Shown: positions 1 through 64,000 of the stretch, piece by piece | How positions within the stretch are numbered: the first letter of the stretch is position 1 | How the letters are laid out: each line of letters starts with the position of its first letter | From: Spirochaetia bacterium | GTDB taxonomy: Bacteria > Spirochaetota > Spirochaetia > CADAEX01 | Length of the DNA: 64,000 nucleotides | Assembly (NCBI GenBank): GCA_963662265.2 | Contig: CAXXHA010000032.1 | Coordinates: 112,144-176,143 of the forward strand | Direction of reading: 5' to 3' | The notes under the pieces: model-generated | Databases searched by the model: none | The model's input: the letters and a program-made list of their open reading frames with translations, nothing else | What the model was told of the DNA's origin: nothing | Translations under genes and position numbers: made by a program

Positions 1-1152
1 GTTTTCGGTCCATTTCACCAGGAACTGATCATGAACCTCTTTACCTGAATCTATGAGTTTTTTAAGAAAAACCTGGGGAACCATATCCCCTCTGGATATA
101 GTATTCCTTTCGCCGCTCAGGAACCACTCTTACAAGATAGGGAAGATCCTCCCCTTCTTTTACAGCTGTCTCTCTTTTTATAAAATTGTTGACAAAATCC
201 CTGCTATACTTGGAACTGTATGCTTTTCCGCTTTTATCTTTCAGATCATACATTTCAGTAATTGAAAATATATGTGGCGGTTTTTTTACAGAGTCTGAAA
301 GCTCCTTATAATCTGTTTTCTTCTGGTTTTCCTTCTGCATCAGCCCCCTGAAATAAGTGATAAAGGGCTCTGAGCATATAAAGGGACTGGCATGTGTATA
401 TATCTGATGCTGTTTTAATCATTCTTGTCCAGAACATCTTTTATGACTTTATTACAGAAAAATGAGAAAAATTTGAATGAAAAATCATTAGGCTTAAGCA
501 CCTGGTTCTTGAAATTACCGGGACCTGCAAGTATGGATTCCATAAGCTTTTTAACTGCAAGGTCCTTTCCGGGAATTGCCTTACGGAGATATCTTCCTAT
601 ATATGCATAGTTATTCTGATTCCTCACATAAAGATGGAGTTTTTTCAAAACAACATCAAACAGTATATTTTTAAGAATTTCCGGAGGAAGTACAATATCT
701 CCTATTCCCTCGGGAAACTGGATAAGAACAACCTTTCCCTTCTCATCATCAGACAGTTTCATCGTATTAAGAAAATCTGTCTTAATATCAAAAACAATTA
801 TCCAGCTGTTATCAATCATAAAACTGAATGATTTCAGGTCAGGATAGGGCAATTCAGGCCTGTCTTCAAGTTCCTTGTATTTAGGCAGAATAAGCTGTCT
901 GTAATATTTATGAACCTGAAATGAGGAAATACGGGAAGCATCATAATTGATTGTACAGCTCCCGTCATGCTCCATTTTTTTCAGCATCGGTATTGCAGCC
1001 AGTTTAAAATCCTCAAGATTCCTTGCTTCAATACTTCCCTTATTGGATTCATAATAGGAAGTCAGCTGATCCATAAAAAACGTGTAGTTTATTGAGGGAT
1101 TACGCCTCTTGATAATAAGTGCTTTAATAATCTTTTCAATTACTTCATTCAT
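1..1152 (-). pseudogene. Conserved hypothetical protein, split by three apparent +1 indels; runs off the left edge of the window
   Basis: ORFs 415..1152 and 62..340 join into continuous protein-like text (..DKNDKTASDIYTCQSLYMLRAFITYFRGLMQKENQ..QRDMVPQVFLKKLIDSGK..) if single bases are removed near 416, 366 and 89. Probably an intact gene with sequencing errors. Confidence 0.6.
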
Positions 1153-1167
1153 AATATTTACTATATT

Positions 1168-1995
1168 TTAATATGATTTAAGTTTATCTTCCACTTCTTT
1201 TATTATCCAGTCAGGTGTAGATGCACCTGCTGTTATCCCAACTATGCTGAAATCCCCTATTTCCGGAGGAATTTCATCTGCTTTTTCAATATGCCATGAA
1301 TTTCGGTTTGCTTTCAGGGCTGTATTGTAAAGACGCCTTGTATTGGCACTGTTTTTACCCCCAATAACAATTACAGCTTCAACCTGCTCAAGAAGACTGG
1401 AAAGAGCCTTCTGCCTCTTCGCCGTGGCAGGACATATTGACTTGCTTATCTGAATATTGCAGACCTTTGATGAAAGTATACGGCAAATTTCATCATATTC
1501 CCTTTCACTGAAAGTTGTCTGGCTTATTACCAGTGTGTTTTCCGGTATGGAAAGTTTTTCCGCATCCGCAGCACTCTGAACAATATCAACTGACGAGGCA
1601 TACCCGGCAATCCCGATAACCTCCCCATGGTCCCTGTCACCAGCAATTACAACATGACATCCTTTTTCCGATGCTTCAAGAACCTTTTTCTGAGAATGAA
1701 GAACCCTCGGACATGTTGCATCCACAAGTTTTTCACATTTCTCTTCAAGCATCACTTTGATTTCAGGCTGTATACCATGCGCCCGTATAACTACTACCCC
1801 TTCCGCATCTTCTGGATTCTCAAGCACTCTTACCCCGTTCTTCTCAAGATCCTCAAGCACAAGCCGGTTGTGAATCAACGGACCGAAAGTATATACAGGG
1901 CAGGAAGGGGATGAATCTATAATATCCTGAACTATCTGCATAGCACGTCTTACCCCCATACAGAAGCCCATGTTTTCAGCTTTAACAATATGCAT
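1168..1995 (-). CDS. ispH: 4-hydroxy-3-methylbut-2-enyl diphosphate reductase
   Basis: GFCMGV, GPLIHN, IRAHG, DATCP, SQTT, ICPAT, GGKNSANT and ITAGASTP motifs. ATG at 1995 preferred over the longer ORF start at 2034. Confidence 0.97.
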   Translation of the reverse strand: MHIVKAENMGFCMGVRRAMQIVQDIIDSSPSCPVYTFGPLIHNRLVLEDLEKNGVRVLENPEDAEGVVVIRAHGIQPEIKVMLEEKCEKLVDATCPRVLHSQKKVLEASEKGCHVVIAGDRDHGEVIGIAGYASSVDIVQSAADAEKLSIPENTLVISQTTFSEREYDEICRILSSKVCNIQISKSICPATAKRQKALSSLLEQVEAVIVIGGKNSANTRRLYNTALKANRNSWHIEKADEIPPEIGDFSIVGITAGASTPDWIIKEVEDKLKSY

Positions 1996-2038
1996 AACAG
2001 TTATTGTACAGACATTTAAATCTTTCGTAAACAATGTT

Positions 2039-2677
2039 TTAGCATAGTTTATTTTTCTTTATGCTCATGGTAAGACCATGCCCGACAGGGAGCATTGATG
2101 AGTAAAGGTCGTCCCTGCTGTATATCATACGGTTGTATTCATCAGTATAACGGCCAAGATTTTTCCTCACATCGGGATTTGCCCTGAACAGTGTATCATC
2201 CGCAACTATCAATCCTCCGTCCCTGGTAAGATCATATATACGGTCAATCATAAGAGGGTAAAGATATTTTCCGCAATCCTGAAATACAATATCAAATTTC
2301 CCTCTGTATACGGAGAGCAGTTTTTCAGCCTCTTTCTCGGCATCTGCAAACCTCATCTCCACAATATCATCAAGTCCTGCTTTTTTTATATTTGCCTCAG
2401 CCTCTGTCCTGGTCCTGGGGTGGTTATCTACAGTGATAAGACGCCCTCCCCTCTCTTTAAGCGCTTCACCAATCCATATTGAGGAATTCCCGATCCCGGT
2501 ACCGAATTCAAGAACCAGCTCTGCCCCGGTCAGCTTAACAAGGAAAGAAAGAAACCTCCCTGTTTCAGGTTCAACAAAAGGCTGTATATCATCCCGCCCT
2601 TCACTTTCTTTCTCAATATCAGATACAGTTTTATTATCGTAATGCACAAAACTCCGAAGATATTCAAGTTCATTCAT
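2039..2677 (-). CDS. O-methyltransferase (YrrM/caffeoyl-CoA OMT-like, class I SAM-dependent)
   Basis: VLEFGTGIGNS SAM motif I, FDIVFQD, GGLIVADD, LPVGHGL. Confidence 0.88.
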   Translation of the reverse strand: MNELEYLRSFVHYDNKTVSDIEKESEGRDDIQPFVEPETGRFLSFLVKLTGAELVLEFGTGIGNSSIWIGEALKERGGRLITVDNHPRTRTEAEANIKKAGLDDIVEMRFADAEKEAEKLLSVYRGKFDIVFQDCGKYLYPLMIDRIYDLTRDGGLIVADDTLFRANPDVRKNLGRYTDEYNRMIYSRDDLYSSMLPVGHGLTMSIKKNKLC

Positions 2678-2829
2678 AAAACCATACTATCATTTAATAT
2701 ACAGAGTGATAATTTATAAAATCATATTATTAATAATATTTGCAATTTTTTTCACAATCAATGTTTAAAATAGATAAAATTATTGATCCCATAATTGACT
2801 AACAAATAATTTTAAGGGAAATTATTACT

Positions 2830-3555
2830 ATGAGATCAGTACCAGAAAAACTAAAAGAACGTTATACGTGGTTCAAGAAGCATTCAGCCCTTGAAAAAAC
2901 ACCGGGATTCGCGCTTGAGATTATTTCAGATGACAAGCCGGGGCTGATATCAGACATGTCGGCAGTAATTTATGAAAACGGCGGCAACCTGGCATTTTTC
3001 CAGTCATGGAATGAATATGACGGAAAACCGCATACACTGCTGCAGATCGACAATGACTGCTGTGAAAAGACAATAATCGAAAAACTTTCAAAAATCAGAG
3101 AGATAAATTCAATAAAACATATCCCTACAAATATTAACACCTGGGGAAAAAGAATAATCATAATCGGCGGAGGTGCACAGGTTGCAAGTGTTGCCTCTGG
3201 TGCTATAGCAGAAGCTGACAGGCACAATATACGGGGAGAAACCATATCTGTTGATACAACAGCGATTGTCGGTGAAAAAGAGATTGCAAACACAATTCTT
3301 GCAGTTGGGAAACTTCACCGTGCGGGAATGCTTGTTCTCGCAGGGGCCCTGATGGGCGGCAAAATCACCGAAGCTGTAAAAACACTGAGGGAAGAATACG
3401 GTATTCCGGTTCTTGCGCTGAGCATGGCAGGCTCTGTTACAGAAGAGGCCGACCTTGTAGTTACAGACCCTATTGAAGCAGGTGTAATGTCAGTAATGCT
3501 GATAAGCAATGTCGGGAAATTCAACCTTCTTAAAGTCGAGGGTAACCGGTATTAG
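2830..3555 (+). CDS. ACT-domain + DUF5612 protein (archaeal-type predicted amino-acid metabolism regulator)
   Basis: N-terminal ACT (DDKPGLISDMS); C-terminal WGKRIIIIGGGAQVASVASGAIAEADRHNIRGETISVDT and LAGALMGG..GSV..ADLVVTDPIEAGVM. Confidence 0.8.
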   Translation: MRSVPEKLKERYTWFKKHSALEKTPGFALEIISDDKPGLISDMSAVIYENGGNLAFFQSWNEYDGKPHTLLQIDNDCCEKTIIEKLSKIREINSIKHIPTNINTWGKRIIIIGGGAQVASVASGAIAEADRHNIRGETISVDTTAIVGEKEIANTILAVGKLHRAGMLVLAGALMGGKITEAVKTLREEYGIPVLALSMAGSVTEEADLVVTDPIEAGVMSVMLISNVGKFNLLKVEGNRY

Positions 3556-3564
3556 AAAGCGGGA

Positions 3565-3865
3565 GCCTTGAAAACCTTCTCAGGTTTTCTCCTTCCGGCA
3601 TCTGCATTCGGAAATTGCTCTTTGGGAATTTCCTAACAGATGCCTTGAAAACCTTCTCAGGTTTTCTCCTTCCGGCATCTGCATTCGGAAATTGCTCTTT
3701 GGGAATTTCCTAACAGATGCCTTGAAAACCTTCTCAGGTTTTCTCCTTCCGGCATCTGCATTCGGAAATTGCTCTTTGGGAATTTCCTAACAGATACCTT
3801 GAAAACCTTCTCAGGTTTTCTCCTTCCGGCATCTGCATTCGGAAATTGCTCTTTGGGAATTTCCT
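3565..3865. repeat. Tandem array of a 77-bp unit (about 3.9 near-identical copies)
   Basis: Unit gccttgaaaaccttctcaggttttctccttccggcatctgcattcggaaattgctctttgggaatttcctaacagat starts at 3565, 3642, 3719 and 3796; one substitution seen (g>a at 3796). Confidence 0.97.
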
Positions 3866-4119
3866 CGTTATTTATTGAAATTTTAGTTAGATGCTCTATA
3901 CTTATATATATGACATATTGTTATTTAAAAAATACAAAAAGCTTCATGTCATCAATCAGCAAAATTTTACACATCTTGAGTCTCTGCTGGATACATCTGC
4001 AAAAAAAATCTGGAAAACATCACAATTTTCTCAGTTTTACCGGATGTATGAATTTCAAGAGGAATTTTCCAATCTTTATTCCGGAGATTGAAAGATACCA
4101 TGTTGAAAAGGAGCTGTAA

Positions 4120-4500
4120 ATGAATATTGATTTTATTTCAATCGGGACAATTTCCATGGAAAAATCAATCAAATTTTATCAGGATGTCCTTGGTTTCACA
4201 CTTTATGATAAATATTCTCCTGCACAGGATGTCGAAATAGCATTTCTGTCTGATAACCATGGAACCAAAATTGAACTTATCAGCAAAGTGGAACTGGAAG
4301 AAAGTATACACAGCAACATCTCCATTGGATTTGAAGTGGATGACATAAACTCAACAAAGGAACACCTTGAACACAATGGTGTAAAAATAATTTCAGGCCC
4401 TGTAAAACTTCCGCATAATGTGTTTCTGCTACATGCCGAAGATCCAAACGGAATAAAACTGGGATTTGTTCAGCATATCAAGGTAAAGGAAACAAGCTGA
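4120..4500 (+). CDS. VOC/glyoxalase family protein
   Basis: SIKFYQDVLGF, KIELI, IGFEVDDI, DPNGIKL; good SD (aaggag). Confidence 0.88.
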   Translation: MNIDFISIGTISMEKSIKFYQDVLGFTLYDKYSPAQDVEIAFLSDNHGTKIELISKVELEESIHSNISIGFEVDDINSTKEHLEHNGVKIISGPVKLPHNVFLLHAEDPNGIKLGFVQHIKVKETS

Positions 4501-4616
4501 ATATTCTGATGCAGGTTGTTATACTGCTGCAAAATAACGGTTTTACCCGGGATATCAGCTGTATTTTTGATACAGAGAACAATGTTTAAATAATACATCT
4601 AAAGAGGTGAATAATA

Positions 4617-4964
4617 ATGCAGTATATTGAGACTTTCAAGGTAAAATCATGCAGCAGAATAACAATCAACTATTATAAAAATAATACTGATGCAAGAAAA
4701 GGGAAAAAGCCGAAAAGCTGTGAAACATATGATAAAGATGTAATTACAGAAATCCTGTCTTTACTGAATACAATGCCTGACAAGGGGGATATAATGGTCA
4801 GCTGGGGAAAAGTCCCTGTGCTGGAAGTCTTATTACATGATAAAAATGCATATTTCAGCTACTATAACAGAAAAATAAAAACCCCTTCTACATCTTTTTA
4901 TTCTAATGATCCGGCAGAAGAAAAAAAACTTTATTCCTTATTAATGAACCAGCTTGGGAAATAA
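4617..4964 (+). CDS. Hypothetical protein
   Basis: 115-aa ORF with SD gaggtg; no recognised motif. Confidence 0.6.
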   Translation: MQYIETFKVKSCSRITINYYKNNTDARKGKKPKSCETYDKDVITEILSLLNTMPDKGDIMVSWGKVPVLEVLLHDKNAYFSYYNRKIKTPSTSFYSNDPAEEKKLYSLLMNQLGK

Positions 4965-5154
4965 TTATTCATAAGTGGATAAAATAATATTGCTGAAGTC
5001 CTTTTCCTTCAAAACAGACATATGACTTTTTTATATCAATAAGGCTGCAAAGGCAGTCTGTGATTTCCTGCACACAGCAGTCTTTTTCCGCTGAAAATTC
5101 ACTTACCTTTACGGATGTTGTAACAACTTTATCAATAATGTATTATTACATACC

Positions 5155-5979
5155 ATGAACAGCAAAGATAAACAGATAAAATGTAACTATCACACACATA
5201 CTTACAGATGCAAGCATGCATCAGGAACTGCAGCAGATTATGCTGACAGCGCAGCTGAAAAAGGGTTGGATGTACTGGGATTTTCAGACCACAACCCTTT
5301 TCCCGATGACAGGTGGAATGATGTCAGGATGGATTTCTGTGAACTGGATGATTACGGAAAGGAAATTGATTCGCTCAAAAAGCGTAAAGATATTATCATC
5401 CTGAAAGGGATGGAATGCGACTGGGTAAGTGAATATAAAAACTACTTTAAAGATGATCTTCTTGGAAAGAGAAACTATGATTATCTGGTAGGCGGCATGC
5501 ACTGGTTCCGGGTTAAGGGAGAATGGGTATTCTGCTATAATGAGAATGCGAAAGGCAATCTTAAATATTATGCAGAGCATATGATAGAAATGATGGAATC
5601 CGGCATATTTGAATTCATTGCGCACCCGGATCTTTTTTCACGATTTACAGATAAATGGAGTGATGAAACAGATTTCTATTCACGGGAAATCTGCGCAGCA
5701 GCAGAAAGCTGCAATATACCTCTGGAAATAAACGGTTACGGATTCAGAAAACCTAAAATGGATTTTGAAGACGGAAGGCGTTTTGCATATCCGCACCCCA
5801 GGTTCTGGGAAATTGCATCAGATTATAAAATAAAAGTTCTCTGTAATTCCGATGCTCACAGACCGGAAGATGCAGATGCATCCATAGATCTGTGCTGTGA
5901 AATTGCGGAAAGGAACTCGCTTGAATATGCAGACCTTTCATACCTGAACAGAGGGAGAAAAAGAAAAAAATATGCTTGA
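5155..5979 (+). CDS. PHP-domain histidinol-phosphatase (HisJ family)
   Basis: NYHTHT..CKHA, FSDH, GMECD, AHPD, LEIN and NSDAH PHP motifs. Confidence 0.88.
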   Translation: MNSKDKQIKCNYHTHTYRCKHASGTAADYADSAAEKGLDVLGFSDHNPFPDDRWNDVRMDFCELDDYGKEIDSLKKRKDIIILKGMECDWVSEYKNYFKDDLLGKRNYDYLVGGMHWFRVKGEWVFCYNENAKGNLKYYAEHMIEMMESGIFEFIAHPDLFSRFTDKWSDETDFYSREICAAAESCNIPLEINGYGFRKPKMDFEDGRRFAYPHPRFWEIASDYKIKVLCNSDAHRPEDADASIDLCCEIAERNSLEYADLSYLNRGRKRKKYA

Positions 5980-6487
5980 TATTCTAAGAAAAAGAAAATC
6001 TGTCAGAATTTTCGACGGCAGGGCTGTAGAAAACAGTAAAATTGAAAAGCTTTTGGAAGCTGCCCTGCTCTCCCCTTCATCAAGAAATCATGATCCCTGG
6101 GAATTCATTGCTATAACTGACTCCGGCAGGATAAAAAGCCTTTCAGAGTCAAAAAAATCAGGATCATCTTTTCTCAAACAAGCGCCGCTTGTTATTGCTG
6201 TAATAGCAGATAAAAACAAAAGCGATGTCTGGGTAGAAGACTGTTCCATTGCATCGATTATTATCCAGCTTGAAGCGGAAACCCTTGACCTGGGGTCTTG
6301 CTGGGTCCAGATAAGAAAAAGGGAAACAGAAGAAGGAGTTCTTTCAGAAGATTTTGTCAGAAATGTTCTTGCAATTCCGGAAAACTATGCAGTACTTTCT
6401 CTCATAGGCCTGGGGTACCCGGAAAAAAGGGAAGAGAGAATACCAAAGTCAACAGAAGCTGATAAACTGCATTTCAACTCTTTTTAA
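5972..6487 (+). CDS. Nitroreductase family protein
   Basis: RKSVR, SPSSRNHDPWEF, LGSCWV, IGLGYP; overlaps the upstream stop. Confidence 0.92.
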   Translation: MLDILRKRKSVRIFDGRAVENSKIEKLLEAALLSPSSRNHDPWEFIAITDSGRIKSLSESKKSGSSFLKQAPLVIAVIADKNKSDVWVEDCSIASIIIQLEAETLDLGSCWVQIRKRETEEGVLSEDFVRNVLAIPENYAVLSLIGLGYPEKREERIPKSTEADKLHFNSF

Positions 6488-6538
6488 TAAACCTTTTTAT
6501 TTCTGAAGTTTTGGAAAACCAGGGAAAGACTGGAAGAG

Positions 6539-7177
6539 TTATTCAGAGCGGTGCTTCAGCATTACTGACATTATCGCGTACCCTTCAGAAAGATCTTCTT
6601 CAGTAACAATAATATCATCCGGCAGCTGCAGTTTTGCAGGGGAAAAATTCCATATAGCTTTTATTCCCGAATCAACCATTTTTATCGCGGCTGCCTGTGC
6701 ATTTGCAGAGGGTACAGATAATATCCCGAGTTCTATATTGTTTTCCCTGATATAGTCATAAAGTTCATTCATGTTATGTATTCTTACAGATCGAACTGTT
6801 TTCCCGGTTTTTTCGGGATTATTGTCGAATGCCGCAATTATCCTCAGTCCATGCCGTTTAAATTCATGATATCCAAGCAGCGCCTCTCCAAGGGAACCTG
6901 CCCCGACCAGTACAGCCCTGGTATCCCTGTCCCACCCGAGGAATTCTTCGATTGAAGCGATCAGATCCTTGACCAGGTATCCTCTCTTGGGCCGTCCTAC
7001 AATATTGGTAAATGTAAGATCTTTTCTTACCTGTATTGAATTTAAATTAAGCCTGAAACCTATATCTGTTGCAGATATCCATTCAAAATCCATCTGGTCA
7101 TACTCATAGAGAAGCCTCAGGTAATATGGGATTCTCCTGATTGTAGGGACCGGGATATCAACATTTTTATTAATCAT
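6539..7177 (-). CDS. rex: Redox-sensing transcriptional repressor Rex
   Basis: PTIRRIPYY, QVRKDL, G..KRGY.V, LVGAGSLGEAL, IWNFSP. Confidence 0.93.
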   Translation of the reverse strand: MINKNVDIPVPTIRRIPYYLRLLYEYDQMDFEWISATDIGFRLNLNSIQVRKDLTFTNIVGRPKRGYLVKDLIASIEEFLGWDRDTRAVLVGAGSLGEALLGYHEFKRHGLRIIAAFDNNPEKTGKTVRSVRIHNMNELYDYIRENNIELGILSVPSANAQAAAIKMVDSGIKAIWNFSPAKLQLPDDIIVTEEDLSEGYAIMSVMLKHRSE

Positions 7178-7206
7178 AATCCACCATTATTTGAAATAGT
7201 AATATA

Positions 7207-7238
7207 AAACAGCACTTCCGTGACAGGAAATGCTGTTT
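7207..7238 (-). terminator. Intrinsic terminator downstream of the hydroxyproline operon
   Basis: aaacagcacttcc-gtgac-aggaaatgctgttt hairpin. Confidence 0.6.
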
Positions 7239-7269
7239 ATCACGATAAATCAACCATATTTACCGCTGA

Positions 7270-8241
7270 CTAGAAATCAATTTCAAATCCTATCTTTTTT
7301 TCCCTGCATTTTTCATAAACAGCTTTTGCAGCGTAGAGGTCAAACAATGCCATACCCACTGTCTTGAAAAATGTTGTACCGTATTCGCCTCTTTCAGGTT
7401 CTCTTCCTGAATTTATGAAATTTCCAAGAGTTTCAATCTGATCCTCTTTTATTGTTCCCTCTTCAAGGGGAATGAGAATTTCACCTGATTCCTCTTTTGC
7501 AAAATCAATATCCACCCAGACCTTATCTGTCAGGCTGAATATTGCATCGGTGAATTCCCTTACTTCAGGCTGAAAAGATCCCACAGCAACGAAATGCTTA
7601 TTCTTCAAAAGTTCAGGATCATCAGGAATTACAGGATCCTTTGCAGTTGTTGTAGTAATAACTATATCAGATTTTTCAATCAGTTCATTTACTGTTTCTG
7701 AATGAAAGACATTAAGCTCGGGAAGAGCCTCTTTGAGCCTGTCTGTAAAAGCCGGGAGACCTTCAGGAAACATATCATACAAGTACACATTTTTAATATT
7801 TCTTGCACTGCATGCAGCAATAACCTGATAAAACCCCTGTACACCACAGCCGATTATACCGAGTGATTCAGAATCCTTTCTTGAATGATGTCTTACACTC
7901 ACACCCCCGCAGGCACCTGTTCGAAGTGCAGTAATAATTTTCCCATCCATTATTGCGAGGATTTCTCCCGTATCCGGATCATTAAGCATTATTCCGCCGT
8001 TGATTGTAGGCTTGCTGTATTTTTTATTCCCCGGAAACAGGGTAAGTATTTTTGTAGCTATATCGCCCTTTGCCACACATGGCATCAGTAGCAGTGAATT
8101 GCTATCCTTGCAGTCAATTGTGACACGTTCAGGCATTATATAATCTTTTGATTCATATATTCTGAGAGCCTCTTCCACACTGTCCATGATTTCATTCATT
8201 GTTACAGCTTCCAAAATATTTTTCTGGTTCAGTATTATCAT
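7270..8241 (-). CDS. Ornithine cyclodeaminase/mu-crystallin family; probable Delta1-pyrroline-2-carboxylate reductase
   Basis: ITALRTGA, IIGCGVQG, AVGSFQPEVRE, FKTVGMALFDL. Specific function inferred from the trans-3-Hyp dehydratase in the same locus. Confidence 0.8.
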   Translation of the reverse strand: MIILNQKNILEAVTMNEIMDSVEEALRIYESKDYIMPERVTIDCKDSNSLLLMPCVAKGDIATKILTLFPGNKKYSKPTINGGIMLNDPDTGEILAIMDGKIITALRTGACGGVSVRHHSRKDSESLGIIGCGVQGFYQVIAACSARNIKNVYLYDMFPEGLPAFTDRLKEALPELNVFHSETVNELIEKSDIVITTTTAKDPVIPDDPELLKNKHFVAVGSFQPEVREFTDAIFSLTDKVWVDIDFAKEESGEILIPLEEGTIKEDQIETLGNFINSGREPERGEYGTTFFKTVGMALFDLYAAKAVYEKCREKKIGFEIDF

Positions 8242-8261
8242 TATCCTTTCCTTAATTATCC

Positions 8262-9824
8262 TTATTTATCCTTTAATTCCGCCTCTATTTTTTTCGAGGT
8301 CTTTGTAATTGACAATCCGCCTAGTGCTGTGCAGCGCAGTTCGCATGGAATACTCTTTCCCACTTTATCCATGGTATCAATCACCTCATCAACACTGACT
8401 ACATGATCAAATCCTGCAATTGCCATATTTACAGAAGATAAAGCATTTGAAGCAGCCATTACATTCTTACCCAGGCATGGAACTTCAACCCTGTTGGCAA
8501 CAGGATCACAGATCATTCCGAGAATATTCTGAAGCGCCATTGAAACAGCTGCCAATGACTCATTCAGTGGCAGATCGGCAATTGCAGAAAGAGCAGCAGC
8601 AGCCATCCCGGATCCTGCTCCGCATTCAGCCTGGCACCCCCCCACTTCTGCTGAAAAAGTTGCATGCTGTGCTATGAAAACGCCTATCATTCCGGCAGCA
8701 AGCAGGGCTTTAGCCATTACATCTTCCGAAAGGTTCATTTCATCAGCCGCACCTATTACAGCTCCGGGGAGGCCTCCGCAGGATCCGGCTGTGGGAGCAG
8801 CCACAATTACACCCATGGAACTTTTAATCTCCATCAGTGCTGTTGTATAAAGTATTATCCTGTTTAAAAGCCCGCAGTTAAGAAGTTCATCACTGTCCAT
8901 TTTCGCCTTGAAACTGCCTGACTGATAACCGAGTATTCTGTCGCGGTATTCTGTTCCGGCAATCCCCGCTCTAATGGATTTCCTTAAAACAGCAACAATA
9001 TCTTTCATCTTCACGAATACTTCATCTTTTGAAATATTTCCCCTTGCAGATTCATATTCGAGTGCAAGTTCCCAGAGTTTAATATTTCTGCTGCTGTTGT
9101 ATTTCTTCATTTCATCAGCAGTAATAAACGGAACAGATATATTTTTTCTTGAAAGAACAGGCAGGACAGGTTTCAGCTCCCGGATTTGTCTGATTTCATA
9201 TTTTTCAGCAATTTCCTGTTTTATACTGTCCGGCAGAAAAGATGATGATTTAATTTCAAAAAGACAGCCATTCCTGCTTTCAGTCTTAACAATAAATTCA
9301 TGATCTGTTTGTCTTTCAAGATAATCATCTATTTCACTGTCATATTTATCTGTAAAAACAAGTGTCTCAAAATAGTCTCCGCAGACAGATATTTCAAAAC
9401 CGTCTATATCAACTATCTCAATCATACCGCCGCCTGTTGAGACAGCAGTTATTCTATGTGATTCAGTCTTGTTGCTGAGTATTATCAGGTATGTATTCGG
9501 ATGATCATAATTGAGTTTTTCAATTTGGATATCAATATCAAGCCCGGCTTCTTCAGCTCCCTTTAAATAGTCTACAAGTCTTTCATCAGAAGGCTCCCAT
9601 CCCAGGAACCCTCCGAAAAGCCCCATATCAGAGCCCTGTGTATCATGAGTTGTGGCAAGAGAACCATCAGGATCGAATTTTATAGTTATATCTGATATTT
9701 CACCACCCATAAGGTCTCTTGCCAGAAGGCCGATTCTTACAGAAGCGGCACAGTGGGAACTCGAAGGCCCCCTCATAACAGGTCCGATCACATCGTTGAA
9801 TATACTTGGATACATTTTTACCAC
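8262..9824 (-). CDS. Fused (beta+alpha) [4Fe-4S] L-serine dehydratase-like protein, divergent active site
   Basis: GPSSSH, HPN, STGGG, APTAGSCG, GGCQAECG and CDPVANRVEVPC (three cluster Cys). Confidence 0.85.
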   Translation of the reverse strand: MVKMYPSIFNDVIGPVMRGPSSSHCAASVRIGLLARDLMGGEISDITIKFDPDGSLATTHDTQGSDMGLFGGFLGWEPSDERLVDYLKGAEEAGLDIDIQIEKLNYDHPNTYLIILSNKTESHRITAVSTGGGMIEIVDIDGFEISVCGDYFETLVFTDKYDSEIDDYLERQTDHEFIVKTESRNGCLFEIKSSSFLPDSIKQEIAEKYEIRQIRELKPVLPVLSRKNISVPFITADEMKKYNSSRNIKLWELALEYESARGNISKDEVFVKMKDIVAVLRKSIRAGIAGTEYRDRILGYQSGSFKAKMDSDELLNCGLLNRIILYTTALMEIKSSMGVIVAAPTAGSCGGLPGAVIGAADEMNLSEDVMAKALLAAGMIGVFIAQHATFSAEVGGCQAECGAGSGMAAAALSAIADLPLNESLAAVSMALQNILGMICDPVANRVEVPCLGKNVMAASNALSSVNMAIAGFDHVVSVDEVIDTMDKVGKSIPCELRCTALGGLSITKTSKKIEAELKDK

Positions 9825-9830
9825 CTGTTA

Positions 9831-10637
9831 TCAGCCGAGTTTTGAGGCTTTTTCTCTGCAGGCCCTTACAGCATCTATGACAGAATATCTGAAACTGTTT
9901 TTTTCAAGAACCTGAACTGCCTCTATAGTTGTACCGCCCGGTGAACAGACCATGTCTTTAAGTTCGCCCGGATGCTTTCCTGTTTCCCTTACAACTCTGG
10001 CTGAACCGAGTACAGCCTGAGATGCAAGCTTATATGCAGTTGCCCTTGGAAGTCCCTCAAGGACTGCCCCGTCTGCGAGAGCTTCTATAAACATATAGAC
10101 ATATGCCGGAGATGAGCCTGAAACAGCAGTACAGACATCAATATACTTCTCATCAATTACTTCTGTTAAACCGAAGCTCTGGAATATTTTTTCGACATAT
10201 CCCAGTTCTTCATCTGTTACATTCCTGCCCCTGCAGAGAACGCTCATCCCTTCTCCGACAAGAGCGGGAGTGTTAGGCATTGTCCTGATGACTTTAACAG
10301 GGAATGAGAAGTATTTCTCAACCGATTCAACAGTTATACCTGCTGCAATTGTAACAATGACTGTTTTCTCAGACACCTTTTTATTGATTTCATCAAGAAC
10401 ATACTTGTATATATCCGGCTTTACAGCAAGAATTATTATTTCTGAATTCTCAGAAAGCCTGCAGTTATCAGCAGTCACATCAATTCCCGGAAAATCCTTT
10501 TCCATTAAAGAAAGAGATTCCGGGTTTTTATCAGAAACAATTATTTCGCCGGCACAGGCAAAACCGGAGGATATAATTCCCCCGATAATTGCCCGGCCCA
10601 TGTTTCCGGTACCAATTATTCCTATTTTATATTTCAT
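9831..10637 (-). CDS. proC: Pyrroline-5-carboxylate reductase
   Basis: IGIIGTGNMG, AVKP, RTMPNTP, SGSSPAY, HPGELKDMVCSPGGTT. Confidence 0.97.
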   Translation of the reverse strand: MKYKIGIIGTGNMGRAIIGGIISSGFACAGEIIVSDKNPESLSLMEKDFPGIDVTADNCRLSENSEIIILAVKPDIYKYVLDEINKKVSEKTVIVTIAAGITVESVEKYFSFPVKVIRTMPNTPALVGEGMSVLCRGRNVTDEELGYVEKIFQSFGLTEVIDEKYIDVCTAVSGSSPAYVYMFIEALADGAVLEGLPRATAYKLASQAVLGSARVVRETGKHPGELKDMVCSPGGTTIEAVQVLEKNSFRYSVIDAVRACREKASKLG

Positions 10638-10659
10638 TTAAACACCTTTATCTTAAGTT

Positions 10660-13023
10660 TCAGCAGCCGAAATTCTGTTCAGTACGGTTGATAATCTCAT
10701 CCTGAAGAGGTTTTTCAAGATTATTGAAATAATCGCTGTATCCTGCAACTCGGACAATAAGATCTGAATACTGTTCAGGATTCTCCTGTGCCTTGAGCAG
10801 AATTTTCTTGTCAACAACATTGAACTGAATATGATGACCATCAAGTTTGAAATAAGATCTTATCAGGGCAACTAGTTTGTCAATATTACTGTCCCCCTCA
10901 AGAACAGACGGAGAGAATTTCTGGTTGAGCAGGGTTCCTCCTGTTCTCAAATGGTCCATTTTGGCAGCAGATTTCACTACAGCTGTAGGCCCGTTTCTGT
11001 CAGCATCTGTAGCAGGAGAAATACCTTCAGAAAGAGGCATACCGCTCTTCCTTCCGTCAGGTGTTGCACCGATTACTGAACCGAAATAAACATGGCATGT
11101 TGTAGGAAGCATGTTGATTCTGTACTGTCCACCATTCATTGTAGGTCTTCCGTCAACAGAATCAAAATATGAATCAAAAATCATCTTCATCAGGTCATCA
11201 GCATAATCATCATCATTTCCATATTTGGGAGTCTTGTTCTTGAAGAGATTATGGATGGAAGGATCCTGAAAATCGTTATCAAGCGCTTCAAGAAGCTCTT
11301 TCATGGAAAGATTTTTTTCATCAAAGACATGTTTTTTTATGGAAGAAAAACTGTCAGTAATAGATCCTATACCTACTCCCTGAATATATCTCGTGTTATA
11401 CCTGGCCCCGCCTGAATTATAATCTTTTCCCTCTTTAATACAGTCATCTATAATTACAGAGAGAAAAGGTACCGGCATATAGTTGGAATAGATTTTCTCA
11501 ATTGTATTATTGCCGTGAATCTTGATATTTATGAAATAATCCAGCTGCTTCTTGAAAGCATTGAAGAAATCATCAAATGACTGAAAATCTTCTGCTTTTC
11601 CTGTTTCAAGACCGAGTTTTTTACCAGTCATTTTATCAAGACCGTTGTAAAGAGTAATTTCCATTATCTTGGTCAGGTTCATGTAGCCTGTAAGGATATA
11701 TGATTCTTTACCGAATGCGCCTGTTTCAACACATCCGCTTGTTCCGCCGTCACGGGCATCTTCAATTTTCTTTCCGGCTCTAACCATTTCAGAGACAACA
11801 GCATCAGCATTAAAAACTGAAGGCTGACCCCATCCCTCACGGATAACTTCGCATGCCCTTTTTACAAACTTGTTTGGATTCTTCTTGCTTACCTGTACAT
11901 TTGAACTGGGCTGAAGAAGATGCATATCGCTTATAACATCAAGAACAAGGTAGGTAACATCATTTACACCATCTTCCCCTTCTGCAGTAAGCCCGCCTGA
12001 ATTGATATTGGCAAAATCTGTATATGTACCACTTTCCTTCAGAGTCACACCTACTTTTGGAGGTGCAGGCTGATTATTGAACTTGACCCAGAGGCATTCA
12101 AGGATTTCCCTTGCCTGATCCCTGTCGAGAGTTCCCTCTTCTGTTTCCTTTCTGTAAAAAGGATAGAGGTGCTGATCAAGCCTTCCGGGATTAAAGGAGT
12201 CCCAGTTATTCATTTCAGAAACAACAGCTATATGAACAAACCAGTACATCTGGACAGCCTGCTCAAATGTTTCAGGCGGATAAGCTGGTACTCTTCGGCA
12301 GTTGAGAGCTATTTTTTCAAGCTCACTCTTTCTGACCGGATCTTTTTCAGAAGCTGCCTTTTCCGCAGCATAATCAGCATAACGCCCGGCATACTTCATG
12401 ATTGCATCACAGGTAACAGCCATTGCATCAAGCTGTTCCTTTTTTTCAAATGCTTTGGGATCATTCAGAAAATCAAGTTCTCCCGCAGCTTTTTCTATAT
12501 CTTTTTTGAAATCAAGAAAACCTCTTTTATATATCTTACCATCAGCAACAGTATGGCCGGGGCCCCTCTGCTCCATGAATTCTGTGAAAATTCCTGCTGA
12601 ATAACATTCTTTCCATTCATCAGTCATGGAAGAGAGTATTTTACCTCTCAAAGCCCTGTTTTCCCAGAAAGGAATTATTTCATTTTTCTGATACTCAAAA
12701 ATTTCATCAGATACTTTATAGGAAATTTTCTTCCTTTTATTCATTATCTCGAAATCATCCAGAGTATGACAGCATAATTCAGGATATGTGGAAGTGGCAG
12801 CAGGCCTCTCACCTCTTTCGCCGACTATAATTTCTCCATCATTAATACAGAGCTCCTTGTTTTCCATAATATTTTTAAAAACAAGAGCCCGCAGCATTGG
12901 GATTGATACTGTTCCTTCATATTTTTTATAAACTTCAGTAACAAGTTTAGCTCTCTCTATAGAAATACTCGGGACAGCGTTTAGACTCTGTTCTCTGAGC
13001 TTTATTACCCTTTCATTCATCAT
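10660..13023 (-). CDS. hypD: Glycyl radical trans-4-hydroxy-L-proline dehydratase
   Basis: HypD active-site signature: EFMEQRGPGHTV, WDSFNPGRLDQ, ESGTYTDFANIN, SGCVETG, LTGYMN, LPTTCH; glycyl loop RVAGYS; adjacent proC. Confidence 0.93.
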   Translation of the reverse strand: MMNERVIKLREQSLNAVPSISIERAKLVTEVYKKYEGTVSIPMLRALVFKNIMENKELCINDGEIIVGERGERPAATSTYPELCCHTLDDFEIMNKRKKISYKVSDEIFEYQKNEIIPFWENRALRGKILSSMTDEWKECYSAGIFTEFMEQRGPGHTVADGKIYKRGFLDFKKDIEKAAGELDFLNDPKAFEKKEQLDAMAVTCDAIMKYAGRYADYAAEKAASEKDPVRKSELEKIALNCRRVPAYPPETFEQAVQMYWFVHIAVVSEMNNWDSFNPGRLDQHLYPFYRKETEEGTLDRDQAREILECLWVKFNNQPAPPKVGVTLKESGTYTDFANINSGGLTAEGEDGVNDVTYLVLDVISDMHLLQPSSNVQVSKKNPNKFVKRACEVIREGWGQPSVFNADAVVSEMVRAGKKIEDARDGGTSGCVETGAFGKESYILTGYMNLTKIMEITLYNGLDKMTGKKLGLETGKAEDFQSFDDFFNAFKKQLDYFINIKIHGNNTIEKIYSNYMPVPFLSVIIDDCIKEGKDYNSGGARYNTRYIQGVGIGSITDSFSSIKKHVFDEKNLSMKELLEALDNDFQDPSIHNLFKNKTPKYGNDDDYADDLMKMIFDSYFDSVDGRPTMNGGQYRINMLPTTCHVYFGSVIGATPDGRKSGMPLSEGISPATDADRNGPTAVVKSAAKMDHLRTGGTLLNQKFSPSVLEGDSNIDKLVALIRSYFKLDGHHIQFNVVDKKILLKAQENPEQYSDLIVRVAGYSDYFNNLEKPLQDEIINRTEQNFGC

Positions 13024-13925
13024 CAGCCTCCAATTTCAGCTTTTATACCTGCAGTATCAAAAATATTTTTTATACGTTCCATACGTTTATCTGATGGCAC
13101 GGTATTTTCAGACATCTGATACTTTTTTTCAATTCGGTTGTATTTTGACTCGGCAAAATTATTATAAGGCAGCAGACTCACTTTAATGACTTTTACAGTT
13201 TTCAGGATTTCCACTGTTCTGTTCCAGTTTTCATCATATTCATTGAAACCGGGAATAACAGGTATTCTTATAAAAATATCCTTCCCCATTTCGGAAAGCA
13301 TTTTAAGATTCCTTATTATTACTTCATTTGAAACACCTGTAAAATCTCTGTGTATTTCATTATCAACTGCTTTAAGATCATATAAAAACAGATCAATATA
13401 TTCTGCCAGATCTTTTATTATATTTTCAGAAACATAACCTGAAGTATCAACAGCTGTATGTATTCCCTTTTCCCTGCATTTCACAAGTAATTCTTTTAGA
13501 AAATCATGCTGCATAAAGCATTCCCCGCCGGAAAAGGTTACCCCGCCGTTTGATTCTTCATAGAAAATACTGTCCTTGAGAATCTCTTTCATGACATCAG
13601 TCACAGACATTTCTTCCCCGCAGATTTCTCTGGCGCCATGAGGACAGAATAAAGCACATTTTCCGCATTTCAGACACTTGTTTCTGTCTGTTACAGGATA
13701 TCCGTTTTCTATTGTGATTGCATTATTTACGCATTTTGACATGCAGACTCCGCATCCTGTACATCTGTTTTTCAGAAAAATCAAATCAGGCATAAGACTC
13801 TGGCTTTCTGGATTATGGCACCATAGACAGGACAAAGGACAGCCGTTAAAAAAAACTGTTGTTCTTATGCCAGGTCCATCATGAACTGAATATTTCTGAA
13901 TATTCATAACAATACCTTTCTGCAT
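13023..13925 (-). CDS. Glycyl-radical enzyme activase (HypD activase), radical SAM with 2x[4Fe-4S] insert
   Basis: HDGPGIRTTVFFNGCPLSCLWCHNPES, CxxCxxCxxxC twice, GGVTFSGGE. Confidence 0.95.
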   Translation of the reverse strand: MQKGIVMNIQKYSVHDGPGIRTTVFFNGCPLSCLWCHNPESQSLMPDLIFLKNRCTGCGVCMSKCVNNAITIENGYPVTDRNKCLKCGKCALFCPHGAREICGEEMSVTDVMKEILKDSIFYEESNGGVTFSGGECFMQHDFLKELLVKCREKGIHTAVDTSGYVSENIIKDLAEYIDLFLYDLKAVDNEIHRDFTGVSNEVIIRNLKMLSEMGKDIFIRIPVIPGFNEYDENWNRTVEILKTVKVIKVSLLPYNNFAESKYNRIEKKYQMSENTVPSDKRMERIKNIFDTAGIKAEIGG

Positions 13926-13959
13926 AATCTCAACTCCTTCAGTTATTATAAACTATATA

Positions 13960-13981
13960 TTACTGCTGCACAGCAGCAGTA
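13960..13981. terminator. Small hairpin between transporter and activase genes
   Basis: tactgctg-cacag-cagcagta inverted repeat; no clear U-tract, may be a processing or stability element. Confidence 0.35.
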
Positions 13982-13993
13982 ATTTGATTTTAT

Positions 13994-15184
13994 CTAGAAT
14001 ATCATCATGAGAATATTTGCAATAATACCGGCAGTTACACCTGCAAGCAGCTGGATGTTTATTGCAAGACCGACAAATTTTTCACTTTTGAAGCTTTCCA
14101 TCATTGCAACATGTGTGCAGAGGAATCCTGCAAAAGTAATACCAATCGCTGTGTATACTGCAACATCTCTTGAAACAATAATTCCACTCTTTATAAACTC
14201 GGGGATAAGACCGAGAGAAGCACCTACACTTCCGAGAGCTGTTACAGGAAAAGCAATAGCTTCAGGATTTGAAAAACCGAAAAGCGGTTTTAAAACAGGA
14301 GCTGCAAGCTTGCCGAGCCATGGAATAAGACCGATTCCCTCGTAGGGAAGACCCTGATATCCAAGTGAAGGATCTGCAACACCTTTAGTGAGAAGCATTA
14401 TGAATGTACAGATTACAAGAACAGCAGCAATCAGTGATATACCGAGTTCAACACCATACTGTCCACCTTTAACCCCTGCATCAAGAAATCTCATTGCAAA
14501 ACTCTTTTTCTGCTCATTGGCAGCCTGATTTTCCTCAGCTTTTTTTTCATTTTCAATATCAGCTTCATCCATGAAATCTTCAGGATTTACAAAATCAGTT
14601 CCAAGAGCCTTCTTTGTTTTAATCATCATTACACGGATACCTACAGCGCATCCAAGGAATGCAGCAATATTACCTACAACAGCCTCTTTAACAAATCCCT
14701 GGCCGATAACAAATGTTGTAACAATAAGTCCCATACCAGCGGTTGTTCCGAGAATTGTAAGACACGGTACCTGATGTTTTCTGAAATAAGATGAGAATTT
14801 TCTGTCTTTCATAAGAGGACAGATAGCAGGATTATCAGAAATATAGCTTACAGTAGCACCGAGAAAAGACGCCCCGGGTAAACCGTAAAGCGGTTTCATC
14901 ATGGGTGAAAAAATCTTATCAAGTATTTTAAGAAATTCGAACTCACTGGCAACTCTTCCCATAGCCCCTGCAATTACAGCAACAGCAAGAATATAAAAAG
15001 ATGTGCTCATAAGAAGATCATATGCTGTTTTCATCATGGTTGAAAACAAGTTTGCCACACCCATTTTTGTTACAAGAGCAGCAAAAAAAGCAGCAACAAT
15101 GACTGTAAAAATCACAAGACTTTTCATGTCATTAATTTTATTCCGGGAATCATTTTTAATCCCTGCAACATTTCCAGTTGTCAT
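13994..15184 (-). CDS. Multi-pass membrane protein with gate (nucleoside-recognition-like) domains; putative amino-acid transporter
   Basis: About 9-10 hydrophobic segments; two gate-like repeats (PMMKPLYGLPG / PVLKPLFGF..PE); YISDNPAI. SD aaggag precedes ATG 15184. Confidence 0.7.
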   Translation of the reverse strand: MTTGNVAGIKNDSRNKINDMKSLVIFTVIVAAFFAALVTKMGVANLFSTMMKTAYDLLMSTSFYILAVAVIAGAMGRVASEFEFLKILDKIFSPMMKPLYGLPGASFLGATVSYISDNPAICPLMKDRKFSSYFRKHQVPCLTILGTTAGMGLIVTTFVIGQGFVKEAVVGNIAAFLGCAVGIRVMMIKTKKALGTDFVNPEDFMDEADIENEKKAEENQAANEQKKSFAMRFLDAGVKGGQYGVELGISLIAAVLVICTFIMLLTKGVADPSLGYQGLPYEGIGLIPWLGKLAAPVLKPLFGFSNPEAIAFPVTALGSVGASLGLIPEFIKSGIIVSRDVAVYTAIGITFAGFLCTHVAMMESFKSEKFVGLAINIQLLAGVTAGIIANILMMIF

Positions 15185-15221
15185 AAAAAACTCCTTCAAT
15201 TTAGATCCAGGTATACCTTTA

Positions 15222-15282
15222 GATATTTTTTTATTTATTTAAAGCACTTTTTTTATATATTTAGATCAATTTTTTGTCAATA
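15222..15282 (-). promoter_or_regulatory. Sigma70 promoter with overlapping operator for the hypD operon
   Basis: TTGACA(15280-15275)-17bp-TATAAA(15257-15252); about 60 bp nearly duplicated at 17319-17377. Confidence 0.7.
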
Positions 15283-15325
15283 TATTTAAATCAAAATTTT
15301 GTTCTATTTCGTTATTTTTTTACGC

Positions 15326-15360
15326 AAAAAAAAGGAAAGCCTGATAATGCTTTCCTTTTC
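15326..15360 (-). terminator. Intrinsic terminator after the regulator gene
   Basis: aaaaggaaagc-ctgataat-gctttcctttt hairpin; the A-run gives a minus-strand U-tract. Confidence 0.65.
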
Positions 15361-15390
15361 ATTTTCACGATTCAATGACTGAATAAGGTA

Positions 15391-16068
15391 TTATTCTTTT
15401 GTATATCTTGATTTAACTTCACGAAGATAGGAATATATTGTGTATTTGGTATTTCCCAGGATATCTGCAAGATATTCTACAGATCCCTTGAGCTGGAAAT
15501 AACCTTTTTTATCAAGACTGCTGATTATATACATTTTTTCATTTTTCTTTGTTTTATCCAGAGGCTTACCGATTTTCTTCTTTACCTCTTCCAGATATTT
15601 ATTGATCAGATCATCTGCAAAACCTTCGGTTTCTGTAGCAGAGGCATTGTTTTTTGAATAAAAATCATATGAACGGGTCTGAATCATGTCTTTAATAAAG
15701 CTTTCTGCAATTTCAGCTCGTGTCATATCATAGTTAATACATAAAAAACCTACAATTTTTCCTTTATCATCTTTTATACATACAGCACTTGCATTGAGTC
15801 TTTTACCGTTTTTAGCAATTTCAAAATAATTCGGAACATAGTCAGCATCCTGCAGCGTTGCTGTTTCAAGAATATAATTACCAAGATCATTCATCGGTTC
15901 ACCGACTTTTCTTCCTGTTACATGTGGGTTTGCAATTTCCACAAGTGAACACTGGGGATTTGATACATCATGAAGCGCTACCTCATAATCAGGCCCGAGT
16001 ACAACACCAAGTCCTTTGACAATAGGAACAAAAGGTTTCAGAAAAGGATTTATTATTTTGTCATCCAT
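15391..16068 (-). CDS. YheO/DauR-type PAS-HTH transcriptional regulator
   Basis: YEVALHD, HVTGRKVGEP, GFLCINYD, LDKKGYFQLKGSVEYLADILGNTKYTIYSYL; SD before ATG 16068. Confidence 0.92.
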   Translation of the reverse strand: MDDKIINPFLKPFVPIVKGLGVVLGPDYEVALHDVSNPQCSLVEIANPHVTGRKVGEPMNDLGNYILETATLQDADYVPNYFEIAKNGKRLNASAVCIKDDKGKIVGFLCINYDMTRAEIAESFIKDMIQTRSYDFYSKNNASATETEGFADDLINKYLEEVKKKIGKPLDKTKKNEKMYIISSLDKKGYFQLKGSVEYLADILGNTKYTIYSYLREVKSRYTKE

Positions 16069-16145
16069 AATTACTATTCCCCTGAATAAATATCTTAACT
16101 GGGGTAATTGTCCCCTTTCTTGCAAAAACAGTCAATATTTTGATG

Positions 16146-16180
16146 AAAAAAACTGCAGAAACACCACGTGTTTCTGCAGT
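16146..16180 (-). terminator. Intrinsic terminator
   Basis: actgcagaaacac-cac-gtgtttctgcagt perfect stem followed by a U-tract on the minus strand. Confidence 0.75.
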
Positions 16181-16230
16181 AAACGGATTGAGTAGAAGTA
16201 TTATATTATTTATTAAAACAATTTTTATAA

Positions 16231-17295
16231 TTATCTTAAAATAAATCCATCTTTGAGATTATCTTCAGGATCAAAGAAAAATTCACATTTTCCCGACAAA
16301 TTCGCAGTTCCTGAAACCTGCGGAACAACAGCCTTATGCGGACCATATTCAGTAACTTCAGCTACTTTTACCGACATTGTTGTACCGATAATTGATTCAA
16401 TGACAATTTCTTCATCAAACTCAAGTTCTCCCTTTGCATAATGGAGAGCTGCTCTTGCACTTACACCGGAACCGGTAGATGATCTGTCAACCTCTCCTTC
16501 TGCAAAAACACATACGTTTCTGCTGTGATGACTGCTGTCATGCGGTTTCCCTGTGATAATTGTTCCGTACAGAAAGGACAGATCATCAAAGAAAGGATGC
16601 TTGATTTCATAATTATCCATTACAGCGTATTTAATCCTTCTTCCATAATCAATAAGCTTGTCATGATCCTTTTTATCAAGTGAAAGACCCAGATCTTCAG
16701 CTTCGACAAAAGCATAAAAAGCTCCGCCGAATGAAATATCAAATTTCACTTCACCAATTCCCGGTACATTGACAGTTTTATCTCTCATGTACAGGAAAGA
16801 AGGAACATTTAAAAAAGATACTTTTTCAACAATCCCTTTGTCATTTCTGAATGCTTTTGATCTGATAAGTCCGGGAGGAGCATCAATCACAAGATCCGGA
16901 TTCTGCTCATCCTTCTTAATCATTCCTGTATCAAGCACAAGCTTTGTAAGTGCAATTATCGCATGTCCGCACATGGTGGAATATCCTTCATTATGAAGAA
17001 AAAATGTTCCGAAATCAGCGTTTTCACTTATAGGTTCTGTGATAACAGCGCCATACATATCTGCATGACCTCTCGGCTCCCACATTGTTCTGGTTCTTAT
17101 ATAATCAAGGTTATCACGGAAATACCTTCTTTTTTCAAGGATATCCTTACCTTTGATCTCCGGGAGTCCTCCTGTATATACCCTGAGCGGTTCGCCCCCT
17201 GTATGAGCATCCAGTACAGTAATTTTTTCCCATGAATCCGGTGCTTCCCATGAAGCAAGCGTATCAAGTTTTGCAGAAAAATCTTCACCCATCAT
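16231..17295 (-). CDS. Proline racemase family, Cys/Thr type: trans-3-hydroxy-L-proline dehydratase
   Basis: DAHTGGEPLR, EPRGHADMYGA, YSTMCGHA (Cys) and DRSSTGSGVSAR (Thr replaces the second Cys), as in L3HYPDH-type enzymes. Confidence 0.87.
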   Translation of the reverse strand: MMGEDFSAKLDTLASWEAPDSWEKITVLDAHTGGEPLRVYTGGLPEIKGKDILEKRRYFRDNLDYIRTRTMWEPRGHADMYGAVITEPISENADFGTFFLHNEGYSTMCGHAIIALTKLVLDTGMIKKDEQNPDLVIDAPPGLIRSKAFRNDKGIVEKVSFLNVPSFLYMRDKTVNVPGIGEVKFDISFGGAFYAFVEAEDLGLSLDKKDHDKLIDYGRRIKYAVMDNYEIKHPFFDDLSFLYGTIITGKPHDSSHHSRNVCVFAEGEVDRSSTGSGVSARAALHYAKGELEFDEEIVIESIIGTTMSVKVAEVTEYGPHKAVVPQVSGTANLSGKCEFFFDPEDNLKDGFILR

Positions 17296-17318
17296 AAGTC
17301 TCCTTTCGTATATATAAT

Positions 17319-17377
17319 TATTTTTTTATTTATTTAAGACAATTTTTTTATATATTACGAACAATTTATTGTCAATA
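17319..17377 (-). promoter_or_regulatory. Sigma70 promoter with overlapping operator for the 3-Hyp dehydratase gene
   Basis: TTGACA(17375-17370)-17bp-TATAAA(17352-17347); ACAAT-TT-ATTGT palindrome at 17361-17372. Confidence 0.7.
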
Positions 17378-17520
17378 CAAAAACAGAAAGTACTTTAATT
17401 ACTAGTCAATATTTTGTTTATTTTTCGCAATTTTTATCAAATTTTTGATATTACAGGGTTTAATCGTTATTTATTTACTGATATAATCGCGGTGTTCAAC
17501 TTTCAAAGGAGTAAATAGAT

Positions 17521-18960
17521 ATGGACACTACAGCTACTATAATTACTTTTTTTCTATATTTTGTATTCATGCTTTTCATCGGAATCTATTTCTATAAGAG
17601 AAACAGGAATATTGAAGACTATCTTCTGGGAGGGAGATCTCTAGGTAAATGGGTAACTGCAATTTCTGCGCAGGCAAGCGATATGAGCGGGTGGCTCCTG
17701 ATGGGACTTCCGGGCGCAGTTTACCTTTTCGGTTTAAACCAGTGCTGGATTGCTGTGGGACTTACTATAGGAACATTCCTGAACTGGCATCTTATATCTG
17801 AAAAACTAAGAGTTGCAACAGAAAAAACAGAATCAATGACTCTTTCAGGTTTTTTTGCAAAAAAATACAATGACAAATCAGGTCTTCTCCAGTCAGTTTC
17901 TGCTGTAATAATTTTAATCTTCTTTACAATTTATACTTCATCCGGCCTTGTAGGAGCGGGAAAACTTTTTGAATCAATGTTTGGAATTGATTACAGAAAT
18001 GCTGTACTTATCGGGTCAGCCGCAATTGTACTCTACACTCTTCTCGGAGGATTCATGGCAGTCTGCTGGACAGACCTTTTCCAGGGGATGCTTATGTTTG
18101 CCGCAATAATCCTGGTTCCGCTCTTTGCAGTGATTAAAGCACCTGAAATGAATGTGCAGATGACTATCAACAGCAATTATCTTGATATTTTAAATACAGG
18201 AGGCGGATCTTTCTCACTGCTTGCACTGTTATCATCAATGGCCTGGGGACTCGGGTATTTCGGCCAGCCCCATATATTAACAAGATTTATGAGCGTAAAA
18301 TCTGTTTCCGAACTTAAGCAATCTAAGATTATTGCAATGGTATGGGTAATAATCTCTCTTGCAGGGGCAGTTATTATCGGACTCGTTGCAAAACCTTATT
18401 TTTCTGCACTTCCTGAAGGAAATCATGAAAAAGTCTTTATTTTCCTTATACAGAAGCTTTTCAATCCATGGATAAGCGGAATACTGCTTGCAGCAATCCT
18501 TGCCGCGATAATGTCGACAATAGATTCACAGCTTCTGGTTTCATCATCAACACTGACAGAAGATTTCTACAAATTCTTCATCAGAAAAAATTCTTCCGAA
18601 AAAGAACTGATGTGGGTGGGAAGAGGATGTGTCCTTTTAATTGCAGTTATTGCAGTATTAATGGCAATGGTTCCGGGAAACACAGTCCTTTCGCTTGTAT
18701 CATACGCATGGGGGGGACTAGGCGCTTCTTTCGGACCGCTTGTAATTACAGCTCTCTATTCCAGAAACATAAGCTGGAAATCAGCGTTTGCAGGTATGAC
18801 AACAGGAGCTCTTACAGTCATAATATGGAAAAATTTCCCTCTCCTGCCTGTTTATGAAATAATCCCCGGTTTTATATTTAACTTTGCTGCAATTTATATA
18901 GTACAGAAACTTCTTGCTGTCAGGGAAATTGAGGCCAGGGAGTCTGTAACAATAAAATAA
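17521..18960 (+). CDS. putP: Sodium/proline symporter
   Basis: DYLLGGRSLG, SAQASDMSGWLLMGLPG, GGFMAVCWTD, WGLGYFGQPHILTRFM, AAIMSTIDSQLL, SYAWGGLG. Confidence 0.96.
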   Translation: MDTTATIITFFLYFVFMLFIGIYFYKRNRNIEDYLLGGRSLGKWVTAISAQASDMSGWLLMGLPGAVYLFGLNQCWIAVGLTIGTFLNWHLISEKLRVATEKTESMTLSGFFAKKYNDKSGLLQSVSAVIILIFFTIYTSSGLVGAGKLFESMFGIDYRNAVLIGSAAIVLYTLLGGFMAVCWTDLFQGMLMFAAIILVPLFAVIKAPEMNVQMTINSNYLDILNTGGGSFSLLALLSSMAWGLGYFGQPHILTRFMSVKSVSELKQSKIIAMVWVIISLAGAVIIGLVAKPYFSALPEGNHEKVFIFLIQKLFNPWISGILLAAILAAIMSTIDSQLLVSSSTLTEDFYKFFIRKNSSEKELMWVGRGCVLLIAVIAVLMAMVPGNTVLSLVSYAWGGLGASFGPLVITALYSRNISWKSAFAGMTTGALTVIIWKNFPLLPVYEIIPGFIFNFAAIYIVQKLLAVREIEARESVTIK

Positions 18961-18984
18961 TTCCTGCTGTTACACTGATTATAA

Positions 18985-19023
18985 CAAGGGAATCTCTAAA
19001 ACAATATTTCACGAGGTTCCCAT
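18985..19023. repeat. Short inverted-repeat module (AAGGGAATCTC...GAGGTTCCC) of a dispersed intergenic family
   Basis: Same caagggaatc end is seen at about 28871 and 36554; gagattccct ends are at about 34718 and 36587. Confidence 0.55.
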
Positions 19024-19026
19024 AAC

Positions 19027-19063
19027 AAAATGCAAAATCCGCTTATGCGGGTTTTTGCATTTT
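19027..19063 (+). terminator. Intrinsic terminator after putP
   Basis: aaaatgcaaaatccgc-ttat-gcgggtttttgcatttt. Confidence 0.7.
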
Positions 19064-19351
19064 ATTTCTGACAGCAAGCGTTATCCCCGGATAGGGAACA
19101 ATGCAGAAAAAAATGTTTTTTTTACTTTTCCCATATTTCTGCCTGAAACAGATGCGTTACAGCAGTCAGTGAAACCTGACCCTGGAAAAATTATTTCAGA
19201 CAGGAATATTTTCAACGAAGAATAAATCTTTTTCAGCGGCAGCTTAAGCATTATTTTTCATATATCATGAGCAGGTAAAACACAAAAATATTTTATCAGC
19301 TCATAACGAAGTCTTTACATAAATTATCACTTTCATTACTATGGTTTTAAT

Positions 19352-19786
19352 ATGATTAATTACGAAATCCGCAACTGCACAACTGAAGATCTACATTCTG
19401 TGCATGAAATGATCAGTGCACTTGAAGGGGAAAATCCCGGAATAGAAGAATTCACAGAAGTTTTCTCCACAAATCTAAATGATAAAAATATTTTTTATAT
19501 AGTCGCTGAATCAAATGACAAGGTAATTGCCTTTGCAAGCATCCATATACAGATGATACTTCATCATACAGGAAAAGTAGCAGAACTGATGGAAATGTTT
19601 GTGGATCCTGATTTCAGGAATAACGGAATCGGTGAGGCACTGTTCTGGAACCTGAAAGATACTGCCGAAGCATGCGGATGCCGGTATTTTGAAATTTCAT
19701 CAAACATAGTAAGGGATAAGACAAAGACTTTTTTTGAAAATCTTGGTGTTCAGCTTACACATTACAAATTCACAGAACGCCTGTAA
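19352..19786 (+). CDS. GNAT N-acetyltransferase (PhnO-like)
   Basis: EMFVDPDFRNNGIGEAL acetyl-CoA motif A; LHHTGKVAE; THYKFT. Confidence 0.85.
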   Translation: MINYEIRNCTTEDLHSVHEMISALEGENPGIEEFTEVFSTNLNDKNIFYIVAESNDKVIAFASIHIQMILHHTGKVAELMEMFVDPDFRNNGIGEALFWNLKDTAEACGCRYFEISSNIVRDKTKTFFENLGVQLTHYKFTERL

Positions 19787-20063
19787 TCCGGCATAAGAGA
19801 ACAGGTTTTTTCTAAATATTATATCTCTTTATGATTATTGACTGATCCATTTCAGAAACTTCAGTTACAGTAAATTCACCCCCTCAAACTATCCTTCCCC
19901 GGCTACCAGGCACAATAATCCGGATATTTATACATCAGTCAAAGCTTTTATCCGTATTATTTTTGTATTTTTTCCTGTTTCTCCTTATTTTATTCACCTT
20001 TTACAGGAAATCATATAAATAAAATTATTTACTTATGAACATGCAGGATTTATAATATTAATT

Positions 20064-22328
20064 ATGATACAGCACAGACACAAAGATTGGGAAGAAAAGA
20101 CTGACAAGATCCTTGATACAGCATGGAATGAAGGAAGAGATCAGCTTTTCGAGCACGAGGTATATGAAATCCTCAACCTGCTGGGAATCAAAACTCCGCA
20201 TTATAAATTTATCACAGATTCAGAACAGATTACCGGGCAGCTGCTGAACAGCTTCGGCAGTGAAAGAGTTGTCCTTAAAATAGTATCAGAAAGTGTTATT
20301 CATAAGAAGAAACTCGGCGGTGTCCGGATAGTATACAAAGATACAGGACTTGTTAAGTATTCTCTTGATAAAATGATCAGGGACTTCAGGGACAACAACT
20401 TCCCGGTCACAGGGATACTTATTGTTGATTTCATAAATTACTCGGAAGAAATCGGCAATGAAATACTCCTGGGGTTAAGAGAGACTCCCTCATTCGGCCC
20501 TGTCCTGTCATTCAGCAAGGGGGGCGCAGATGCGGAACACTTTGCATCAAGATATTCTCCGCCCAACCTTGTTCTCCCCCCTGTTACAATGAAATGGGCA
20601 AAAACACTTCTGTCATCAACTGAGATTTACAAAAAATACACAAAAGACAGGCGGGACAGCCATATTGAATATATAAACAAGGCGCAGGTAAAATTCAGTG
20701 ATCTTGCTATTGCTTTTTCAAATTTCTTCCCCTCCAAAAGCAAATATTATCTTAAGGAATTTGAAATCAATCCCTTTATTTTTGACAGGGAAGATAAATT
20801 CCGCGCTATTGACGGATATGCCTCGTTCGGCCTGAAGGGGGAAGACAGAGAAAAACATGATGAAGAAAGCTGGAAAACACTTAATCCCTTCTTCTACCCG
20901 GAATCAATAGCAGTACTTGGTGTAAGCACATCGGATAATAATAAATCGGGGAATATTATAGTAAAAAACCTGATTCGGGCAGGAAGAGAGAAAATATTCT
21001 GTGTTAATCCGAGAGGCGGTGAAATAGAAATAAACGGGTTAAACCTGAAAGTATACAAATCCCTTACTGAAATACCTGAAGATGTGGATTTTGCAATTAT
21101 TACAGTTCCTGCAAAGGCAGTCCCTGCTTCAATAACAGAATGTGCTGAAAAAAAGGTAAAGGCAGTGCTTCTTATTCCCGGAGGATTCAGTGAAACAACA
21201 GACAGCAGGGATGTGGAAGATGAAATTCTCAAAACTGCACGGGATAACAGCTTCAGGATAATGGGCCCCAACTGCCTCGGTATTTACCATTCAGAAGGAA
21301 ATATCAACACATTTTTCATCCCGGAAAATAAATTCAGCATTAACAAGGATCTGAAACAGAATGTCGCAATACTGAGCCAGAGCGGAGCTCTCGGTATTGT
21401 GGAAATTCACAACCTGAGAAATTCCGTGAGCCCGAGATCCATAGTAAGTTATGGAAACGCACTGGATACAGGCCCCTGCGACCTTGTTTCGTTTTTTGCG
21501 GCAGACAGTAAAATAAAGGTAATTGCACTCTATATAGAAGGATTCAAGCAGGGAGAGGGACGGAGGTTTTTTGATATTGTTTCAAAGATTAAAAAACCTG
21601 TTGTTGTCTACAAGGCAGGAAGAACAGAAGCTGGTATGCATGCGACACAGTCCCACACCGCAAGCATGTCAGGTGAATATGCAGTTGCAAAAGCTGCAAT
21701 GAAGCAGGCCGGAATAATTGTTGCAGATTCAATGGCTGACCATACAGGATACATAAAAACTTTCTCACTGTTCAGCAGTATGTCTGTAAACGGGAAAAGA
21801 ACAGCGGTAGTTGCCAATGCAGGATATGAAAAAGCCAATGCTGCCGACAATATCGGCGACCTTGAGGTAGCGGAACTGGATCAGAAAACAGAAAAAAAAC
21901 TGACAGATATAATACCGGGTTTTGTCAATGCAGAGCCGTTCCTTGACCTCACTCCAATGGCAGGAGACAAGGAATACATAGATTCGGTTGAAGTCTTTCT
22001 GGAATCCGATAAGGTGGATGCTGTAATGGTTTCCATTATACCCTGCGCAGGACCTCTTCATACTACAAATGATGAAATTGCATCATATGAAAAAAATATT
22101 GCTTCTGAACTGGTCAGAATTGTTAAAAAACATAAAAAACCTGTTGTTGTCTCAATAGGAGTTGAACCGGGAGATGATCTTTACAGCTCCCTTTCAAAAA
22201 TCCTTGACTCTGGCGGAGTTCCGACATTCAGCAGCGCCGAGAAGGCAATGAAATACCTGAATGCTTTTGTCAGATACAAACTGATCAAGGAAAAACATAT
22301 AATGAGCGAGTGGATCAAAGACGAATAG
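20064..22328 (+). CDS. Acyl-CoA synthetase (NDP-forming), fused beta(ATP-grasp)-alpha
   Basis: N-terminal VLKIVS..HKK..GGV, FGPVL, EINP; C-terminal PESIAVLGVS, GGFSE, MGPNCLG, SQSGA, SYGN, YIEG, phospho-His motif QSHTAS. Confidence 0.88.
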   Translation: MIQHRHKDWEEKTDKILDTAWNEGRDQLFEHEVYEILNLLGIKTPHYKFITDSEQITGQLLNSFGSERVVLKIVSESVIHKKKLGGVRIVYKDTGLVKYSLDKMIRDFRDNNFPVTGILIVDFINYSEEIGNEILLGLRETPSFGPVLSFSKGGADAEHFASRYSPPNLVLPPVTMKWAKTLLSSTEIYKKYTKDRRDSHIEYINKAQVKFSDLAIAFSNFFPSKSKYYLKEFEINPFIFDREDKFRAIDGYASFGLKGEDREKHDEESWKTLNPFFYPESIAVLGVSTSDNNKSGNIIVKNLIRAGREKIFCVNPRGGEIEINGLNLKVYKSLTEIPEDVDFAIITVPAKAVPASITECAEKKVKAVLLIPGGFSETTDSRDVEDEILKTARDNSFRIMGPNCLGIYHSEGNINTFFIPENKFSINKDLKQNVAILSQSGALGIVEIHNLRNSVSPRSIVSYGNALDTGPCDLVSFFAADSKIKVIALYIEGFKQGEGRRFFDIVSKIKKPVVVYKAGRTEAGMHATQSHTASMSGEYAVAKAAMKQAGIIVADSMADHTGYIKTFSLFSSMSVNGKRTAVVANAGYEKANAADNIGDLEVAELDQKTEKKLTDIIPGFVNAEPFLDLTPMAGDKEYIDSVEVFLESDKVDAVMVSIIPCAGPLHTTNDEIASYEKNIASELVRIVKKHKKPVVVSIGVEPGDDLYSSLSKILDSGGVPTFSSAEKAMKYLNAFVRYKLIKEKHIMSEWIKDE

Positions 22329-22379
22329 TCTTTGGATGAGTGATCATCTTTGGATAAATAATCTTTGGATGAGTAATCA
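22329..22379. repeat. Short imperfect tandem repeat (tctttggat..., 3 copies)
   Basis: tctttggatgagtgatca / tctttggataaataa / tctttggatgagtaatca directly after the stop codon. Confidence 0.6.
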
Positions 22380-22602
22380 TATAAGGGCGAAAATCTTCTG
22401 AATGAAAAATCATCCCCGGCTAACAGTCCATGATTGAATAATTACCCCGGCAAGCAATTGTCTAAGCTGCAATTAAGCCGGGGATTTTTTATACAATTCA
22501 GCATCAGGGTGTTCAGATCTGGCATGAAGTTGAAAACCTGAAATAAACAACCACTTTGTCACCAGTTCCGGTGGGTACTGATTTGTTGCAAGCTGCGGGT
22601 TA

Positions 22603-22720
22603 TTACCCCGCTTATAAGCAGGGGTATTGTCAAATGGGAGTGAGGAGTGGCCGCGTTGTACAAAAATATTCCCAGGAGAGTAAAGACAAGAAGGCTTAGA
22701 CCTGAACTGCGAATAAAAAA
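22603..22720. repeat. About 115-nt dispersed intergenic element, copy A
   Basis: ggtattgtcaaatg..gaggagtggccgcgt..attcccaggagagtaaagacaagaagg..ttagacctgaactgcgaataaaa; matches 63625-63750. Confidence 0.85.
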
Positions 22721-22976
22721 CGCTGGTACAATTATTACAAACAGTTACCCTTTATACCATGTCAATTACATTCAGTATTGATTGACGCCGGTTTTAGCTG
22801 TATATTATTTTCAGAACAGCATTTCAACTGTGAATATCCAAAGAGATATTTCCGAATGCATGTTGCCGATAAAAAAACTGATATTTATCAGTTTACAGGC
22901 AACTGCGAGGAAGTCTCCAAAAGTAATTTCCGGATGCATATGCTAAAAAAAAACAATAATAAGGATTTTTTCAATT

Positions 22977-23672
22977 ATGGACAATATTCAGGATTTATTC
23001 AAAGCAGCTGAAACCGGCGACCTCGACACAATAGAAAGAATCTTAACAGAAGATATTAAACTGCTGGAATCAGTGAACAGCGACAACCTGACCCCGCTTG
23101 CAGCAGCACTTTACAGCGGACAGCCTGATGCCCTGCAGTTTCTGATAAACAACGGCGCCAGGCTGAATGTTCCGGGCAGAGACGGGAAGACAACACTCCA
23201 GTGGGCAAGAGAACAGGATGAGAACTGTGAAACTGCCGCAGTTATTCTTCTTACCGATTACATGGACAGAATATATAATACAGCTGTCTGGTGGAATAAA
23301 AGAGAGGAAAGAGTAGCTGAAGGCAAGGAAAAAGTGGGAAACATTGATCTTGATGCAAACTGCGATTCCTGCGGCTGTATCCTGGATTATTCAGGCAGCA
23401 CATTGCTGACGCTCGATGAAGCGCTTTCCACGGATAAATACACTGAAAGAATTACAGATCAGGCCCTTAAAATGCTGCCCCCCGAGAAAAAAATAGGGAC
23501 AAGGGAAGAAATTACAGAAATGATAACAAAGCAGATCAGGGAAAAAAACATGTCTTCGACATACATGGTATGCGATTCATGCCGTGATAATTTATTTTCT
23601 GAAACAATTTTCGGGAAAAACAGAAAATTTATTCTCGAATCTATTGATAAACTGTTCAAAGACCAGCTATAG
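22977..23672 (+). CDS. Ankyrin-repeat protein with a C-terminal double-CxxC domain
   Basis: LFKAAETGDL, TPLAAALYSG..LINNGA, TTLQWA ankyrin motifs; CDSC appears twice. Confidence 0.75.
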   Translation: MDNIQDLFKAAETGDLDTIERILTEDIKLLESVNSDNLTPLAAALYSGQPDALQFLINNGARLNVPGRDGKTTLQWAREQDENCETAAVILLTDYMDRIYNTAVWWNKREERVAEGKEKVGNIDLDANCDSCGCILDYSGSTLLTLDEALSTDKYTERITDQALKMLPPEKKIGTREEITEMITKQIREKNMSSTYMVCDSCRDNLFSETIFGKNRKFILESIDKLFKDQL

Positions 23673-23687
23673 TAACCTCCAAAATTT

Positions 23688-24302
23688 ATGATGAATGAAA
23701 ACCTTTATATACCGGTCGGGAACAGCAGGTCTGAAATTGTCGTAAAAAAATCCAGATTTATCAGCCAGTGTTTTTATATCGAGTCTGATAAAGAGGCAAA
23801 GGCAATTGTAAGCAGCTTATGGAAGGAGCATAAGGATGCAAGGCATGTTGTTTACGGGTTTATTTACGGGGCAAAAAACAGCCAGACCATGGGAATGACT
23901 GATGACGGAGAACCAAAGGGGACAGCAGGACGCCCTGTTCTTCAGGTATTAAAGGGGAGCAGTATTACAAACATACTGTGTACTGTAGTCAGGTATTTCG
24001 GCGGAATAAAGCTGGGTACTGGCGGACTTGTAAAGGCATACACAGAAGCAGCTCAGCAGGCCTTGAAAGAACTTAAAGTAAAAGAACTGATTGATGAAAC
24101 AGCATTTTCAGTCACTGCAGGATATGAATTTTACGATCAGATTAAAAGGGCTGCCGAAAGCTATTCGGCAGAAGTCATAACTGAAGAGTTTACTGATCAT
24201 GTGTATATCGAATTCCGCGTACCGGAGAAATATTTTAAAGATATAGAGGCAGCATTATCTGATATTTCAAACGGCAGAGCTGATATAAAGCCGCTTACCT
24301 GA
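23688..24302 (+). CDS. yigZ: IMPACT/YigZ family protein
   Basis: KKSRFI, DDGEPKGTAGRPVL, VVRYFGGIKLGTGGLVKAY. Confidence 0.93.
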   Translation: MMNENLYIPVGNSRSEIVVKKSRFISQCFYIESDKEAKAIVSSLWKEHKDARHVVYGFIYGAKNSQTMGMTDDGEPKGTAGRPVLQVLKGSSITNILCTVVRYFGGIKLGTGGLVKAYTEAAQQALKELKVKELIDETAFSVTAGYEFYDQIKRAAESYSAEVITEEFTDHVYIEFRVPEKYFKDIEAALSDISNGRADIKPLT

Positions 24303-24591
24303 ACAAATCACCTCATCATAAACAGAGACCTCTTTGGACTGATTATTTCCTGACCAGGCAGTCAGCAGAAACATCAGAACAGGGAAGATTTGCCTGGCAG
24401 AGTCACCTGGCAGCAGGTCAGTTTTTATTGTAGGGAACTCAGAATCTTTACTTAACCATATCTCACGGCAAAAGGTATGCAGACTGACTATTAGTGACTC
24501 CGGATTTCAGGCGCTTGAAAAGCAATCTTTCACTGACAGGAAGGTACTCTGAAACGGCAGACTATTAGTATAAATCAGGAGGAGAGAAAGT

Positions 24592-26022
24592 ATGCCATTA
24601 CATTTTAACAAGACAAAAATCATATGCACGATCGGGCCGGCTACATGCGAAGTTGAGACAATCATCAAGCTTGTGGAAAACGGAATGAACGTGGCCAGAA
24701 TGAACATGTCTCACGAATCACATGAAGTAAAGCTCAATCATCTTAAAAACATCAGAAAAGCGGAAAAAATAATCGGATACCCGATACCGATAATGGTTGA
24801 CCTTTGCGGTCCCAAGCTGAGACTCGGCGAGATAGAGGAGCCTTTTGAAATAAATGCTGGGGAGGAAATAATCCTTACTTCGGAAGATATAAAAGGAACA
24901 AAGGAAAAAGTTTCAACAACCTATACAAACCTTCCGCAGGATGTAAACCCGGGCGATCCAATCCTTATAAATGACGGACTTCTCAAGTTTGAAGTAATTG
25001 AATCTGACGGAAAAGATGTAAGATGCAGGGTTATTGACGGAGGGCTCATGCAGTCAAAAAAAGGGATAAACCTTCCTGGTACAAAAATGACAATACCGCT
25101 TATAACAGAGAAAGACAAAGCTGATATTGAATTCGGAATAAAATACGGGGCTGATTTCTTTGCAATGTCATTTGTAAGAAACAGCGATGATATAAGGGAA
25201 CTGAAATCAATAATCCTGAGAAAAACAGCAGATATTCCTGTCATAGCAAAGGTTGAAAGGCCTGATGCTGTTGCAGATATTGATGCTATCTGTGATGAAA
25301 GCGATGCTGTTATGATTGCAAGAGGAGATCTCGGGGTTGAAGTACTTCCGGAAGAAGTTCCGCTGCTTCAGAAAAAGATTATTTCAAGATGTATTGAAAA
25401 GAATACACCTGTAATCACAGCGACACAGATGCTTGAATCAATGATAACTTCTCCCCGCCCTACCCGGGCCGAGGCAAGCGATGTTGCAAACGCTGTTCTC
25501 GACGGAACAGATGCTGTAATGCTGAGCGCCGAAACATCTGTCGGTAAATATCCTCTTGAAACAGTATCAATCATGAAAAGAATATGCCTGAAAGCTGAAG
25601 AAAGAGGAATTTATTCAAACAGGATAAGACTCAAAAGAAAAGATGAAGACAGCTCAAGGGATTTTCTTGTAAAAAACATGACAAGGGCAGTCTGCTCATT
25701 CGCAGCCGATATTGATGCGGCAGCAATTATTGTAATAACAAGAACAGGAAAAACTGCAAGGAGACTATCGAGATTTAGAATCAACACACCAATACTGGCA
25801 TTTGTCGAGGATGAAAAAGTAATAAAACAGATAACTCCTGTGTGGGGTGTAAAAAGCGAGCTTATAGACAACATGTCAGATACAGACTCAACACTTAAAC
25901 GAGCAAAGGAGCTGGCTGTAAGTCTCGGGTATATAAAACCGGGAGAGTGCGTAATATTTGTGGCAGGCATTCCGCTTCTGGAATCACAGAAAGTGAACAT
26001 GATGAAGGTTGATATAGTTTAA
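24592..26022 (+). CDS. pyk: Pyruvate kinase (paralogue 1)
   Basis: TKIICTIGPA, RMNMSH, KGINLPG, AKVE, MIARGDLGVE, TATQMLESM, PTRAEASDVANA, DGTDAVMLSAETSVG. Confidence 0.98.
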   Translation: MPLHFNKTKIICTIGPATCEVETIIKLVENGMNVARMNMSHESHEVKLNHLKNIRKAEKIIGYPIPIMVDLCGPKLRLGEIEEPFEINAGEEIILTSEDIKGTKEKVSTTYTNLPQDVNPGDPILINDGLLKFEVIESDGKDVRCRVIDGGLMQSKKGINLPGTKMTIPLITEKDKADIEFGIKYGADFFAMSFVRNSDDIRELKSIILRKTADIPVIAKVERPDAVADIDAICDESDAVMIARGDLGVEVLPEEVPLLQKKIISRCIEKNTPVITATQMLESMITSPRPTRAEASDVANAVLDGTDAVMLSAETSVGKYPLETVSIMKRICLKAEERGIYSNRIRLKRKDEDSSRDFLVKNMTRAVCSFAADIDAAAIIVITRTGKTARRLSRFRINTPILAFVEDEKVIKQITPVWGVKSELIDNMSDTDSTLKRAKELAVSLGYIKPGECVIFVAGIPLLESQKVNMMKVDIV

Positions 26023-26048
26023 TCCATTAACACAAACAGATGTTAAGA

Positions 26049-26082
26049 CCTGCCATGCAGTTATCTGCATGGCAGGATCTTT
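26049..26082 (+). terminator. Intrinsic terminator after pyk1
   Basis: cctgccatgcag-ttat-ctgcatggcagg perfect stem. Confidence 0.7.
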
Positions 26083-26271
26083 AAATAAGACATTTAAAAA
26101 TTCAATTTCAGGCTTTAGTTCACCTGGACATCTATAGTTATCGAAGCATAATTAGGAATATTTCAAGTTGTCTTTCACATCGAGAAAACAAGTATATGTA
26201 TTGTAATTCGTTAAGATATTAATTCTCATAAAATATTTTCAAGCATATTTACGTTAGTGGCCATATATTCA

Positions 26272-26299
26272 TTGACATAAATTATAACAAATATATAAT
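26272..26299 (+). promoter_or_regulatory. Consensus sigma70 promoter of the OMP gene
   Basis: TTGACA(26272)-16bp-TATAAT(26294). Confidence 0.65.
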
Positions 26300-26344
26300 T
26301 AAAAAGTCGGTAATTAAAAAAATAATTTTAAGGATGTTTATTTA

Positions 26345-27007
26345 ATGAAAAAAATACTATTTATAACTATAGTAATGATGATATCAGCAGGAAATATTTT
26401 TGCTGATGTAACTCTTGGTGCATATGCAGGAATTAATACCGGTTGGTATAACGGTAGCGATTGGGATGATTACATTGATTACCTTGAAAATAAATACGGA
26501 GAAGCATCTAACAAAGCCAGACTAGGATTTTCTGTTGCTGGATTTGCTGATTTCGAAATCACAGATAATTTCTCTATACAGCCAGAAATTAAAATCACAA
26601 CTTATAAAGGTGGATTTGAAATTGAAGACAATGTAGGAGATACTGTTGAATTAACAGAAACAAATACAGCTTTAGTAATCCCAGTACTTGCAAAAGTTAA
26701 GTTTAATGCTGGCAGGGGTAAATTTTGTTTATTTGGTGGACCAGATCTTATAATGATTCTTGGGGATGTAAAACAAAAAACAAAAATTGAAATAAGCGGT
26801 AGTTCATCTACTGATAAAGATACTTATGAACCTGATACTTCAGTCGGTCTAGGATTAGAAATAGGTGCTGGATATGAATCTCCTATGGGTAATGGAAAAT
26901 TCATAACAGATCTACGATATTCAAAATTACTCTTTGATACTGTTGATAATTTCAAAGCAAAAATGGATACAATTGGTATTAATTTAGGTTACGGATTCAA
27001 TTTATAA
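26345..27007 (+). CDS. Outer-membrane beta-barrel protein (PorT/OmpA-TM-like porin family)
   Basis: Signal peptide, amphipathic beta strands, FSIQPEI, IPVLAK, DLRY, C-terminal LGYGFNL. Confidence 0.82.
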   Translation: MKKILFITIVMMISAGNIFADVTLGAYAGINTGWYNGSDWDDYIDYLENKYGEASNKARLGFSVAGFADFEITDNFSIQPEIKITTYKGGFEIEDNVGDTVELTETNTALVIPVLAKVKFNAGRGKFCLFGGPDLIMILGDVKQKTKIEISGSSSTDKDTYEPDTSVGLGLEIGAGYESPMGNGKFITDLRYSKLLFDTVDNFKAKMDTIGINLGYGFNL

Positions 27008-27350
27008 GTAAAAATATAATTACCGACAATTTTATTTTTACTTATTTTCTTATCAATTTCATATTAATTAGGTTGTCATATCATAGAATGTTACATTACG
27101 TTTTAAGGAATGCAATGCCCTTTGGGTGTAAGTAATCTTCACTAATTCGCCCAAGCATATTAGTAAATTATTCTCCAGCGCAATTGCATAATATTTTGTC
27201 TTCAACAACTTCACAATAAATATTTCAAAAAATCCAGTAATAATACTGTTTCATAACTTTTTCAAAATGTTTTATTTTAAAATTTGATTCAGAACACAGG
27301 TCAGGTTAAAATAAAAACATCTTCAATAAAAGTTAAGTCAGGAGTTTTTT

Positions 27351-28781
27351 ATGTCAATCAATTTCAATAAGACAAAAATATTATGTACTATCGGCCCTGC
27401 AACAGACAGTGTTGATAAAATAGTAGAACTTGCAAAAAACGGCATGAATATTGCCAGAATCAACATGTCTCATGGATCAGATGAAACCAAACTGAATTCC
27501 ATAAAAAACATAAGGGAAGCGGAAAAAATCATCGGATACCCTATTCCTGTTGTTGCAGACCTGTGCGGTCCAAAACTGCGGCTTGGCGATATTGAAGAAC
27601 CTTTTGAAGTAAAGGAAGGTGATGAAGTTATCCTGACTTCTGATGATGTAAAAGGGACAAGAGAAAAAGTATCGACAAGCTATAAAAATCTCCCCCATGA
27701 TATAATACCCGGAAATCCGGTACTCATAAATGACGGTCTTATAAAACTCGAAGTTACAGGAATAAGCGGTAATGATGTCAGGTGCAGAGTTGTAAACGGC
27801 GGACTCATGCAGTCGAGGAAGGGAATAAATCTTCCCGGAACAAATCTGTCAATTCCGCTGATTACGGAAAAAGACAGAAAAGATATTGAGTTCGGAATAA
27901 ACAACGGGGCAGACTTCTTTGCAATGTCTTTCGTAAGCTCAAGTGAAGATATAAAAGAACTTAAAGCAATTATCCTCAGGAAATCCGCATCTGTCCCTGT
28001 TATTGCAAAAATAGAAAGACCTGAAGCTGTTGATGATATTGAGGCAATATGCGATGCAAGCGATGCTGTCATGATTGCAAGAGGAGATCTTGGTGTGGAA
28101 GTTGATCCTGAAGAAGTCCCCCTGATACAGAAGGCAATTATCTCCACCTGCATCAGGAAAAACACCCCGGTAATAACTGCTACCCAGATGCTTGAATCAA
28201 TGATAACTTCTCCCCGCCCCACCCGTGCCGAAGCAAGCGATGTTGCAAATGCTGTCCTTGACGGAACAGATGCTGTAATGCTGAGTGCGGAAACCTCTGT
28301 AGGAAAGTACCCGGTAGAAGCTGTATCGATTATGAAGAGGATATGCATGAAGGCCGAGGCCCGTGAAAGCGATCTTCACAGGATAAGACTGAGAAAAGGG
28401 ATGAATGAACAGACCGAGGACATGTTTGTAAATACAATGACAAGAGCAGTCTGTACTGTTGCTGTAGATATAAATGCATCTGCTATAATTGTTATCACGA
28501 AGACAGGTAAAACAGCACGGAGTCTTTCAAAATACAGGATACAGACGCCGATCCTTGCATTTGTAGATCATGAGGAGACAATCAAGCTTATAACACCTGT
28601 CTGGGGTGTAAAAGGGGAACTGATAGACAACATGTCTGATACCGATTCAACTCTTGAAAGGGCAAAAGAACTGGCTCTTCAGCTGAATTACATTAAAAAA
28701 GGGGACAATATAGTATTTGTTACAGGAATACCTCTTCTTGAATCAAAACGGGTCAATATGATGAAGGTTGACACAGTGTAG
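27351..28781 (+). CDS. pyk: Pyruvate kinase (paralogue 2)
   Basis: Same PK motifs and identical length (476 aa) to paralogue 1. Confidence 0.98.
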   Translation: MSINFNKTKILCTIGPATDSVDKIVELAKNGMNIARINMSHGSDETKLNSIKNIREAEKIIGYPIPVVADLCGPKLRLGDIEEPFEVKEGDEVILTSDDVKGTREKVSTSYKNLPHDIIPGNPVLINDGLIKLEVTGISGNDVRCRVVNGGLMQSRKGINLPGTNLSIPLITEKDRKDIEFGINNGADFFAMSFVSSSEDIKELKAIILRKSASVPVIAKIERPEAVDDIEAICDASDAVMIARGDLGVEVDPEEVPLIQKAIISTCIRKNTPVITATQMLESMITSPRPTRAEASDVANAVLDGTDAVMLSAETSVGKYPVEAVSIMKRICMKAEARESDLHRIRLRKGMNEQTEDMFVNTMTRAVCTVAVDINASAIIVITKTGKTARSLSKYRIQTPILAFVDHEETIKLITPVWGVKGELIDNMSDTDSTLERAKELALQLNYIKKGDNIVFVTGIPLLESKRVNMMKVDTV

Positions 28782-29007
28782 TAGGCACCACCCTCTTATG
28801 GAGATATTTTATACTCTGATTTAATATTTTACCCATTATCCCTCTGATAAGTTTCTCATTATCTCCACCACAAGGGAATCCCGGAAACCATGTTTTATAT
28901 TTTGCATAATTTTATTCTGATTCAGACTAGACACTTTTATGATAATAATTTCCCGCATAATAAAAACAGAGTTTTTATTATTGACTCCCCACCTTCGGGG
29001 ACAGGTG

Positions 29008-29084
29008 CCTTGTGAGCGAAAGTCTGAGGCAATTTTCATAGCTTACCGGGGAAAAACCTGGAAAAAGTGAGTTTTTGAGGTGTC
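29008..29084 (-). repeat. Dispersed MITE-like repeat copy
   Basis: Reverse complement cctcaaaaactcactttttccaggtttttccccggtaagctatgaaaattgcctcagactttcgctcacaagg aligns with 36486-36558. Confidence 0.8.
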
Positions 29085-29163
29085 ATTAATAACTCAGCGC
29101 AAAAATTTTCTGTTTTACAAGCTATAACAACACATTTTTTCACTTTTTTTGATTTTTCAGATG

Positions 29164-29216
29164 TTGACAAATAATCTGAAATGAATAGACTATTAATTGT
29201 TCAAACGTTCGTTTGA
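29164..29216 (+). promoter_or_regulatory. Sigma70 promoter plus TetR-type operator
   Basis: TTGACA(29164)-16bp-TAGACT(29186); palindrome TCAAACG-TT-CGTTTGA at 29201-29216, upstream of an operon encoding a TetR. Confidence 0.75.
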
Positions 29217-29250
29217 TTATTATATCCTTATGCACCGGGAGGATGCTACA

Positions 29251-30603
29251 GTGAATAAGAAGTATTTATTCCTGCCTGTTATATTCCTGCTTATACTGAC
29301 AGGCGAAGCTTTAGGCGAAGGTCTTTTTGATTCAGCAGTTTCTGATAATAAATCATCGGGTGAATATACAGAAGCAAACAGCAGTGCAGCATTAGATAAA
29401 CAGCAAAAAGAAATGAATGAAAATCCTGCCTCTGGATCATCTGCCAGCTTTTCAGGGTCTGTAAAAGCTCTCCTGAACTCCGGGATCAACAGGAACGAGG
29501 ATAATTCCAGCACAGAAAACTCTTTTACAGAATTCAGAGGCAAAGTTACAGCCTCCCCTTCCGGGAATATAAAGGCGTTTTCCGAGATTGTTGCCAAAGG
29601 AAACCCATACTCAGAGACAGGAGAAACTGAAATTGAACTTAGAGAAGCATATATTGATATCTACAGCAGCCTGATCGATATATCGGTGGGGGAAAAAATA
29701 ATTGCCTGGGGCAGGGCTGATGCAGTAAACCCTACCAATAAAATTACCCCTTTACGGAACAGTTCAGTATCATCGGTTGAAGATGACAGAAGAATGGGGA
29801 ATCTGCTCGCAGAAGCGAGACTTAACCTTTATCCATTCACATTTACAGCAATATGGCTCCCCCTTTACAAAGAGTCGGGACTCCCCTCTTTTATAGAATC
29901 AAGCCTCAGCAAACCTGACCCTGTCATTGAAAATTCATCGTTTGCTGTTAAAACAGATTTTGAAAGCAGTGATTTCGAATTCTCACTTTCCTATTTCAAC
30001 GGCTACAACCCGTCACCCGGTATATCAGGAATAACATCCAGTACAATGGCTCTGAAGCCATACAGGATCCATAATATCGGGTTTGATTTTTCGACTGCGG
30101 TATCTGATTACGGGATCAGGGGGGAAACAGCAGTTCTTATTCCTTTTAAAGATCATGAAGAAATATATGTTCCATCGCCTGAAATTTCATATATTGCGGG
30201 AATAGACAGGTCTATAGGAGACTTTACGCTGATTCTCCAGTATTCGGGAAAGTTCATTACCGACTTTATTGAAAAAAAGAGCCTTACAGGTCTCACTGTG
30301 CCTGAATCGGAAATAGAAAACATGAACAGGATAATCAGCTCCCAGACAGAAGAGATAATTCACTCGGCTGTATTCAGAATATCTCTTGATCTCTTTTATG
30401 AAACACTTTCACTGGAAACAGCCGGAAGCTGGAATTTCACTACAGAGGAACTTTTTCTGAAACCTCTTGTCGTATGGGATGCGGCAGATTCCCTTACAGT
30501 ATCAGGTGGCGCTTTTTTCTATGCAGGAAAGGATAACACACTCTTCGGCATGATGGAGGAAAAAAGCAGCTCAGTATTCGCGGAGGTCAAACTATGTTTC
30601 TGA
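29251..30603 (+). CDS. Putative outer-membrane beta-barrel (DUF1302-like)
   Basis: GTG start after GGAGG; signal peptide; ELREAYID, GEKIIAWGRAD..NPT; C-terminal AEVKLCF. Confidence 0.75.
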   Translation: MNKKYLFLPVIFLLILTGEALGEGLFDSAVSDNKSSGEYTEANSSAALDKQQKEMNENPASGSSASFSGSVKALLNSGINRNEDNSSTENSFTEFRGKVTASPSGNIKAFSEIVAKGNPYSETGETEIELREAYIDIYSSLIDISVGEKIIAWGRADAVNPTNKITPLRNSSVSSVEDDRRMGNLLAEARLNLYPFTFTAIWLPLYKESGLPSFIESSLSKPDPVIENSSFAVKTDFESSDFEFSLSYFNGYNPSPGISGITSSTMALKPYRIHNIGFDFSTAVSDYGIRGETAVLIPFKDHEEIYVPSPEISYIAGIDRSIGDFTLILQYSGKFITDFIEKKSLTGLTVPESEIENMNRIISSQTEEIIHSAVFRISLDLFYETLSLETAGSWNFTTEELFLKPLVVWDAADSLTVSGGAFFYAGKDNTLFGMMEEKSSSVFAEVKLCF

Positions 30604-30736
30604 TAATAATGCTTGATAAGATCCTCTCAGCTTCGGAAAAAGCTGAAAACAGAATTACTACAGAAGATAAATCAACAAATACACCAGAAAAAAAGCTGAG
30701 CTGCAGTATTCAGAACACAGCTTTTGGAGAAAGGTC

Positions 30737-31378
30737 ATGACGGAAAATACTTCGAAAAATATTAAAGAGGGAAAAAAAGAGGCAATTCTTGAAGCGGGAA
30801 AAAAGCTTTTTTCAGAAAAAGGATTTTCCGCTGTAGGAGTAAGGGATATTGCAAAGGAGGCTGAGGTAAACATCTCCATGATATCCTATTACTTTGGCGG
30901 AAAAAGCGGAGTCCTTAAGGAAATACTTTCATCATTCTTTGATGATTATTCAAGCGTCATACAGGGCACTGTGGAAATAACAACAGATCCGCCTCTGTTT
31001 GTATCAAACCTTATAGACCGGATTATTCCCTTTTTCAGGGACCATAGCAGGGAAGTGCTTATTTTTGCTGCTGAAATGCCTGTTGATTCATCAGATATAA
31101 CTGACTTTAAAGCGGAAAAAGTAAGAAACCTCTTAAGCATATTCAGGGCTGTTTTCAGGAGGGCGGGACTCCCGGCAGAACTGGAGGAGAAATTTCTGAG
31201 TATAATCGGTCCTGCCTTCTTCAGCATGGTATTCTCCCACTTCCTTTTCAGGCCTGTTGCATCAAAAAGTTTCAATATTATATTTGACGATGATTTTTAC
31301 ACTCTTTACAACAGGATCATAAAAATGATTATGACAGGGGCTGTAAAAGAACTTCAGGAAAACTTCAAAGAGGAGTAA
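30737..31378 (+). CDS. TetR/AcrR family regulator
   Basis: ILEAGKKLFSEKGFSAVGVRDIAKEAEVNISMISYYFGGK. Confidence 0.95.
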   Translation: MTENTSKNIKEGKKEAILEAGKKLFSEKGFSAVGVRDIAKEAEVNISMISYYFGGKSGVLKEILSSFFDDYSSVIQGTVEITTDPPLFVSNLIDRIIPFFRDHSREVLIFAAEMPVDSSDITDFKAEKVRNLLSIFRAVFRRAGLPAELEEKFLSIIGPAFFSMVFSHFLFRPVASKSFNIIFDDDFYTLYNRIIKMIMTGAVKELQENFKEE

Positions 31379-31383
31379 TTGTT

Positions 31384-33690
31384 ATGAAAATTATAAAAGA
31401 CAGGAGATTAAGCATGAAAAAAATATCAGATGCAATAATCAGATACAGATACCTTATAATTGCTCTATACGCCGCAGTCACAGTACTGTCACTCATGCAG
31501 CTGAAGAATATTGAAGTGGATCCGGAAGTGAAAAACATGCTTCCCAAACATATTCAGAGCAGAGTAGACACAGACAGAATTGAAGATATTTTCGGGGGAA
31601 CAGACCTCCTGATGGCTGTCTTTGAATCAGATAATATTCTTGAAGCAGAAACCCTGAAAAGGATAAAAAACATATCCCGCGAAATTAGCCGTCTTAACGA
31701 AGTTGATAAAGTGATGTCGCTTTTCGAACTCAAGGATATATCTGGAGAAGAGGGATATATGCTTGTTGAACCTGCAGTTGACAGAATACCTTCCTCTCCC
31801 GAAAAAGAAGCCCGGCTTAAGGAAAGGCTTAAGAATAATGATCTCGTATATAAAATAGTTATATCTGAAGATTTCAGAGTTACAGCAGTTATCGCAACAA
31901 TAACAGAAAATGTTTCTGACATTGAAATTGTCAGTAAATTAAAAGGAATTGTTGACAAGTTTCCGGGAAATGAAAAAGTTTATTACGGCGGCATGCCTGT
32001 TACAAGAATCGATGTAAGCAGGGATATAAAAACAGATATACGAAACTTCCTCCCCGGGGGAATCCTGATTATGCTTGTATTTCTCTATTTCTCCTTCAGG
32101 CAGCTCAGGGGCGTAATTCTTCCATTTCTGGTAGTTGTTATGTCTATTATTCTTTCCATGGGGCTTATACCGGTATTCGGATGGAAAATGTCAATGCCTA
32201 TAATACTGCTTCCTGTAATAATGATTGCAATTGCAAATGATTACGGTATTCATATGATTGCAAAATACCAGGAGGACAACACAGAGGAAAACAGCCTTAC
32301 AAACAGGCAACTTGCTTCAAAAATGTTTCAGAGTCTCGGCAAACCTGTTATTGCAACAGGTCTCACAACAATTGCAGGGATGCTCTGTATGCTTTCCCAT
32401 ATCATAATGCCGGCAAAGCAGCTTGCTGTTTTAGCAGCAATAGGTATTGCATATGCACTGTCTGCAAGCCTTCTTTTTATTCCGGCAGTAACATCTATTA
32501 TGAGAAACGCACAACCTGTAAAAAGCGGGAAAAAGGTTCATATACTGGAAAGGCTGTTAAACCTGTTTGCAGATTCAGTTATAAGACATCCAGGCAAAAT
32601 AATAATAGTTTTTATTTCTGTAACTGTAATCCTGGCAGGAGGCATTTTCCTTGTAAAAATTGATGCAAACCCCGAGAAGTATTATCCGGAGAACCACCCG
32701 GTTGTTGTCAGCTCAAATATAATAAATAACAATCTCGGAGGAAGCCAGAATATATCTGTTATGTTCTCAGGAGATATAAAAGACCCTGATATGATGAAAA
32801 AAATTGACAGCTATGAGAATAAATTTGAAGAACTTGATTATGTGGGAAACACCTCATCCATTGCAACAGCAGTTCATGAAATGTCGAAAGCAATCAATAT
32901 GCCGGGAGAGCAGTACTATGATGTAATTCCTGATTCCAGAAATGCAATTGCCCAGTATTTTGAACTTTACAACATGAGCGGAGATCCCGAGGATTTTGAC
33001 AAGCTTGTTGATTTCCCTTATGAAAACTCACACCTGATGGTAAGAATAAACAATGCTGATACCCCGGCAATAAAAGGAGTTGCAGATAAAATAAGGCAAA
33101 TGACAGAGAATGATCCTGAGGTTACAGCAATAGGCGGATGGGGTATGATTTTCACAGACCTGGCAGATCATATTGTAAAAGGACAGTTTATGTCACTGTT
33201 CTTCTCAACAGTGGTTGTAGCTGTAATGCTTATGATTCTGTTCAAATCTTCCAGGGGAGGCCTTTTTTCAATAATCCCTCTTGTAATGTCTATTATAATA
33301 CTTTTCAGCCTCATGGGGCTTCTTAAAATCGAGCTGAATATTGCCACAGCGCTTCTCTCGTCAATTATGATCGGTGTGGGGATAGATTACACCATTCATT
33401 TCATATGGCGCTACAAAGAAGAGCTTGAAGCAGGGAAAAGCAGGGAGGAAGGAATCAGGACAACACTTACAACAACTGGAAGAGGAATCATATTCAATGC
33501 TTTATCAGTTATTGTAGGATTTATCGTGCTTATATTTTCATCATTCATGCCGGTAAGATTTTTCGGATTCCTCGTTGTTATCTCAATTTTCTCATGCCTT
33601 GCAGGGGCTCTTCTTTTCATTCCTGCTTTATGCCTCAAATACAAACCTTCATTTCTGGAAAAATATACAAAGGGAGAAAAATATGTTTAA
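31384..33690 (+). CDS. MMPL/RND family transporter
   Basis: Two RND halves; IAIANDYGIH and IGVGIDYTIH motifs. Confidence 0.92.
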   Translation: MKIIKDRRLSMKKISDAIIRYRYLIIALYAAVTVLSLMQLKNIEVDPEVKNMLPKHIQSRVDTDRIEDIFGGTDLLMAVFESDNILEAETLKRIKNISREISRLNEVDKVMSLFELKDISGEEGYMLVEPAVDRIPSSPEKEARLKERLKNNDLVYKIVISEDFRVTAVIATITENVSDIEIVSKLKGIVDKFPGNEKVYYGGMPVTRIDVSRDIKTDIRNFLPGGILIMLVFLYFSFRQLRGVILPFLVVVMSIILSMGLIPVFGWKMSMPIILLPVIMIAIANDYGIHMIAKYQEDNTEENSLTNRQLASKMFQSLGKPVIATGLTTIAGMLCMLSHIIMPAKQLAVLAAIGIAYALSASLLFIPAVTSIMRNAQPVKSGKKVHILERLLNLFADSVIRHPGKIIIVFISVTVILAGGIFLVKIDANPEKYYPENHPVVVSSNIINNNLGGSQNISVMFSGDIKDPDMMKKIDSYENKFEELDYVGNTSSIATAVHEMSKAINMPGEQYYDVIPDSRNAIAQYFELYNMSGDPEDFDKLVDFPYENSHLMVRINNADTPAIKGVADKIRQMTENDPEVTAIGGWGMIFTDLADHIVKGQFMSLFFSTVVVAVMLMILFKSSRGGLFSIIPLVMSIIILFSLMGLLKIELNIATALLSSIMIGVGIDYTIHFIWRYKEELEAGKSREEGIRTTLTTTGRGIIFNALSVIVGFIVLIFSSFMPVRFFGFLVVISIFSCLAGALLFIPALCLKYKPSFLEKYTKGEKYV

Positions 33691-34492
33691 AATCAGTTTC
33701 AGTAATTTCCTCATGGCAGTTCTCATGATAACTGCATTTTTAAATCCTCTTTATGCGGATGATAATTTAACAGCAAAGGAAATTTATGAGAAAGCTGTTA
33801 CAGGAAACCGACTGGACGGAAGCGAGGCTGTCTCAAGAATGGTTATAATCGATAAAAAGGGGAGAGAGCGGGTGCGAGATACAGCACAGATCTCAAAGCT
33901 TTATGATAACGGGGAAACAGAAAAAAAACTTATAAGGTTTCTTGCTCCGGCAGATGTAAAAGGGACAGGATTTCTCACTTTCGATTATGAAAAGGAAGAC
34001 GATGATATGTGGCTCTACATGCCTGCCCTGAGAAAGGTGAGGAGAATAGTATCATCTGAAAAATCAAAAAGCTTCATGGGATCAGAATTCTCCTATGCAG
34101 ATATGTCCCCGGTCCCCTCCTCCGACTTCAGCTTCAAACTTCTCGGATCCGAGAATGTCAAAGGCACAGAATGCCATGTCATAGAACTGATACCGGTGGA
34201 TTATGAGACTGCTGATGAAAACGGGTTTTCAAAAAAAATCGGATGGATCGGGAAAGAGGATTTTGTAATCAGGAAAGCTGAATTCTATGATTTTACAGAC
34301 ACACACTTCAAGACAATGTATACAGAAAACATCAGCCTCATTGATCCTGAAAAGAAGAAATACAGGCCTCTTCTGATGACAATGGAAAATCATGACAACG
34401 GAAGGAAATCAATACTGGAAATAAAGAAAATTGTACTCAACAGAAATGTGGGGGATGAATATTTCACCCAGAGATATCTTTCAAGGGAATAG
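33683..34492 (+). CDS. LolA-like outer-membrane lipoprotein-sorting protein (DUF1329-like)
   Basis: FLAPADVKGTGFL, DDMWLYMPALRKVRRI, SFMGSEFSYAD; ATG 33683 overlaps the RND stop. Confidence 0.88.
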   Translation: MFKISFSNFLMAVLMITAFLNPLYADDNLTAKEIYEKAVTGNRLDGSEAVSRMVIIDKKGRERVRDTAQISKLYDNGETEKKLIRFLAPADVKGTGFLTFDYEKEDDDMWLYMPALRKVRRIVSSEKSKSFMGSEFSYADMSPVPSSDFSFKLLGSENVKGTECHVIELIPVDYETADENGFSKKIGWIGKEDFVIRKAEFYDFTDTHFKTMYTENISLIDPEKKKYRPLLMTMENHDNGRKSILEIKKIVLNRNVGDEYFTQRYLSRE

Positions 34493-34535
34493 ATAAACAG
34501 CCGGATCAGTAAGTCTGTATCCGGATAAACGTTAC

Positions 34536-34728
34536 AGGCACTTTTAAAAACCCAGGTTTTTGTGATTTCCCCCCGGCAAACCTGGGAAAGTGCCTTTAAT
34601 ACCTGACAGCAGGTGATTCTACTAGAAAAGAACTGTGTTTTTATTTACAAGAAATTATTATCACACAAGGGTATATAGTTTAATTCATAATAAAACAAAG
34701 GAAAAACATCATTTTAGGAGATTCCCTC
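34536..34728. repeat. Dispersed MITE-like repeat copy (composite)
   Basis: aggcacttttaaaaaccc..ccccggcaaacctgggaaagtgcct (self-inverted ends), then cacaaggg..gagattccct, as at 36483-36598. Confidence 0.65.
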
Positions 34729-34852
34729 ATAAGCGGAATATCAGGTCCTGAATAATATTCAGGACTTTTTATAACATTGAATCAGTAATTATATTTTCAG
34801 CATCTTATCATCATATTCATCTGATTCAGAAAATAATATCCAGCCAGAAATG

Positions 34853-35650
34853 CTAATCATCAACCCCATCGAGATATTCATCATACTTTGCATTCATGAC
34901 TTCAGAAAGTTCATCCCGTATCTCTTTCCTCTCTTTGCAATCTGTCGACACCGGAGGCAGAACCTCCATCTGCAGCGAAAGTGATCTGAACATGAGCACT
35001 TTCAACAGCTGTGGAACAAATTTCATTCCGCCGAAATAACCGAACCTTACATAATCAGATCTCTTTATATCCTTTCCGTCTATCTTCCGGTATGTAAGAA
35101 CCACAGGCAATGCTTCGATGCCTGTTCCCAGAACAGCCTCTATAAGCCCGCCCCGGAAAGGGAGAAGCCCCTGCCCGTTTGAACATGTGGCTTCCGGGAA
35201 AAGACATATACTCAAGCCGCTTTTAAGGACCTCCCCTATCCTGGGTATTTCTTCCTTTAAAGTTGTGATCTTTCTTCTTTCAACAAAAAGACATCCTGCA
35301 AAAAAAGCAACCTGCCCCATCACCGGCCGTTTTTTCAGCTCTTTGGAAGTAATAAAAAGTGTCCTGAAAACACTTACAATCGCAAAGATATCAATAAAAG
35401 TCAGATGGTTGCCCATGATGAAATAAGACTTTGACTTATCATAATTTTCAAGACCTTTGTATTCTATATCAACAGAGAGAGCCCTGAGAGCAAACCTGTC
35501 ATAAAATCCGGTCACCGCCATAAGCCTCTTTCTCTTTGTTACTGTCGATGCCGGGACAAGAAAAACCAGAGATGTTGTCATTATGAATAAAACCAGTATA
35601 ACGAAACTGAAAAGCAGTTTGTAAAATATTCTTAAAAGCTTTATCACCAT
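34853..35650 (-). CDS. 1-acyl-sn-glycerol-3-phosphate acyltransferase (PlsC family)
   Basis: NHLTFID (HxxxxD), FVER, FPEAT, PFRGG. Confidence 0.88.
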   Translation of the reverse strand: MVIKLLRIFYKLLFSFVILVLFIMTTSLVFLVPASTVTKRKRLMAVTGFYDRFALRALSVDIEYKGLENYDKSKSYFIMGNHLTFIDIFAIVSVFRTLFITSKELKKRPVMGQVAFFAGCLFVERRKITTLKEEIPRIGEVLKSGLSICLFPEATCSNGQGLLPFRGGLIEAVLGTGIEALPVVLTYRKIDGKDIKRSDYVRFGYFGGMKFVPQLLKVLMFRSLSLQMEVLPPVSTDCKERKEIRDELSEVMNAKYDEYLDGVDD

Positions 35651-35832
35651 ATCTTTCTATCACTCCTGATGCAATTCATAAAAAAGTAAGCAGTTATCCC
35701 AATCATAAATCTTTGCCCACCGCTGTTTTGCACATATTTTCATAATAATTATAATATCAGCCTGCAAGCAGGTGCCTGAAATTATAATTCCTGTTATAAT
35801 AATTCGCAGCAATGTAAAAAATCAACTGGAAA

Positions 35833-36270
35833 ATGAGGCTTGTTATGACAAAAACTGAATTAATTGTGCGATATGCTGAGACTGACCAGATGGGAATAGT
35901 ACATCATTCTGTATATCCTGTCTGGTGTGAAGCAGGCAGGACTGATTACATGGAGAAAGAGGGGTATCCCTACTCAAGAATGGAACAAGAGGGGCTTATG
36001 CTTCCCCTGTCAAAAATGGACTTTAAATTTCTTGAAGGGGCAAAATACGGTGATACTGCAGTAGTGGAAACAAAAATTGACAAGGTTTCACCGTTCCGGC
36101 TTGAAATAATTTACAGCATATTCAGGAAATCAGATTATAAACTTCTTGCTGAAGGCAGAACAGTACATGCATGGACAAACACATCACTTCAGATTGTGAA
36201 TCTCAAAAATGAATTTCCCGGTCTTTTCAGTCTTCTGAATGATCAGAAAATAAAAGATCACAGGGAATAA
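35833..36270 (+). CDS. YbgC/FadM-family acyl-CoA thioesterase
   Basis: VRYAETDQMGIVHHSVY..WCEAGRT. Confidence 0.92.
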   Translation: MRLVMTKTELIVRYAETDQMGIVHHSVYPVWCEAGRTDYMEKEGYPYSRMEQEGLMLPLSKMDFKFLEGAKYGDTAVVETKIDKVSPFRLEIIYSIFRKSDYKLLAEGRTVHAWTNTSLQIVNLKNEFPGLFSLLNDQKIKDHRE

Positions 36271-36433
36271 AATATTGTAGAAATACAATATCCCTGACAA
36301 TTTCAATAGCTGATTCAATATTTACGGGAACTTTTAAAAATCCGCAGTAGTGAGTTTTTTCTCTTTCAAGCAGGAAAAACACCTGAAATATCTGCAACAG
36401 CCAGAAAGACTCCCCGAAGAGGGAATTCTGATA

Positions 36434-36473
36434 AAAAAAGGTTCACCCGGCAATTACCAGGTGAACCTTTTTT
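36434..36473. terminator. Bidirectional intrinsic terminator
   Basis: aaaaaaggttcacccgg-caatta-ccaggtgaacctttttt between convergent genes. Confidence 0.8.
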
Positions 36474-36482
36474 ATTTTATGA

Positions 36483-36598
36483 GCTCCTCTAAAACTCGCT
36501 TTTTAGAGTTTTTTACCCGGCAAGCCGGGTAAAGTGCCTCAGATTTTCGCCCACAAGGGAATCTAGACGAAAAAACTATGTTTTTTGAGATTCCCTTA
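36483..36598 (+). repeat. Dispersed MITE-like repeat copy (composite of two modules)
   Basis: cctctaaaactcgctttt..cccggcaagccgggtaaagtgcctcagattttcgcccac followed by the aagggaatct..agattccctt inverted module. Confidence 0.8.
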
Positions 36599-36613
36599 TA
36601 ATCTGCCGGATAT

Positions 36614-39073
36614 CTATTTCATATCAATTCCAAATTCAACTCGCCTGTTTTTCCACCAGATTGACTTGTCTTTTGTTGAAGTCACAGGTTTTTTCCCGCC
36701 GAAGAATTCAATTCTGATTCTGTCTTCAGGAATTCCCTCATCCATGAGTGCCTTCTTGACTGATAAGGCTCTTCTTTCTGTTAAAGGAATAAGTACTGTC
36801 TCCTCCCTTGCCTCTTTATTGCTTTTTGAACTGTGAAAAACATTAAGAGCATGACCTTCAAGCACTATAGTATAATCGGGATATTTTTTTGAAAGGGATG
36901 CAACCTTCCTTATCGACTTCATATTCTCATCTCCGGCTGATTTTCCCCTTGAATAGAGACTATGTTTGTACGCCGAGAAAATTATATTGGGAACTTTTAT
37001 GTAATACCTTCCGTTTACAAGTTCTGCAATTATATCGATTGTAAAATCACCTTCGCATACAGCTCTGTTTCCGTTCATATCAACAAGCTCAAGTGAAGCG
37101 TCAAATCTGCTGCCTGACTCAACTTCATCAGCTATATAGTCCTCTCCGTAAAGCACAATACCTTCATCAGAAAGTCCGCTGCCGTCAGCCTCATCCTCTT
37201 CCCCGCTTTCATCCTTAAGCTTCAGTATCCACTTATAAATACCGCTATCATCCTTAACATTTGGATCTATATAAACCTGGCCGTCAAGAACTTCTCCGTT
37301 AACTGCAAAAGGTGTTGCAGTTATTACAAGATCTGTTTCAGGAGGAGTAAGGTCGTAGAAGTATTTAAAGAAATGCTGTGATTTGCTTCCGTTTTCATAA
37401 GCTGCGGTAAATGATACGTTATAATCACCCTCTTCAGCCTCATCCCTGCTTCCGGGAATTATAATCATTTCAGGAAAAACACCTTCACCGGATTCTTCAT
37501 AAATAACATTACCGTCTGTATCACTTACCTTGAAAGACCACATTTCAATTCCGCCTGTTGAATCAGATTCGACTTTGAATGCAGCAATACCATCAATCTG
37601 TTTTTCAATCATTTCCGCGCCTGGAATATTAACAAGCTGGGCTTTCTTGTCAGCCCGGTCAATGGTCAGTTTCTTTTTTTCAGGCACATAGGGATTACCT
37701 GCAAGATCTTCAAAATATGTTTCAAGGTAGTAGTCGCCGTCAGCAAGCTCTTTTCCATCTTCATCAGTACCGTCCCAGACAATAAGAGAAGTTGTTTCCT
37801 CGCTTGTCATTTCACCTATTGAATTGCCATCGCTGTCAGTTATCTGCCCTTTCCATTTGACAATCTTGTTTGATTTCATAGAAATTTCAGTAGTATCCCT
37901 GTTTCCGCTTCCGTTAGGAGAAAATACAGGATTGCTTACCTTGAAATCAACAACAGGAGCAGTGGTATCCAGATACACAGTCTCTGTTTTCACAATCCTG
38001 GCACCGTTTTCATATTCGCTTGAAAAGCCCAGGGTATATGAACCCTGCGGAAGTTTTTCCCCCTGCTCTCCACGGCCGTCAATTACAGCCTCATAAATTC
38101 CAGGCTCTGCACCCTTGTCCGATAGGATCACATTGCCTTTTGAATCTGCCATTGAAACAGACCAGCCGACAAATCCTTCTTCGGTTTTCTGTCCGAATGT
38201 TGCTATTATAGTATCTTTATTCCCATCATTGTTCGGTGAAAAATATGTATCTGTAAGTTCAAAAACCACATCTGCAAGAGTTGTATCAAGGATAAATCCG
38301 GATAATGATTTTTCCTCCATTTTATTACCGGCAAGGTCTGTTGAATTAATTCTGTAACTGTATAATCCGTCAGCTGCAGGATTTCCGTTATTATCAAGCC
38401 CGTCCCATTCCACATTGGGAAGAGAAGTGTTTTCCCACCTGAAAGTCTTTACAACATTACTGTCCTCATCAAGCATCTCCCCTGTCCATAGGGATTCATC
38501 TGTGGATTTTTCCTGCTTTATAACAAGAACATCAAGATTTCCATCGTTATTCGGTGAAAAAATCACCTTGTCAGGTTTTACAAGTTCAACTGACGGGGGA
38601 GCAACATCAACAACAAAGTCATCAAGTGCAACATCGTCAATATTTCCTGATGAATCCTTGACCCAGAGTTCCACATTATAAATACCGTCAGGAACCTTGT
38701 TGCCTTCTGTATCAAACCCGTCCCATTTCACTGACTTTTCAAGTGTAAATTCTGAATATTTTGTAAATATCCTTATAAACCAGTTAATATCAGATTTTTC
38801 AGTTTCAATAACTTCCGTTATCACATCGCCTGATGAGTTTTTGATTCGGAGCCCGTATTCAGGTACATACCCCTTCTTGCTCTTAACATAAATCTTTACT
38901 TTGAAATCAAGTTCAGATGAATCCTGAACACCATTACCGTCAGGAGAAATATACTGTGTTCCCGAAGTAGCAACTTCAAGATCAGGAACTTCCTTGTTTC
39001 CTCCCGCGGAAATACTGAATGTCATAAAAATAAATAGACATAAAGCAATCACTATTATTCTGAAACTTTTCAA
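36614..39073 (-). CDS. Secreted FlgD-Ig-repeat protein with a C-terminal OmpA-like peptidoglycan-binding domain
   Basis: Signal peptide; repeated (I/F)SPNxDG..D and WDG.D..G....DG.Y motifs; C-terminal EGHA..LTERRA..WWKNRRVEF. Confidence 0.85.
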   Translation of the reverse strand: MKSFRIIVIALCLFIFMTFSISAGGNKEVPDLEVATSGTQYISPDGNGVQDSSELDFKVKIYVKSKKGYVPEYGLRIKNSSGDVITEVIETEKSDINWFIRIFTKYSEFTLEKSVKWDGFDTEGNKVPDGIYNVELWVKDSSGNIDDVALDDFVVDVAPPSVELVKPDKVIFSPNNDGNLDVLVIKQEKSTDESLWTGEMLDEDSNVVKTFRWENTSLPNVEWDGLDNNGNPAADGLYSYRINSTDLAGNKMEEKSLSGFILDTTLADVVFELTDTYFSPNNDGNKDTIIATFGQKTEEGFVGWSVSMADSKGNVILSDKGAEPGIYEAVIDGRGEQGEKLPQGSYTLGFSSEYENGARIVKTETVYLDTTAPVVDFKVSNPVFSPNGSGNRDTTEISMKSNKIVKWKGQITDSDGNSIGEMTSEETTSLIVWDGTDEDGKELADGDYYLETYFEDLAGNPYVPEKKKLTIDRADKKAQLVNIPGAEMIEKQIDGIAAFKVESDSTGGIEMWSFKVSDTDGNVIYEESGEGVFPEMIIIPGSRDEAEEGDYNVSFTAAYENGSKSQHFFKYFYDLTPPETDLVITATPFAVNGEVLDGQVYIDPNVKDDSGIYKWILKLKDESGEEDEADGSGLSDEGIVLYGEDYIADEVESGSRFDASLELVDMNGNRAVCEGDFTIDIIAELVNGRYYIKVPNIIFSAYKHSLYSRGKSAGDENMKSIRKVASLSKKYPDYTIVLEGHALNVFHSSKSNKEAREETVLIPLTERRALSVKKALMDEGIPEDRIRIEFFGGKKPVTSTKDKSIWWKNRRVEFGIDMK

Positions 39074-39332
39074 TATTTTAACCTCCCCCCTGTTTCAGGG
39101 TTTTGCTGTTAATGCCATTATAGCATGGTTTCCCTGTACAAAGGGCAAACCATAGAAAAACAACCGGAAAATAAAAAAGTTACTCACTTTTTTATTCAGT
39201 CATTAAAAAAATCACATATCTTCATTCATTTTACAAAAGTATAATAAATATACAGATATAATTCTATTCATTATTGTAATAAGTGAGGGCTCCAGGTTTT
39301 CAGAGGTTAGATAGATATAAAATTGCAGCTAA

Positions 39333-40295
39333 TCAATATTTAAATTCATATATATTACGATCAACAATGTTTATCAACTGTTTTCCTTCAATATATGCTT
39401 TAATGTTTTGTTCAATAATAGAAAGAGTTTTATTTAATGTGTGAGGAAGAAAATCATGCCCTGCAATATGAGGAGTTATTATTATGTTTTTAGTATTCCA
39501 TATTTTATGGTTACGAGGAAGAGGTTCATTTTCAAAAACATCTAATGCTGCTCCTGATATTTTATTGTTTTCAATCGCTTCACATAAAGCATTAATATCG
39601 AGAGTATTACCGCGGCCTACATTTATCAATACAGCATCCTGTTTAATTCTGGAAATCATTTCTTTATCCATAATATTTATTGTCTCTGGAGAAGACGGTA
39701 AAGACATGGAAACAATATCAGCACGATGTATAATTTTTGCCAAATCATTGAAAGAATACATCTCATCCGCATATTTATTGTTTTTATTAATAGACCTTCT
39801 AACACCAATAATGTGTACACCAAAAGCTTTAAGCATTTTTGCATACTGAGTTCCAATATCTCCCATGCCAAGTATCAAAACAGTAGCATCCTGAAGCATT
39901 TTTTCGTTGCCTTCATCATTCCATAAACAATTATTCTGGTTGTCCCTGTAAATATTCAGTTTTTTATACAGAGATAAAGTTAAAGCTAACATAAACTCTG
40001 ACTGGGCTTCCCCATAAGCACCGCTTGCATTAGTAACAATAACACTATCTTTCAGAATATTATCCTTAAGATATGCATCAGCGCCTGCAGTAATCAGTTG
40101 GATCCATTTCAGCTTTTCTGCGTGCTCCAATAATTCTAAAGGTGGATTCCCAATTATTATTTTCGAATTTGATATTTGATCGTGGTTTATATTGCAATCT
40201 GATGCAAACTCAAAATCTATATATTTTTCAAACTGAGAAAGCTTATTTTTCTGGGAAAGATCAAGAGGAATAATAACAAGAACTTTGGTTTTCAT
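39333..40295 (-). CDS. D-2-hydroxyacid dehydrogenase family
   Basis: TAGAD, TNASG, GMGDIG, INVGRG, LDVFENEPLP, ITPHIAG. Confidence 0.92.
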   Translation of the reverse strand: MKTKVLVIIPLDLSQKNKLSQFEKYIDFEFASDCNINHDQISNSKIIIGNPPLELLEHAEKLKWIQLITAGADAYLKDNILKDSVIVTNASGAYGEAQSEFMLALTLSLYKKLNIYRDNQNNCLWNDEGNEKMLQDATVLILGMGDIGTQYAKMLKAFGVHIIGVRRSINKNNKYADEMYSFNDLAKIIHRADIVSMSLPSSPETINIMDKEMISRIKQDAVLINVGRGNTLDINALCEAIENNKISGAALDVFENEPLPRNHKIWNTKNIIITPHIAGHDFLPHTLNKTLSIIEQNIKAYIEGKQLINIVDRNIYEFKY

Positions 40296-40343
40296 AACAA
40301 TCCTATGCAATATTTAATATTATTTCACATTAAAAATACTTAT

Positions 40344-41192
40344 CTACAATCCCAGATAATAACCTTTGTTAAGAAAATCTTCCATTTCCTTAAGTGTATC
40401 AATTGCTCTGGAATGATCAAGCTGTGCTATTGCTGCAGAAATATAATTTATCAGACACATGGGAGCAACATAGGAATTTTTGAATGAAATGCCGCCGACA
40501 CTGCATGGTAAAATGATATCACCGTAATTTTCTATATCTGAAATATTCTGACTTGTAAACAGAATAACCTTAACATTTCTTTTTCTTAGCCATAATATTA
40601 AATTTGCGGTTGTTTTCGAGTATCTTGGAAATAAAAAAGCTACACAAATATCCTGTTCATTACAGCCGATCAATTCTTCAGGAAAGATCATTCCGACAGA
40701 CTGTACTAACCTTACATTGGGTCTTATCTGACCAAGACGGGAGGTCATATAATGAGCTAAGGCAAAAGAACTTCTCATACCAAGAACATAAACATTTCTT
40801 GCATTACTTACTTCATCAATAGTAACAGATAAATCTTTTTGAGATATTTTTGTCATTGTAGTTGTAATATCGGCTATATCATTCTGCATAGTATCCATAA
40901 GTAACTGGTCAGGTGTCCCTGTTTCGATTTTGTTAATCAATCTCTCTGGCAGACTTGCTTTTGTAACCAGTCCTTTCTGGACCTCCTTCTGCATATCGGA
41001 ATAGCCATTATATCCCATCATTCTTGCAAAACGGATAATCGTAGTCGTACTTACACCGATTTTCATTGCAACATCATCTAGAGTGGAAAAGGCAAATTTA
41101 TCTGGATTATCAATAAAATAATTAGCTACTGTTTTTTGTGAATACGTAAGATCATTAAACCGCTCTGCAACTTTATTTGAAAAATCAGACAT
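40344..41192 (-). CDS. MurR/RpiR family regulator (HTH + SIS)
   Basis: LTYSQKTVANY, GVSTTTIIRFARMMGYNGYSDMQ, GMRSSF, FPRYS. Confidence 0.93.
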   Translation of the reverse strand: MSDFSNKVAERFNDLTYSQKTVANYFIDNPDKFAFSTLDDVAMKIGVSTTTIIRFARMMGYNGYSDMQKEVQKGLVTKASLPERLINKIETGTPDQLLMDTMQNDIADITTTMTKISQKDLSVTIDEVSNARNVYVLGMRSSFALAHYMTSRLGQIRPNVRLVQSVGMIFPEELIGCNEQDICVAFLFPRYSKTTANLILWLRKRNVKVILFTSQNISDIENYGDIILPCSVGGISFKNSYVAPMCLINYISAAIAQLDHSRAIDTLKEMEDFLNKGYYLGL

Positions 41193-41219
41193 TTTCTTCC
41201 CCTGCTTTAAACCATTTTT

Positions 41220-41258
41220 AAAAGTATGTATAAATAAGTTATTATTTATACATACTTT
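41220..41258. terminator. AT-rich hairpin between the enolase-like gene and rpiR
   Basis: aaagtatgtataaataa-gtta-ttatttatacatacttt perfect inverted repeat. Confidence 0.5.
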
Positions 41259-41292
41259 ATCAATATTTTCTTCAGTTAGCTACTAAATTATT

Positions 41293-42564
41293 TTAAAATC
41301 TTACAATACTGCTAATATCTGTCATCTGACAACCGGGGGTTTCATCACATGCTCTCATCAGAAAATTAAGTTTATCTATCCTCTCTCCCGACCGAGGTGC
41401 TCCATTCTTCTGAAAAGCAACTTCAAGACCGACAGAAATATCCATTACAATATCACCGACAACTCCTCCTGACCTTCCTGAAGGAACTGTAAACATATTG
41501 TGTTCATTTGCAATTTTATGTGTTTCAAGAGCCTCTGTTATAGTACCGACCTGATTTGGTTTCAGGACAAATCCTTCAGCTGCATTAGTTTCTATTGCCC
41601 TATAAAGCCTTTCTTTGTTGGATGCTATAAGATCATCACCAATAATAATTGTTCTTTCAAGTTCTCTAACAGCCTTAGTATAATTTCCCCAATCATTTTC
41701 ATCCAGAAGATCTTCTATAAAAACTATAGGGAACTGTTCTGTCAGTTTTTTTGTATAGTCAATTATTGTCTGGGCTCCAACCCTTTCATCCTTAAGCAGA
41801 TATGTGTTTGTTTTTGCATCATACATTTCACTTGAAGCACAATCAAGAGCAAATGCCACTTTATCATGATACCCGCATTCATCAACTGCATCCTGCATTA
41901 ATTGCAATGCAATTACAGGATCATTTGTTGGAGTTGCCCAGCCATAAGATCGGGCAACCTGAGGTGTTTTCCCCATATATTTTTCAATTATTACCCCAAG
42001 TTTACTAAAAACCTTTACAGCTATTTCAACAGCTTCATATATAGTATCAGCTTTATAGGGGACAATAAGGAATTCGTTAAAAGCAAGGGTAACATCCCCA
42101 TATTTACCGCCATTTATAACATTAAAAGATGGAACTGGAACTGTCCTGATATCTCTTCCGCAGAGATATCTATAAGGAGTCATTTTTGAAATCTGAGAAG
42201 CTGCTCTAAGTGCAGCTATAGAAGTACTGCAGATAGCATTTCCCCCAAGCACGCTTTTATCAGAGGTACCATCCAGTTCAATCATTTTTCTGTCAAGAGC
42301 TTCCTGGTCCTGAATATCCATACCTATCAATGCAGGAGCAATAATTTTCTTCACATTTTCAACTGCTTTATGAACACTTAAACCATCATACTCAGAAGGA
42401 TTATTATCTCTCAGGACAAATGATTCATATTTCCCGACAGAACTCCCTGTCGGAGAACTTCCATAACCCTTAAATCCATTTTCTGTAGTAATATCAACTT
42501 CAACCATAGGACGGCATTTACAATCTATTATCTGCCTCGCTGTTACATTTTTAATCTTTTCCAA
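41293..42564 (-). CDS. Divergent enolase paralogue (lacks the catalytic acid Glu)
   Basis: Full-length enolase fold: DCASSE, IED, GDD, LKPNQVG, GRS; but GDEGG is replaced by ARSYG, NGGxH by NGGKY, and SHRSGET by SGRSGGV. Confidence 0.88.
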   Translation of the reverse strand: MEKIKNVTARQIIDCKCRPMVEVDITTENGFKGYGSSPTGSSVGKYESFVLRDNNPSEYDGLSVHKAVENVKKIIAPALIGMDIQDQEALDRKMIELDGTSDKSVLGGNAICSTSIAALRAASQISKMTPYRYLCGRDIRTVPVPSFNVINGGKYGDVTLAFNEFLIVPYKADTIYEAVEIAVKVFSKLGVIIEKYMGKTPQVARSYGWATPTNDPVIALQLMQDAVDECGYHDKVAFALDCASSEMYDAKTNTYLLKDERVGAQTIIDYTKKLTEQFPIVFIEDLLDENDWGNYTKAVRELERTIIIGDDLIASNKERLYRAIETNAAEGFVLKPNQVGTITEALETHKIANEHNMFTVPSGRSGGVVGDIVMDISVGLEVAFQKNGAPRSGERIDKLNFLMRACDETPGCQMTDISSIVRF

Positions 42565-42585
42565 TCTATCACTCTCCTACTTAAT

Positions 42586-43987
42586 TTATTTTTCAGGTAC
42601 ATACATTATGTTAAAATCACAGAGGTTTGTTCCTGTATTCCCTGTGAAAACAGTATCTTCAAGTTCTACCAATGCTTCATAACAGGAATGCCCCCTGAGT
42701 GATGCATGTATATCAACATTTTTTTCCAAAGCTGTTTTATAAGTTGTTGAATCAGTTATTCCTCCAGCTATATCAGCTGTTCCATCAGTACCTTCAGAAT
42801 CTATAGATAAAAGGCATGCACCTTCTGTTTTTGCAGCTAAAAGGGCAAAACTCAAAGTTTCTTCCTGTCCCCGGCCCGCCATGGCCTTTAATGGTATTGT
42901 TATCCAGAATCTTTGTAGTTGCCTCACCTGATGAAAGAATTACACAGGGAGCCTTAACAGGATTTCCATATTCCTGTATTTCCCTTGCAATAGATGCAAA
43001 TATTGTACCTACATCCCTGGCTTCTCCCTCCAGAAATGAGGTAAGAATTACAGCATTAATACCCATATCCTCTGCAATATGTTTTGCATATATACATGAA
43101 TCAGGAAGTGTATTCAGAAGGTAATATGTGTTATCAGGGAATGCTTTTGGAGTTTCCCCTTCAGGACCAGCATTCATAAGGTAATCAACAACATTTTTAG
43201 GAAGCCTGTCAGCCACATCATAATCACGGATAACAGCTCTTGCATCATCAAGAGTAGTCATATCAGGCCCCATAGGTGTACTTTTATATGCTGCATATGG
43301 AATTCCAATATCGCCTGTTGCTGCAGATCCTACAGCATCACTTATCCCGAACCCTATCAGTTCAGCACCTCGTTTCTGTATCCTTTTAGCAAGCATTCCC
43401 CCGTTAAACTGGGATATATGTCTTCTTATGGAATTTATTTCATAAATATTGGCACCTGACTTAAGCATTACATCAGTCACTGCAATTTCATCATCCAGAG
43501 ATATTCCATCTATAGGACAGCTCATCAGGGCAGAACTGCCTCCGCTTATAACAACAATAAAAAGGTCATCAGGTCCTGAATTATCCACTATTTCAAGTAT
43601 TTTTTTGCAGGCATTATAGCCAGCTTCATTGGGAAGGGGATGCCCCCCCACATAAACTTCTGTTTTATTAAAAACATCTGTTTCTTCTGCGATTTTTACA
43701 ATAGCAATACCACGGGTAAGCTTATCCCCAAGAATCTCATCTACTGCCATTGCCATATGGTTACAGGCTTTCCCCGCACCCAGAAGATATATATTTTTCT
43801 TTTTTGAAAGGTCCCAGCTTTTTGTACCTATATGGAGAATATCTCCATCCAGATGCATGATGCTTTTAATCCTTTCTTTAGAATCAAGTTTCTGAAGCGT
43901 TTTTTCAGTAATGTCCAGTACTATCTCCCTGGATTTTTTATCTCCATGTGATAATATCTGTTCTCTGTTGCGTATTTTGACCGACAT
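42586..43987 (-). CDS. MOFRL/DUF4147 glycerate 2-kinase family; +1 frameshift near 42870 (probable sequencing error)
   Basis: GAGKA, GHPLP, ISGGSSAL, GEAT..GHGGPG|QE..DSEGTDG..AGG..TGNTGTNLCD. The two ORFs join if one G is removed from ccgggg. Confidence 0.85.
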
Positions 43988-44101
43988 TTCAAACTCCTTC
44001 GGTTTATTTATCATGTTTTGTATATATTACTATATGTTGCAGTATTAACTACTTTGATATAAAACATATTAACTATACTTCTATATCATACTATGGTTAT
44101 T

Positions 44102-45397
44102 TTACGTTTCTGACAGTTCAGGCAAGCTCTTCTGAGACTGCGGATAAAATAGAATCTTCGGATTGTCCTTAGCAGACAAATCTACCGCTTTATTAATCAT
44201 ATCATTAACATTTTCAGCCGGAATCATGTGCAGTTTTTCTATTTCAGATTTTGAAATATTGGGAGAATATACAACTATATTAACATTTTTCTTAAGTATC
44301 TTTGAAAGCAATAATGAATGGTCCATTTGGATCCTGTAATTATCTTTCAGATAATCAATAACCCCCTCAAGAGAAGGAGACTGTTCAAATGGCTTCATCA
44401 TATCTGGTGAATTTATCCCCTCCCGACATTCACAGTAAAGAGCAACTGTAATTGAATCATCGAGTATATCTGTAAGTGCTATAAGAGCCTTTACTGACTG
44501 ATAAAAATCAATATTAAGAGGACTACCAGGTGTTGTTACAATGATATCAGGTTTCTTGAAACTGTTCTTGCAATACTTTCTAAGATAATTCACCGCTGTC
44601 TTATGTGATAAAAGCATTGGCCCTGAAAAAACTGCGGCTGTCTGGTTAACAGAATTCTGAACAAAATTAACACAAAAGTCGAGACGGAAAAACTCTGCTG
44701 TTTCTATCATGTCATTACTTACAGGATTTCCCTCCAGACAACCAGGTACGGCCTTTTCCGAAGAAATCATTTTAACTGAATGATTTGTAAGAATAGTTTT
44801 TTCAGAAGAAATTCCAGGCAATACAGATTTTCTACCTCCTGAAAAACCTGCGAATTCATGCGGTTCCACTTTTCCAATTGAAACATGGATATCACATTCA
44901 TAAGCCCTTTTGTTAACCTCAACAGGAGTACCAAATGAGGTTATACCCAGGTTTATCAGATTACTGCTATCAAAAGGGGTATGGTTTTCTATTCTCATCT
45001 TGGAATAAAGTTCCGGCCCGATTATTTTCAGCATTTCCTCTTCTGTTGCCTCCCTGTGGACACCAAGAGCAACAATAAAAAGTATATCTGACAATGTTAT
45101 TCCACCGTCTGTCAACTCCTTTACTATTATTTCAGCAGCGCTTTGTGTCGGTACATTTCTGGTTGCATCTGAGACAATTATACATGCACTTTTTGCATTA
45201 CGTTCAAGTACAATATCCTTAAGCCGCTTCCCCCCCAGAGGGTTATAAATACTGTTTAAAAATTCCTTTTCATTTATTGCAGTAATATCGCTATTTCCTG
45301 TTACCCCTGCAAAACATACTTCAGGAATTTCTATTGAGATTTTTTCCACTTCATCCTTATAATGAACTTTGTTATCAGCAATAGAAATAGAATACAT
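44102..45397 (-). CDS. LarA-family nickel-pincer-dependent alpha-hydroxyacid racemase/epimerase
   Basis: SDATR, ALGVHR, PHEFAGFSGGRKS, NH and FYQSVK motifs. Confidence 0.9.
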   Translation of the reverse strand: MYSISIADNKVHYKDEVEKISIEIPEVCFAGVTGNSDITAINEKEFLNSIYNPLGGKRLKDIVLERNAKSACIIVSDATRNVPTQSAAEIIVKELTDGGITLSDILFIVALGVHREATEEEMLKIIGPELYSKMRIENHTPFDSSNLINLGITSFGTPVEVNKRAYECDIHVSIGKVEPHEFAGFSGGRKSVLPGISSEKTILTNHSVKMISSEKAVPGCLEGNPVSNDMIETAEFFRLDFCVNFVQNSVNQTAAVFSGPMLLSHKTAVNYLRKYCKNSFKKPDIIVTTPGSPLNIDFYQSVKALIALTDILDDSITVALYCECREGINSPDMMKPFEQSPSLEGVIDYLKDNYRIQMDHSLLLSKILKKNVNIVVYSPNISKSEIEKLHMIPAENVNDMINKAVDLSAKDNPKILFYPQSQKSLPELSET

Positions 45398-45425
45398 TCT
45401 CTAAATACCTCAATATCCTGTTCTA

Positions 45426-45460
45426 AAAATGTGCTCTGATAAATCAGAGCACATTTTTTT
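45426..45460. terminator. Intrinsic terminator/hairpin between dctQ and the larA-like gene
   Basis: aaaaatgtgctctgat-aa-atcagagcacattttt. Confidence 0.6.
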
Positions 45461-45474
45461 AATTATAGTATCTG

Positions 45475-46023
45475 CTAAACATCCTCAGTAATAAGACCGG
45501 TATCTTCAATTTCATGATCAGATATACCAACAACGGCGGCTTCTTCGCCAGGTCTGAATAAATCAAAGAGAATATTTCTCAATTCATACAAAGACATCAC
45601 AGCAAAAGAAACAGAAACTGCAGCATATTTTACAGCATAAGGAAATCCCAGAGCGGGAGTTACCCTGCTACCTGATCTGATTATCATAAGTATACCGATG
45701 TAAAAAACAACAACAGATGCCAGAAACATGATAATCTGAACACTGATGTTCATTATATGTTCCACTTTTTTGGGGAACATCTGCTTGAATACAACTATGC
45801 TTACATGTTCTCTACGAACAGCAATATAGGAGGCGCTCAAGAGACAAAACCATACCAGCAGTATTTTTAACAATTCTTCTGACCAGGTCAGCGAACTGTT
45901 TAATACATAACGGCTGAATATATGGAGCAGAGCAATTGCCAGCATACATATTCCTATAGCTATTATCATAATCATAACTATTCTGCCTGTCTTTCTAACA
46001 ACATTATTAAGAGTGTCTAACAT
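45475..46023 (-). CDS. dctQ: TRAP transporter small permease
   Basis: SRYVLNSSLTWSEEL, HVSI, TPALG; 4 TM segments. Confidence 0.92.
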   Translation of the reverse strand: MLDTLNNVVRKTGRIVMIMIIAIGICMLAIALLHIFSRYVLNSSLTWSEELLKILLVWFCLLSASYIAVRREHVSIVVFKQMFPKKVEHIMNISVQIIMFLASVVVFYIGILMIIRSGSRVTPALGFPYAVKYAAVSVSFAVMSLYELRNILFDLFRPGEEAAVVGISDHEIEDTGLITEDV

Positions 46024-46046
46024 AATACTCCTTCCCGATTATTTAA

Positions 46047-47123
46047 TTATTTTACACTTTTAGCTGTGTCTGCTTTTACAGCTTCAATCCCTGCGATGAA
46101 TTCATCTACAAATTCACTTCCAATTTCTTCTTTAACCTTATCAGAAACAACTGGCTGAGAAACTTTTTTTATAGCTTCAAGATTTGCCAGTGTCAAAGAA
46201 TTGACCTTCATACCTTTATTGGTGAGCTGTTCTACAATAAGTGCTTCCCTGTTCGCATTGATAAAACGGCTGTAATTCTGTCCGAGAATTGCACCTTTTT
46301 CAATGATTTTCTGATATTCTCCTGGAAGAGAGTTAAACCATTTAAGATTTGTCACAAGTGGCATAGCATCATAAATATGGTTGGTAAGAGATACATAATC
46401 CTGAACTTCATACATGTTTACTTCCCATATATTTGCAAGAGGATTTTCCTGTCCATCTACAATTTTCTGTGACATTGACAAATAAAGTTCAGACCAGGGA
46501 ACAGGTGTCGGATTTGCTCCGAGTGCAGAAAAATTTGCCATGTGCATTGGAGCTTCCATTGTTCTTATTTTAAGTCCTTTAAAATCATCTATTGACTTGA
46601 TAGGTCTTACATTATTTGTCGCATGCCGAAAACCATTTTCCATATAAGCAAGACCTTTTAAACCTGATTCTTCGAGTGTATCCATCAGATCTGAACCTAC
46701 TTTACTGTCAAAAGTAGCCCACGCCTGCTGGTAGTTATCAAAAAGAAAGGGAATATCAAGTACTGCAAATTTTTTATCAAAAGTTGTAATAGGTCCGATT
46801 GATGCAGTAGCCATTTCAAGAGTACCATTCTGAACCTGTTCAACTGATTCGATTTCAGCTCCCAGCTGGCTGTTGGGATAAATTTTGACCTCAACCTTTC
46901 CATCTGTTTTGTCTTCAATATATTCTTTCATAACACCCAGTCCTAGAGTCTGCGGGTGATCAAGAGAATTGCAAGCAGAAATTCTGATTTCAAAGGATCC
47001 AAGATCTTCAGCAGATCCTGCTTCTGCTTTTTTAGAATTTCCACCGCATGCTATTATTGAACACATAACAAGCAGCACCATTATCACCTTAAGTGATTTC
47101 ATAATAAAGTTTTGTTTTTTCAT
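46047..47123 (-). CDS. dctP: TRAP transporter substrate-binding lipoprotein
   Basis: Lipobox IIAC; YPNSQLG, ENGFRH, KGLKIRT (carboxylate-binding Arg), LGANPTP, VDGQENP. Confidence 0.94.
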   Translation of the reverse strand: MKKQNFIMKSLKVIMVLLVMCSIIACGGNSKKAEAGSAEDLGSFEIRISACNSLDHPQTLGLGVMKEYIEDKTDGKVEVKIYPNSQLGAEIESVEQVQNGTLEMATASIGPITTFDKKFAVLDIPFLFDNYQQAWATFDSKVGSDLMDTLEESGLKGLAYMENGFRHATNNVRPIKSIDDFKGLKIRTMEAPMHMANFSALGANPTPVPWSELYLSMSQKIVDGQENPLANIWEVNMYEVQDYVSLTNHIYDAMPLVTNLKWFNSLPGEYQKIIEKGAILGQNYSRFINANREALIVEQLTNKGMKVNSLTLANLEAIKKVSQPVVSDKVKEEIGSEFVDEFIAGIEAVKADTAKSVK

Positions 47124-47146
47124 TAGGTAATTCTCCTTTTTTTTTA

Positions 47147-48421
47147 TTAATAACCCATCATTTTTGGCAGAAACAGACTTATTTCTGGAACAAAAGTAAC
47201 GAGTAACAAAACACTAAAAGTTGTCAAGATAAACGGGATTGCCTCTTTGACAGTATCTTCGACCCTGACATTAGCAATAGGACTTGTAACGAACAATGTA
47301 ATTCCGAATGGAGGAGTTGCAAGTCCAACTACAAGATTGACACATATAACTACTGCAATGTGCAGCGGATGAATACCAAGCTTCCAGGCAATAGGAGCAA
47401 TTATGGGAGCAAGTATTACAATAGATGCATAATCATCCATAAAACATCCTGTTATCAGGAGAAGAATATTTACCATTAAAAGGAACATCCATGGGGGTAT
47501 TGAAGACAATGGCTCAATTACATAAGAGAGAACCTGCTCATTTGCAATTGCCCAGGCCATAACACTTCCGGCACCAGCTAGAAGGAGCACAAGACCCGAT
47601 GTTAAGGCGGCTTCCTTGAATATTTCAGGAATATCTTTAAGCTTAACAGACTTATTTACAAAGAAACCAAGAAATGCACTATATAAAACAGCCACTGCAG
47701 AGGCCTCTGTAATACTGAAGACTCCACCGAATATCCCACCAAGAATTATTACAGGAAGCATCAGTGCAGGAAGAGCTTTTTTTGCAGCAACAATTTTTTC
47801 TTTTAATGAAGTTTTAGGGAAAGAGGGATAATCTCTTTTTTTGGATACAAAGTGTGCAACAAGTATCTGCCCAAAAGCTATCATTATTGCAGGGACAATT
47901 GCAGTCAGAAAAACACCAGCTATTGAGGTATTACCAACAGCAATACAGTAAAGAATCATCAACACACTAGGAGGCATAATCGGACCTAAAAGTGATGCAG
48001 AAGCCATTACTCCTGATGCAAAAGCTGGGTTATATCCTTCTTTTTTCATCATCGGAATAAGAAAAACACCAAGAGATGCAGCAGCAGCAACAGCCAGACC
48101 AACAATTGATCCCATGAGTAAACTTGCCCCTATTGTCACAATTGCAACAGCACCTTTTGCCCTTCCAAAAAATACATTGACAAAATCAATAAGATTTTCT
48201 AACAGCTGCCCTTTAAGCATCAACTGCCCGGTTATTACAAAAAATGGAACTGCCAGAAAAGAAAAACTACTCATCCCCTCATACATTTTCTGACCTACAA
48301 GCATAATATCAAATCCGCTTGCTATCATGTAAACAAGAGAACTACTGATCAAGTTATAAGCTATTGGCAATCCACAGATCATAAGTACAAAGAAACATAT
48401 GATCATCAATAATAATTCCAT
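47147..48421 (-). CDS. dctM: TRAP transporter large permease
   Basis: FLAVPFF, IMPPS, GGVFSITEASA, GLATPPFG. Confidence 0.94.
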   Translation of the reverse strand: MELLLMIICFFVLMICGLPIAYNLISSSLVYMIASGFDIMLVGQKMYEGMSSFSFLAVPFFVITGQLMLKGQLLENLIDFVNVFFGRAKGAVAIVTIGASLLMGSIVGLAVAAAASLGVFLIPMMKKEGYNPAFASGVMASASLLGPIMPPSVLMILYCIAVGNTSIAGVFLTAIVPAIMIAFGQILVAHFVSKKRDYPSFPKTSLKEKIVAAKKALPALMLPVIILGGIFGGVFSITEASAVAVLYSAFLGFFVNKSVKLKDIPEIFKEAALTSGLVLLLAGAGSVMAWAIANEQVLSYVIEPLSSIPPWMFLLMVNILLLITGCFMDDYASIVILAPIIAPIAWKLGIHPLHIAVVICVNLVVGLATPPFGITLFVTSPIANVRVEDTVKEAIPFILTTFSVLLLVTFVPEISLFLPKMMGY

Positions 48422-48498
48422 AAAAAACCTTCCCCCCTTTCTAAGATTAGTTTTACCCTACCCCTGCTTTACATCAGTAAAACAGTCAATATAAATTT

Positions 48499-49632
48499 CT
48501 ATTTCCAGAATGCTTCTTCCCAGAGCAGGAGCTTCTGTCCTATTCCCTTTTCCAAAGCTTTTTTGTATATATCATAACCCCAGGCCACATCAAAAACTGC
48601 CATTCCACAGGCAACAAAAATTATTGTCTCATCATCGGAATTTCTGCCTTCTTTCTCTTTATTAACAATATCACCAAGCCCTGTAGACTCTTTGAGTGGG
48701 GGCAGTTTTCCATCATCAATAAGTGTATATATTGGTCCGCCTATGACTCCGCTGTAATACCCGGCTTTATCACCAGAAGCAACTGCTTCTTCAACATATG
48801 CCTCATGAAGAGGAACATGATCATATACAATTTTGCTTTCTTTCCACAGAGAATCATTTCCTTTTGCAGGTCCTGATAACAGGATAGTGCTTCCTTTTTT
48901 TACCCATGAAGAATCAATATGAAGAGGTTTCAGCCTTGAAGCAGCAACAGTCACAACATCCCCTTCTCTAACAGCTTCTTCTGCTGTTTCAACTGTATAA
49001 CCTTCTATTCCATATTCTTCTCTTGCCCAGTCAACCAGGTTCTGTGCCTTTTCCTGAAAGAGATCGAAACAAACAATTTTTTTTACATTATCAAGCTGAG
49101 ATAAAACAGCTCTTGTGCATGATTTATTTATAGGACCACATCCGATAACTGAACAGACTTCAGATTTTTTTCTAACAAGATGTCGTGTTGCAACGCCAGG
49201 AACTGCTCCTGTCCGCATAGCACTAATCAGGTTTGCTGACATGAAACTCAAAGGCTCTCCTGTATCCTTGTCATTCAAAAGTACAGTAAGAACTGAACGG
49301 GGCAACCCTTTTTCAGGATTTGCGGCATTTGATCCATACCATTTCACTCCGCATACATCAAACCTTCCTCCAAGATAGGCAGGCATTGCAACAAAACGTC
49401 TGTCAGGACCGGCTACCGGCATATTTGGAAATATTGTTTCTTTTGGAAAAACAAGCCCCATTCCATGACTGTTGTGATTACTTCCACCCATCAGATAATC
49501 ACCTTTACCAAGCAATGAAAATGTTTCTTCAGCTACATCTACACAGCTTTCCATTTCCAGTGCACCAGCCTCAATCATGTCTTTTTCAGAAAGATATAAA
49601 AAATCAGTTTTTTTTCCACCCATTTCCTTCAT
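48499..49632 (-). CDS. OCD/mu-crystallin family protein ('tyramine oxidase subunit B'-like)
   Basis: FLYLSEKDMI, NSHG..FP..FPNMPVAGPDRRFVAMPAYLGGRF..GVKWYGSN..GLPRS, ANLISAMRTGAVPG. Confidence 0.85.
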   Translation of the reverse strand: MKEMGGKKTDFLYLSEKDMIEAGALEMESCVDVAEETFSLLGKGDYLMGGSNHNSHGMGLVFPKETIFPNMPVAGPDRRFVAMPAYLGGRFDVCGVKWYGSNAANPEKGLPRSVLTVLLNDKDTGEPLSFMSANLISAMRTGAVPGVATRHLVRKKSEVCSVIGCGPINKSCTRAVLSQLDNVKKIVCFDLFQEKAQNLVDWAREEYGIEGYTVETAEEAVREGDVVTVAASRLKPLHIDSSWVKKGSTILLSGPAKGNDSLWKESKIVYDHVPLHEAYVEEAVASGDKAGYYSGVIGGPIYTLIDDGKLPPLKESTGLGDIVNKEKEGRNSDDETIIFVACGMAVFDVAWGYDIYKKALEKGIGQKLLLWEEAFWK

Positions 49633-49884
49633 TTACTCCTTGTATAAAACTTCCAAAAACAGTTATTAGTTCTGATAGCAAACTTTTTTAACTAGCATTA
49701 TAAATATTTTAAAAGGTGTGTTTTATATAATACAAAAAGTATATATCACTACATTTCAGATGTCAAGAAAATCTTTCATTGATAATAAAGGAAAAAAATC
49801 TTCATTTTTATTTGAAACTGTATTATAAAAAGTCTATATTATTGATTCTATTATTTACTTAAGCTGTACAGGGGAATTAACCTT

Positions 49885-50844
49885 ATGATAAATAATTTTT
49901 CGATACTGACTGACTCCCTAAAATCAACATACAAAGTATGTTTGACACTTTTCAGGATAATTATCCCGGTCAGTATTCTTATGAAATTAATTACAGAATT
50001 GGGTCTGATAACACATATAGGAGAACTGCTGTCTCCCCTAATGTCGCTTGCAGGACTTCCGGGAAGTTACGGCCTTGTATGGGCTGCCGGAATCTGTACA
50101 AACATCTATGCAGCAATGCTTGTATTCTCAAAAGTCATATTGAATAATCCTGTAAACACTGCTCAAGTTTCTGTTCTCGGGATCATGCTTCTTGTTGCCC
50201 ATGCACTTCCCATAGAGGCAACTGTTGCCAGAAAAGCCGGTATAAAACTGAGGATCTCCCTGATATTCAGACTGGCATCTGCTCTGCTGTTCGGAATCAT
50301 ACTCAACCTGATATTTGAGACAACAGGACTTTTTCAGGGCTCCCCCAATATTATCTGGTATCCGAAAAACAACGAAACAGGCTATATCGCATGGGCAGTC
50401 AGGGAAATTCTTAATTATGTGAAAATAACAGGTATTATTTTCACTCTCATTACCCTTATGAACATACTGAAAGCCACAGGAGTCATGAATGTTCTCATAC
50501 GCCTGCTCCACCCGGTGCTGAAGGGACTCGGAATCGGTAAAAAAGCAATACCGATAACAATAATAGGGATTGTACTGGGTTATGCATATGGAGGAGGACT
50601 TATTATTGCCGAGGCCAATTCAGGTAGAGTCGGAAAAAAAGACCTTTTCTACACAATAATATTCCTTTCCCTCTGTCACAGCCTGATAGAAGACAGCCTG
50701 CTGCTGATTTCTCTGGGTGCTGATGCTGTTATTGTCTTTCTCGGCAGGTTTATTTTTTCATACATTACCTGCACATTAATTGTCCTGGCAACAAGAAACA
50801 TGAATGAGGAAAAATTTAAAAAACTGTTCTTCAGACCTCTTTAG
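49885..50844 (+). CDS. Nucleoside-recognition (gate) domain membrane protein
   Basis: PLMSLAGLPG, AHALPIE, YGGGLII, LCHSLIED. Confidence 0.78.
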   Translation: MINNFSILTDSLKSTYKVCLTLFRIIIPVSILMKLITELGLITHIGELLSPLMSLAGLPGSYGLVWAAGICTNIYAAMLVFSKVILNNPVNTAQVSVLGIMLLVAHALPIEATVARKAGIKLRISLIFRLASALLFGIILNLIFETTGLFQGSPNIIWYPKNNETGYIAWAVREILNYVKITGIIFTLITLMNILKATGVMNVLIRLLHPVLKGLGIGKKAIPITIIGIVLGYAYGGGLIIAEANSGRVGKKDLFYTIIFLSLCHSLIEDSLLLISLGADAVIVFLGRFIFSYITCTLIVLATRNMNEEKFKKLFFRPL

Positions 50845-51099
50845 AAATTATACAGATGCTTTAAAGATTTATTTAAATTCGAACAGAGATATAAAGTATC
50901 TGATCAGATTAAATATAATCTCCCAATATCTGTGTATATTACTAAAATTATTCCAATTGTTTAGCTGTTTCCCACATATTTTGCATTACAATTCAAAATA
51001 CATTAAAATATATTATATAAAACATATTACATAGATGTGATTTAAAATATTGGTGTATTAAAGAAAGTAACATATTTCCTGAAAAACATAGGAGGATTT

Positions 51100-53142
51100 A
51101 TGTTTAAAAATCTAAAAATAGCAACAAAACTGTTGCTGTTCGGTATTTCAGTCATGACAATACCACTTCTAACTGTTGGAATATCTTCAATATCAATTGC
51201 CGGAAATGCCCTTACACGATCAACAGATGAGCAGTTACTGACAAGAGCTAACGAACTTGCCCTTCTTATTGATAATGTACTGGCCGATGAGATAAAGACA
51301 GCAAAAAGCTGGTCAATCCTTGATGTTACTGTTAACGCATTGGATTCGTCAACAATAATGGAGACTGATGATGTAAATAACAGGATAAGTGCTCTTAATA
51401 ATACATTTACCAATATTCAGAATACAGAAGGGCTTGGTGAAAATTATCAGGTAATTATTGCTACAGATACTTCAGGAATAATTATTGCAGCCAGTCAGGA
51501 AAATTATCTGGGTGTATCTGTCTCGGACAGGGGATATATAAAGGATGCTCTCCAGGGAAAAGTAAATTTGGGAGCAGTTGGATTAAACAAGGTAACAGGA
51601 GATCCGTTTATCCCTATTGGAATACCTGTTTATTCATCTGATGGAAGGATTACAGGTGCGCTGGCAACCATTATTGATATTTTATTTATCAATAAAATAT
51701 CAAATGATATAACAATAGGCGAAACAGGATATCCATACATCATAGATTCTACAGGACTGATTCTTGCTCATCCGAATCATGATCATATTATGAAAACAAA
51801 CCTTTCAAAGACAGTGGGAATGGAACAGGTCATTGCAAACATGGTATCAGGGAAAAGAGCTGTCGATAAATATGTATTTGAAGGAATTCCAAAAAGCTGC
51901 GGCTATGCACCGGTTGAACTGACAGGATGGAGTGTGGGACTCACCCTTCCTGATGAGGAATTTCTGGCACCTATTTTCCTGGTACGTAATATTGTAGCAT
52001 CTGTCGGGTTAACATTTCTGATTCTCGGCATAGCTATCTCACTTCTGTTTGCAAGAAGTATCTCTTCAAGGCTCAAAAAAAGTGTGAATTTTGCATCCAA
52101 AATAGCATCAGGAGACCTTACTGCTGATATTGATATTAACCAGAAGGATGAAGTAGGTCAGCTTGCAGCATCCCTTCAAGATATGTCACAGAACCTGAAC
52201 AACATTTTGAAGGATATAAACAGTGCATCGAACCAGGTTGCTTCCGGAGCCCAGCAGATATCTTCAACATCCCAGGAGATCTCCTCCGGCGCAACAGAGC
52301 AGGCATCAAGCACAGAAGAAGTATCAAGCGCTATGGAACAGCTTGCAGCCAATATACATCAGAACACTGAAAGTTCACAATCGGCTGATGAAATTGCCAA
52401 AAAAATTACAACAGAAGCAACACAGGGGGGAGAGGCTGTAAATCAGACTGTTTCCGCAATGAAGAGTATTGCAGAAAGAATATCTGTTATTGAGGATATT
52501 GCAAGAAACACTAATATGCTGGCTCTGAATGCAGCAATTGAAGCTGCAAGAGCGGGAGATGCGGGTAAAGGATTTGCTGTTGTTGCATCTGAAGTAAGAA
52601 AGCTTGCAGAGAACTCGGGGAATGCGGCTGCAGAGATAACAGAGATAGCAGGAAGCAGTGTTCAGGCAGCGGAAAAAGCCGGCAACTTAATCAATGAACT
52701 TGTACCCCAGATACAGAAAACTGCAGAGCTTGTTCAGGAAATAAATATTTCAAGCCTTGAACAGACAAAAGGCGCAGAACAGATAAACCAGGCCCTCCAG
52801 CAGCTTGATACAGTAATACAGCAGAATGCATCATCATCGGAAGAAATGGCATCCATGGCGGAAGAACTGAGCAGCCAGTCAGAATTGATGCAGAGCAATG
52901 TCGAGTATTTCAAACTCAAAGAATCTGAAATGTTTGCCAGGGTCCCGGAAGAAAAGGCAAAATCAGCTGAGAAAAAAAAGAAAATTGCCAGGAAAACTGA
53001 AAATACTGGAAAAGAAAAGAAAACTGAAACTGCGGATAATTTTGTAAAAACAGAAAATGATGAGAAAAAAGAAACTCAAAGAGAATATACCGCTGATCTT
53101 TCAGATGATTTGAGTGATCTTGACGGCTTCAGTGAATTCTGA
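51100..53142 (+). CDS. Methyl-accepting chemotaxis protein (dCache-HAMP-MCP)
   Basis: Two TMs, [14 protein letters not shown] Cache, [43 protein letters not shown]; C-terminal GFSEF pentapeptide. Confidence 0.96.
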
Positions 53143-53251
53143 TAATCAGTTTTTTTGCTTTTTTATTATTAACACAAACTGAAGCTTAATATTTTCAAAC
53201 CAGAGGCTTTGTTTGTTTTCTTATAATATCAGCTCTGCAAACAAGAATTTC

Positions 53252-53289
53252 ATAAAAAAGCCGGACTACTATAGCCCGGCTTTTTTATA
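53252..53289. terminator. Bidirectional intrinsic terminator
   Basis: ataaaaaagccgg..ccggcttttttat between the convergent MCP and glyA genes. Confidence 0.8.
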
Positions 53290-53322
53290 GAAGTATCAGT
53301 TAAGAACTGTCCTTAAACACTA

Positions 53323-54573
53323 TTATTTATACATCGGATAATCTGCAGTGAATTTGTAAACTTCCTGCCTGATGCTTTCAAGAGCTTCATCATTATCAAC
53401 GTTATCTACTGCTCTCTTGATAAATTCAGCAACTCTGGCCATCTCAGGCTTGCCCATGCCTCTTGTAGTAAGAGAAGGTGTACCGATTCTTATACCGCTG
53501 GTTATCATTGGTTTTTCCTTGTCAAAAGGAATAGTATTTTTATTGGCGCTGATTCCGGCTTTGTCGAGAGCCTTTTCAACTACTTTACCTGTAAGTCCCA
53601 TTGCTGAAACATCTACAAGCATGAGGTGGTTATCTGTACCGCCTGTAACAATTGAAAAGCCCTGTTCAATGAGTTTTGCAGCAAGCTCTTTTGCATTATC
53701 ATTTACTTTCTGCATATATTCCCTGTATTCAGGTTTGAGACATTCACCGAAAGCAACAGCCTTGGCAGCAATAATATGCATAAGAGGTCCGCCCTGGATT
53801 CCGGGGAATACTTCCCGGTTGATCTTCTTTGCAATATCTTCATCGTTAGTGAGAAGATATCCGCCTCTCGGTCCTCTTAATGTCTTATGTGTTGTACCTG
53901 TAGTTATATGCGCGTATGGAACAGGAGATGGATGTAAGCCTGTTGCAACCTGTCCCCCGATGTGGGCGATATCAACCATGAGGAATGCCCCTACTTCATC
54001 GCAGATTTCCCTGAATTTCTTGAAGTCAATAAATCTCGGATAAGCACTTGCACCTGCAATAATCATTTTCGGTTTTGTTTCAAGTGCAATTCTTCTTACT
54101 TCATCATAATCAATCTGAAGTGTTTCAGGTGATACTTCATAAGCAACCATATTATAAAGATTACCTGAAAAATTAAGTGGATGTCCGTGAGTAAGGTGTC
54201 CACCGTGTGAAAGACTCATACCAAGAACAGTATCGCCGGGCTTTACAAGAGCAAGGTATGCAGCCATGTTGGCCTGAGAACCTGAATGAGCCTGAACATT
54301 TGCATATTCAGCGTTAAAAAGCTTCTTGATTCTTTCAATAGCAATCTTCTCAGCAACATCGACATACTCACATCCGCCGTAGTATCTTCTTGCTGGATAC
54401 CCTTCAGCATACTTGTTGGTCATGATTGATCCATCTGCTTCAAGAACAGCCATTGATACATTGTTTTCTGAAGCTATAAGCTCAAGGTTCTGGTTCTGTC
54501 TTGATTTTTCATGTTCAATTGCTTCCCAGATTTCAGGATCTGCATCCTTTAAATGTGTTTCAAAAAAATCCAT
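53323..54573 (-). CDS. glyA: Serine hydroxymethyltransferase
   Basis: [54 protein letters not shown]. Confidence 0.99.
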
Positions 54574-54972
54574 TTTGTCCTCCGAAGTTTATTGCATTTG
54601 TAGGCGTCTTCCCGGTGTCAAATTACTCTGTACTGTATTCCGGACGGGAGACTGCGGCAAAAGTGCCCGGTAAGCCCGGATTTTTTAAGAATCCAGGATA
54701 AAGGAATCTGATTAAATCATGCCAAACATGTTTCTGTAAAAGTATAATTTCCTTTAATAATCCGCTGTATTTTTATGCATTTTTTATTGGTGAAACTATA
54801 GCACACTCATTTTTCTGTTGCAAGCATCAATATTAAACAATAGTTTGAAACAGCATATGCACTGTCATATAATTTATTTAAATTGTTTTTTTCAGACCTT
54901 CTATTGATGATATAACTTTCAATATGCGAAGTACGCATCGGCATAGTTATCATTACTATAAAGGAGTCATAA

Positions 54973-55779
54973 ATGATAGAATTCTTTTCTTCTCTTAATC
55001 CGGTTGCACAGGCATTTATAGCAACTCTTTTTACCTGGTTTATTACAGCATTGGGAGCCGCGCTTGTTTTCTTTTTTAAAACGATCAATAAAACAGTGCT
55101 TGACGGGATGCTTGGTTTTGCCTCAGGTGTTATGATTGCAGCCAGTTTCTGGTCACTGCTTGCTCCCGGAATAGAACTGGCAGAAGAACTCACTACACGG
55201 CCATGGATACCTGCTGCAACAGGTTTTCTTTCCGGCGGTGCTTTTCTCTGGCTTGTGGATAAATTACTGCCCCATGCACATCCCTCATTTCAAAACAGCG
55301 AAGGAATTAAAACATCATGGCAGAGAAGTATTCTTCTTGTACTGGCTATTACAATTCATAATATTCCTGAAGGTCTTGCGGTAGGAGTAGCTTTCGGCGC
55401 TGTTGCTGTGGGAATTCCATCTGCAACACTGGGAGGAGCAGTTGCACTGACAATCGGGATCGGGATACAGAATTTCCCTGAAGGCACATCTGTTTCAGTT
55501 CCTTTGAGGAGAGAAGGAATGAGCAGACTCAAATCATTCTGGTATGGGCAGTTATCTGGATTGGTAGAACCGGTTTCCGGTCTGATCGGTGTAATTCTTG
55601 TTCTTACAATGAGGCATATTCTTCCATTTGCACTCTCTTTTGCTGCAGGAGCAATGATTTATGTTGTTGTGGAAGAACTTATTCCTGAGGCACAGATTAA
55701 GAAACACAGCGATGCCGGCACTGTGGGCGCAATGATTGGATTTACAGTAATGATGATTCTTGATGTAGCACTGGGATAA
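54973..55779 (+). CDS. ZIP family metal transporter (GufA/ZupT-like)
   Basis: GFASGVMIAASFWSLL, ITIHNIPEGLAVG, IQNFPEG, AAGAMIYVVVEELIPE. Confidence 0.93.
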   Translation: MIEFFSSLNPVAQAFIATLFTWFITALGAALVFFFKTINKTVLDGMLGFASGVMIAASFWSLLAPGIELAEELTTRPWIPAATGFLSGGAFLWLVDKLLPHAHPSFQNSEGIKTSWQRSILLVLAITIHNIPEGLAVGVAFGAVAVGIPSATLGGAVALTIGIGIQNFPEGTSVSVPLRREGMSRLKSFWYGQLSGLVEPVSGLIGVILVLTMRHILPFALSFAAGAMIYVVVEELIPEAQIKKHSDAGTVGAMIGFTVMMILDVALG

Positions 55780-56162
55780 TATTCTTTCCAATGCTATAAA
55801 TAAATACTTGTCTATAAAAGGCCGGTAAAACTGGATAAATCAGGTGTAGCTACTACTCAGTCTCTCGGGGAAAGATATCTGAACAACCCCCTGAATGAAA
55901 CAATGTATAAGCAGTCATGTAAGCCAGAGATACAGGAGAGAGAATGTTTTATTTACAATTCCGCTGTGTCTAACAGTCTTCCCTCACCTTCTCGGCATCT
56001 CCCCCGTTTTTCGGGATAATAAACCTGTGCCAGTGCCTGGCAAACGGTTACCAGTGATTTACATCCATAAAACTCGCCGAGTCTATCGGCCATCCATGGC
56101 CTGCCCGGCATAACCTGTGCCAGGGTCTGTCAACAAGCACTGGTGAACGCCATCATGGCATT

Positions 56163-56199
56163 AAAAAAGCTGCCTGATCATACGACCGGGCAGCTTTAA
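56163..56199 (-). terminator. Intrinsic terminator after secF
   Basis: aaaaaagctgcc..ggcagcttt hairpin. Confidence 0.7.
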
Positions 56200-56219
56200 T
56201 ATTTTAAAAAAAGTATAAT

Positions 56220-57605
56220 CTATTTTTTAGCAGATTTTCTTTTTCTCTCTTTTCTTGAAGCAGAAGATTTTTTAACCTGTTTAGCTTCAGCAGGAGCTGC
56301 CGGAGTTTTCACTGAAGGTGTTTCAGTTTCAGCCGAAGCTTCTGTGCTTTCTGCAGCAGGTGCTTCATCTTTCTTCTTTTCGTTGTACTGTTTTTCAGCC
56401 TTTGATATTTTTCTGTTCCTGACAAATCCTGTCCATGCAAGAAGAATAGGAGATGCAACAAAGATAGAAGAATATGTACCGACAATTACACCGATCATGA
56501 GGTTGAGAGCAAAAATCTTAATCACACCAGTTCCGAAAAGGAATATTGCAACAACTGCAAGCAGTGTTGTAAGTGATGTGATAATGGTCCTGCTTAATGA
56601 CTGAGTAATACTGATGTTAACAACTTTTAAGAAGTCCTTCTCTTTGAGCAGATCATTGTTTTCCCTTATTCGGTCAAAGATAACGATAGTATCGTTAAGA
56701 GAATAACCTATAATTGTCAGGAGAGCTGCAATAGTTGCTGTGTTAACCTCGATTCTGAATGTTCCGATAATACCAATCATTATAAGAACGTCATGAACAA
56801 GAGCAGAAATCGCAGATACCGCATATGCAAGCTTAAATCTGAGCCAGATATATACAAGGATAAGAGCAAGAGCAAAAGCTGTTAATGATACAGACTGATA
56901 TCCGATTGACTGGGAAAATCTAGGTCCAACATAGTCAGACTGCTTAACAATAATATTACTGCTTCCGTATCTCTTGCCCAGGGCATCTACAATCATCTTA
57001 TTTGCTTTTACACTGAAATCTTTATCACCTTCTTCATCCTGAAGCCTGATAATAAATTCCTGAGTTTCAGGAGCTCCAGCAACCTGGATCTGGGGATCAC
57101 CTGTGCCTTCAAGAGTTTCCCTGATTTCTCCAATTCCGATGTAATCAGCTTTATCAGTATTTACAGCATTTACAGAAAATCCTTCATCAGAAAGATCTTT
57201 TGCATAGTTAAGACCTGCAAGGCTTAATGCTGGCTCATTTTCTGATCCCTTAACAGAAACTGTAATTCCGTCAATTTTGGAAACAGCAACTGTGAGATCC
57301 CTGATACTTGCATAATCTTCAAGAGGGAAGAGATTTTCCTCTTTATCAAGACCGCCGTTTTTATATTTTGTTACACTGAGTACATTATTCTGAATATTTA
57401 AAACAGTTCTGTCTTCACCTGAATATGAAACTGTAAAAGCTTCATCAGCAACCTGTACTCTTAAGTTAATACCTGAAAGAAAATCAATACCAAGATTGAA
57501 TCCTCCCTGCATGTTGATACCGGCAATACCGCCGATAATAACAATGAGTGAAAGAATAAGCATCGGTATACGTATCTTTGTAAAATTGATTACTTTTGTG
57601 CTCAT
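56220..57605 (-). CDS. secF: Protein translocase subunit SecF
   Basis: NLGIDF..G, VGPRF, HDV, IGYSLNDTIVIFDRIREN, QSLSRT, GTYSSIFVASP. Confidence 0.97.
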   Translation of the reverse strand: MSTKVINFTKIRIPMLILSLIVIIGGIAGINMQGGFNLGIDFLSGINLRVQVADEAFTVSYSGEDRTVLNIQNNVLSVTKYKNGGLDKEENLFPLEDYASIRDLTVAVSKIDGITVSVKGSENEPALSLAGLNYAKDLSDEGFSVNAVNTDKADYIGIGEIRETLEGTGDPQIQVAGAPETQEFIIRLQDEEGDKDFSVKANKMIVDALGKRYGSSNIIVKQSDYVGPRFSQSIGYQSVSLTAFALALILVYIWLRFKLAYAVSAISALVHDVLIMIGIIGTFRIEVNTATIAALLTIIGYSLNDTIVIFDRIRENNDLLKEKDFLKVVNISITQSLSRTIITSLTTLLAVVAIFLFGTGVIKIFALNLMIGVIVGTYSSIFVASPILLAWTGFVRNRKISKAEKQYNEKKKDEAPAAESTEASAETETPSVKTPAAPAEAKQVKKSSASRKERKRKSAKK

Positions 57606-59335
57606 TTGATCCTCCAGCTGATGCTTAACCGTTTGCCGCCGAATGTACTCAGGCTGAAATCAAAAAGAAGTCTTGAAACAAAAAGGGCTGTGAACATTGA
57701 ACATACAATACCTACCGCAAGTGTATAAGCAAAACCCTGAATAGGACCTGTACTAAGCTGTGACAGGAAGATTGCTGCAATAAAAGTAGTTATGTTTGCA
57801 TCCATGATAGTCCAGAAAGCCTTCTTGAAACCTGCATTTACAGAAGCTGAAGGTGATTTACCAAGTCTGTATTCCTCTTTGATTCTCTCAAAGATAATTA
57901 CATTGGCATCCACCGCCATACCTACTGTAAGGATAAGACCGGCAATACTTGTCATAGTAAGTGTGAGATTGAAAGCTGAAAGTACAGCAACAATCAGGAA
58001 CAGATTCATGATAAGAGCAATATCAGCAATAAAACCCGCACCCTGGTAGTAAATAAGCATAAATGCTATTACAAGGATGAATCCGAGTGTTATAGCCCTG
58101 ATACCGAGAGCAATAGAGTCCTCACCGAGAGAAGCGCCAACTGACTGCTGGTTTTCAACCATGAGGTCTACAGGAAGTGCTGCAGTTCTGAGGACGAGAG
58201 CAAGGTCTGTTGCTTCCTTCTTCTCAAAACCTGTCATTCTGACCTGTCCTGAAGGTATAGGCTCAGAAATCCTTGCACCTGCCTTAACTCTGTCGTCAAG
58301 AACAATAGCCATTGTCTTGTCAGTATTTGCAGAAGTAAGCTTGAAGAAGATATCAGAACCTTCCCTGTCAAGTGTAAAGTTGATTACAGGTTTACCTGTG
58401 ATAGGATCGCTTCCCACCTGTGCATTAACAATATGTGAACCGTCAAGACCGATTTCCTCTCTGATTGCAATATATCTTGCAACCCTGTCGATACCGTAAT
58501 TATCTTTCTGTACAAACTCTCTTACAACAATTCCCGGAGGAAGAAGATTACTGTCTACAGGCTGAAGATCATCAGGTCTTAAAGCCTTGCCCGGATTCTG
58601 TGTAATATACTGTCTTAATGTATTGGTTGCATCATCATCAACAATATGAAAATTAAGCTTACCCTTACCCATGAGAAATGAGTTGACCCTTTCCGGGTCA
58701 GCAGCACCGGGAACATCAATAAAAATTGAATCATCACCCTGTCTTCTGATCTGCGGTTCTGTTACACCGAATTTATCGATTCGGTTATTGAGGATTTCCA
58801 TTGCCCTGTCAATTGCAGCGCTTTTTTCCTCACTTGTCGGAGCATGGCCAAGCCTTTCTTCAAGACTTTCCATATCTGCCCTTAAGAGAACACTCATACC
58901 ACCAGAAAGGTCAAGTCCAAGCTGAAGTATACCTTCACTGCTTGTTTTCATGTCCATTACTTCATTTCTGTAATGAGATTCGAGTTCATTGTAAAAAATC
59001 TGTTCATTTCTGAAACTCTTGAGAAGATCCCCGATTGTCCATTTTGAAGGGTTCTCTTTTCTACTGAGTTTATTGTTATACTCAGCTTTTTTTACAAGGA
59101 AATCATACTCTGCCGGAACATCAGTTGCCGGATCTTTTTTAACAAGTTGTTTTATTGCTTCAAGTTCTTTAGCCGCCTTATTCATAGCATAGGTTCTGAT
59201 CTGTTCTTTTGAACCAGTTGCTATTTCTTTCTTGTTTTCAGGAATCTGAAAATACCATTTAAAGGTTGGAAAGAGAAAAATTCCGGCAATTACAAAAACA
59301 AGAAGCGAAAGAAAAAATCTATATCTTTTGCTCAT
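57602..59335 (-). CDS. secD: Protein translocase subunit SecD
   Basis: LGLDLSGG, RIDKFGVTEP, VGASLG, GMAVDANVIIFERIKEE, DANITT. Confidence 0.98.
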   Translation of the reverse strand: MSKRYRFFLSLLVFVIAGIFLFPTFKWYFQIPENKKEIATGSKEQIRTYAMNKAAKELEAIKQLVKKDPATDVPAEYDFLVKKAEYNNKLSRKENPSKWTIGDLLKSFRNEQIFYNELESHYRNEVMDMKTSSEGILQLGLDLSGGMSVLLRADMESLEERLGHAPTSEEKSAAIDRAMEILNNRIDKFGVTEPQIRRQGDDSIFIDVPGAADPERVNSFLMGKGKLNFHIVDDDATNTLRQYITQNPGKALRPDDLQPVDSNLLPPGIVVREFVQKDNYGIDRVARYIAIREEIGLDGSHIVNAQVGSDPITGKPVINFTLDREGSDIFFKLTSANTDKTMAIVLDDRVKAGARISEPIPSGQVRMTGFEKKEATDLALVLRTAALPVDLMVENQQSVGASLGEDSIALGIRAITLGFILVIAFMLIYYQGAGFIADIALIMNLFLIVAVLSAFNLTLTMTSIAGLILTVGMAVDANVIIFERIKEEYRLGKSPSASVNAGFKKAFWTIMDANITTFIAAIFLSQLSTGPIQGFAYTLAVGIVCSMFTALFVSRLLFDFSLSTFGGKRLSISWRIK

Positions 59336-59361
59336 ATAGTACTCCAGTTGTTGAACTATTT

Positions 59362-59709
59362 TTATTTTTCTTCAGTTGTCTCTGCTTTATCGCCTTTTGC
59401 TTCGTGTTTTTCCAAAACAGATGCTACTGCATTTTTTGTGAATTCAATTTTTGTATTATCATCCACTTTAACAACAATAGTTGTTTCCTTAACAGCCTGA
59501 ACAACACCCCTGATCCCACCGATAGTTACGACTTTGTCGAACTTCTTGATCGCGTTGATCATATTCTGCGTTTCCTTCTGTTTCTTGCTCTGCGGTCTTA
59601 TTATAAAGAAATAAAACACAGCAATAACAGCACCAAATGTTATGAAAGTGGTTGCCATTGATCCGCCTGCAGCCTGAAGGAGAGGCAGATTACCAATAAA
59701 ATCTGTCAT
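59362..59709 (-). CDS. yajC: Preprotein translocase subunit YajC
   Basis: FYFFIIRPQSKKQK, DKVVTIGGIRG; upstream of secD. Confidence 0.97.
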   Translation of the reverse strand: MTDFIGNLPLLQAAGGSMATTFITFGAVIAVFYFFIIRPQSKKQKETQNMINAIKKFDKVVTIGGIRGVVQAVKETTIVVKVDDNTKIEFTKNAVASVLEKHEAKGDKAETTEEK

Positions 59710-59919
59710 AATAAATTTATCCTTTTTATATTATTAGAGTTACAGAAAAAATTATCATACTATATGTGCTATAGTCAAGAAAGTTTCCTGTATTTGAGAA
59801 CACTGCTGTTTACCGGGCGCTTAAATACTGCAATTTCCATACAACAGCTGTTATGTCAAACCCGGAGGGGAGTTTTAAAAGAACAACTCCCGAATATATG
59901 AAGCCGACTGATAAAAAAC

Positions 59920-60045
59920 AGGTTTTCAGGCTTCTGAGAGAAAATCTCCAAAGAACGATTTCCGAATGCAAACACTGATATAAAAACTTACAAGAGTTTT
60001 CAGGTGTTTGCTAGGAAATCTCCAAAGAATGATTTCCGGATACCG
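59920..60045 (-). repeat. Diverged 1.5-2 copy tandem of the 77-bp repeat unit (reverse orientation)
   Basis: aaatctccaaagaacgatttccgaatgca..gttttcaggtgtttgctaggaaatctccaaagaatgatttccg resembles the reverse complement of the 3565 unit (ggaaattcccaaagagcaatttccgaatgca); period about 74. Confidence 0.7.
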
Positions 60046-60062
60046 GATGCATTGAAATATTT

Positions 60063-60387
60063 CTAAATCAGTGTGGTTTTAGAAATACTATCAGGAATAC
60101 TCTGTACACCCAGTATGAGTTTTAGATGATCCGGTCCTGATATCTGGGCACCTGTTACCCTGCTGTATGCAGCTTTTACAGCTTCAATTTCTTCATCTTT
60201 ACCCGCATAAACAGCTGAGCAGAGAGCCGGTTTGAAAAGACCAGCATCTATCAGTTGATCTGTAGTCATTTTTTCCGTATTTCTTTTTAGCATTGCTGTC
60301 TACAACTGCACTGTCACCGTCATAACCAATTGTAAAAATAAAATCTTCTCTACCAATCACGTTTTTTTCCTTTGTAACGATAAACAA
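60063..60387 (-). CDS. Small hypothetical protein, +1 frameshift in an A-run near 60272 (probable sequencing error)
   Basis: ORFs 60199..60387 and 60063..60293 join as ..NAKKKYGK|MTTDQLIDAGLFKPALCSA.. Confidence 0.6.
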
Positions 60388-60394
60388 TATTTAC

Positions 60395-60427
60395 AAAAAA
60401 GGGGAAGCCTTTTCCGGCTTCCCCTCT
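60395..60427 (-). terminator. Intrinsic terminator after groEL
   Basis: aaaaaaggggaagcc-tttt-ccggcttcccct. Confidence 0.75.
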
Positions 60428-60461
60428 GTTTATCTGAAATAGTATCGTTCAGGGGGATGAT

Positions 60462-62118
<1,657 letters not shown>

Positions 62119-62400
62119 CTAATCCCTTCCTTTTTACGAATATAGAATCAGGGGTCCTGATTTGAACTTTGGGGGATCCTCTATATTAAGAGCACTCCAT
62201 CAGCTGTCTCCGTTATGCAGAAGCACTGGTTGTATGGGATTATTTTTCAAAATGAAAAATAATTTTTGTTAAAGCGCTACATAAATCAAGACCTCTCTGC
62301 AAGCAGACCGATGTTGGTCTGTAAGGTATGGATTTTATGACGGATCAAATACCATATACCCCTTACAAAATACTTCAAAGTAAGCAGTCATCTGCGGGAT

Positions 62401-62423
62401 ATTAGACCCGCCCTGCGAATAAA
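62401..62423. repeat. Partial copy (3' end) of the about 115-nt dispersed element
   Basis: attagacccgccctgcgaataaa versus ttagacctgaactgcgaataaa and attagatccgacctgcgaataaa. Confidence 0.55.
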
Positions 62424-62674
62424 TTGATTGCTATTTGATTTAATTAGAAGATACAAATTCTTTTTAAAATCATCAACAATTATTTATCTGTTTTAATATA
62501 TTTTTTTTACTGTTTGCACCAAATTTCAGGATTTTTATCACTACGAACAGAAGAAGAGGAAGAAAACTATCATAATAAAGAATAAATAATCCCCTTGTGA
62601 ATGTTTATTTTAATTTTGTATTTTTGTGTCATAAAAAATTAACACCGAAAAACAGTCATTATTACACAAGACAA

Positions 62675-63451
62675 TTAAAAAATCTCTCCGCTGTATACTT
62701 CCCTGAGTTTTCCTTTTTCCTCTATAAGAAGCTGTCCGTATTCTCCAAGCCCTTTGATCAGACCTTCAATCCTTTCTGTTTTTCCCGGTATCCCTTCCCT
62801 GATTACAGCATTTTCGCCATACATATAAAGTCTTTTTTCGAGGATATCCTTCCAGTCACATTCATTAATTTCTGTGCTGAATATATCAAGAAGCTTTACA
62901 AGAAAATCAGAAGGATCTGTTTCCTTCCCGGTAAGAAGATAGAGAGAAACAGGTCTTCTTGCCCCTGAATGCTGAATCCCTGCAGCAGATTTTCCTGAAC
63001 TTGTGCTGAATTCATGAAAATCCTTCTGATTCAGGTTTATCCCGCATCCGCAGAGAATATAACGATCAGTATTTTCACAGAGAATTCCCGAAATTTTCTC
63101 ACCTTTTACCAGAACATCATTGGGCCATTTAATAGTGCTTTCTATATTATAATATTTTTCAAGACACTTCATAATGCAGAATCCCGCATAAAGAGGAAAT
63201 AGTGTCTTAAAAAAAGAGATATCTTCTTCCTTTATAAGGAGTGTAAACATGAGGCTTTCATTCTTTCCCCCAAGCCATTTCCTCCCGGCAATCCTTCCCC
63301 GCCCTTCAAGCTGTTCACCGGCTGAAACAATTGTTCCAGATAAAGGATTATTCCTGATAAGCGTCCTTGCATCATTCATTGTAGAGTCTGTAACATCTTT
63401 ATAGTAAACAACTGCCCCTTTGAAAGGGTTTGCAATATTCAGTATCTGCAA
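62675..63451 (-). CDS. birA: Biotin--protein ligase (type I, no HTH)
   Basis: TDSTM, QLEGRGR..RKW, IKWPNDV, KISGILCE, GCGINL, YSGE. Confidence 0.93.
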   Translation of the reverse strand: MQILNIANPFKGAVVYYKDVTDSTMNDARTLIRNNPLSGTIVSAGEQLEGRGRIAGRKWLGGKNESLMFTLLIKEEDISFFKTLFPLYAGFCIMKCLEKYYNIESTIKWPNDVLVKGEKISGILCENTDRYILCGCGINLNQKDFHEFSTSSGKSAAGIQHSGARRPVSLYLLTGKETDPSDFLVKLLDIFSTEINECDWKDILEKRLYMYGENAVIREGIPGKTERIEGLIKGLGEYGQLLIEEKGKLREVYSGEIF

Positions 63452-63463
63452 AAAGCACCTCTG

Positions 63464-63520
63464 ATTAATTTTACAGGGTGTTTTAAATAATTATTATTTA
63501 AAACACCCTGTAAAATTAAT
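63464..63520. repeat. 57-bp near-perfect palindrome (28-bp arms, 1-nt centre)
   Basis: attaattttacagggtgttttaaataat-t-attatttaaaacaccctgtaaaattaat. Confidence 0.92.
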
Positions 63521-63624
63521 TATAACAAAAATATTCATTTTTTACATATGATATCTTTCAGGATTATCATTGAAATAATCTTCAAGCATTCGGCTCAGCA
63601 TGAATACCCATTCCTTTCAATCAC

Positions 63625-63750
63625 ATACCCCCCCGGCAAGCTGTTGGTATTGTAAAATGAACGAGAGGAGTGGCCGCGTCTTACGCGGACATTCCCAGGA
63701 GAGTGAAGACAAGAAGGAAAGCCTCATTAGATCCGACCTGCGAATAAAAC
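63625..63750. repeat. About 115-nt dispersed intergenic element, copy B
   Basis: ggtattgtaaaatg..gaggagtggccgcgtcttacgcggacattcccaggagagtgaagacaagaagg..ttagatccgacctgcgaataaaa. Confidence 0.85.
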
Positions 63751-63780
63751 TGAAAACAAATAAAAGGGTATACTTTACAG

Positions 63781-64000
63781 CTAATACCTGCTGATAATTC
63801 CGCCGCCCAGCACTATATCGCCGCTGTAGAATACTGCAGACTGGCCTGGAGTAATAACAGCTTTCTCATCAAGTATTACAAGAACCCTGCCGTTTTCCCC
63901 TTTCCTTACCCTGCATTTCCTTATAGCGGAACTGTACCTTACCTGGACATAACACCTGAGTTCATTCTCTATAAAATACCCGCATCCAAGATCTGCTGTG
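63781..64000 (-). CDS. mnmA: tRNA 2-thiouridylase MnmA, C-terminal fragment (gene starts beyond the window)
   Basis: Manual translation: ..VQVRYSS..AVITPGQSAVFYSGDIVLGGGIISRY*; not in the ORF track. Confidence 0.85.
   Translation of the reverse strand, partial: TADLGCGYFIENELRCYVQVRYSSAIRKCRVRKGENGRVLVILDEKAVITPGQSAVFYSGDIVLGGGIISRY

Follow-up and report, generated by a model that had tools for sequence, protein, structure and literature searches.

The gene at 8262..9824 (minus strand) is located within a hydroxyproline-to-proline operon, downstream of the genes encoding HypD and its activase, in a window of 64,000 nucleotides (the whole stretch of DNA that was analyzed) from a Spirochaetia bacterium. 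The features of the locus are as follows, with model scores and, where applicable, cut-offs in parentheses.

6539..7177, minus strand: Rex redox-sensing repressor (NF003994, 258.6; cut-off, 130), 92 nt downstream of the OCD-family gene
7270..8241, minus strand: OCD/mu-crystallin-family NAD(P)H enzyme, candidate reductase of the cyclic imine delta1-pyrroline-2-carboxylate (Pyr2C) (PF02423, 191 bits)
8262..9824, minus strand: fused beta/ACT-like/alpha Fe-S serine-dehydratase-fold protein (SDH_alpha, SDH_beta, Foldseek)
9831..10637, minus strand: proC, pyrroline-5-carboxylate reductase (TIGR00112, 279.6; cut-off, 196.75)
10660..13023, minus strand: HypD, glycyl-radical trans-4-hydroxy-L-proline dehydratase (NF043068, 1450.9; cut-off, 1100)
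13023..13925, minus strand: radical-SAM activase for HypD (NF043069, 423.2; cut-off, 425; TIGR02494, 366; cut-off, 174)
13994..15199, minus strand: CD0519/CD1768-family membrane protein, candidate transporter (NF049989, 441; cut-off, 300)
15391..16125, minus strand: YheO-like PAS and HTH regulator (PAS_6, 121 bits; HTH_22, 71 bits)
16152..16180, minus strand: terminator-like hairpin of 13 pairs with a T-run, 3' of the proline-racemase-family gene
16231..17295, minus strand: proline-racemase-family protein with a Cys/Thr catalytic pair (MCGH) (best model NF045511, 368; cut-off, 540)
17521..18960, plus strand: PutP sodium/proline symporter (TIGR02121, 625; cut-off, 515.5)

The hairpin sets the proline-racemase-family gene apart from the downstream unit. 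On the basis of its Cys/Thr pair, which we take to be that of the dehydratase type, the product of this gene is a candidate trans-3-hydroxyproline dehydratase. The OCD-family protein reached no NCBIfam cut-off, with scores of 245 for the OCD-family model (cut-off, 417) and 188 for the Pyr2C/Pip2C reductase model (cut-off, 322). A search of the genome for D-proline reductase (PF09338) gave no match, and since the control search was likewise matchless, this result carries no weight.

Read from a GTG start, as in the open reading frame listing, 8262..9824 encodes 520 amino acids (aa), and the gaps of 6 nt to proC and 20 nt to the OCD-family gene given by the earlier note are correct for that reading. 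However, because this GTG falls within a ribosome-binding site (AGGTGG) situated 5 nt 5' of an ATG at position 9815, and because a database protein 100% identical to the product is 517 aa long, the true start is more likely that ATG. While the adjacency to proC is unaffected by such a start, the gap between the two genes then becomes 15 nt rather than 6 nt.

According to both Pfam (PF03313 SDH_alpha, 221 bits; SDH_beta, weak) and Foldseek (best match, 4rqo; TM, 0.60/0.69; E = 1.3e-12), the protein has the SDH_alpha/SDH_beta fold, and its N-terminal region matches the NCBIfam model sda_beta. This is the fold of L-serine dehydratase (SDH), both of type 1 (SdaAA/SdaAB) and of type 2 (Legionella LpLSD, PDB 4RQO); the alpha part is recognizable at the sequence level (phmmer, 7e-30), and the domain order (beta, ACT-like, alpha) matches that of the fused type 1 enzymes. 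Nevertheless, the protein scored below the equivalog cut-off of every NCBIfam L-serine ammonia-lyase model (TIGR00718, 211.9 versus 243.2; TIGR00719, 120.4 versus 161.2; TIGR00720, 149.1 versus 345.1). A search of the ESM Atlas returned generic L-serine ammonia-lyase clusters only. The AF2 model has a mean pLDDT of 78.6, but the stretches modeled with a confidence under 50 are precisely the active-site loops (residues 1 to 22, 55 to 60, 338 to 348, 388 to 394, 444 to 448, and 498 to 510), and pocket geometry cannot be read from it.

Conservation was counted over 214 family members, and five aligned SDHs served as the canonical comparison. The protein contains GPSSSHCAA (residues 19 to 27), THDTQGSD (residues 59 to 66), HPN (residues 108 to 110), SAEVGGCQAECG (residues 391 to 402), DPVANRVEVPCLGKN (residues 440 to 454), and RCT (residues 497 to 499); all departures from canonical motifs that the earlier note had named were found here and are kept in the 214 members, unlike in the five canonical enzymes. 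That note had also seen all three cluster cysteines retained, and indeed Cys397, Cys439, and Cys450 align with LpLSD Cys343, Cys385, and Cys396 and are invariant (214/214). The LpLSD residue numbers were obtained by counting along the tagged PDB chain and matching the result to the customary numbering.

LpLSD His61, part of the GHGTD motif, aligns with Gln63 of the 8262..9824 protein; this position is occupied by Gln in 193 and by His in 18 of the 214 members, and by His in all five canonical SDHs. In a report on related enzymes, His61 is described as the catalytic base and the H61A variant of LpLSD as inactive (PMC12647591). Judged from the alignment, the canonical catalytic base is thus replaced in most of the subfamily. 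Also invariant (214/214) are Cys498 and Arg445, at whose sites the five canonical enzymes have Glu (Glu445 in LpLSD) and Gly-Gly-Leu/Tyr, respectively; the latter corresponds to Ala-Asn-Arg in the subfamily. Additionally, SSSHT has become SSSHC, and a new His60 is nearly invariant. The features shared with L-serine dehydratase, besides the cluster ligands, are the SSSH motif and Thr345 (Thr290 in LpLSD), both kept in the subfamily.

Gene context was surveyed within three genes of the homologue at 99 indexed homologous loci (102 loci in a tblastn variant). A gene for an Xaa-Pro peptidase, an OCD-family protein, a proline-racemase-family protein, or HypD was present at 40 of these 99 loci; with the peptidases left aside, OCD, proline-racemase-superfamily, or HypD genes were present at 13. 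None of the six canonical-SDH loci of carrier genomes, used as a control, had such neighbors, and the neighborhood enrichment with hydroxyproline and Pyr2C-reductase-type genes, which the earlier note had suggested looking for, was therefore positive. In other lineages, HypD genes were found near the homologue in three arrangements: following its activase and preceding the homologue (L047; HypD score, 1203; cut-off, 1100), with the homologue between HypD and its activase (L062), and in a HypD/GntR/ABC-transporter cluster divergent from the homologue (L084). An OCD-family gene adjoins the homologue at 8 of the 99 indexed loci (tblastn, 9 of 102); on the family tree, these loci are scattered over several distinct branches, and the OCD proteins they encode are only 26 to 54% identical to that of the window. 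A proline-racemase-family gene adjoins it at three loci, and at one of these (L091), it is a 4-hydroxyproline epimerase gene (565; cut-off, 376), accompanied by DAO and DHDPS genes. DHDPS-family neighbors in general (5 of 99 loci; 8 of 102 within 6 kb) were downweighted, as those at L004 and L028 score above the dapA cut-off and could serve a housekeeping role. The Xaa-Pro-specific peptidases comprise DPPIV (22 of 99 loci), M24/AMP_N (10 of 99), and PepX (7 of 99). Many of the DPPIV/PepX loci are from closely related Flavobacteriaceae, with the genes there on the opposite strand, an observation that speaks against the 3-hydroxyproline reading.

Co-occurrence was assessed in a sample of Bacteroidota (n = 301), in which a proline-racemase-family (PF05544) gene was present in 11 of 11 carriers of the subfamily (8 with the close form and 3 with a distant sister form) and in 46 of 290 noncarriers (Fisher P = 5e-9, uncorrected for relatedness). 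Seven of eight Bacteroidota carriers lack a trans-type dehydratase. An OCD-family gene was found in only two of the eight, Ldh_2 was found in three of the five carriers then checked, and in two (G449 and G629), neither of these Pyr2C-reductase families was found. Gene context was uninformative in five of the eight. Both this and the scarcity of reductase genes count against a link to 3-hydroxyproline.

From the fold, cluster ligands, loss of the canonical base, paralogy, gene contexts, and genome co-occurrence observed here, we infer a substrate, a product, a base, and a coupling to the OCD enzyme. Our preferred but tentative reading, possible rather than probable, is that the 8262..9824 protein is a beta-eliminating [4Fe-4S] dehydratase of the L-serine-dehydratase fold that has been recruited to hydroxyproline catabolism and forms Pyr2C from a 3-hydroxyproline isomer. 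The 3-hydroxyl group would coordinate the free iron in the [4Fe-4S] cluster held by Cys397, Cys439, and Cys450, and the C2 proton would be taken by a noncanonical base, for which the invariant Cys498, the nearly invariant His60, and Cys25 are candidates; water would then leave, and the enamine would tautomerize to the cyclic imine. Since Pyr2C cannot lose ammonia, its NAD(P)H-dependent reduction to L-proline would fall to the OCD/mu-crystallin enzyme encoded next door. Parallel routes in the same locus would be those of HypD and ProC, from trans-4-hydroxyproline to proline, and of the Cys/Thr proline-racemase-type dehydratase, from trans-3-hydroxyproline to Pyr2C. It is also plausible, if short of probable, that the whole clade of this Fe-S serine-dehydratase fold has exchanged its His base for a Cys/Arg-containing site, acts on the secondary amine 3-hydroxyproline, and passes Pyr2C to an imine reductase.

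The earlier note had proposed cis-3-hydroxy-L-proline, or another cyclic beta-hydroxy imino acid, as a possible substrate. While the hydroxyproline-linked neighborhoods and the loss of the canonical His agree with that proposal, nothing singles out the cis-L isomer. This isomer fits an anti elimination and would avoid redundancy with the trans enzyme of the same locus; trans-3-hydroxy-L-proline, on the other hand, would agree with its own abundance in nature and with the absence of a trans-type dehydratase from most Bacteroidota carriers, an absence that argues for trans as much as for cis. Three further points weigh against 3-hydroxyproline in either form. First, with SSSH and Thr345 kept, serine may still bind. 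Second, it is hard to see what the invariant Arg445 would do if the substrate were a neutral ring. Third, the OCD-family gene of the window is already accounted for by the trans-3-hydroxyproline dehydratase-type gene.

Somewhat unlikely, in our estimation, is that the protein is a fused, type-1-like paralogue of L-serine and/or L-threonine dehydratase, yielding pyruvate or 2-oxobutyrate and co-regulated with the breakdown of proline- and hydroxyproline-rich proteins. Besides the fold and the retained cluster cysteines, SSSH, and Thr345, this is supported by the 18 members with His at position 63, by the two carriers without a known Pyr2C-reductase family, and by every source that names subfamily proteins, all of which say L-serine dehydratase. 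Moreover, 4 of the 11 carrier genomes contain no SDH_alpha gene other than the homologue, which could thus be the serine dehydratase there; this counts against 3-hydroxyproline. In a variant of this explanation, the OCD partner could be an alanine-dehydrogenase-like reductase, with the conversion of serine to alanine as an NADH sink; the 7270..8241 protein does match the archaeal alanine dehydrogenase model, at 175 bits and under its cut-off. However, the other 7 of the 11 carrier genomes also contain a higher-scoring canonical SDH_alpha gene, and in the genome of the window, canonical sdaAA (288; cut-off, 243) and sdaAB (213; cut-off, 161) lie on the same contig, so that the canonical function is already covered, in favor of 3-hydroxyproline. 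Furthermore, the subfamily is found in few, scattered species, as a core enzyme would not be, the 8262..9824 protein falls under all curated L-serine ammonia-lyase cut-offs, and the catalytic His61 is replaced in 193 of 214 members. Canonical paralogues (0/6 loci) showed neither the specific proximity to genes for HypD, OCD, and proline-racemase-family proteins nor the co-occurrence with PF05544.

Improbable, finally, is the elimination of a beta-substituent from another amino acid with an extra anionic group, to which the new invariant Arg445, placed between two cluster ligands, would point. One candidate is 3-hydroxyaspartate, by analogy with the beta-hydroxyaspartate cycle, in which BhcB, a PLP-dependent dehydratase of a beta-hydroxy amino acid, hands an imine to the OCD-family reductase BhcD; here, iminosuccinate might be passed to the OCD-type reductase. 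Asp/Asn beta-hydroxylase-family genes indeed adjoin the homologue at two loci (L010 and L014), and BhcC-like and YjgF-like genes lie two to three genes downstream at two others (L072 and L083), but the matches of the OCD partners to the BhcD model (NF045643) are weak, at 121 to 158 bits, far under the cut-off of 500. Sulfonated amino acids, for instance L-cysteate, are the other candidates, with release of sulfite: a TauE/SafE-family membrane protein is the second commonest neighbor (19 of 99 loci), and a SorA-like sulfite-dehydrogenase homologue is encoded downstream at L047, neighbors that the 3-hydroxyproline model leaves unexplained and that therefore count against it. Still, the TauE family is functionally diverse, these members had no NCBIfam match, the SorA-like gene occurs at one locus only, none of the neighbors suggestive of an anionic substrate is present in the window, and the links to HypD, proline-racemase-family, and Xaa-Pro peptidase genes, as well as the 11/11 co-occurrence with PF05544, would be left unexplained.

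For a 3-hydroxyproline dehydratase of this kind, we propose the AcnX-type Pyr2C-forming dehydratases as functional analogues; they are also Fe-S dependent, and their genes are often found in bacterial hydroxyproline clusters, but their fold, that of the aconitase superfamily, is unrelated, and PF04412 was above its cut-off in none of the five carrier genomes searched. The proline-racemase-type dehydratases and their Pyr2C reductases likewise work in two steps, with Pyr2C formed by dehydration and then reduced to proline with NAD(P)H, and both families are encoded in the window locus and in Polaribacter G401; these dehydratases, however, are cofactor free and have a different fold. A distant relative in the catalytic domain is the L-cysteine desulfidase CyuA (PDB 9fyi and 9he0), which likewise holds a [4Fe-4S] cluster by three cysteines and relies on a base other than the LSD histidine and on an essential active-site Cys (PMC12647591). 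Its similarity to the 8262..9824 model is low (Foldseek TM, only 0.36 to 0.38), a sequence search of the PDB at E ≤ 0.01 gave no match to it, and its N-terminal domain, with the catalytic pair Cys23/Glu25, differs from that of the 8262..9824 protein.

Collagen and the glycoproteins of plants and algae contain hydroxyprolines, which are of major importance as carbon and nitrogen sources and as electron sinks; the anaerobic route for trans-4-hydroxyproline became known through HypD. Searches of openly accessible articles found nothing relevant that connects Fe-S serine dehydratases with hydroxyproline, and a genome-neighborhood study of the proline racemase superfamily contained no occurrence of "serine dehydratase," PF03313, or SDH_alpha. 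If correct, a 3-hydroxyproline dehydratase function would be a new reaction for the Fe-S serine-dehydratase fold, with its first imino acid substrate, and would mean that 3-hydroxyproline dehydration arose independently yet again, in addition to the AcnX-I, enolase, and proline-racemase folds. It would fill the missing 3-hydroxyproline branch both in the anaerobic hydroxyproline pathways built on HypD and in many of the aerobic ones, account for the handling of 3-hydroxyproline in organisms without AcnX or a racemase-type enzyme, and correct thousands of "L-serine dehydratase" annotations. Even with another substrate, the subfamily would be a well-defined, widespread, and easily assayed one with an altered catalytic apparatus.

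The distribution of the subfamily is patchy and accessory: its gene was found in 8 of 300 Bacteroidota genomes, in 0 of 400 other genomes of the phylum of the window, and in 0 of 200 other Chloroflexota genomes. Since both Saprospiraceae/Lewinella bins searched contain the canonical form together with the subfamily form, taxonomy cannot place the type 3 and type 4 L-serine dehydratases inside or outside the clade. About 8000 database relatives of 520 to 545 aa were found, with hosts among the Bacteroidota, Chloroflexota, Verrucomicrobiota-like bacteria, Acidobacteriota, and Asgard archaeal bins.

The Fe-S serine-dehydratase-like ORF described in the earlier note (8262..9824, minus strand) was present in an ORF listing of the window, all motifs quoted for it were found in its translation, and its tight spacing proved real, with gaps of 6 nt to proC (15 nt if the start is corrected as below) and 20 nt to a gene of the OCD/mu-crystallin family (OCD), a candidate reductase for delta1-pyrroline-2-carboxylate (Pyr2C). 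Since an AGGTGG lies 5 nt 5' of an ATG at 9815, with the annotated GTG falling within that same ribosome-binding site, and since the identical database protein has 517 amino acids (aa), the true gene is probably 8262..9815. Pfam reported SDH_alpha (221 bits, residues 246-504) and a subthreshold SDH_beta match, and NCBIfam recognized both serine-dehydratase halves (sda_beta, residues 6-158; sda_alpha, 235-516), with none of three L-serine ammonia-lyase equivalog cutoffs being reached (120.4 < 161.2, 211.9 < 243.2, and 149.1 < 345.1). The surrounding locus comprises, in gene order:

17521..18960, divergent from the minus-strand locus: PutP
16231..17295, minus strand: proline-racemase-family gene (Pfam/NCBIfam)
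16180-16152, minus strand: strong terminator-like hairpin, directly after the preceding gene
minus strand, after the hairpin: YheO-like regulator
minus strand, after the regulator: CD0519/CD1768-family membrane protein
10660..13925, minus strand: activase of HypD (glycyl-radical trans-4-hydroxy-L-proline dehydratase), then HypD itself (NF043068, 1451 > 1100)
minus strand, between HypD and the subject gene: proC (NCBIfam, 280 > 197)
minus strand, after the subject gene: OCD gene, then Rex

Because a terminator scan of the locus flagged no terminator-like site from the activase to the end of the OCD gene, the activase, HypD, proC, subject, and OCD genes are probably carried on a single transcript. 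The proline-racemase-family protein contains MCGH and DRSSTGSG, a Cys/Thr pair that we take to be the mark of trans-3-hydroxy-L-proline dehydratases, not of racemases or epimerases; known chemistry therefore accounts for every gene of the locus except the subject gene.

A word-indexed search scored at least 7,999 relatives, the best 120 of which share 61 to 65% identity, measure 503 to 724 aa (mostly 518 to 545), and come from many phyla. The sole solved relative found by sequence is the Legionella L-serine dehydratase LpLSD (PDB 4rqo), with whose fold the AF2 model agrees (TM 0.60/0.69). Counting along the tagged PDB chain matches the LpLSD cluster ligands with Cys397, Cys439, and Cys450, Ser16-18/His19 with the SSSH motif, Thr290 with Thr345, and His61 with Gln63. 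In PMC12647591, His61 is given as the likely C-alpha base and the H61A variant is reported to be inactive. All of 214 family sequences have Cys349, Cys397, Cys439, Cys450, Cys498, Arg445, Thr345, and Thr499. Gln occupies position 63 in 193 of them and His in 18; 206 carry His60, and 188 carry Cys25. Five canonical enzymes from carrier genomes (genomes with a homologue) have His at position 63, Lys-Glu-Thr where the family has Arg-Cys-Thr, and Gly-Gly-Leu/Tyr where it has Ala-Asn-Arg. A sister form (38 to 39% identity) shares Gln63, Arg445, and Cys498 and lacks His60 and Cys25. As judged from these residue comparisons, the subject enzyme has kept the metal site and carboxylate-binding serines and has had its base and pocket rebuilt. 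The sister form, found in three genomes (G537, G552, and G704; loci L122-L124), retains SSSHT, and in G704 it adjoins DPPIV and TauE genes. A C-terminal cysteine ends 42 of the 214 family members, is absent from the window protein, and also ends canonical type 2 enzymes (three of four single-chain canonical sequences compared). In an Anaerolineae bin (L012:7716-10298, plus strand), a family member forms an 860-aa single ORF with a fused arginase-family domain, adjoining CN-hydrolase, metallo-beta-lactamase-fold, and CoA-ligase genes.

We gathered 102 homologous loci (22 genomic and 80 metagenomic) and searched them by tblastn with window and locus proteins, finding OCD-family proteins in 9, HypD-like glycyl-radical enzymes in 3, proline-racemase-family proteins in 3, DPPIV in 23, PepX in 8, and DHDPS-family proteins in 8. 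ORF clustering within three genes, in the 99 loci with an indexable homologue (3 were excluded by ORF-choice conflicts), yielded DPPIV (22 loci), TauE (19), M24/AMP_N Xaa-Pro aminopeptidase-like proteins (10), OCD (8), PepX (7), DHDPS (5), proline-racemase-family proteins (3), and HypD (2). In 40 of the 99 loci, the neighbors include one or more Xaa-Pro peptidase, OCD, proline-racemase-family, or HypD genes, although 20 loci had two or fewer neighbors called, and such contexts are spread across the family tree; six control loci with canonical serine dehydratase genes from carrier genomes gave no match to the same query set. The order is GntR, activase, HypD (1203 > 1100), homologue in L047 and HypD, homologue, activase in L062; in L084, the homologue diverges from a HypD/activase/GntR/amino-acid-ABC cluster, and in L091, it lies beside 4-hydroxyproline epimerase (565 > 376), DAO, and DHDPS genes. 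In Victivallales-type loci, an OCD gene directly adjoins the homologue or overlaps with it, and in L070 and L078, the homologue is paired with Cys/Cys epimerase-type proteins. Two observations weigh against over-reading these neighborhoods: in Flavobacteriaceae loci, which are close kin, the peptidase genes lie on the opposite strand, and in an unbiased Bacteroidota species sample, only three of eight carriers (G401, G572, and G580) had an informative context, with none at the loci of G449/G629, G584, G644, and G656. The TauE/SafE-family membrane protein, the second commonest neighbor, usually lies immediately beside the homologue, in many cases in the same orientation (e.g., L091:2552-3409, L125:5880-6773, and L047:6797-7864), and a SorA-like sulfite-dehydrogenase homologue lies directly downstream in L047; a hydroxyproline model accounts for neither.

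The subfamily shows a recurrent link to the catabolism of hydroxyproline and proline peptides, both in anaerobic clusters built on HypD and in aerobic ones built on epimerase/oxidase genes, and has OCD-family imine reductases from different subfamilies as recurrent partners. To our knowledge, the 3-hydroxyprolines are the only beta-hydroxy alpha-amino (imino) acids among hydroxyproline-related compounds. Known hydroxyproline clusters have recruited an extra dehydratase for them, either AcnX-I (PMC5144071) or a racemase-type enzyme (PMC3958920 and PMC4113996). We therefore tentatively favor, as a possibility somewhat short of even, a 3-hydroxyproline dehydratase yielding Pyr2C. Within the literature covered, full-text searches returned no link between the Fe-S serine-dehydratase family and hydroxyproline, and a genome-neighborhood paper on proline racemases does not mention this family.

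Genome content bears on this reading as well. PF05544 (proline-racemase family) occurs in 57 of 301 Bacteroidota genomes, including all 8 close and all 3 sister-form carriers, that is, in 46 of 290 noncarriers versus 11 of 11 carriers (Fisher P = 5e-9 for all 11 carriers and 1e-6 for the 8 close ones, uncorrected for relatedness). The 17 of the 301 genomes that have the OCD family include just 2 of the 8 carriers; Ldh_2, the other known Pyr2C-reductase family, was found in three of five carriers then searched, neither family was found in G449 and G629, and AcnX was above cutoff in none of five carriers searched. A serine/threonine dehydratase paralogue is a reasonable, if rather unlikely, reading, consistent with the retained carboxylate-binding elements, with those two carriers' lack of a known Pyr2C reductase, and with the subject form being the only Fe-S serine dehydratase in 4 of 11 carrier genomes examined. 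The other 7 carry, in addition, a canonical SDH_alpha gene that scores higher. Another anionic beta-substituted substrate, toward which the invariant Arg445, the frequent TauE neighbor, the single SorA-like neighbor, and a few hydroxyaspartate-related neighbors point, seems improbable.

If the enzyme is a 3-hydroxyproline dehydratase, a cis-3-L substrate would fit an anti elimination of the kind carried out by aconitase-type Fe-S dehydratases, and the joint presence of the subject and trans-type enzymes in the window and in G401 suggests that the two are not redundant. Against cis may be set the abundance of trans-3-hydroxy-L-proline as the natural isomer and the lack of a trans-type enzyme in seven of eight Bacteroidota carriers; only G401 has a second PF05544 copy of the Cys/Thr type, adjoining an OCD gene. 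Cys/Cys epimerase-type partners would allow D-isomers. G401, a Polaribacter, carries a collagen-type island (L108; G401:C4:575000-594000) with 4-hydroxyproline epimerase-type, DPPIV-like, DAO, and prolidase-like M24 genes, a Cys/Thr racemase-family gene next to an OCD gene, and a 1011-aa fusion (APH, M23, and class-III aminotransferase) that resembles a combined hydroxylysine kinase and phospholyase.

Of 300 Bacteroidota genomes, 8 have a close homologue (3 more have the sister form); none was found in 400 other genomes of the host phylum or in 200 Chloroflexota genomes. Neither HypD nor the subject gene was found in the two same-genus genomes, HypD was not found in 19 same-family genomes, and it was above cutoff in only 1 of 60 relatives searched, a genome without the subject gene. 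Because both genes are absent from nearly all relatives searched, the operon looks like an acquired accessory island, and the acquisition appears recent. A canonical sdaAB/sdaAA pair, above cutoffs, lies on the same contig as the subject gene. The host genome has two more SDH_alpha-domain ORFs (427 and 261 aa; C41:19435-20178 [L025] and C1:157694-158347 [L026]), which matched no NCBIfam model and one of which adjoins NhaC/ArcD-like antiporter fragments. Elsewhere in the window, a second OCD-family gene (48499..49632) scores above the cutoff of the "tyramine oxidase subunit B" subfamily model (451 > 362). It heads a minus-strand cluster (39333..49632) that also encodes a TRAP transporter, an enolase, and proteins resembling LarA (a nickel-dependent racemase), glycerate kinase, and D-2-hydroxyacid dehydrogenase. 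The plus strand has two pyruvate kinase paralogues, both full length and separated by 1.3 kb (24592..26022 and 27351..28781).

Follow-up and report, generated by a model that had tools for sequence, protein, structure and literature searches.

A horizontally acquired spirochaetal island with a conserved kinase–enolase–dehydrogenase core: a tentative catabolic route from a nitrogen-bearing C3 acid to phosphoenolpyruvate

Nine co-oriented genes (positions 39333-49632, all on the minus strand) lie in the window analyzed here, a 64,000-nucleotide stretch of a Spirochaetia bacterium genome. Their core is not the set of nine but a trio composed of a MOFRL kinase, an enolase paralogue, and an OCD/SbnB-like dehydrogenase, and the TRAP, LarA, RpiR, and 2-hydroxyacid dehydrogenase genes are accessories, interchangeable parts that feed this core. 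We tentatively read the whole, with slightly less than even confidence, as an acquired catabolic island, in which three core enzymes and six host-adapting genes would convert a nitrogen-bearing C3 acid, through a 2-phosphoacid, to phosphoenolpyruvate (PEP) or an analogue. The function of the core is most likely 2-O-phosphorylation followed by the enolase-type beta-elimination of a non-hydroxyl C3 group, yielding PEP.

Proposed Extent and Origin of the Island

The original prediction had named the nine genes and their families, and both the open reading frames and the profile matches agree with it. Its word "island" proves literally true, since a segment of ~10.7 kb (~39195-49947) has no counterpart in two same-genus genomes (G001 and G002), where the OmpA-like and Gate-domain genes that flank it here are direct neighbors, ~164 and ~257 bp apart. 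In this comparison, positions 4696-15448 of the query (window:34500-54000) are without syntenic match, and the insertion is precise with respect to both genomes. None of 40 relatives has the enolase paralogue at E<=1e-120, and the nearest relatives, as seen from related loci and from the tree, are Clostridia metagenome-assembled genomes. The island is horizontally acquired from other bacteria. A direct repeat, a tRNA, and an integrase were looked for at its flanks, and none was found. The GC content decreases from 0.409 (48500-49499) to 0.305 (39000-39999), as expected from the AT enrichment noticed earlier toward the distal end.

A Conserved Trio

A pattern scan retrieved relatives of the trio in 292 species genomes from at least six phyla, and the locus counts given below refer to the 80 loci fetched and kept from these. 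In all 80, the kinase gene immediately precedes the enolase paralogue, and an OCD-like gene is present in 73. Identities range from 57 to 85% across Bacillota, Synergistota, Planctomycetota, Thermodesulfobacteriota, Actinomycetota, and Pseudomonadota. The complete nine-gene set recurs in a single locus (L003), and OCD, TRAP, LarA, kinase, and enolase genes are found together in nine. The kinase–enolase–"TynB" trio thus stands as the conserved unit that had been suspected, and conservation of all nine genes does not; a lack of conservation of the gene set as a unit, which the original prediction had itself counted as evidence against its pathway, is observed for the nine genes and not for the trio. 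In other lineages the transporter is replaced by amino-acid ABC, sugar ABC, MFS, NCS1, or Na:alanine systems, and such diversity is easier to reconcile with a hub intermediate than with a single dedicated external substrate. The trio is widespread, yet unstudied: a literature search found no paper on this kinase–enolase–OCD combination.

The Kinase and the Enolase Paralogue

A close known parallel is the pair formed by glycerate 2-kinase (MOFRL class II) and enolase, which belong to the same two families, act in the same order, and are encoded by adjacent genes. This glycerate-to-PEP branch serves the serine, tartrate, and non-phosphorylative Entner-Doudoroff routes. The island paralogue retains the enolase residues that bind metal and phosphate and that serve as the base, and a pyruvate kinase is sometimes encoded in the operon. 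In contrast, all members examined carry substitutions of the acid Glu and of a His of enolase, together with an altered GGRNQE motif in the kinase; moreover, the island adds an obligatory OCD-like partner, and canonical counterparts of both enzymes are encoded elsewhere in the genome.

The paralogue (41293-42564) carries an altered catalytic set, Ser206, Gly363, Tyr155, and Asn163. When aligned by HMMER to solved enolases, Ser206 takes the position held by Glu in the canonical GDEGG motif, which bears out its description as an acid-less enolase. In the yeast enzyme, this Glu is the acid that protonates the leaving hydroxyl. It is replaced by Ser in 79 loci and by Ala in one, its partner His by Gly363 in 80/80, another His by Tyr155 in 74/80, and a Gln by Asn163 in 80/80. 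The residues Asp241, Glu284, Asp310, Lys335, Lys386, Arg364, and Glu164 are kept in all 80 loci, and Ser42 in 79; this set covers the metal ligands, the base Lys, the phosphate Arg, and the carboxylate Lys. The two gained Tyr positions vary naturally (Phe, Asn, Gly), so that neither is an obligatory acid. Further acidic residues are lost (Glu to Gly367, Glu to Val50), and because the replacements remove negative charge, the site would suit an anionic C3 group no less well than an ammonium group. Methylaspartate ammonia-lyase and ComA provide chemical precedents, since they eliminate or add ammonia or sulfite by enolase-type chemistry through a Mg-stabilized enolate, without a Glu acid for the leaving group. 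Both lie in different subgroups or folds, with no sequence kinship to the paralogue closer than the superfamily. In the tree, a branch with 100% support and ~5.4 changes per column separates the paralogue from 36 canonical enolases, and the internal branches within the paralogue are short. A canonical enolase is found alongside it in six of six genomes tested, where the TIGR01060 scores are 351-397 bits for the paralogue versus 654-723 for the canonical enzyme.

The glycerate-2-kinase-like MOFRL/DUF4147 kinase (42586..44014) appears as two open reading frames (42794-44014 and 42586-42927; 406 and 113 aa), being split by a frameshift in the assembly. The extra base at 42869 is missing from the contigs of four of four public runs (two samples, two studies), which identifies the break as an error of the assembly; most likely the gene is in fact unbroken and encodes ~467 aa, like its intact 467-aa orthologue in L003 (8579-9982). 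The motif G[HR]GGP[GSA][QH]E replaces GGRNQE in 78 of 78 island-type kinases, which all lack the Arg. Neither this altered motif nor the apparent break of the kinase had been noticed in the original prediction. The host also encodes a canonical-type MOFRL kinase with GKGGRNQE, only 29% identical to the L003 kinase taken as a stand-in for the split copy. The presence of canonical forms beside them speaks against the kinase and the enolase paralogue being redundant copies of housekeeping enzymes.

These features bear on the alternative of an ordinary serine/glycerate branch, in which the paralogue would be a second, divergent, working enolase. The OCD-like enzyme or neighboring oxidases would supply hydroxypyruvate, a reductase would convert it to D-glycerate, LarA would racemize L-glycerate, and the kinase would form 2-phosphoglycerate. 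Both enzymes descend indeed from glycerate 2-kinase and enolase, and the window's paralogue passes the curated TIGR01060 enolase cut-off (367 versus 300 bits) and may, judging from its sequence, have a working enolase activity. However, the acid Glu, its partner His, and the kinase Arg are lost in every locus counted, and canonical forms of the enolase and of the kinase are already present in the genomes tested and in the host, respectively, which makes this alternative unlikely.

Product and Substrate

In the pathway that we infer, from its individual steps and their order to its substrate, the TRAP system would import a carboxylate, on which the OCD/SbnB-like NAD(P) enzyme would act at the C-alpha–N bond, either converting a 2-amino acid to a 2-oxoacid or cleaving an N-alkyl link. 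The 2-hydroxyacid dehydrogenase would then yield a 2-hydroxyacid, and the LarA homologue, with its nickel-pincer cofactor made through larBCE, would invert C2, both epimers becoming usable. After phosphorylation of the 2-OH by the MOFRL kinase, the paralogue would hold the 2-phosphoacid in the way that 2-phosphoglycerate is held by enolase, with two Mg sites, Arg364, and Lys386. Lys335 would take the C2 proton and the C3 substituent would be expelled without a general acid; a leaving group with no need of such an acid would not be hydroxide. The elimination would produce PEP or a close analogue, from which pyruvate kinase could recover ATP, and RpiR may sense the phosphorylated intermediate.

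Phosphorylation of the 2-OH followed by an enolase-like elimination toward PEP, already put forward in the original prediction, remains the best reading. The sequence of steps suggested there, from an amino acid or opine to an oxoacid, a hydroxyacid, a phosphoacid, and PEP, is plausible. A pyruvate kinase gene lies within the operon in 3/80 loci from three lineages (L011, L013, and L020), and two Alphaproteobacteria carry pyruvate carboxylase in their plasmid islands, both observations pointing to PEP or pyruvate as the product. The operon pyruvate kinase is also compatible with the glycerate branch. The L045 operon, which associates a 2-hydroxyacid dehydrogenase, an RraA-like aldolase, a molybdenum aldehyde oxidoreductase, the kinase, and the paralogue without any OCD gene, looks like a glyceraldehyde-to-PEP branch; it resembles the non-phosphorylative Entner-Doudoroff branch ending in plain glycerate, and counts against our main reading. 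Neighbors of the sarcosine-dehydrogenase, SHMT-like, and creatinine-route types, all glycine or serine producers, would also fit a serine hub, but the xylose-isomerase-like neighbor is not a hydroxypyruvate isomerase by NCBIfam.

Nitrogen-related neighbors recur around the trio: MocR regulators (21/80 loci), proline-racemase family members (21/80), D-amino-acid-oxidase-type genes (17/80), a Glu/Leu/Phe/Val-type dehydrogenase directly after the paralogue (12/80), M20 deacylases (10/80), hydantoinases A (4/80) and B (7/80), and the sarcosine/dimethylglycine-dehydrogenase type (3/80). They favor a nitrogen-bearing substrate, probably a C3 acid whose nitrogen sits on C3 or C2; candidates are isoserine, 2,3-diaminopropionate, and an N-(2-carboxy-2-hydroxyethyl) amine. 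The host has its own diaminopropionate ammonia-lyase gene (split in the assembly), and the trio is thus not needed for diaminopropionate here.

The OCD-like enzyme (48499-49632; OCD/mu-crystallin family, PF02423, 195 bits) belongs to the PRK06199 subfamily, named "tyramine oxidase subunit B" (NF004848, 450.6 bits for a cut-off of 362). Its closest solved relative is SbnB (4m54, 7.6e-40), ahead of CmnK (2.1e-7), and its score lies below the SbnB equivalog cut-off (183.6 versus 326.9 bits). SbnB and CmnK release L-2,3-diaminopropionate with NAD+; the island enzyme shares their fold family and presumably their NAD-dependent chemistry at a C-alpha–N bond, but has no SbnA partner and lies in a catabolic setting. 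Its role is the weakest step of the pathway, and the enzyme could instead work downstream of the enolase paralogue, not before it.

Such a late action is central to an activated dehydroxylation of a hydroxy-amino acid. The kinase would phosphorylate a hydroxyl beside the carboxylate (for example in 3-hydroxyaspartate or a hydroxyproline-type compound), the paralogue would eliminate to an enamine or imine, and the OCD-like enzyme would reduce the imine to an amino acid; in a variant, the paralogue would epimerize or tautomerize a 2-phosphoacid. This ties the OCD-like role to the enolase product and would explain its presence in 73/80 loci, and the weaker named matches in the OCD family are imine reductases (pyrroline-2-carboxylate and iminosuccinate reductases). 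In Burkholderiaceae and Pseudomonas, the trio has flanking genes of the proline-racemase family and of the D-amino-acid-oxidase type, the best LarA match is malate racemase, and the TRAP system is of the dicarboxylate type. In contrast, the retained Arg364 and second-metal Ser42 favor a 2-phospho substrate and elimination at C3 rather than elimination of phosphate, most Bacillota trio loci have no proline-type genes, and the pyruvate kinase and carboxylase genes indicate PEP or pyruvate, so that we hold this scheme to be improbable.

Among the 3-substituted lactates proposed earlier, the neighbors thus lend indirect support to the 3-amino or N-linked compounds. The 3-sulfo compounds fare worse: a route from cysteate or 3-sulfolactate through (2R)-2-phospho-3-sulfolactate to sulfite and PEP, the reverse of the coenzyme M enzyme ComA, would suit a leaving group that departs without an acid and a site that has lost acidic residues and could take an extra anion, and two Desulfovibrionaceae carry the module (L012 and L015), a PLP enzyme resembling D-cysteate sulfo-lyase (below its cut-off) is encoded close to one plasmid island, and 4p47 is the closest solved relative of both DctP and the isethionate-binding IseP, but it is very improbable, since ~190 neighbor proteins or cluster representatives include no sulfite exporter, sulfite reductase or dehydrogenase, or sulfoquinovose gene, nitrogen-related neighbors recur instead, and a literature search for such a phosphosulfolactate route gave coenzyme M biosynthesis only.

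Accessory Genes and DNA Elements

In our preferred reading, the remaining genes would supply the core. The TRAP transporter comprises the large permease DctM (47147-48421; TIGR00786, 366 versus 268 bits), whose orthologues with at least 65% identity adjoin the trio in 12/80 loci, the solute-binding protein DctP (46047-47123), with a lipoprotein-type signal in its translation, and the small permease DctQ (45475-46023; PF04290, 86.9 bits). The closest solved chain to DctP is 4p47 (9.6e-70), ligand-free according to PMC11668362.

The LarA-family nickel-pincer 2-hydroxyacid racemase/epimerase homologue (44102-45397) has both domains (Lar_N and LarA_C) and the catalytic and cofactor-binding columns of lactate racemase and malate racemase Mar2, with the His, His, Lys, His, Gln, and Lys of solved LarA. 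It nevertheless lies below every curated LarA-homologue cut-off, the best being malate racemase LarAH6 (311.6 versus 500 bits), and no equivalog cut-off is reached. The cofactor genes larC-larE-larB are located elsewhere in the genome. The RpiR/MurR-family regulator (40344-41192; HTH_6 and SIS) has relatives adjoining the trio in 17/80 loci. No equivalog cut-off is reached by the D-isomer-specific 2-hydroxyacid dehydrogenase (39333-40310), with an orthologue at 50% identity or more only in L003 among the 80 loci.

A promoter-like site (TTGACA-17-TATACT, 11/12; 49738..49766, minus strand) lies upstream of the first gene; it is a consensus match only, and the total count of such sites in the region is not above shuffled controls. 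Between DctQ and LarA, a perfect 16-nt inverted repeat (45425..45458) with T-runs on both sides scores as terminator-like, with 15 pairs, and is possibly an internal terminator, an attenuator, or an operator. Another perfect inverted repeat (17 nt, 4-nt spacer; 41221..41258), between the enolase paralogue and RpiR, is a candidate operator. Its two arms hold the only exact copies of a 16-nt half-site in the window, and six matches are found with up to three mismatches, versus 1.63 expected.

Further gene sets near the trio that speak for a nitrogen-bearing substrate were seen in single loci, such as a PreTA-dihydropyrimidinase set (L005) and creatininase and agmatinase-like genes (L009), and amino-acid ABC systems were likewise seen in single loci or annotated records rather than counted over the 80.

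Organization of the Island

The island comprises nine intact-looking open reading frames, all on the minus strand; nine co-oriented genes had been announced in the original prediction. In transcription order, they start with the OCD/mu-crystallin family protein (48499-49632), followed by DctM (47147-48421), DctP (46047-47123) and DctQ (45475-46023), the three genes of a TRAP transporter being thus all together in the island. Then come the LarA homologue (44102-45397), the DUF4147/MOFRL kinase (42794-44014), an enolase-family protein, called here the paralogue (41293-42564), an RpiR regulator (40344-41192) and, in last position, a D-2-hydroxyacid dehydrogenase (39333-40310). The AT enrichment announced for the distal end is indeed observed, with a GC content decreasing from 0.41 on the promoter-proximal side to 0.31 on the distal side. 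A strong promoter-like site (49738-49766) is located upstream of the OCD-like gene, the first one of the island. Two perfect palindromes are also present, one between the paralogue and the RpiR gene (41221-41258), the other in the gap between DctQ and LarA (45425-45458). The latter, internal to the operon, forms a symmetric hairpin that has T-runs on either strand, and might provide separate expression levels for its two halves, the TRAP side and the LarA side.

An Enolase Paralogue without the General Acid

The paralogue contains the Enolase_N and Enolase_C domains and scores 367.4 bits on TIGR01060, above the cut-off of 300, to be compared with 723.4 bits for the housekeeping enolase encoded elsewhere in the host genome. 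A canonical enolase (654-720 bits) is likewise encoded beside a paralogue (351-397 bits) in each of five other carrier genomes. A quick IQ-TREE analysis that took in 36 sequences of each kind places paralogues and canonical enolases on either side of a branch of about 5.4 changes per column, with 100% support. The paralogues, though they come from six phyla, are little divergent among themselves.

Relatives of the paralogue were detected in 292 genomes by an alignment-based scan using one genome per species, and the best 80 loci were analyzed. Asp241, Glu284, Asp310, Lys335, Lys386, Arg364 and Glu164 are kept in all of these 80 loci, and the second-metal Ser in 79. By reference to yeast enolase, we take the first three residues to be the metal ligands, Lys335 the base, Lys386 the carboxylate-binding and Arg364 the phosphate-binding residue. 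The Glu of the GDEGG motif (yeast Glu211), which in enolase protonates the departing hydroxyl as general acid, is replaced by Ser206 in the window according to HMMER and MAFFT alignments. This position is occupied by Ser in 79 of the best 80 loci and by Ala in the remaining one, and never by Glu, which bears out the description of this protein as an acid-less enolase. The His of the SHRSGE motif has become Gly363 and the Gln preceding Glu164 has become Asn, both in 80 out of the best 80 loci, while the His of the GGSHA loop (position 155) is replaced by Tyr (74 loci), Asn (5) or Gly (1). Overall, 31 positions are fixed differently between paralogues and canonical enolases, and 74 are fixed alike. 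The gained Tyr207 is Phe in two loci, and an essential role as an acid is thus unlikely.

As judged from these residues, the paralogue keeps the 2-phosphoacid/metal half together with the proton-abstracting Lys, the C3-hydroxyl half being rebuilt with smaller uncharged residues. Such a pattern looks like that of a purified new function. The names "enolase" and "phosphopyruvate hydratase", under which the paralogue is found in public records, are probably wrong.

The Associated MOFRL Kinase

In the assembly, the kinase is represented by a 406-aa open reading frame and by an overlapping 113-aa one, out of frame with the first, that contains the MOFRL half. Contigs covering positions 42300-44200 were compared from four public runs, which represent two samples and two studies. 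In each of the four, a single base is absent at 42869 and no other difference is seen. At least two other genes of the same assembly are similarly split into two overlapping frames each, namely a diaminopropionate ammonia-lyase (G000:C1:186708-187833, G000 being the host genome) and a second MOFRL kinase (G000:C32:48484-49219). The kinase frameshift is thus an assembly error, and the three breaks suggest single-base indel errors in this assembly. The intact orthologue found in L003, a locus from a Clostridia MAG, is 467 aa long. DUF4147 is recognized in the window reading frame, and both DUF4147 and MOFRL in the intact orthologue of another related locus (L037 8517-9995).

The island-type kinase reaches only 142.9-175.6 bits on the curated glycerate 2-kinase equivalogs, with cut-offs of 550 and 670. 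The resident MOFRL kinase of the host is also below these cut-offs (200.8 bits), and this test discriminates thus poorly. The sequence G[HR]GGP[GSA][QH]E is observed, in all 78 loci with a readable column, where canonical kinases have GGRNQE. The resident kinase keeps the canonical motif (GKGGRNQE) and is 29% identical to the island-type kinase of L003. A sucrose-phosphorylase-like gene and a phosphofructokinase adjoin this resident gene (G000:C32:46984-50520), a locus that may correspond to a glucosylglycerate-type glycerate route.

A Conserved Trio in Variable Surroundings

The presence of the other genes in the best 80 loci was judged by tblastn with the nine window proteins. The kinase gene lies directly upstream of the paralogue in all of them, two being cut by contig ends so that only the C-terminal part of the kinase is visible. 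The OCD-like gene is found in 73, and five of the seven loci without it are cut close to the kinase. DctM-orthologous TRAP genes (at least 65% identity) and a LarA orthologue (at least 43%) are each present in 12 of these best 80 loci, an RpiR relative in 17, and a 2-hydroxyacid dehydrogenase orthologue (at least 50%) in a single one. OCD, TRAP, LarA, kinase and paralogue occur together in nine (six Bacillota, two Planctomycetota and one Synergistaceae), and the complete nine-gene set in L003 only. Conservation as a unit, a point raised with the original prediction, thus holds for the trio of kinase, paralogue and OCD-like dehydrogenase, and not for the nine genes.

The surroundings of the trio differ between lineages. 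In Burkholderiaceae and Pseudomonas, they include a MocR regulator, two proline-racemase-family genes, a D-amino-acid-oxidase type gene, a shikimate-dehydrogenase-like reductase, a xylose-isomerase-like barrel and an amino-acid ABC system; identification of the barrel protein as a hydroxypyruvate isomerase was rejected, since no NCBIfam match was obtained. In Lachnospiraceae, a Glu/Leu/Phe/Val-type dehydrogenase immediately follows the paralogue (12 of the best 80 loci). On plasmids of Brucella (Ochrobactrum) anthropi and Agrobacterium cucumeris, the trio is preceded by hydantoinase A/B, an amino-acid ABC system, an SDR and an IlvD-type dehydratase, and followed by a cupin, a Glu/Leu/Phe/Val-type dehydrogenase, a tautomerase and a pyruvate carboxylase. 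These two conjugative plasmids (NC_009669.1 and NZ_CP080389.1, respectively) share the same island of about 20 kb around the trio, some of its proteins having identical accessions in both, which directly attests to plasmid-borne transfer of the module.

A sugar ABC system stands beside the trio in Rhizobium tumorigenes. In an Acetivibrionales MAG (L005 2729-8263), the trio belongs to a cluster with an NCS1 permease, the PreT/PreA dihydropyrimidine dehydrogenase, a dihydropyrimidinase and an M20 hydrolase, which suggests that a breakdown product of a 5-substituted pyrimidine feeds the trio there. Creatininase and agmatinase-like genes are found in one further locus (L009), sarcosine-dehydrogenase-type genes in three (L010, L021 and L076), and an aldolase-aldehyde oxidoreductase operon without OCD in another (L045). 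A pyruvate kinase lies within the operon in three of the best 80 loci, from three lineages.

The OCD-Like Enzyme, LarA and DctP

The OCD-like protein matches PF02423 (195.1 bits) and the PRK06199 subfamily model NF004848 (450.6 bits, cut-off 362). Its closest solved relative is SbnB, and its score on the SbnB equivalog TIGR03944 is 183.6 bits, below the cut-off of 326.9. The LarA homologue has both Lar_N and LarA_C domains and keeps the columns of the catalytic His pair and of the cofactor Lys and His of solved LarA, the roles of these residues being presumed from L. plantarum LarA. It remains below all curated LarA-homologue cut-offs, including those for lactate racemase (292.9 versus 460) and malate racemase (311.6 versus 500), the latter being the nearest. 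The larB, larE and larC genes are grouped on another contig (G000:C23:25421-28417), far from the island, and the cofactor machinery is thus seen as resident and the island LarA as acquired. The closest solved relative of DctP, 4p47, is reported to have been crystallized ligand-free.

Proposed Function and Alternatives

Taken together at the sequence level, the simplest reading is that the kinase and the paralogue most likely arose from the glycerate 2-kinase/enolase pair by duplication and re-tuning. In this scheme, the 2-OH of a glycerate analogue would be phosphorylated by the kinase, and the paralogue would then take the C2 proton and expel a C3 group needing no protonation, yielding PEP, from which pyruvate kinase, in the lineages that have it in the operon, would return ATP. 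The 2-hydroxyacid would be supplied, as the epimer required, by the OCD-like enzyme, the 2-hydroxyacid dehydrogenase and LarA, starting from a 2-amino acid, from an N-alkylated precursor or from the opposite epimer.

What could be expelled is indicated by the neighbours of the trio, which are overwhelmingly enzymes and transporters for small nitrogen compounds, none of them handling sulfite. A nitrogen leaving group is therefore ranked above a sulfonate or a thiol, and a route through sulfolactate looks highly improbable. Candidate substrates would be isoserine, diaminopropionate and similar compounds, or else an N-(2-carboxy-2-hydroxyethyl) amine. On the other side, the residues replaced in the paralogue remove negative charge, which argues against a nitrogen leaving group. 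From the variety of transporters, a hub intermediate would seem a likelier input to the trio than any single nutrient.

We propose, tentatively, that within the enolase family proper the paralogue could be the first to catalyze another reaction, as a PEP-forming lyase: its substrate, a 3-amino (or 3-N-substituted) 2-phosphopropanoate produced by the dedicated kinase, would lose ammonia or an amine. Together with the OCD-like enzyme, the paralogue would constitute an unrecognized hub leading from isoserine/diaminopropionate-type compounds to PEP. If so, the inputs of this hub would include breakdown products of pyrimidines, hydantoins, guanidino acids or glycation adducts, and it would be active in bacteria from gut and soil and in plant-associated ones.

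An ordinary branch through glycerate or serine, in which the paralogue would have remained a functional enolase, is rather unlikely. A dehydroxylation route, in which the near-constant OCD-like enzyme would reduce the elimination product, is somewhat less likely still. Replacement of diaminopropionate ammonia-lyase by the trio in the reductive urate pathway is unsupported for this genome, which has SsnA, YgeY and a DpaL gene. This pathway of anaerobes has recently been described in 10.1101/2025.05.19.654654 and 10.1101/2025.04.24.650524. Its markers lie at G000:C3:122340-123656 (SsnA, 568 bits), C22:10648-11820 (YgeY, 479 bits) and C1:186708-187833 (DpaL).

Every family present is already known, as is the logic of a kinase followed by an enolase-type elimination. 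The novelty lies in a conserved and widely transferred module in which kinase and paralogue alike lack hallmark residues of their parent activities and have acquired a near-constant OCD-like partner. No paper on the trio was found in the literature search, which left out about 1.7 million PubMed Central articles and all subscription-only papers. To our knowledge, only one reaction has so far been assigned to enolase proper. With its missing acid, its altered kinase and an OCD-like partner nearly always at its side, this tightly conserved paralogue, which transfer has carried into at least six phyla, offers a clean and testable target for enzyme-function discovery. If its product is PEP, the module would give Lachnospiraceae, Synergistaceae, Burkholderiaceae and rhizobia an ATP-neutral means of feeding an unrecognized class of small acids into their central metabolism.

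Acquisition and Flanking Genes

The OmpA-like gene (36614-39073) and the Gate-domain gene (49885-50844) are neighbours in two genomes of the same genus, with gaps of about 164 and 257 bp, and the approximately 10.7 kb that separate them in the window are missing from both. The paralogue was not found at E≤1e-120 in any of the 40 relatives scanned, two of which belong to the same genus, 17 others to the same family and the remaining 21 to the same class. The island is acquired: it behaves as a genomic island, absent from close relatives in which its flanks are conserved and adjacent. At its joints, no integrase or transposase reading frame, no tRNA and no flanking repeat were found. The best relatives of all nine genes are in one Clostridia MAG (L003, 54-85% identity), and the paralogue groups in the tree with those of L003 and L004 with 98% support. 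The housekeeping enolase of the host is 76% identical to that of one Spirochaetota MAG, which hints, weakly, that the host is itself a member of this phylum.

The left flank (36614-39073), conserved in the same-genus genomes, encodes an 819-aa protein with FlgD-Ig-like, Big and CHU_C/T9SS-like repeats and a C-terminal OmpA domain, and shows a weak match to the Leptospira adhesin Lsa66. Further along, positions 51100-53142 encode a dCache-HAMP methyl-accepting chemotaxis protein, whose signalling-domain DNA matches dozens of sites in the same-genus genomes and which thus belongs to a large paralogue family.

What the first reader, a model, noticed from the sequence alone, without database searches (positions are those of the whole stretch)
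41293..42564. Enolase paralogue that keeps the base, metal and phosphate sites but lost the hydroxyl-leaving-group machinery
Seen, compared with the canonical enolase sequence: retained are the Mg ligands (DCASSE, IED, GDD), the general base Lys (LKPNQ), the phosphate-binding Arg-Ser, the carboxylate Lys (QKNG) and the Glu of NEF. Lost are the general acid Glu (VGDEGG to VARSYG), the loop His (NGGxH to NGGKY) and the His of SHRS (to SGRS). Inference: it can still enolise a 2-phospho acid but has a remodelled, roomier C3 pocket, suiting a different leaving group or C2 epimerisation. This would be a new reaction in the enolase subgroup.
Basis: partly seen in the sequence, partly recalled or inferred. 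Interest (0 to 1): 0.72.

Follow-up and report, generated by a model that had tools for sequence, protein, structure and literature searches.

The report
Enolase look-alike wedded to a kinase
This is a widespread, well-preserved relative of the glycolytic enzyme enolase that has lost the residues enolase uses to expel water. It is always encoded beside, or fused to, a glycerate-kinase-like enzyme, so it probably makes phosphoenolpyruvate from a different small acid that is not yet identified.

Summary
The ORF at 41293-42564 (minus strand, 423 aa) has an intact enolase fold (TM 0.91 to solved enolases). It keeps the three metal ligands and the equivalents of Lys345, Glu168, Arg374/Ser375 and Lys396. 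It has Ser for Glu211, Gly for His373 and Tyr for His159.

It is not decaying. Of 199 distinct relatives, 198 keep Ser206 and 199 keep Gly363. dN/dS is 0.015-0.10. Family-specific motifs occur in 275 confirmed loci across many phyla, where named mostly "enolase".

A MOFRL glycerate-2-kinase-like gene lies directly upstream in all 78 assessable loci, and in 27 of 80 loci the two form one fused protein. In the window the gene sits in a 10.7-kb island missing from two same-genus genomes. The island also holds a TRAP transporter, an OCD-family enzyme, a LarA-type 2-hydroxyacid racemase, a D-2-hydroxyacid dehydrogenase and an RpiR regulator.

Best reading: it is the lyase half of a kinase-lyase module that turns a 3-substituted 2-hydroxy acid into PEP. 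No replacement acid is conserved, so the leaving group probably needs none. I favour ammonium (2-phospho-isoserine), but this is unproven.

Main rival: a dedicated true enolase in a serine/glycerate route. I found no paper on the family.

The parts
41293..42564 (-). ENO2: non-canonical enolase-like protein, 423 aa. Proposed beta-eliminating lyase that acts on a 2-phospho acid.
   Evidence: It has the enolase fold. The metal, base and phosphate residues are kept. The equivalents of Glu211, His373 and His159 are replaced.
42586..44014 (-). KIN: kinase gene of the DUF4147 + MOFRL (glycerate-2-kinase class II) type. In the window it reads as two overlapping ORFs (42794-44014 and 42586-42927) because of one extra base at 42869.
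   Evidence: domains. (75-77% identity to intact kinases of L009, L016 and L042, in two frames). (contigs of 4 runs lack one base at 42869, which restores a single frame). (homologous to PH0495 and TM1585).
44102..45397 (-). LarA homologue (nickel-pincer 2-hydroxyacid racemase/epimerase family), of no assigned specificity.
   Evidence: Lar_N + LarA_C domains. Best NCBIfam hits are malate racemase at 311.6 bits (cut-off 500) and lactate racemase at 292.9 bits (cut-off 460). Best solved relative is Mar2 (6d6z).
45425..45458 (.). 15-bp-stem palindromic hairpin flanked by A and T runs, lying between dctQ and larA. It may be a bidirectional terminator or an attenuator.
45475..48421 (-). TRAP transporter genes: DctQ (45475-46023), DctP (46047-47123) and DctM (47147-48421).
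   Evidence: The closest solved binding protein, 4P47, is ligand-free according to passages of PMC11668362.
48499..49632 (-). Ornithine cyclodeaminase/mu-crystallin family enzyme. Proposed NAD-dependent removal of the alpha-amino group of the substrate.
   Evidence: NF004848, 450.6 bits against a cut-off of 362. (closest solved relatives are SbnB and the archaeal alanine dehydrogenase).
49738..49766 (-). Best sigma-70-like promoter match of the region (11 of 12), upstream of the OCD gene.
   Evidence: This is a consensus match only.
40344..41192 (-). RpiR-family regulator (HTH_6 + SIS domain).
   Evidence: An RpiR homologue is present in 45 of 80 related loci.
39333..40310 (-). D-isomer-specific 2-hydroxyacid dehydrogenase.
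   Evidence: A homologue of this type, or of a second type, is present in 6 of the 52 loci of 15 kb or more.
39194..49948 (.). Approximate limits of the 10.7-kb island that holds all the genes above.
   Evidence: In same-genus genomes G010 and G011 the flanking DNA is contiguous, with gaps of about 160 and 260 bases, and the island is missing.

Best explanation
ENO2 is the second enzyme of a two-step module. The MOFRL-type kinase encoded directly upstream phosphorylates the 2-hydroxyl of a small 3-substituted 2-hydroxy acid. ENO2 then binds the 2-phospho acid as enolase binds 2-PG: the carboxylate sits on the two Mg ions and Lys386, and the phosphate on Arg364/Ser365. The conserved Lys335 removes the C2 proton, the C3 substituent is expelled, and phosphoenolpyruvate is formed.

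Glu211 and His373, which push out hydroxide in enolase, are gone, and no ionisable replacement is conserved at the rebuilt positions. So the leaving group is probably one that needs no protonation.

My favoured substrate is 2-phospho-isoserine, giving PEP + NH4+. The isoserine would be taken up directly, released from ureido or acyl precursors, or made from 2,3-diaminopropionate by the OCD-family enzyme and a 2-hydroxyacid dehydrogenase. The LarA homologue would supply the correct enantiomer.

Shown here: conservation of the family, the kinase pairing and fusion, the island structure, and the residue pattern. Inferred: the order of the steps, PEP as the product, and the identity of the leaving group.

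The confidence of 0.5 is for the module reading, meaning the substrate is not 2-phospho-D-glycerate. I give the isoserine/ammonium version about 0.3.
For: 1. Catalytic pattern. In 199 distinct family sequences Lys335, Glu164, Asp241, Glu284, Asp310, Arg364 and Lys386 are present in 199 of 199. Ser206 is present in 198 and Gly363 and Gly367 in 199. The candidate replacement acids vary: position 155 is Tyr 161 / Asn 37 / Asp 1, and position 207 is Tyr 183 / Phe 16.

2. Selection. dN/dS is 0.015-0.099 in the 40 most similar of 244 pairs.

3. Kinase link. In 80 loci the kinase is fused to ENO2 in 27 and lies within 300 bases on the same strand in 51. The other two loci are cut at contig ends. The fused architecture DUF4147-MOFRL-Enolase_N-Enolase_C was confirmed by Pfam.

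4. Paralogue, not replacement. A canonical enolase is also present in 11 of 13 ENO2-bearing genomes examined. A product that ordinary enolase could handle would not need ENO2.

5. Self-contained island. It combines a transporter, an OCD-family enzyme, a racemase, a dehydrogenase and a regulator. It is absent from two same-genus genomes, and no ENO2 orthologue was found in any of 40 relatives.

6. Nitrogen-type context.
- OCD-family gene in 57 of 80 loci.
- A genuine glutamate dehydrogenase in 18 of 80.
- YgeY-type M20 hydrolases in 14 of 80, one scoring above the NF009555 cut-off.
- Amino-acid-type transporters: AGCS in 6 loci, plus APC, polar-amino-acid ABC and DUF3100 types.
- L006 is one co-directional run: NCS1 permease, PreT, PreA, dihydropyrimidinase, KIN, ENO2, RpiR. 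Reductive pyrimidine breakdown yields 2-substituted beta-alanines, not serine or glycerate (established pathway knowledge, recalled).
- L007 and L045 carry a carbamoyltransferase with carbamate kinase, and an Amidohydro_3 amidohydrolase.
- YgeY and UacY cleave the ureido groups of diureidopropionate to give 2,3-diaminopropionate (passages of 10.1101/2025.05.19.654654 and 10.1101/2025.04.24.650524).

7. No sulfite exporter or sulfite reductase appeared among the roughly 170 neighbour proteins scanned.

8. ENO2 lies in a clade of 16 representatives (support 0.976) with no canonical member. All of them keep the metal, base and phosphate residues and vary at the C3 site.
Against: - No assay, no ligand and no coordinates. 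The pocket is inferred from sequence alone.
- The context is equally well read with known activities only: serine or hydroxypyruvate to D-glycerate (D-2-hydroxyacid dehydrogenase), to 2-PG (MOFRL kinases are known only as glycerate 2-kinases), to PEP. LarA-group enzymes racemise glycerate (PMC11770544, abstract and passages).
- Two Treponema MAGs (G007, G050) have PGK and iPGM but no enolase homologue other than ENO2.
- Several ENO2-bearing genomes also have a YgeX-type diaminopropionate ammonia-lyase, so the module is not simply a substitute for it.
- The pyrimidine/ureide link rests on 4 of 80 loci.
- Isoserine is not known to me as an abundant nutrient.
- New invariant residues (Cys15, Lys16, Cys17, Arg18) could supply an acid or bind an anionic group.
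- The closest solved TRAP binding proteins that hold a ligand bind hydroxy acids such as erythronate or pantoate (passages of PMC11668362).
Confidence: 0.5

Rival explanations
1. ENO2 is a genuine 2-phospho-D-glycerate enolase dedicated to a serine/hydroxypyruvate/glycerate to PEP route. Another group (Glu164, a water molecule, or one of the new invariant residues) does the job of Glu211.
For: - Every neighbour has a known counterpart in such a route: D-2-hydroxyacid dehydrogenase, MOFRL glycerate 2-kinase, and LarA-group enzymes that racemise glycerate (PMC11770544 passages).
- ENO2 scores above the curated enolase cut-off.
- Treponema MAGs G007 and G050 have PGK and iPGM but only ENO2 as an enolase homologue. 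Two sister genomes of that genus have only the canonical gene.
Against: - The Glu211/His373/His159 triad defines the 99 of 142 representatives counted as canonical. In 198-199 of 199 family members Glu211 and His373 are replaced, and no ionisable residue is conserved at positions 155, 205 or 207.
- A canonical enolase coexists in 11 of 13 ENO2-bearing genomes. A second, always kinase-linked or fused enolase would then be redundant.
- In the Treponema genus the canonical gene lies on small contigs, so it may simply be unbinned in the two MAGs.
- 19 of 151 Lachnospiraceae genomes asked for at 95% completeness or more gave no enolase match either, so absence calls are weak.
- L006 links the pair to pyrimidine-ring reduction, which does not yield glycerate.
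Confidence: 0.25
2. The same kinase-lyase module acts on a four-carbon or larger 2-hydroxy acid (for example 3-hydroxyaspartate, tartrate, 2,3-dihydroxybutyrate or a tetronate). The enlarged C3 pocket holds the extra group, and the product is a substituted phosphoenol acid rather than PEP.
For: - Bulky catalytic residues are replaced by Gly and Ser, and Gln167 by Asn.
- The LarA homologue is closest to malate racemases.
- The closest ligand-bound TRAP binding proteins hold erythronate or pantoate (PMC11668362 passages).
- New invariant Lys16 and Arg18 could bind a second carboxylate.
Against: - No decarboxylase or other enzyme that would handle a substituted phosphoenol product recurs in the 80 loci.
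- Hydroxyl leaving groups would still need an acid.
- AGCS-type transporters (6 loci) suit small neutral amino acids.
Confidence: 0.1
3. The leaving group is sulfur-based. Sulfolactate (from cysteate or sulfoquinovose breakdown) or 3-mercaptolactate is phosphorylated, and sulfite or sulfide is eliminated to give PEP. This is formally the reverse of phosphosulfolactate synthase.
For: - Sulfite and thiolate need no general acid.
- The OCD-family enzyme plus the dehydrogenase could make the hydroxy acid from cysteate or cysteine.
- The family occurs in Desulfovibrionaceae and Synergistaceae.
- TRAP systems for sulfonates exist (PMC11668362).
Against: - No sulfite exporter, sulfite reductase or other sulfonate gene appeared among the roughly 170 scanned neighbours.
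- The accessory genes are of the nitrogen type (glutamate dehydrogenase, M20, carbamoyltransferase).
- Addition of sulfite to PEP is the favoured direction in coenzyme M synthesis (recalled).
Confidence: 0.07
4. ENO2 is a C2 racemase/epimerase of a 2-phospho acid, or a non-catalytic or decaying enolase copy.
For: The base that enolises C2 is retained, and the leaving-group machinery is lost.
Against: - dN/dS of 0.015-0.10 and invariant catalytic residues exclude decay.
- No second conserved base for the opposite face is evident.
- Racemisation is already provided at the hydroxy-acid level by LarA in 26 of 80 loci.
- A dead-end phospho acid would make the kinase wasteful.
Confidence: 0.04

Closest known systems
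Enolase / phosphopyruvate hydratase (EC 4.2.1.11; TIGR01060, Pfam Enolase_N + Enolase_C)
   Same: - Fold: TM 0.91 to 2pa6.
- 36-39% identity.
- The three metal ligands, the Ser of the flap, the Lys base, Glu168, Arg374/Ser375 and Lys396 are all kept.
- 57 positions are conserved alike in both groups.
- It scores above the curated cut-off.
   Different: - The equivalents of Glu211, His373 and His159, and of the Glu-Thr after SHRSG, are replaced.
- The N-terminal SRG motif is CKC, and Gln167 is Asn.
- It is always next to, or fused with, a kinase and sits in regulated catabolic islands.
- It coexists with a canonical enolase in 11 of 13 genomes.
Methylaspartate ammonia-lyase (enolase superfamily; recalled, not tested here)
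   Same: This is what ENO2 may work like. A Mg-stabilised enolate is formed by a Lys base, followed by loss of an ammonium group that needs no general acid.
   Different: It belongs to a different subgroup. The family PF07476 was not among the Pfam matches of ENO2. Its substrate has no phosphate, and the amino group leaves from the carbon next to a second carboxylate.
Lower branch of the serine cycle: hydroxypyruvate reductase, glycerate 2-kinase (MOFRL type) and enolase (recalled)
   Same: The same three enzyme families lie side by side in the window: D-2-hydroxyacid dehydrogenase, MOFRL kinase and an enolase-family protein.
   Different: In the serine cycle the housekeeping enolase is used. 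Here a dedicated, catalytically altered paralogue is used, together with an OCD-family enzyme, a LarA racemase and a transporter.
PhpG/PhpH, the phosphoglycerate-mutase and enolase homologues of phosphinothricin biosynthesis (recalled, not tested here)
   Same: This is a precedent for enolase homologues acting on 2-phospho-acid analogues. The mutase-plus-enolase pairing resembles the His_Phos_1 + enolase-like fusions of the sister clade.
   Different: That pathway is biosynthetic and found in actinomycetes, and its leaving group is still hydroxide. I compared no sequence.
Phosphosulfolactate synthase ComA (seen in search listing only; chemistry recalled)
   Same: It interconverts PEP and a 3-substituted 2-phospho-propanoate.
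   Different: It has an unrelated fold and runs in the addition direction, in coenzyme M synthesis.

Membership tests
Enolase (phosphopyruvate hydratase, EC 4.2.1.11) | Whole-protein match to the curated equivalog model TIGR01060 above its cut-off | tested here: met
   367.4 bits against a cut-off of 300. The genome's canonical enolase scores 723.4 bits.
Enolase (phosphopyruvate hydratase, EC 4.2.1.11) | Enolase_N capping domain plus Enolase_C TIM barrel | tested here: met
   Pfam matches. AlphaFold2 model with mean pLDDT 87. Foldseek TM 0.91 and E 1.6e-44 to 2pa6.
Enolase (phosphopyruvate hydratase, EC 4.2.1.11) | Metal ligands Asp246/Glu295/Asp320 and Ser39; Lys345 base; Glu168; Arg374/Ser375; Lys396 | tested here: met
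   All are present in the window protein. The three metal ligands, Lys335, Glu164, Arg364 and Lys386 are present in 199 of 199 family sequences. Ser42 is present in 193 and Ser365 in 156.
Enolase (phosphopyruvate hydratase, EC 4.2.1.11) | Glu211 general acid that protonates the leaving hydroxide | tested here: not met
   Ser206 in the window and in 198 of 199 family sequences. Glu is present in all 99 canonical representatives, which were defined by this triad.
Enolase (phosphopyruvate hydratase, EC 4.2.1.11) | His373 and His159 | tested here: not met
   Gly363 in 199 of 199. Position 155 is Tyr 161 / Asn 37 / Asp 1.
Enolase (phosphopyruvate hydratase, EC 4.2.1.11) | Interconverts 2-phospho-D-glycerate and PEP | not testable with these tools
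   This needs an enzyme assay or eno complementation.
Enolase superfamily (metal-assisted abstraction of the proton alpha to a carboxylate) | Barrel-end acidic metal ligands and a Lys base on the barrel | tested here: met
Class II (MOFRL) glycerate 2-kinase, for the partner gene | DUF4147 + MOFRL domains and homology to solved members | tested here: met
   PH0495 at 256.8 bits and TM1585 at 219.1 bits.
Class II (MOFRL) glycerate 2-kinase, for the partner gene | Score above a curated glycerate 2-kinase equivalog model | tested here: inconclusive
   The intact kinase of L076 scores 193.2 bits against a cut-off of 550. The window's two pieces score 142.9 and 43.1 bits. The only matching models are archaeal, so failing them does not settle specificity.
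Methylaspartate ammonia-lyase subgroup | Match to the MAAL domains | tested here: not met
   These domains are not among the Pfam matches of ENO2. The resemblance proposed is mechanistic only.

The most novel reading that the evidence does not exclude
ENO2 would be the first member of the enolase subgroup that is not a hydratase. It would be a 2-phospho-isoserine ammonia-lyase (or a lyase for another acid-independent leaving group) that forms PEP. With its dedicated 2-kinase, an OCD-family deaminating step and a nickel-pincer racemase, it would form a previously undescribed route feeding 2-substituted beta-alanines or beta-substituted alanines straight into PEP. Such compounds come, for example, from reductive purine or pyrimidine breakdown. 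ENO2 would also be one branch of a larger unexplored clade of 'acid-less' enolase-like enzymes, some of which are fused to phosphoglycerate-mutase-like domains.
Probability: 0.3. Interest if true: 0.8.

Novelty: new variant of a known kind. Interest (0 to 1): 0.62.

Why it matters
Enolase is usually treated as a single-function subgroup of its superfamily. Here a conserved clade keeps the enolising half of the active site and discards the dehydrating half. The clade has 275 confirmed loci in species-representative genomes from many phyla, including common gut Clostridia. It is welded to a kinase, and where a source names it the name is enolase or phosphopyruvate hydratase.

If the reaction is new, it adds a reaction type to the enolase subgroup. 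It would also correct this annotation, and it would define a new ATP-neutral way for anaerobes to make PEP from a small nitrogenous or otherwise substituted acid.

If instead it is a true enolase, it would show that enolase chemistry can run without Glu211 and His373, which would itself surprise enzymologists.

Either way the test is simple: two purified proteins and a PEP-coupled assay.

Tried and rejected
- Earlier findings of this scan returned nothing.
- Literature searches found no paper on an enolase paralogue paired with a MOFRL kinase. PMC3916229 held the search terms, but its passages are irrelevant. PMC4310620 is not held, so I could not read ligand tables for TRAP binding proteins.
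- The closest solved TRAP binding protein, 4P47, is ligand-free, so it gives no substrate clue.
- I could not map the LarA specificity residue discussed in PMC11770544. The printed alignments did not include LarA1 over that stretch.
- The metagenome scan with the sister-clade protein P0126 returned almost only canonical enolases at 34-39% identity and gave no context for the sister clade.
- Protein Atlas: the window sequence is not held. The homologue P0060 gave only clusters named enolase.
- Sequencing runs: no RNA holder was listed, so I say nothing about expression.
- Extending L006 beyond its edge added a TRAP system and two URO-D-family genes, but no further ring-opening enzyme.
- Replacement of YgeX by the module: rejected as a simple rule, because YgeX-like genes exist in several ENO2-bearing genomes.
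- A three-cysteine metal site: not pursued. The Cys next to the metal ligand also occurs in a canonical representative, P0135, and I had no coordinates.
- I did not run complex prediction, because I make no binding claim beyond the natural fusions.
- Promoter-like sites were no more frequent than in shuffles (38 against 43.8 +/- 6.7). I mention only the single best one.
Full report
THE OBSERVATION

The ORF at 41293-42564 on the minus strand is open and 423 aa long, with a TTG start. It carries Enolase_N and Enolase_C domains. It scores 367.4 bits on the curated enolase model TIGR01060 against a cut-off of 300. The same genome has a second enolase gene on another contig that scores 723.4 bits.

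I aligned it to solved enolases (best 2pa6, E 3.3e-84) and to the genome's own canonical enolase (38% identity).
- Retained: the three metal ligands, the flap Ser, and the equivalents of Glu168, Lys345, Arg374-Ser375 and Lys396.
- Changed: Asp-Glu211-Gly is Arg-Ser-Tyr, His159 is Tyr, His373 is Gly, and the Glu-Thr after SHRSG is Gly-Val.

Yeast numbering is from my recall. The alignment columns come from the calls.

An AlphaFold2 model built on 13 family sequences has mean pLDDT 87. Only the mobile flap (residues 44-60) is poorly defined. The model superposes on solved enolases with TM 0.91.

A FAMILY, NOT A FREAK

A word-indexed search listed 120 best relatives of 62-100% identity. Where a source gives a name, it is 'enolase' or 'phosphopyruvate hydratase'.

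Two peptide patterns specific to the family found 286 stretches in the collection of species-representative genomes. Of these, 275 were confirmed and the best 80 were kept as loci. They come from Clostridia of many families, Planctomycetota, Desulfovibrionaceae, Holophagae, Thermoleophilia, Treponema, Synergistaceae, Collinsella, Bifidobacterium and Paenibacillus.

I compiled 199 distinct sequences: the window protein, 119 database relatives of 400 aa or more, and the 80 loci, with one duplicate removed.
- The retained catalytic residues are invariant: Lys335, Glu164, Asp241, Glu284, Asp310, Arg364 and Lys386 are each present in 199 of 199.
- The replacements are equally fixed: Ser206 in 198, Gly363 in 199, Gly367 in 199.
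- The residues that might have taken over as a general acid are not fixed. Position 155 is Tyr 161 / Asn 37 / Asp 1. Position 207 is Tyr 183 / Phe 16. Position 205 is Arg, Gly, Pro, Ser or His. Position 209 is Trp 119 / Tyr 80.
- New invariant residues sit in the first hairpin: Cys15 (193 of 195), Lys16 (191 of 195), Cys17 and Arg18 (195 of 195 each).

Compared with 99 canonical representatives, only 11 positions are conserved in both groups but differ, and 57 are conserved alike.

Nei-Gojobori dN/dS is 0.015-0.099 for the 40 most similar of 244 pairs of at least 80% identity. Decay is therefore excluded for the family. The window copy itself has every invariant residue.

In a FastTree of 142 representatives at the 50% clustering level, ENO2 falls in a clade of 16 (support 0.976), within a looser group of 25. 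Neither contains any protein with the canonical Glu/His/His triad. All members keep the metal, base and phosphate residues and vary at the C3 site. Some sister lineages carry an N-terminal His_Phos_1 (phosphoglycerate-mutase-like) domain.

THE GENE CONTEXT

I called ORFs in the 80 loci and searched them with the window's neighbours as queries. This gave the following results.
- The MOFRL/DUF4147 kinase is present in 78-79 loci.
- Looked at directly, the kinase and ENO2 are one open reading frame of about 895 aa in 27 loci. In 51 loci they are separate genes within 300 bases on the same strand. The last two loci are cut off at a contig end.
- Pfam confirms the fused architecture.
- Other recurrent partners among all 80 loci: an OCD/mu-crystallin family gene in 57, RpiR in 45, TRAP genes in 35-36, a LarA homologue in 26, a glutamate dehydrogenase in 18, and YgeY-type M20 hydrolases in 14.
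- Among the 52 loci of at least 15 kb the counts are: OCD 42, RpiR 34, TRAP 25, LarA 21, glutamate dehydrogenase 18, M20 11, 2-hydroxyacid dehydrogenase 6, Na:alanine symporter 6, and nitrilase-type amidase 3.
- The dehydrogenase is a genuine glutamate dehydrogenase by its substrate-binding motifs.

THE ISLAND IN THE WINDOW

In the window, all the following genes lie on the minus strand between about 39.2 and 49.9 kb: OCD, DctM, DctP, DctQ, LarA, KIN, ENO2, RpiR and a D-2-hydroxyacid dehydrogenase.

Two same-genus genomes have the flanking DNA joined, with only about 160-260 bases between the flanks. None of 40 relatives searched has an ENO2 orthologue; their best matches are at most 39% identical. 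The whole set is therefore one acquired unit.

The kinase gene reads as two overlapping ORFs in the window. Contigs of four public runs, from two samples in two studies, all lack one base at 42869. These runs may include the source of the window. Removing that base restores one frame that matches the intact kinases of other loci. I take the frameshift to be an assembly error in a run of G.

WHAT IT MOST LIKELY DOES

The kept half of the active site is the half that binds a 2-phospho carboxylate on two Mg ions and removes the C2 proton. The lost half is the one that protonates the C3 hydroxyl.

MOFRL kinases are known only as glycerate 2-kinases (family knowledge; homology), so a kinase of that family supplies the 2-phospho acid. 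The natural fusions say that the two steps are consecutive.

A canonical enolase is also present in 11 of 13 ENO2-bearing genomes that I checked: the window's own genome plus G005, G006, G008, G009, G051-G054, G091 and G188. In G053 the canonical gene appears as two adjacent pieces. A product that ordinary enolase could use would therefore not need ENO2.

I conclude, at about 0.5, that the kinase product is not 2-phospho-D-glycerate. On this reading ENO2 eliminates a C3 substituent that needs no acid catalysis, and PEP is the product.

WHICH SUBSTITUENT

This part is inference. Several points favour nitrogen.
- The OCD-family enzyme is closest to SbnB and to the archaeal alanine dehydrogenase.
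- Glutamate dehydrogenase, M20 hydrolases of the YgeY type and amino-acid-type transporters recur in the loci.
- Four loci join the pair to ureide or pyrimidine-ring genes.
  - L006 is a co-directional run of NCS1 permease, PreT, PreA, dihydropyrimidinase, KIN, ENO2 and RpiR, with a YgeY-type hydrolase and OCD transcribed divergently.
  - L053 has PreA/PreT genes.
  - L007 has a carbamoyltransferase, a carbamate kinase and a YgfK-like reductase.
  - L045 has an Amidohydro_3 amidohydrolase and a YgeY-type hydrolase.
- Two 2025 preprints, of which I read passages only, show that YgeY and UacY/YgeW strip ureido groups to give 2,3-diaminopropionate in anaerobic urate breakdown.
- Reductive opening of a 5-substituted pyrimidine gives a 2-substituted beta-alanine (recalled pathway logic).

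The compound this points to is isoserine, which could be used directly or made from diaminopropionate by OCD plus a 2-hydroxyacid dehydrogenase. Such a route would be redox-neutral.
- Isoserine is a 2-hydroxy acid that a LarA-type enzyme could racemise.
- A glycerate-kinase relative could phosphorylate it.
- Its ammonium group would leave without acid help.
- Methylaspartate ammonia-lyase does comparable chemistry elsewhere in the superfamily (recalled).
- The aromatic, non-ionisable residues at positions 207 and 209 would suit an ammonium group.

I put this version at about 0.3.

WHAT SPEAKS AGAINST IT

- The island can be read entirely with known activities as a serine/hydroxypyruvate/glycerate to PEP route. 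LarA-group enzymes with high glycerate racemase activity exist (PMC11770544, abstract and passages).
- Two Treponema MAGs have PGK and iPGM but only ENO2 as an enolase homologue. Two other genomes of that genus have only the canonical gene.
- I weigh the Treponema pattern lightly. In that genus the canonical gene lies on small contigs. In addition, 19 of 151 Lachnospiraceae genomes, asked for at 95% completeness or more, gave no enolase match either. All three ENO2-bearing genomes in that sample also have a canonical enolase.
- YgeX-type diaminopropionate ammonia-lyases coexist with ENO2 in several genomes.
- The ureide link rests on 4 of 80 loci.
- The new invariant Cys-Lys-Cys-Arg hairpin might supply an acid or bind an anion.
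- Sulfur-based leaving groups are chemically attractive, but no sulfite-handling gene appeared among the roughly 170 neighbour proteins I scanned.

COMPARISON WITH THE KNOWN, AND NOVELTY

ENO2 belongs to the enolase family by fold and by model score. It fails the defining catalytic features Glu211, His373 and His159, so I do not file it as a phosphopyruvate hydratase.

Nine full-text searches found no description of the family or of the kinase-enolase fusion. Most subscription-journal papers and the preprints' supplements were not visible to me.

I rate it a new variant of a known kind: either a new reaction within the enolase subgroup or a catalytically re-engineered enolase. It is cheap to test.

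LIMITS

- I had no coordinates for the model, so all statements about the pocket are sequence-based.
- Only the best 80 of the 275 loci were seen.
- ORF calling in the loci was mechanical, and some 'clusters' were shadow ORFs. Counts therefore rest on homology hits, not on cluster labels.
- The tree is a single FastTree run with midpoint rooting.

Noticed in passing
window 42869 (kinase gene 42586-44014, minus strand): The window carries one extra base in a run of G, which splits the kinase gene into two frames. Contigs of four public runs (two samples, two studies) lack this base. It is probably an assembly error rather than a pseudogene.
   Followed up: yes
G000:C1:186702-187848 (own genome, outside the window): A YgeX-like diaminopropionate ammonia-lyase gene appears as two adjacent pieces of 308.5 and 275.9 bits. 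This may be a second frameshift of the same kind in this assembly. It also hints that the genome has a urate/diaminopropionate pathway.
   Followed up: no
window about 39194-49948: The whole nine-gene cluster is an insertion relative to two same-genus genomes, whose flanks are contiguous. G+C content in this stretch is 0.345-0.384, against about 0.39-0.41 in most of the rest of the window.
   Followed up: partly
proteins P0126, P0130, P0131, P0151 (sister clade, not in the window): Proteins of about 615 aa fuse a His_Phos_1 (phosphoglycerate-mutase-like) domain to an enolase-like domain that also lacks Glu211 and His373. Their gene context is unknown, because the one metagenome scan returned canonical enolases.
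   Followed up: partly
L164:8987-12992 (G091:C1, a Lachnospiraceae genome): One kinase gene is followed by two tandem, different enolase-like genes, 54% and 49% identical to ENO2, and then by RpiR. At the rebuilt sites these have Tyr or Ser at position 206 and Gln at position 363. They may form a heteromer or be a further specificity variant.
   Followed up: partly
L005 and L006 (two contigs of one MAG): One genome holds two ENO2 copies that are 99.5% identical. One stands with the kinase alone, and the other sits in the pyrimidine-type operon.
   Followed up: no
G007 and G050 (Treponema MAGs holding L042 and L044): No canonical enolase was detected although PGK and iPGM are present. ENO2 is the only enolase homologue found.
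   Followed up: partly
Lachnospiraceae sample G058-G207: 19 of 151 genomes, asked for at 95% completeness or more, gave no enolase-family match at E 1e-60 or better. This reflects either limits of the search or real enolase-less lineages.
   Followed up: no
L163:222-2734 and L007:12287-13405: URO-D-family genes lie next to two ENO2 loci. URO-D is the uroporphyrinogen decarboxylase family, which also includes corrinoid methyltransferases. Their meaning here is unknown.
   Followed up: no
window 45425-45458: A perfect 15-bp-stem palindrome flanked by A5 and T5 runs lies between dctQ and larA. It could split the island into two transcription units.
   Followed up: no
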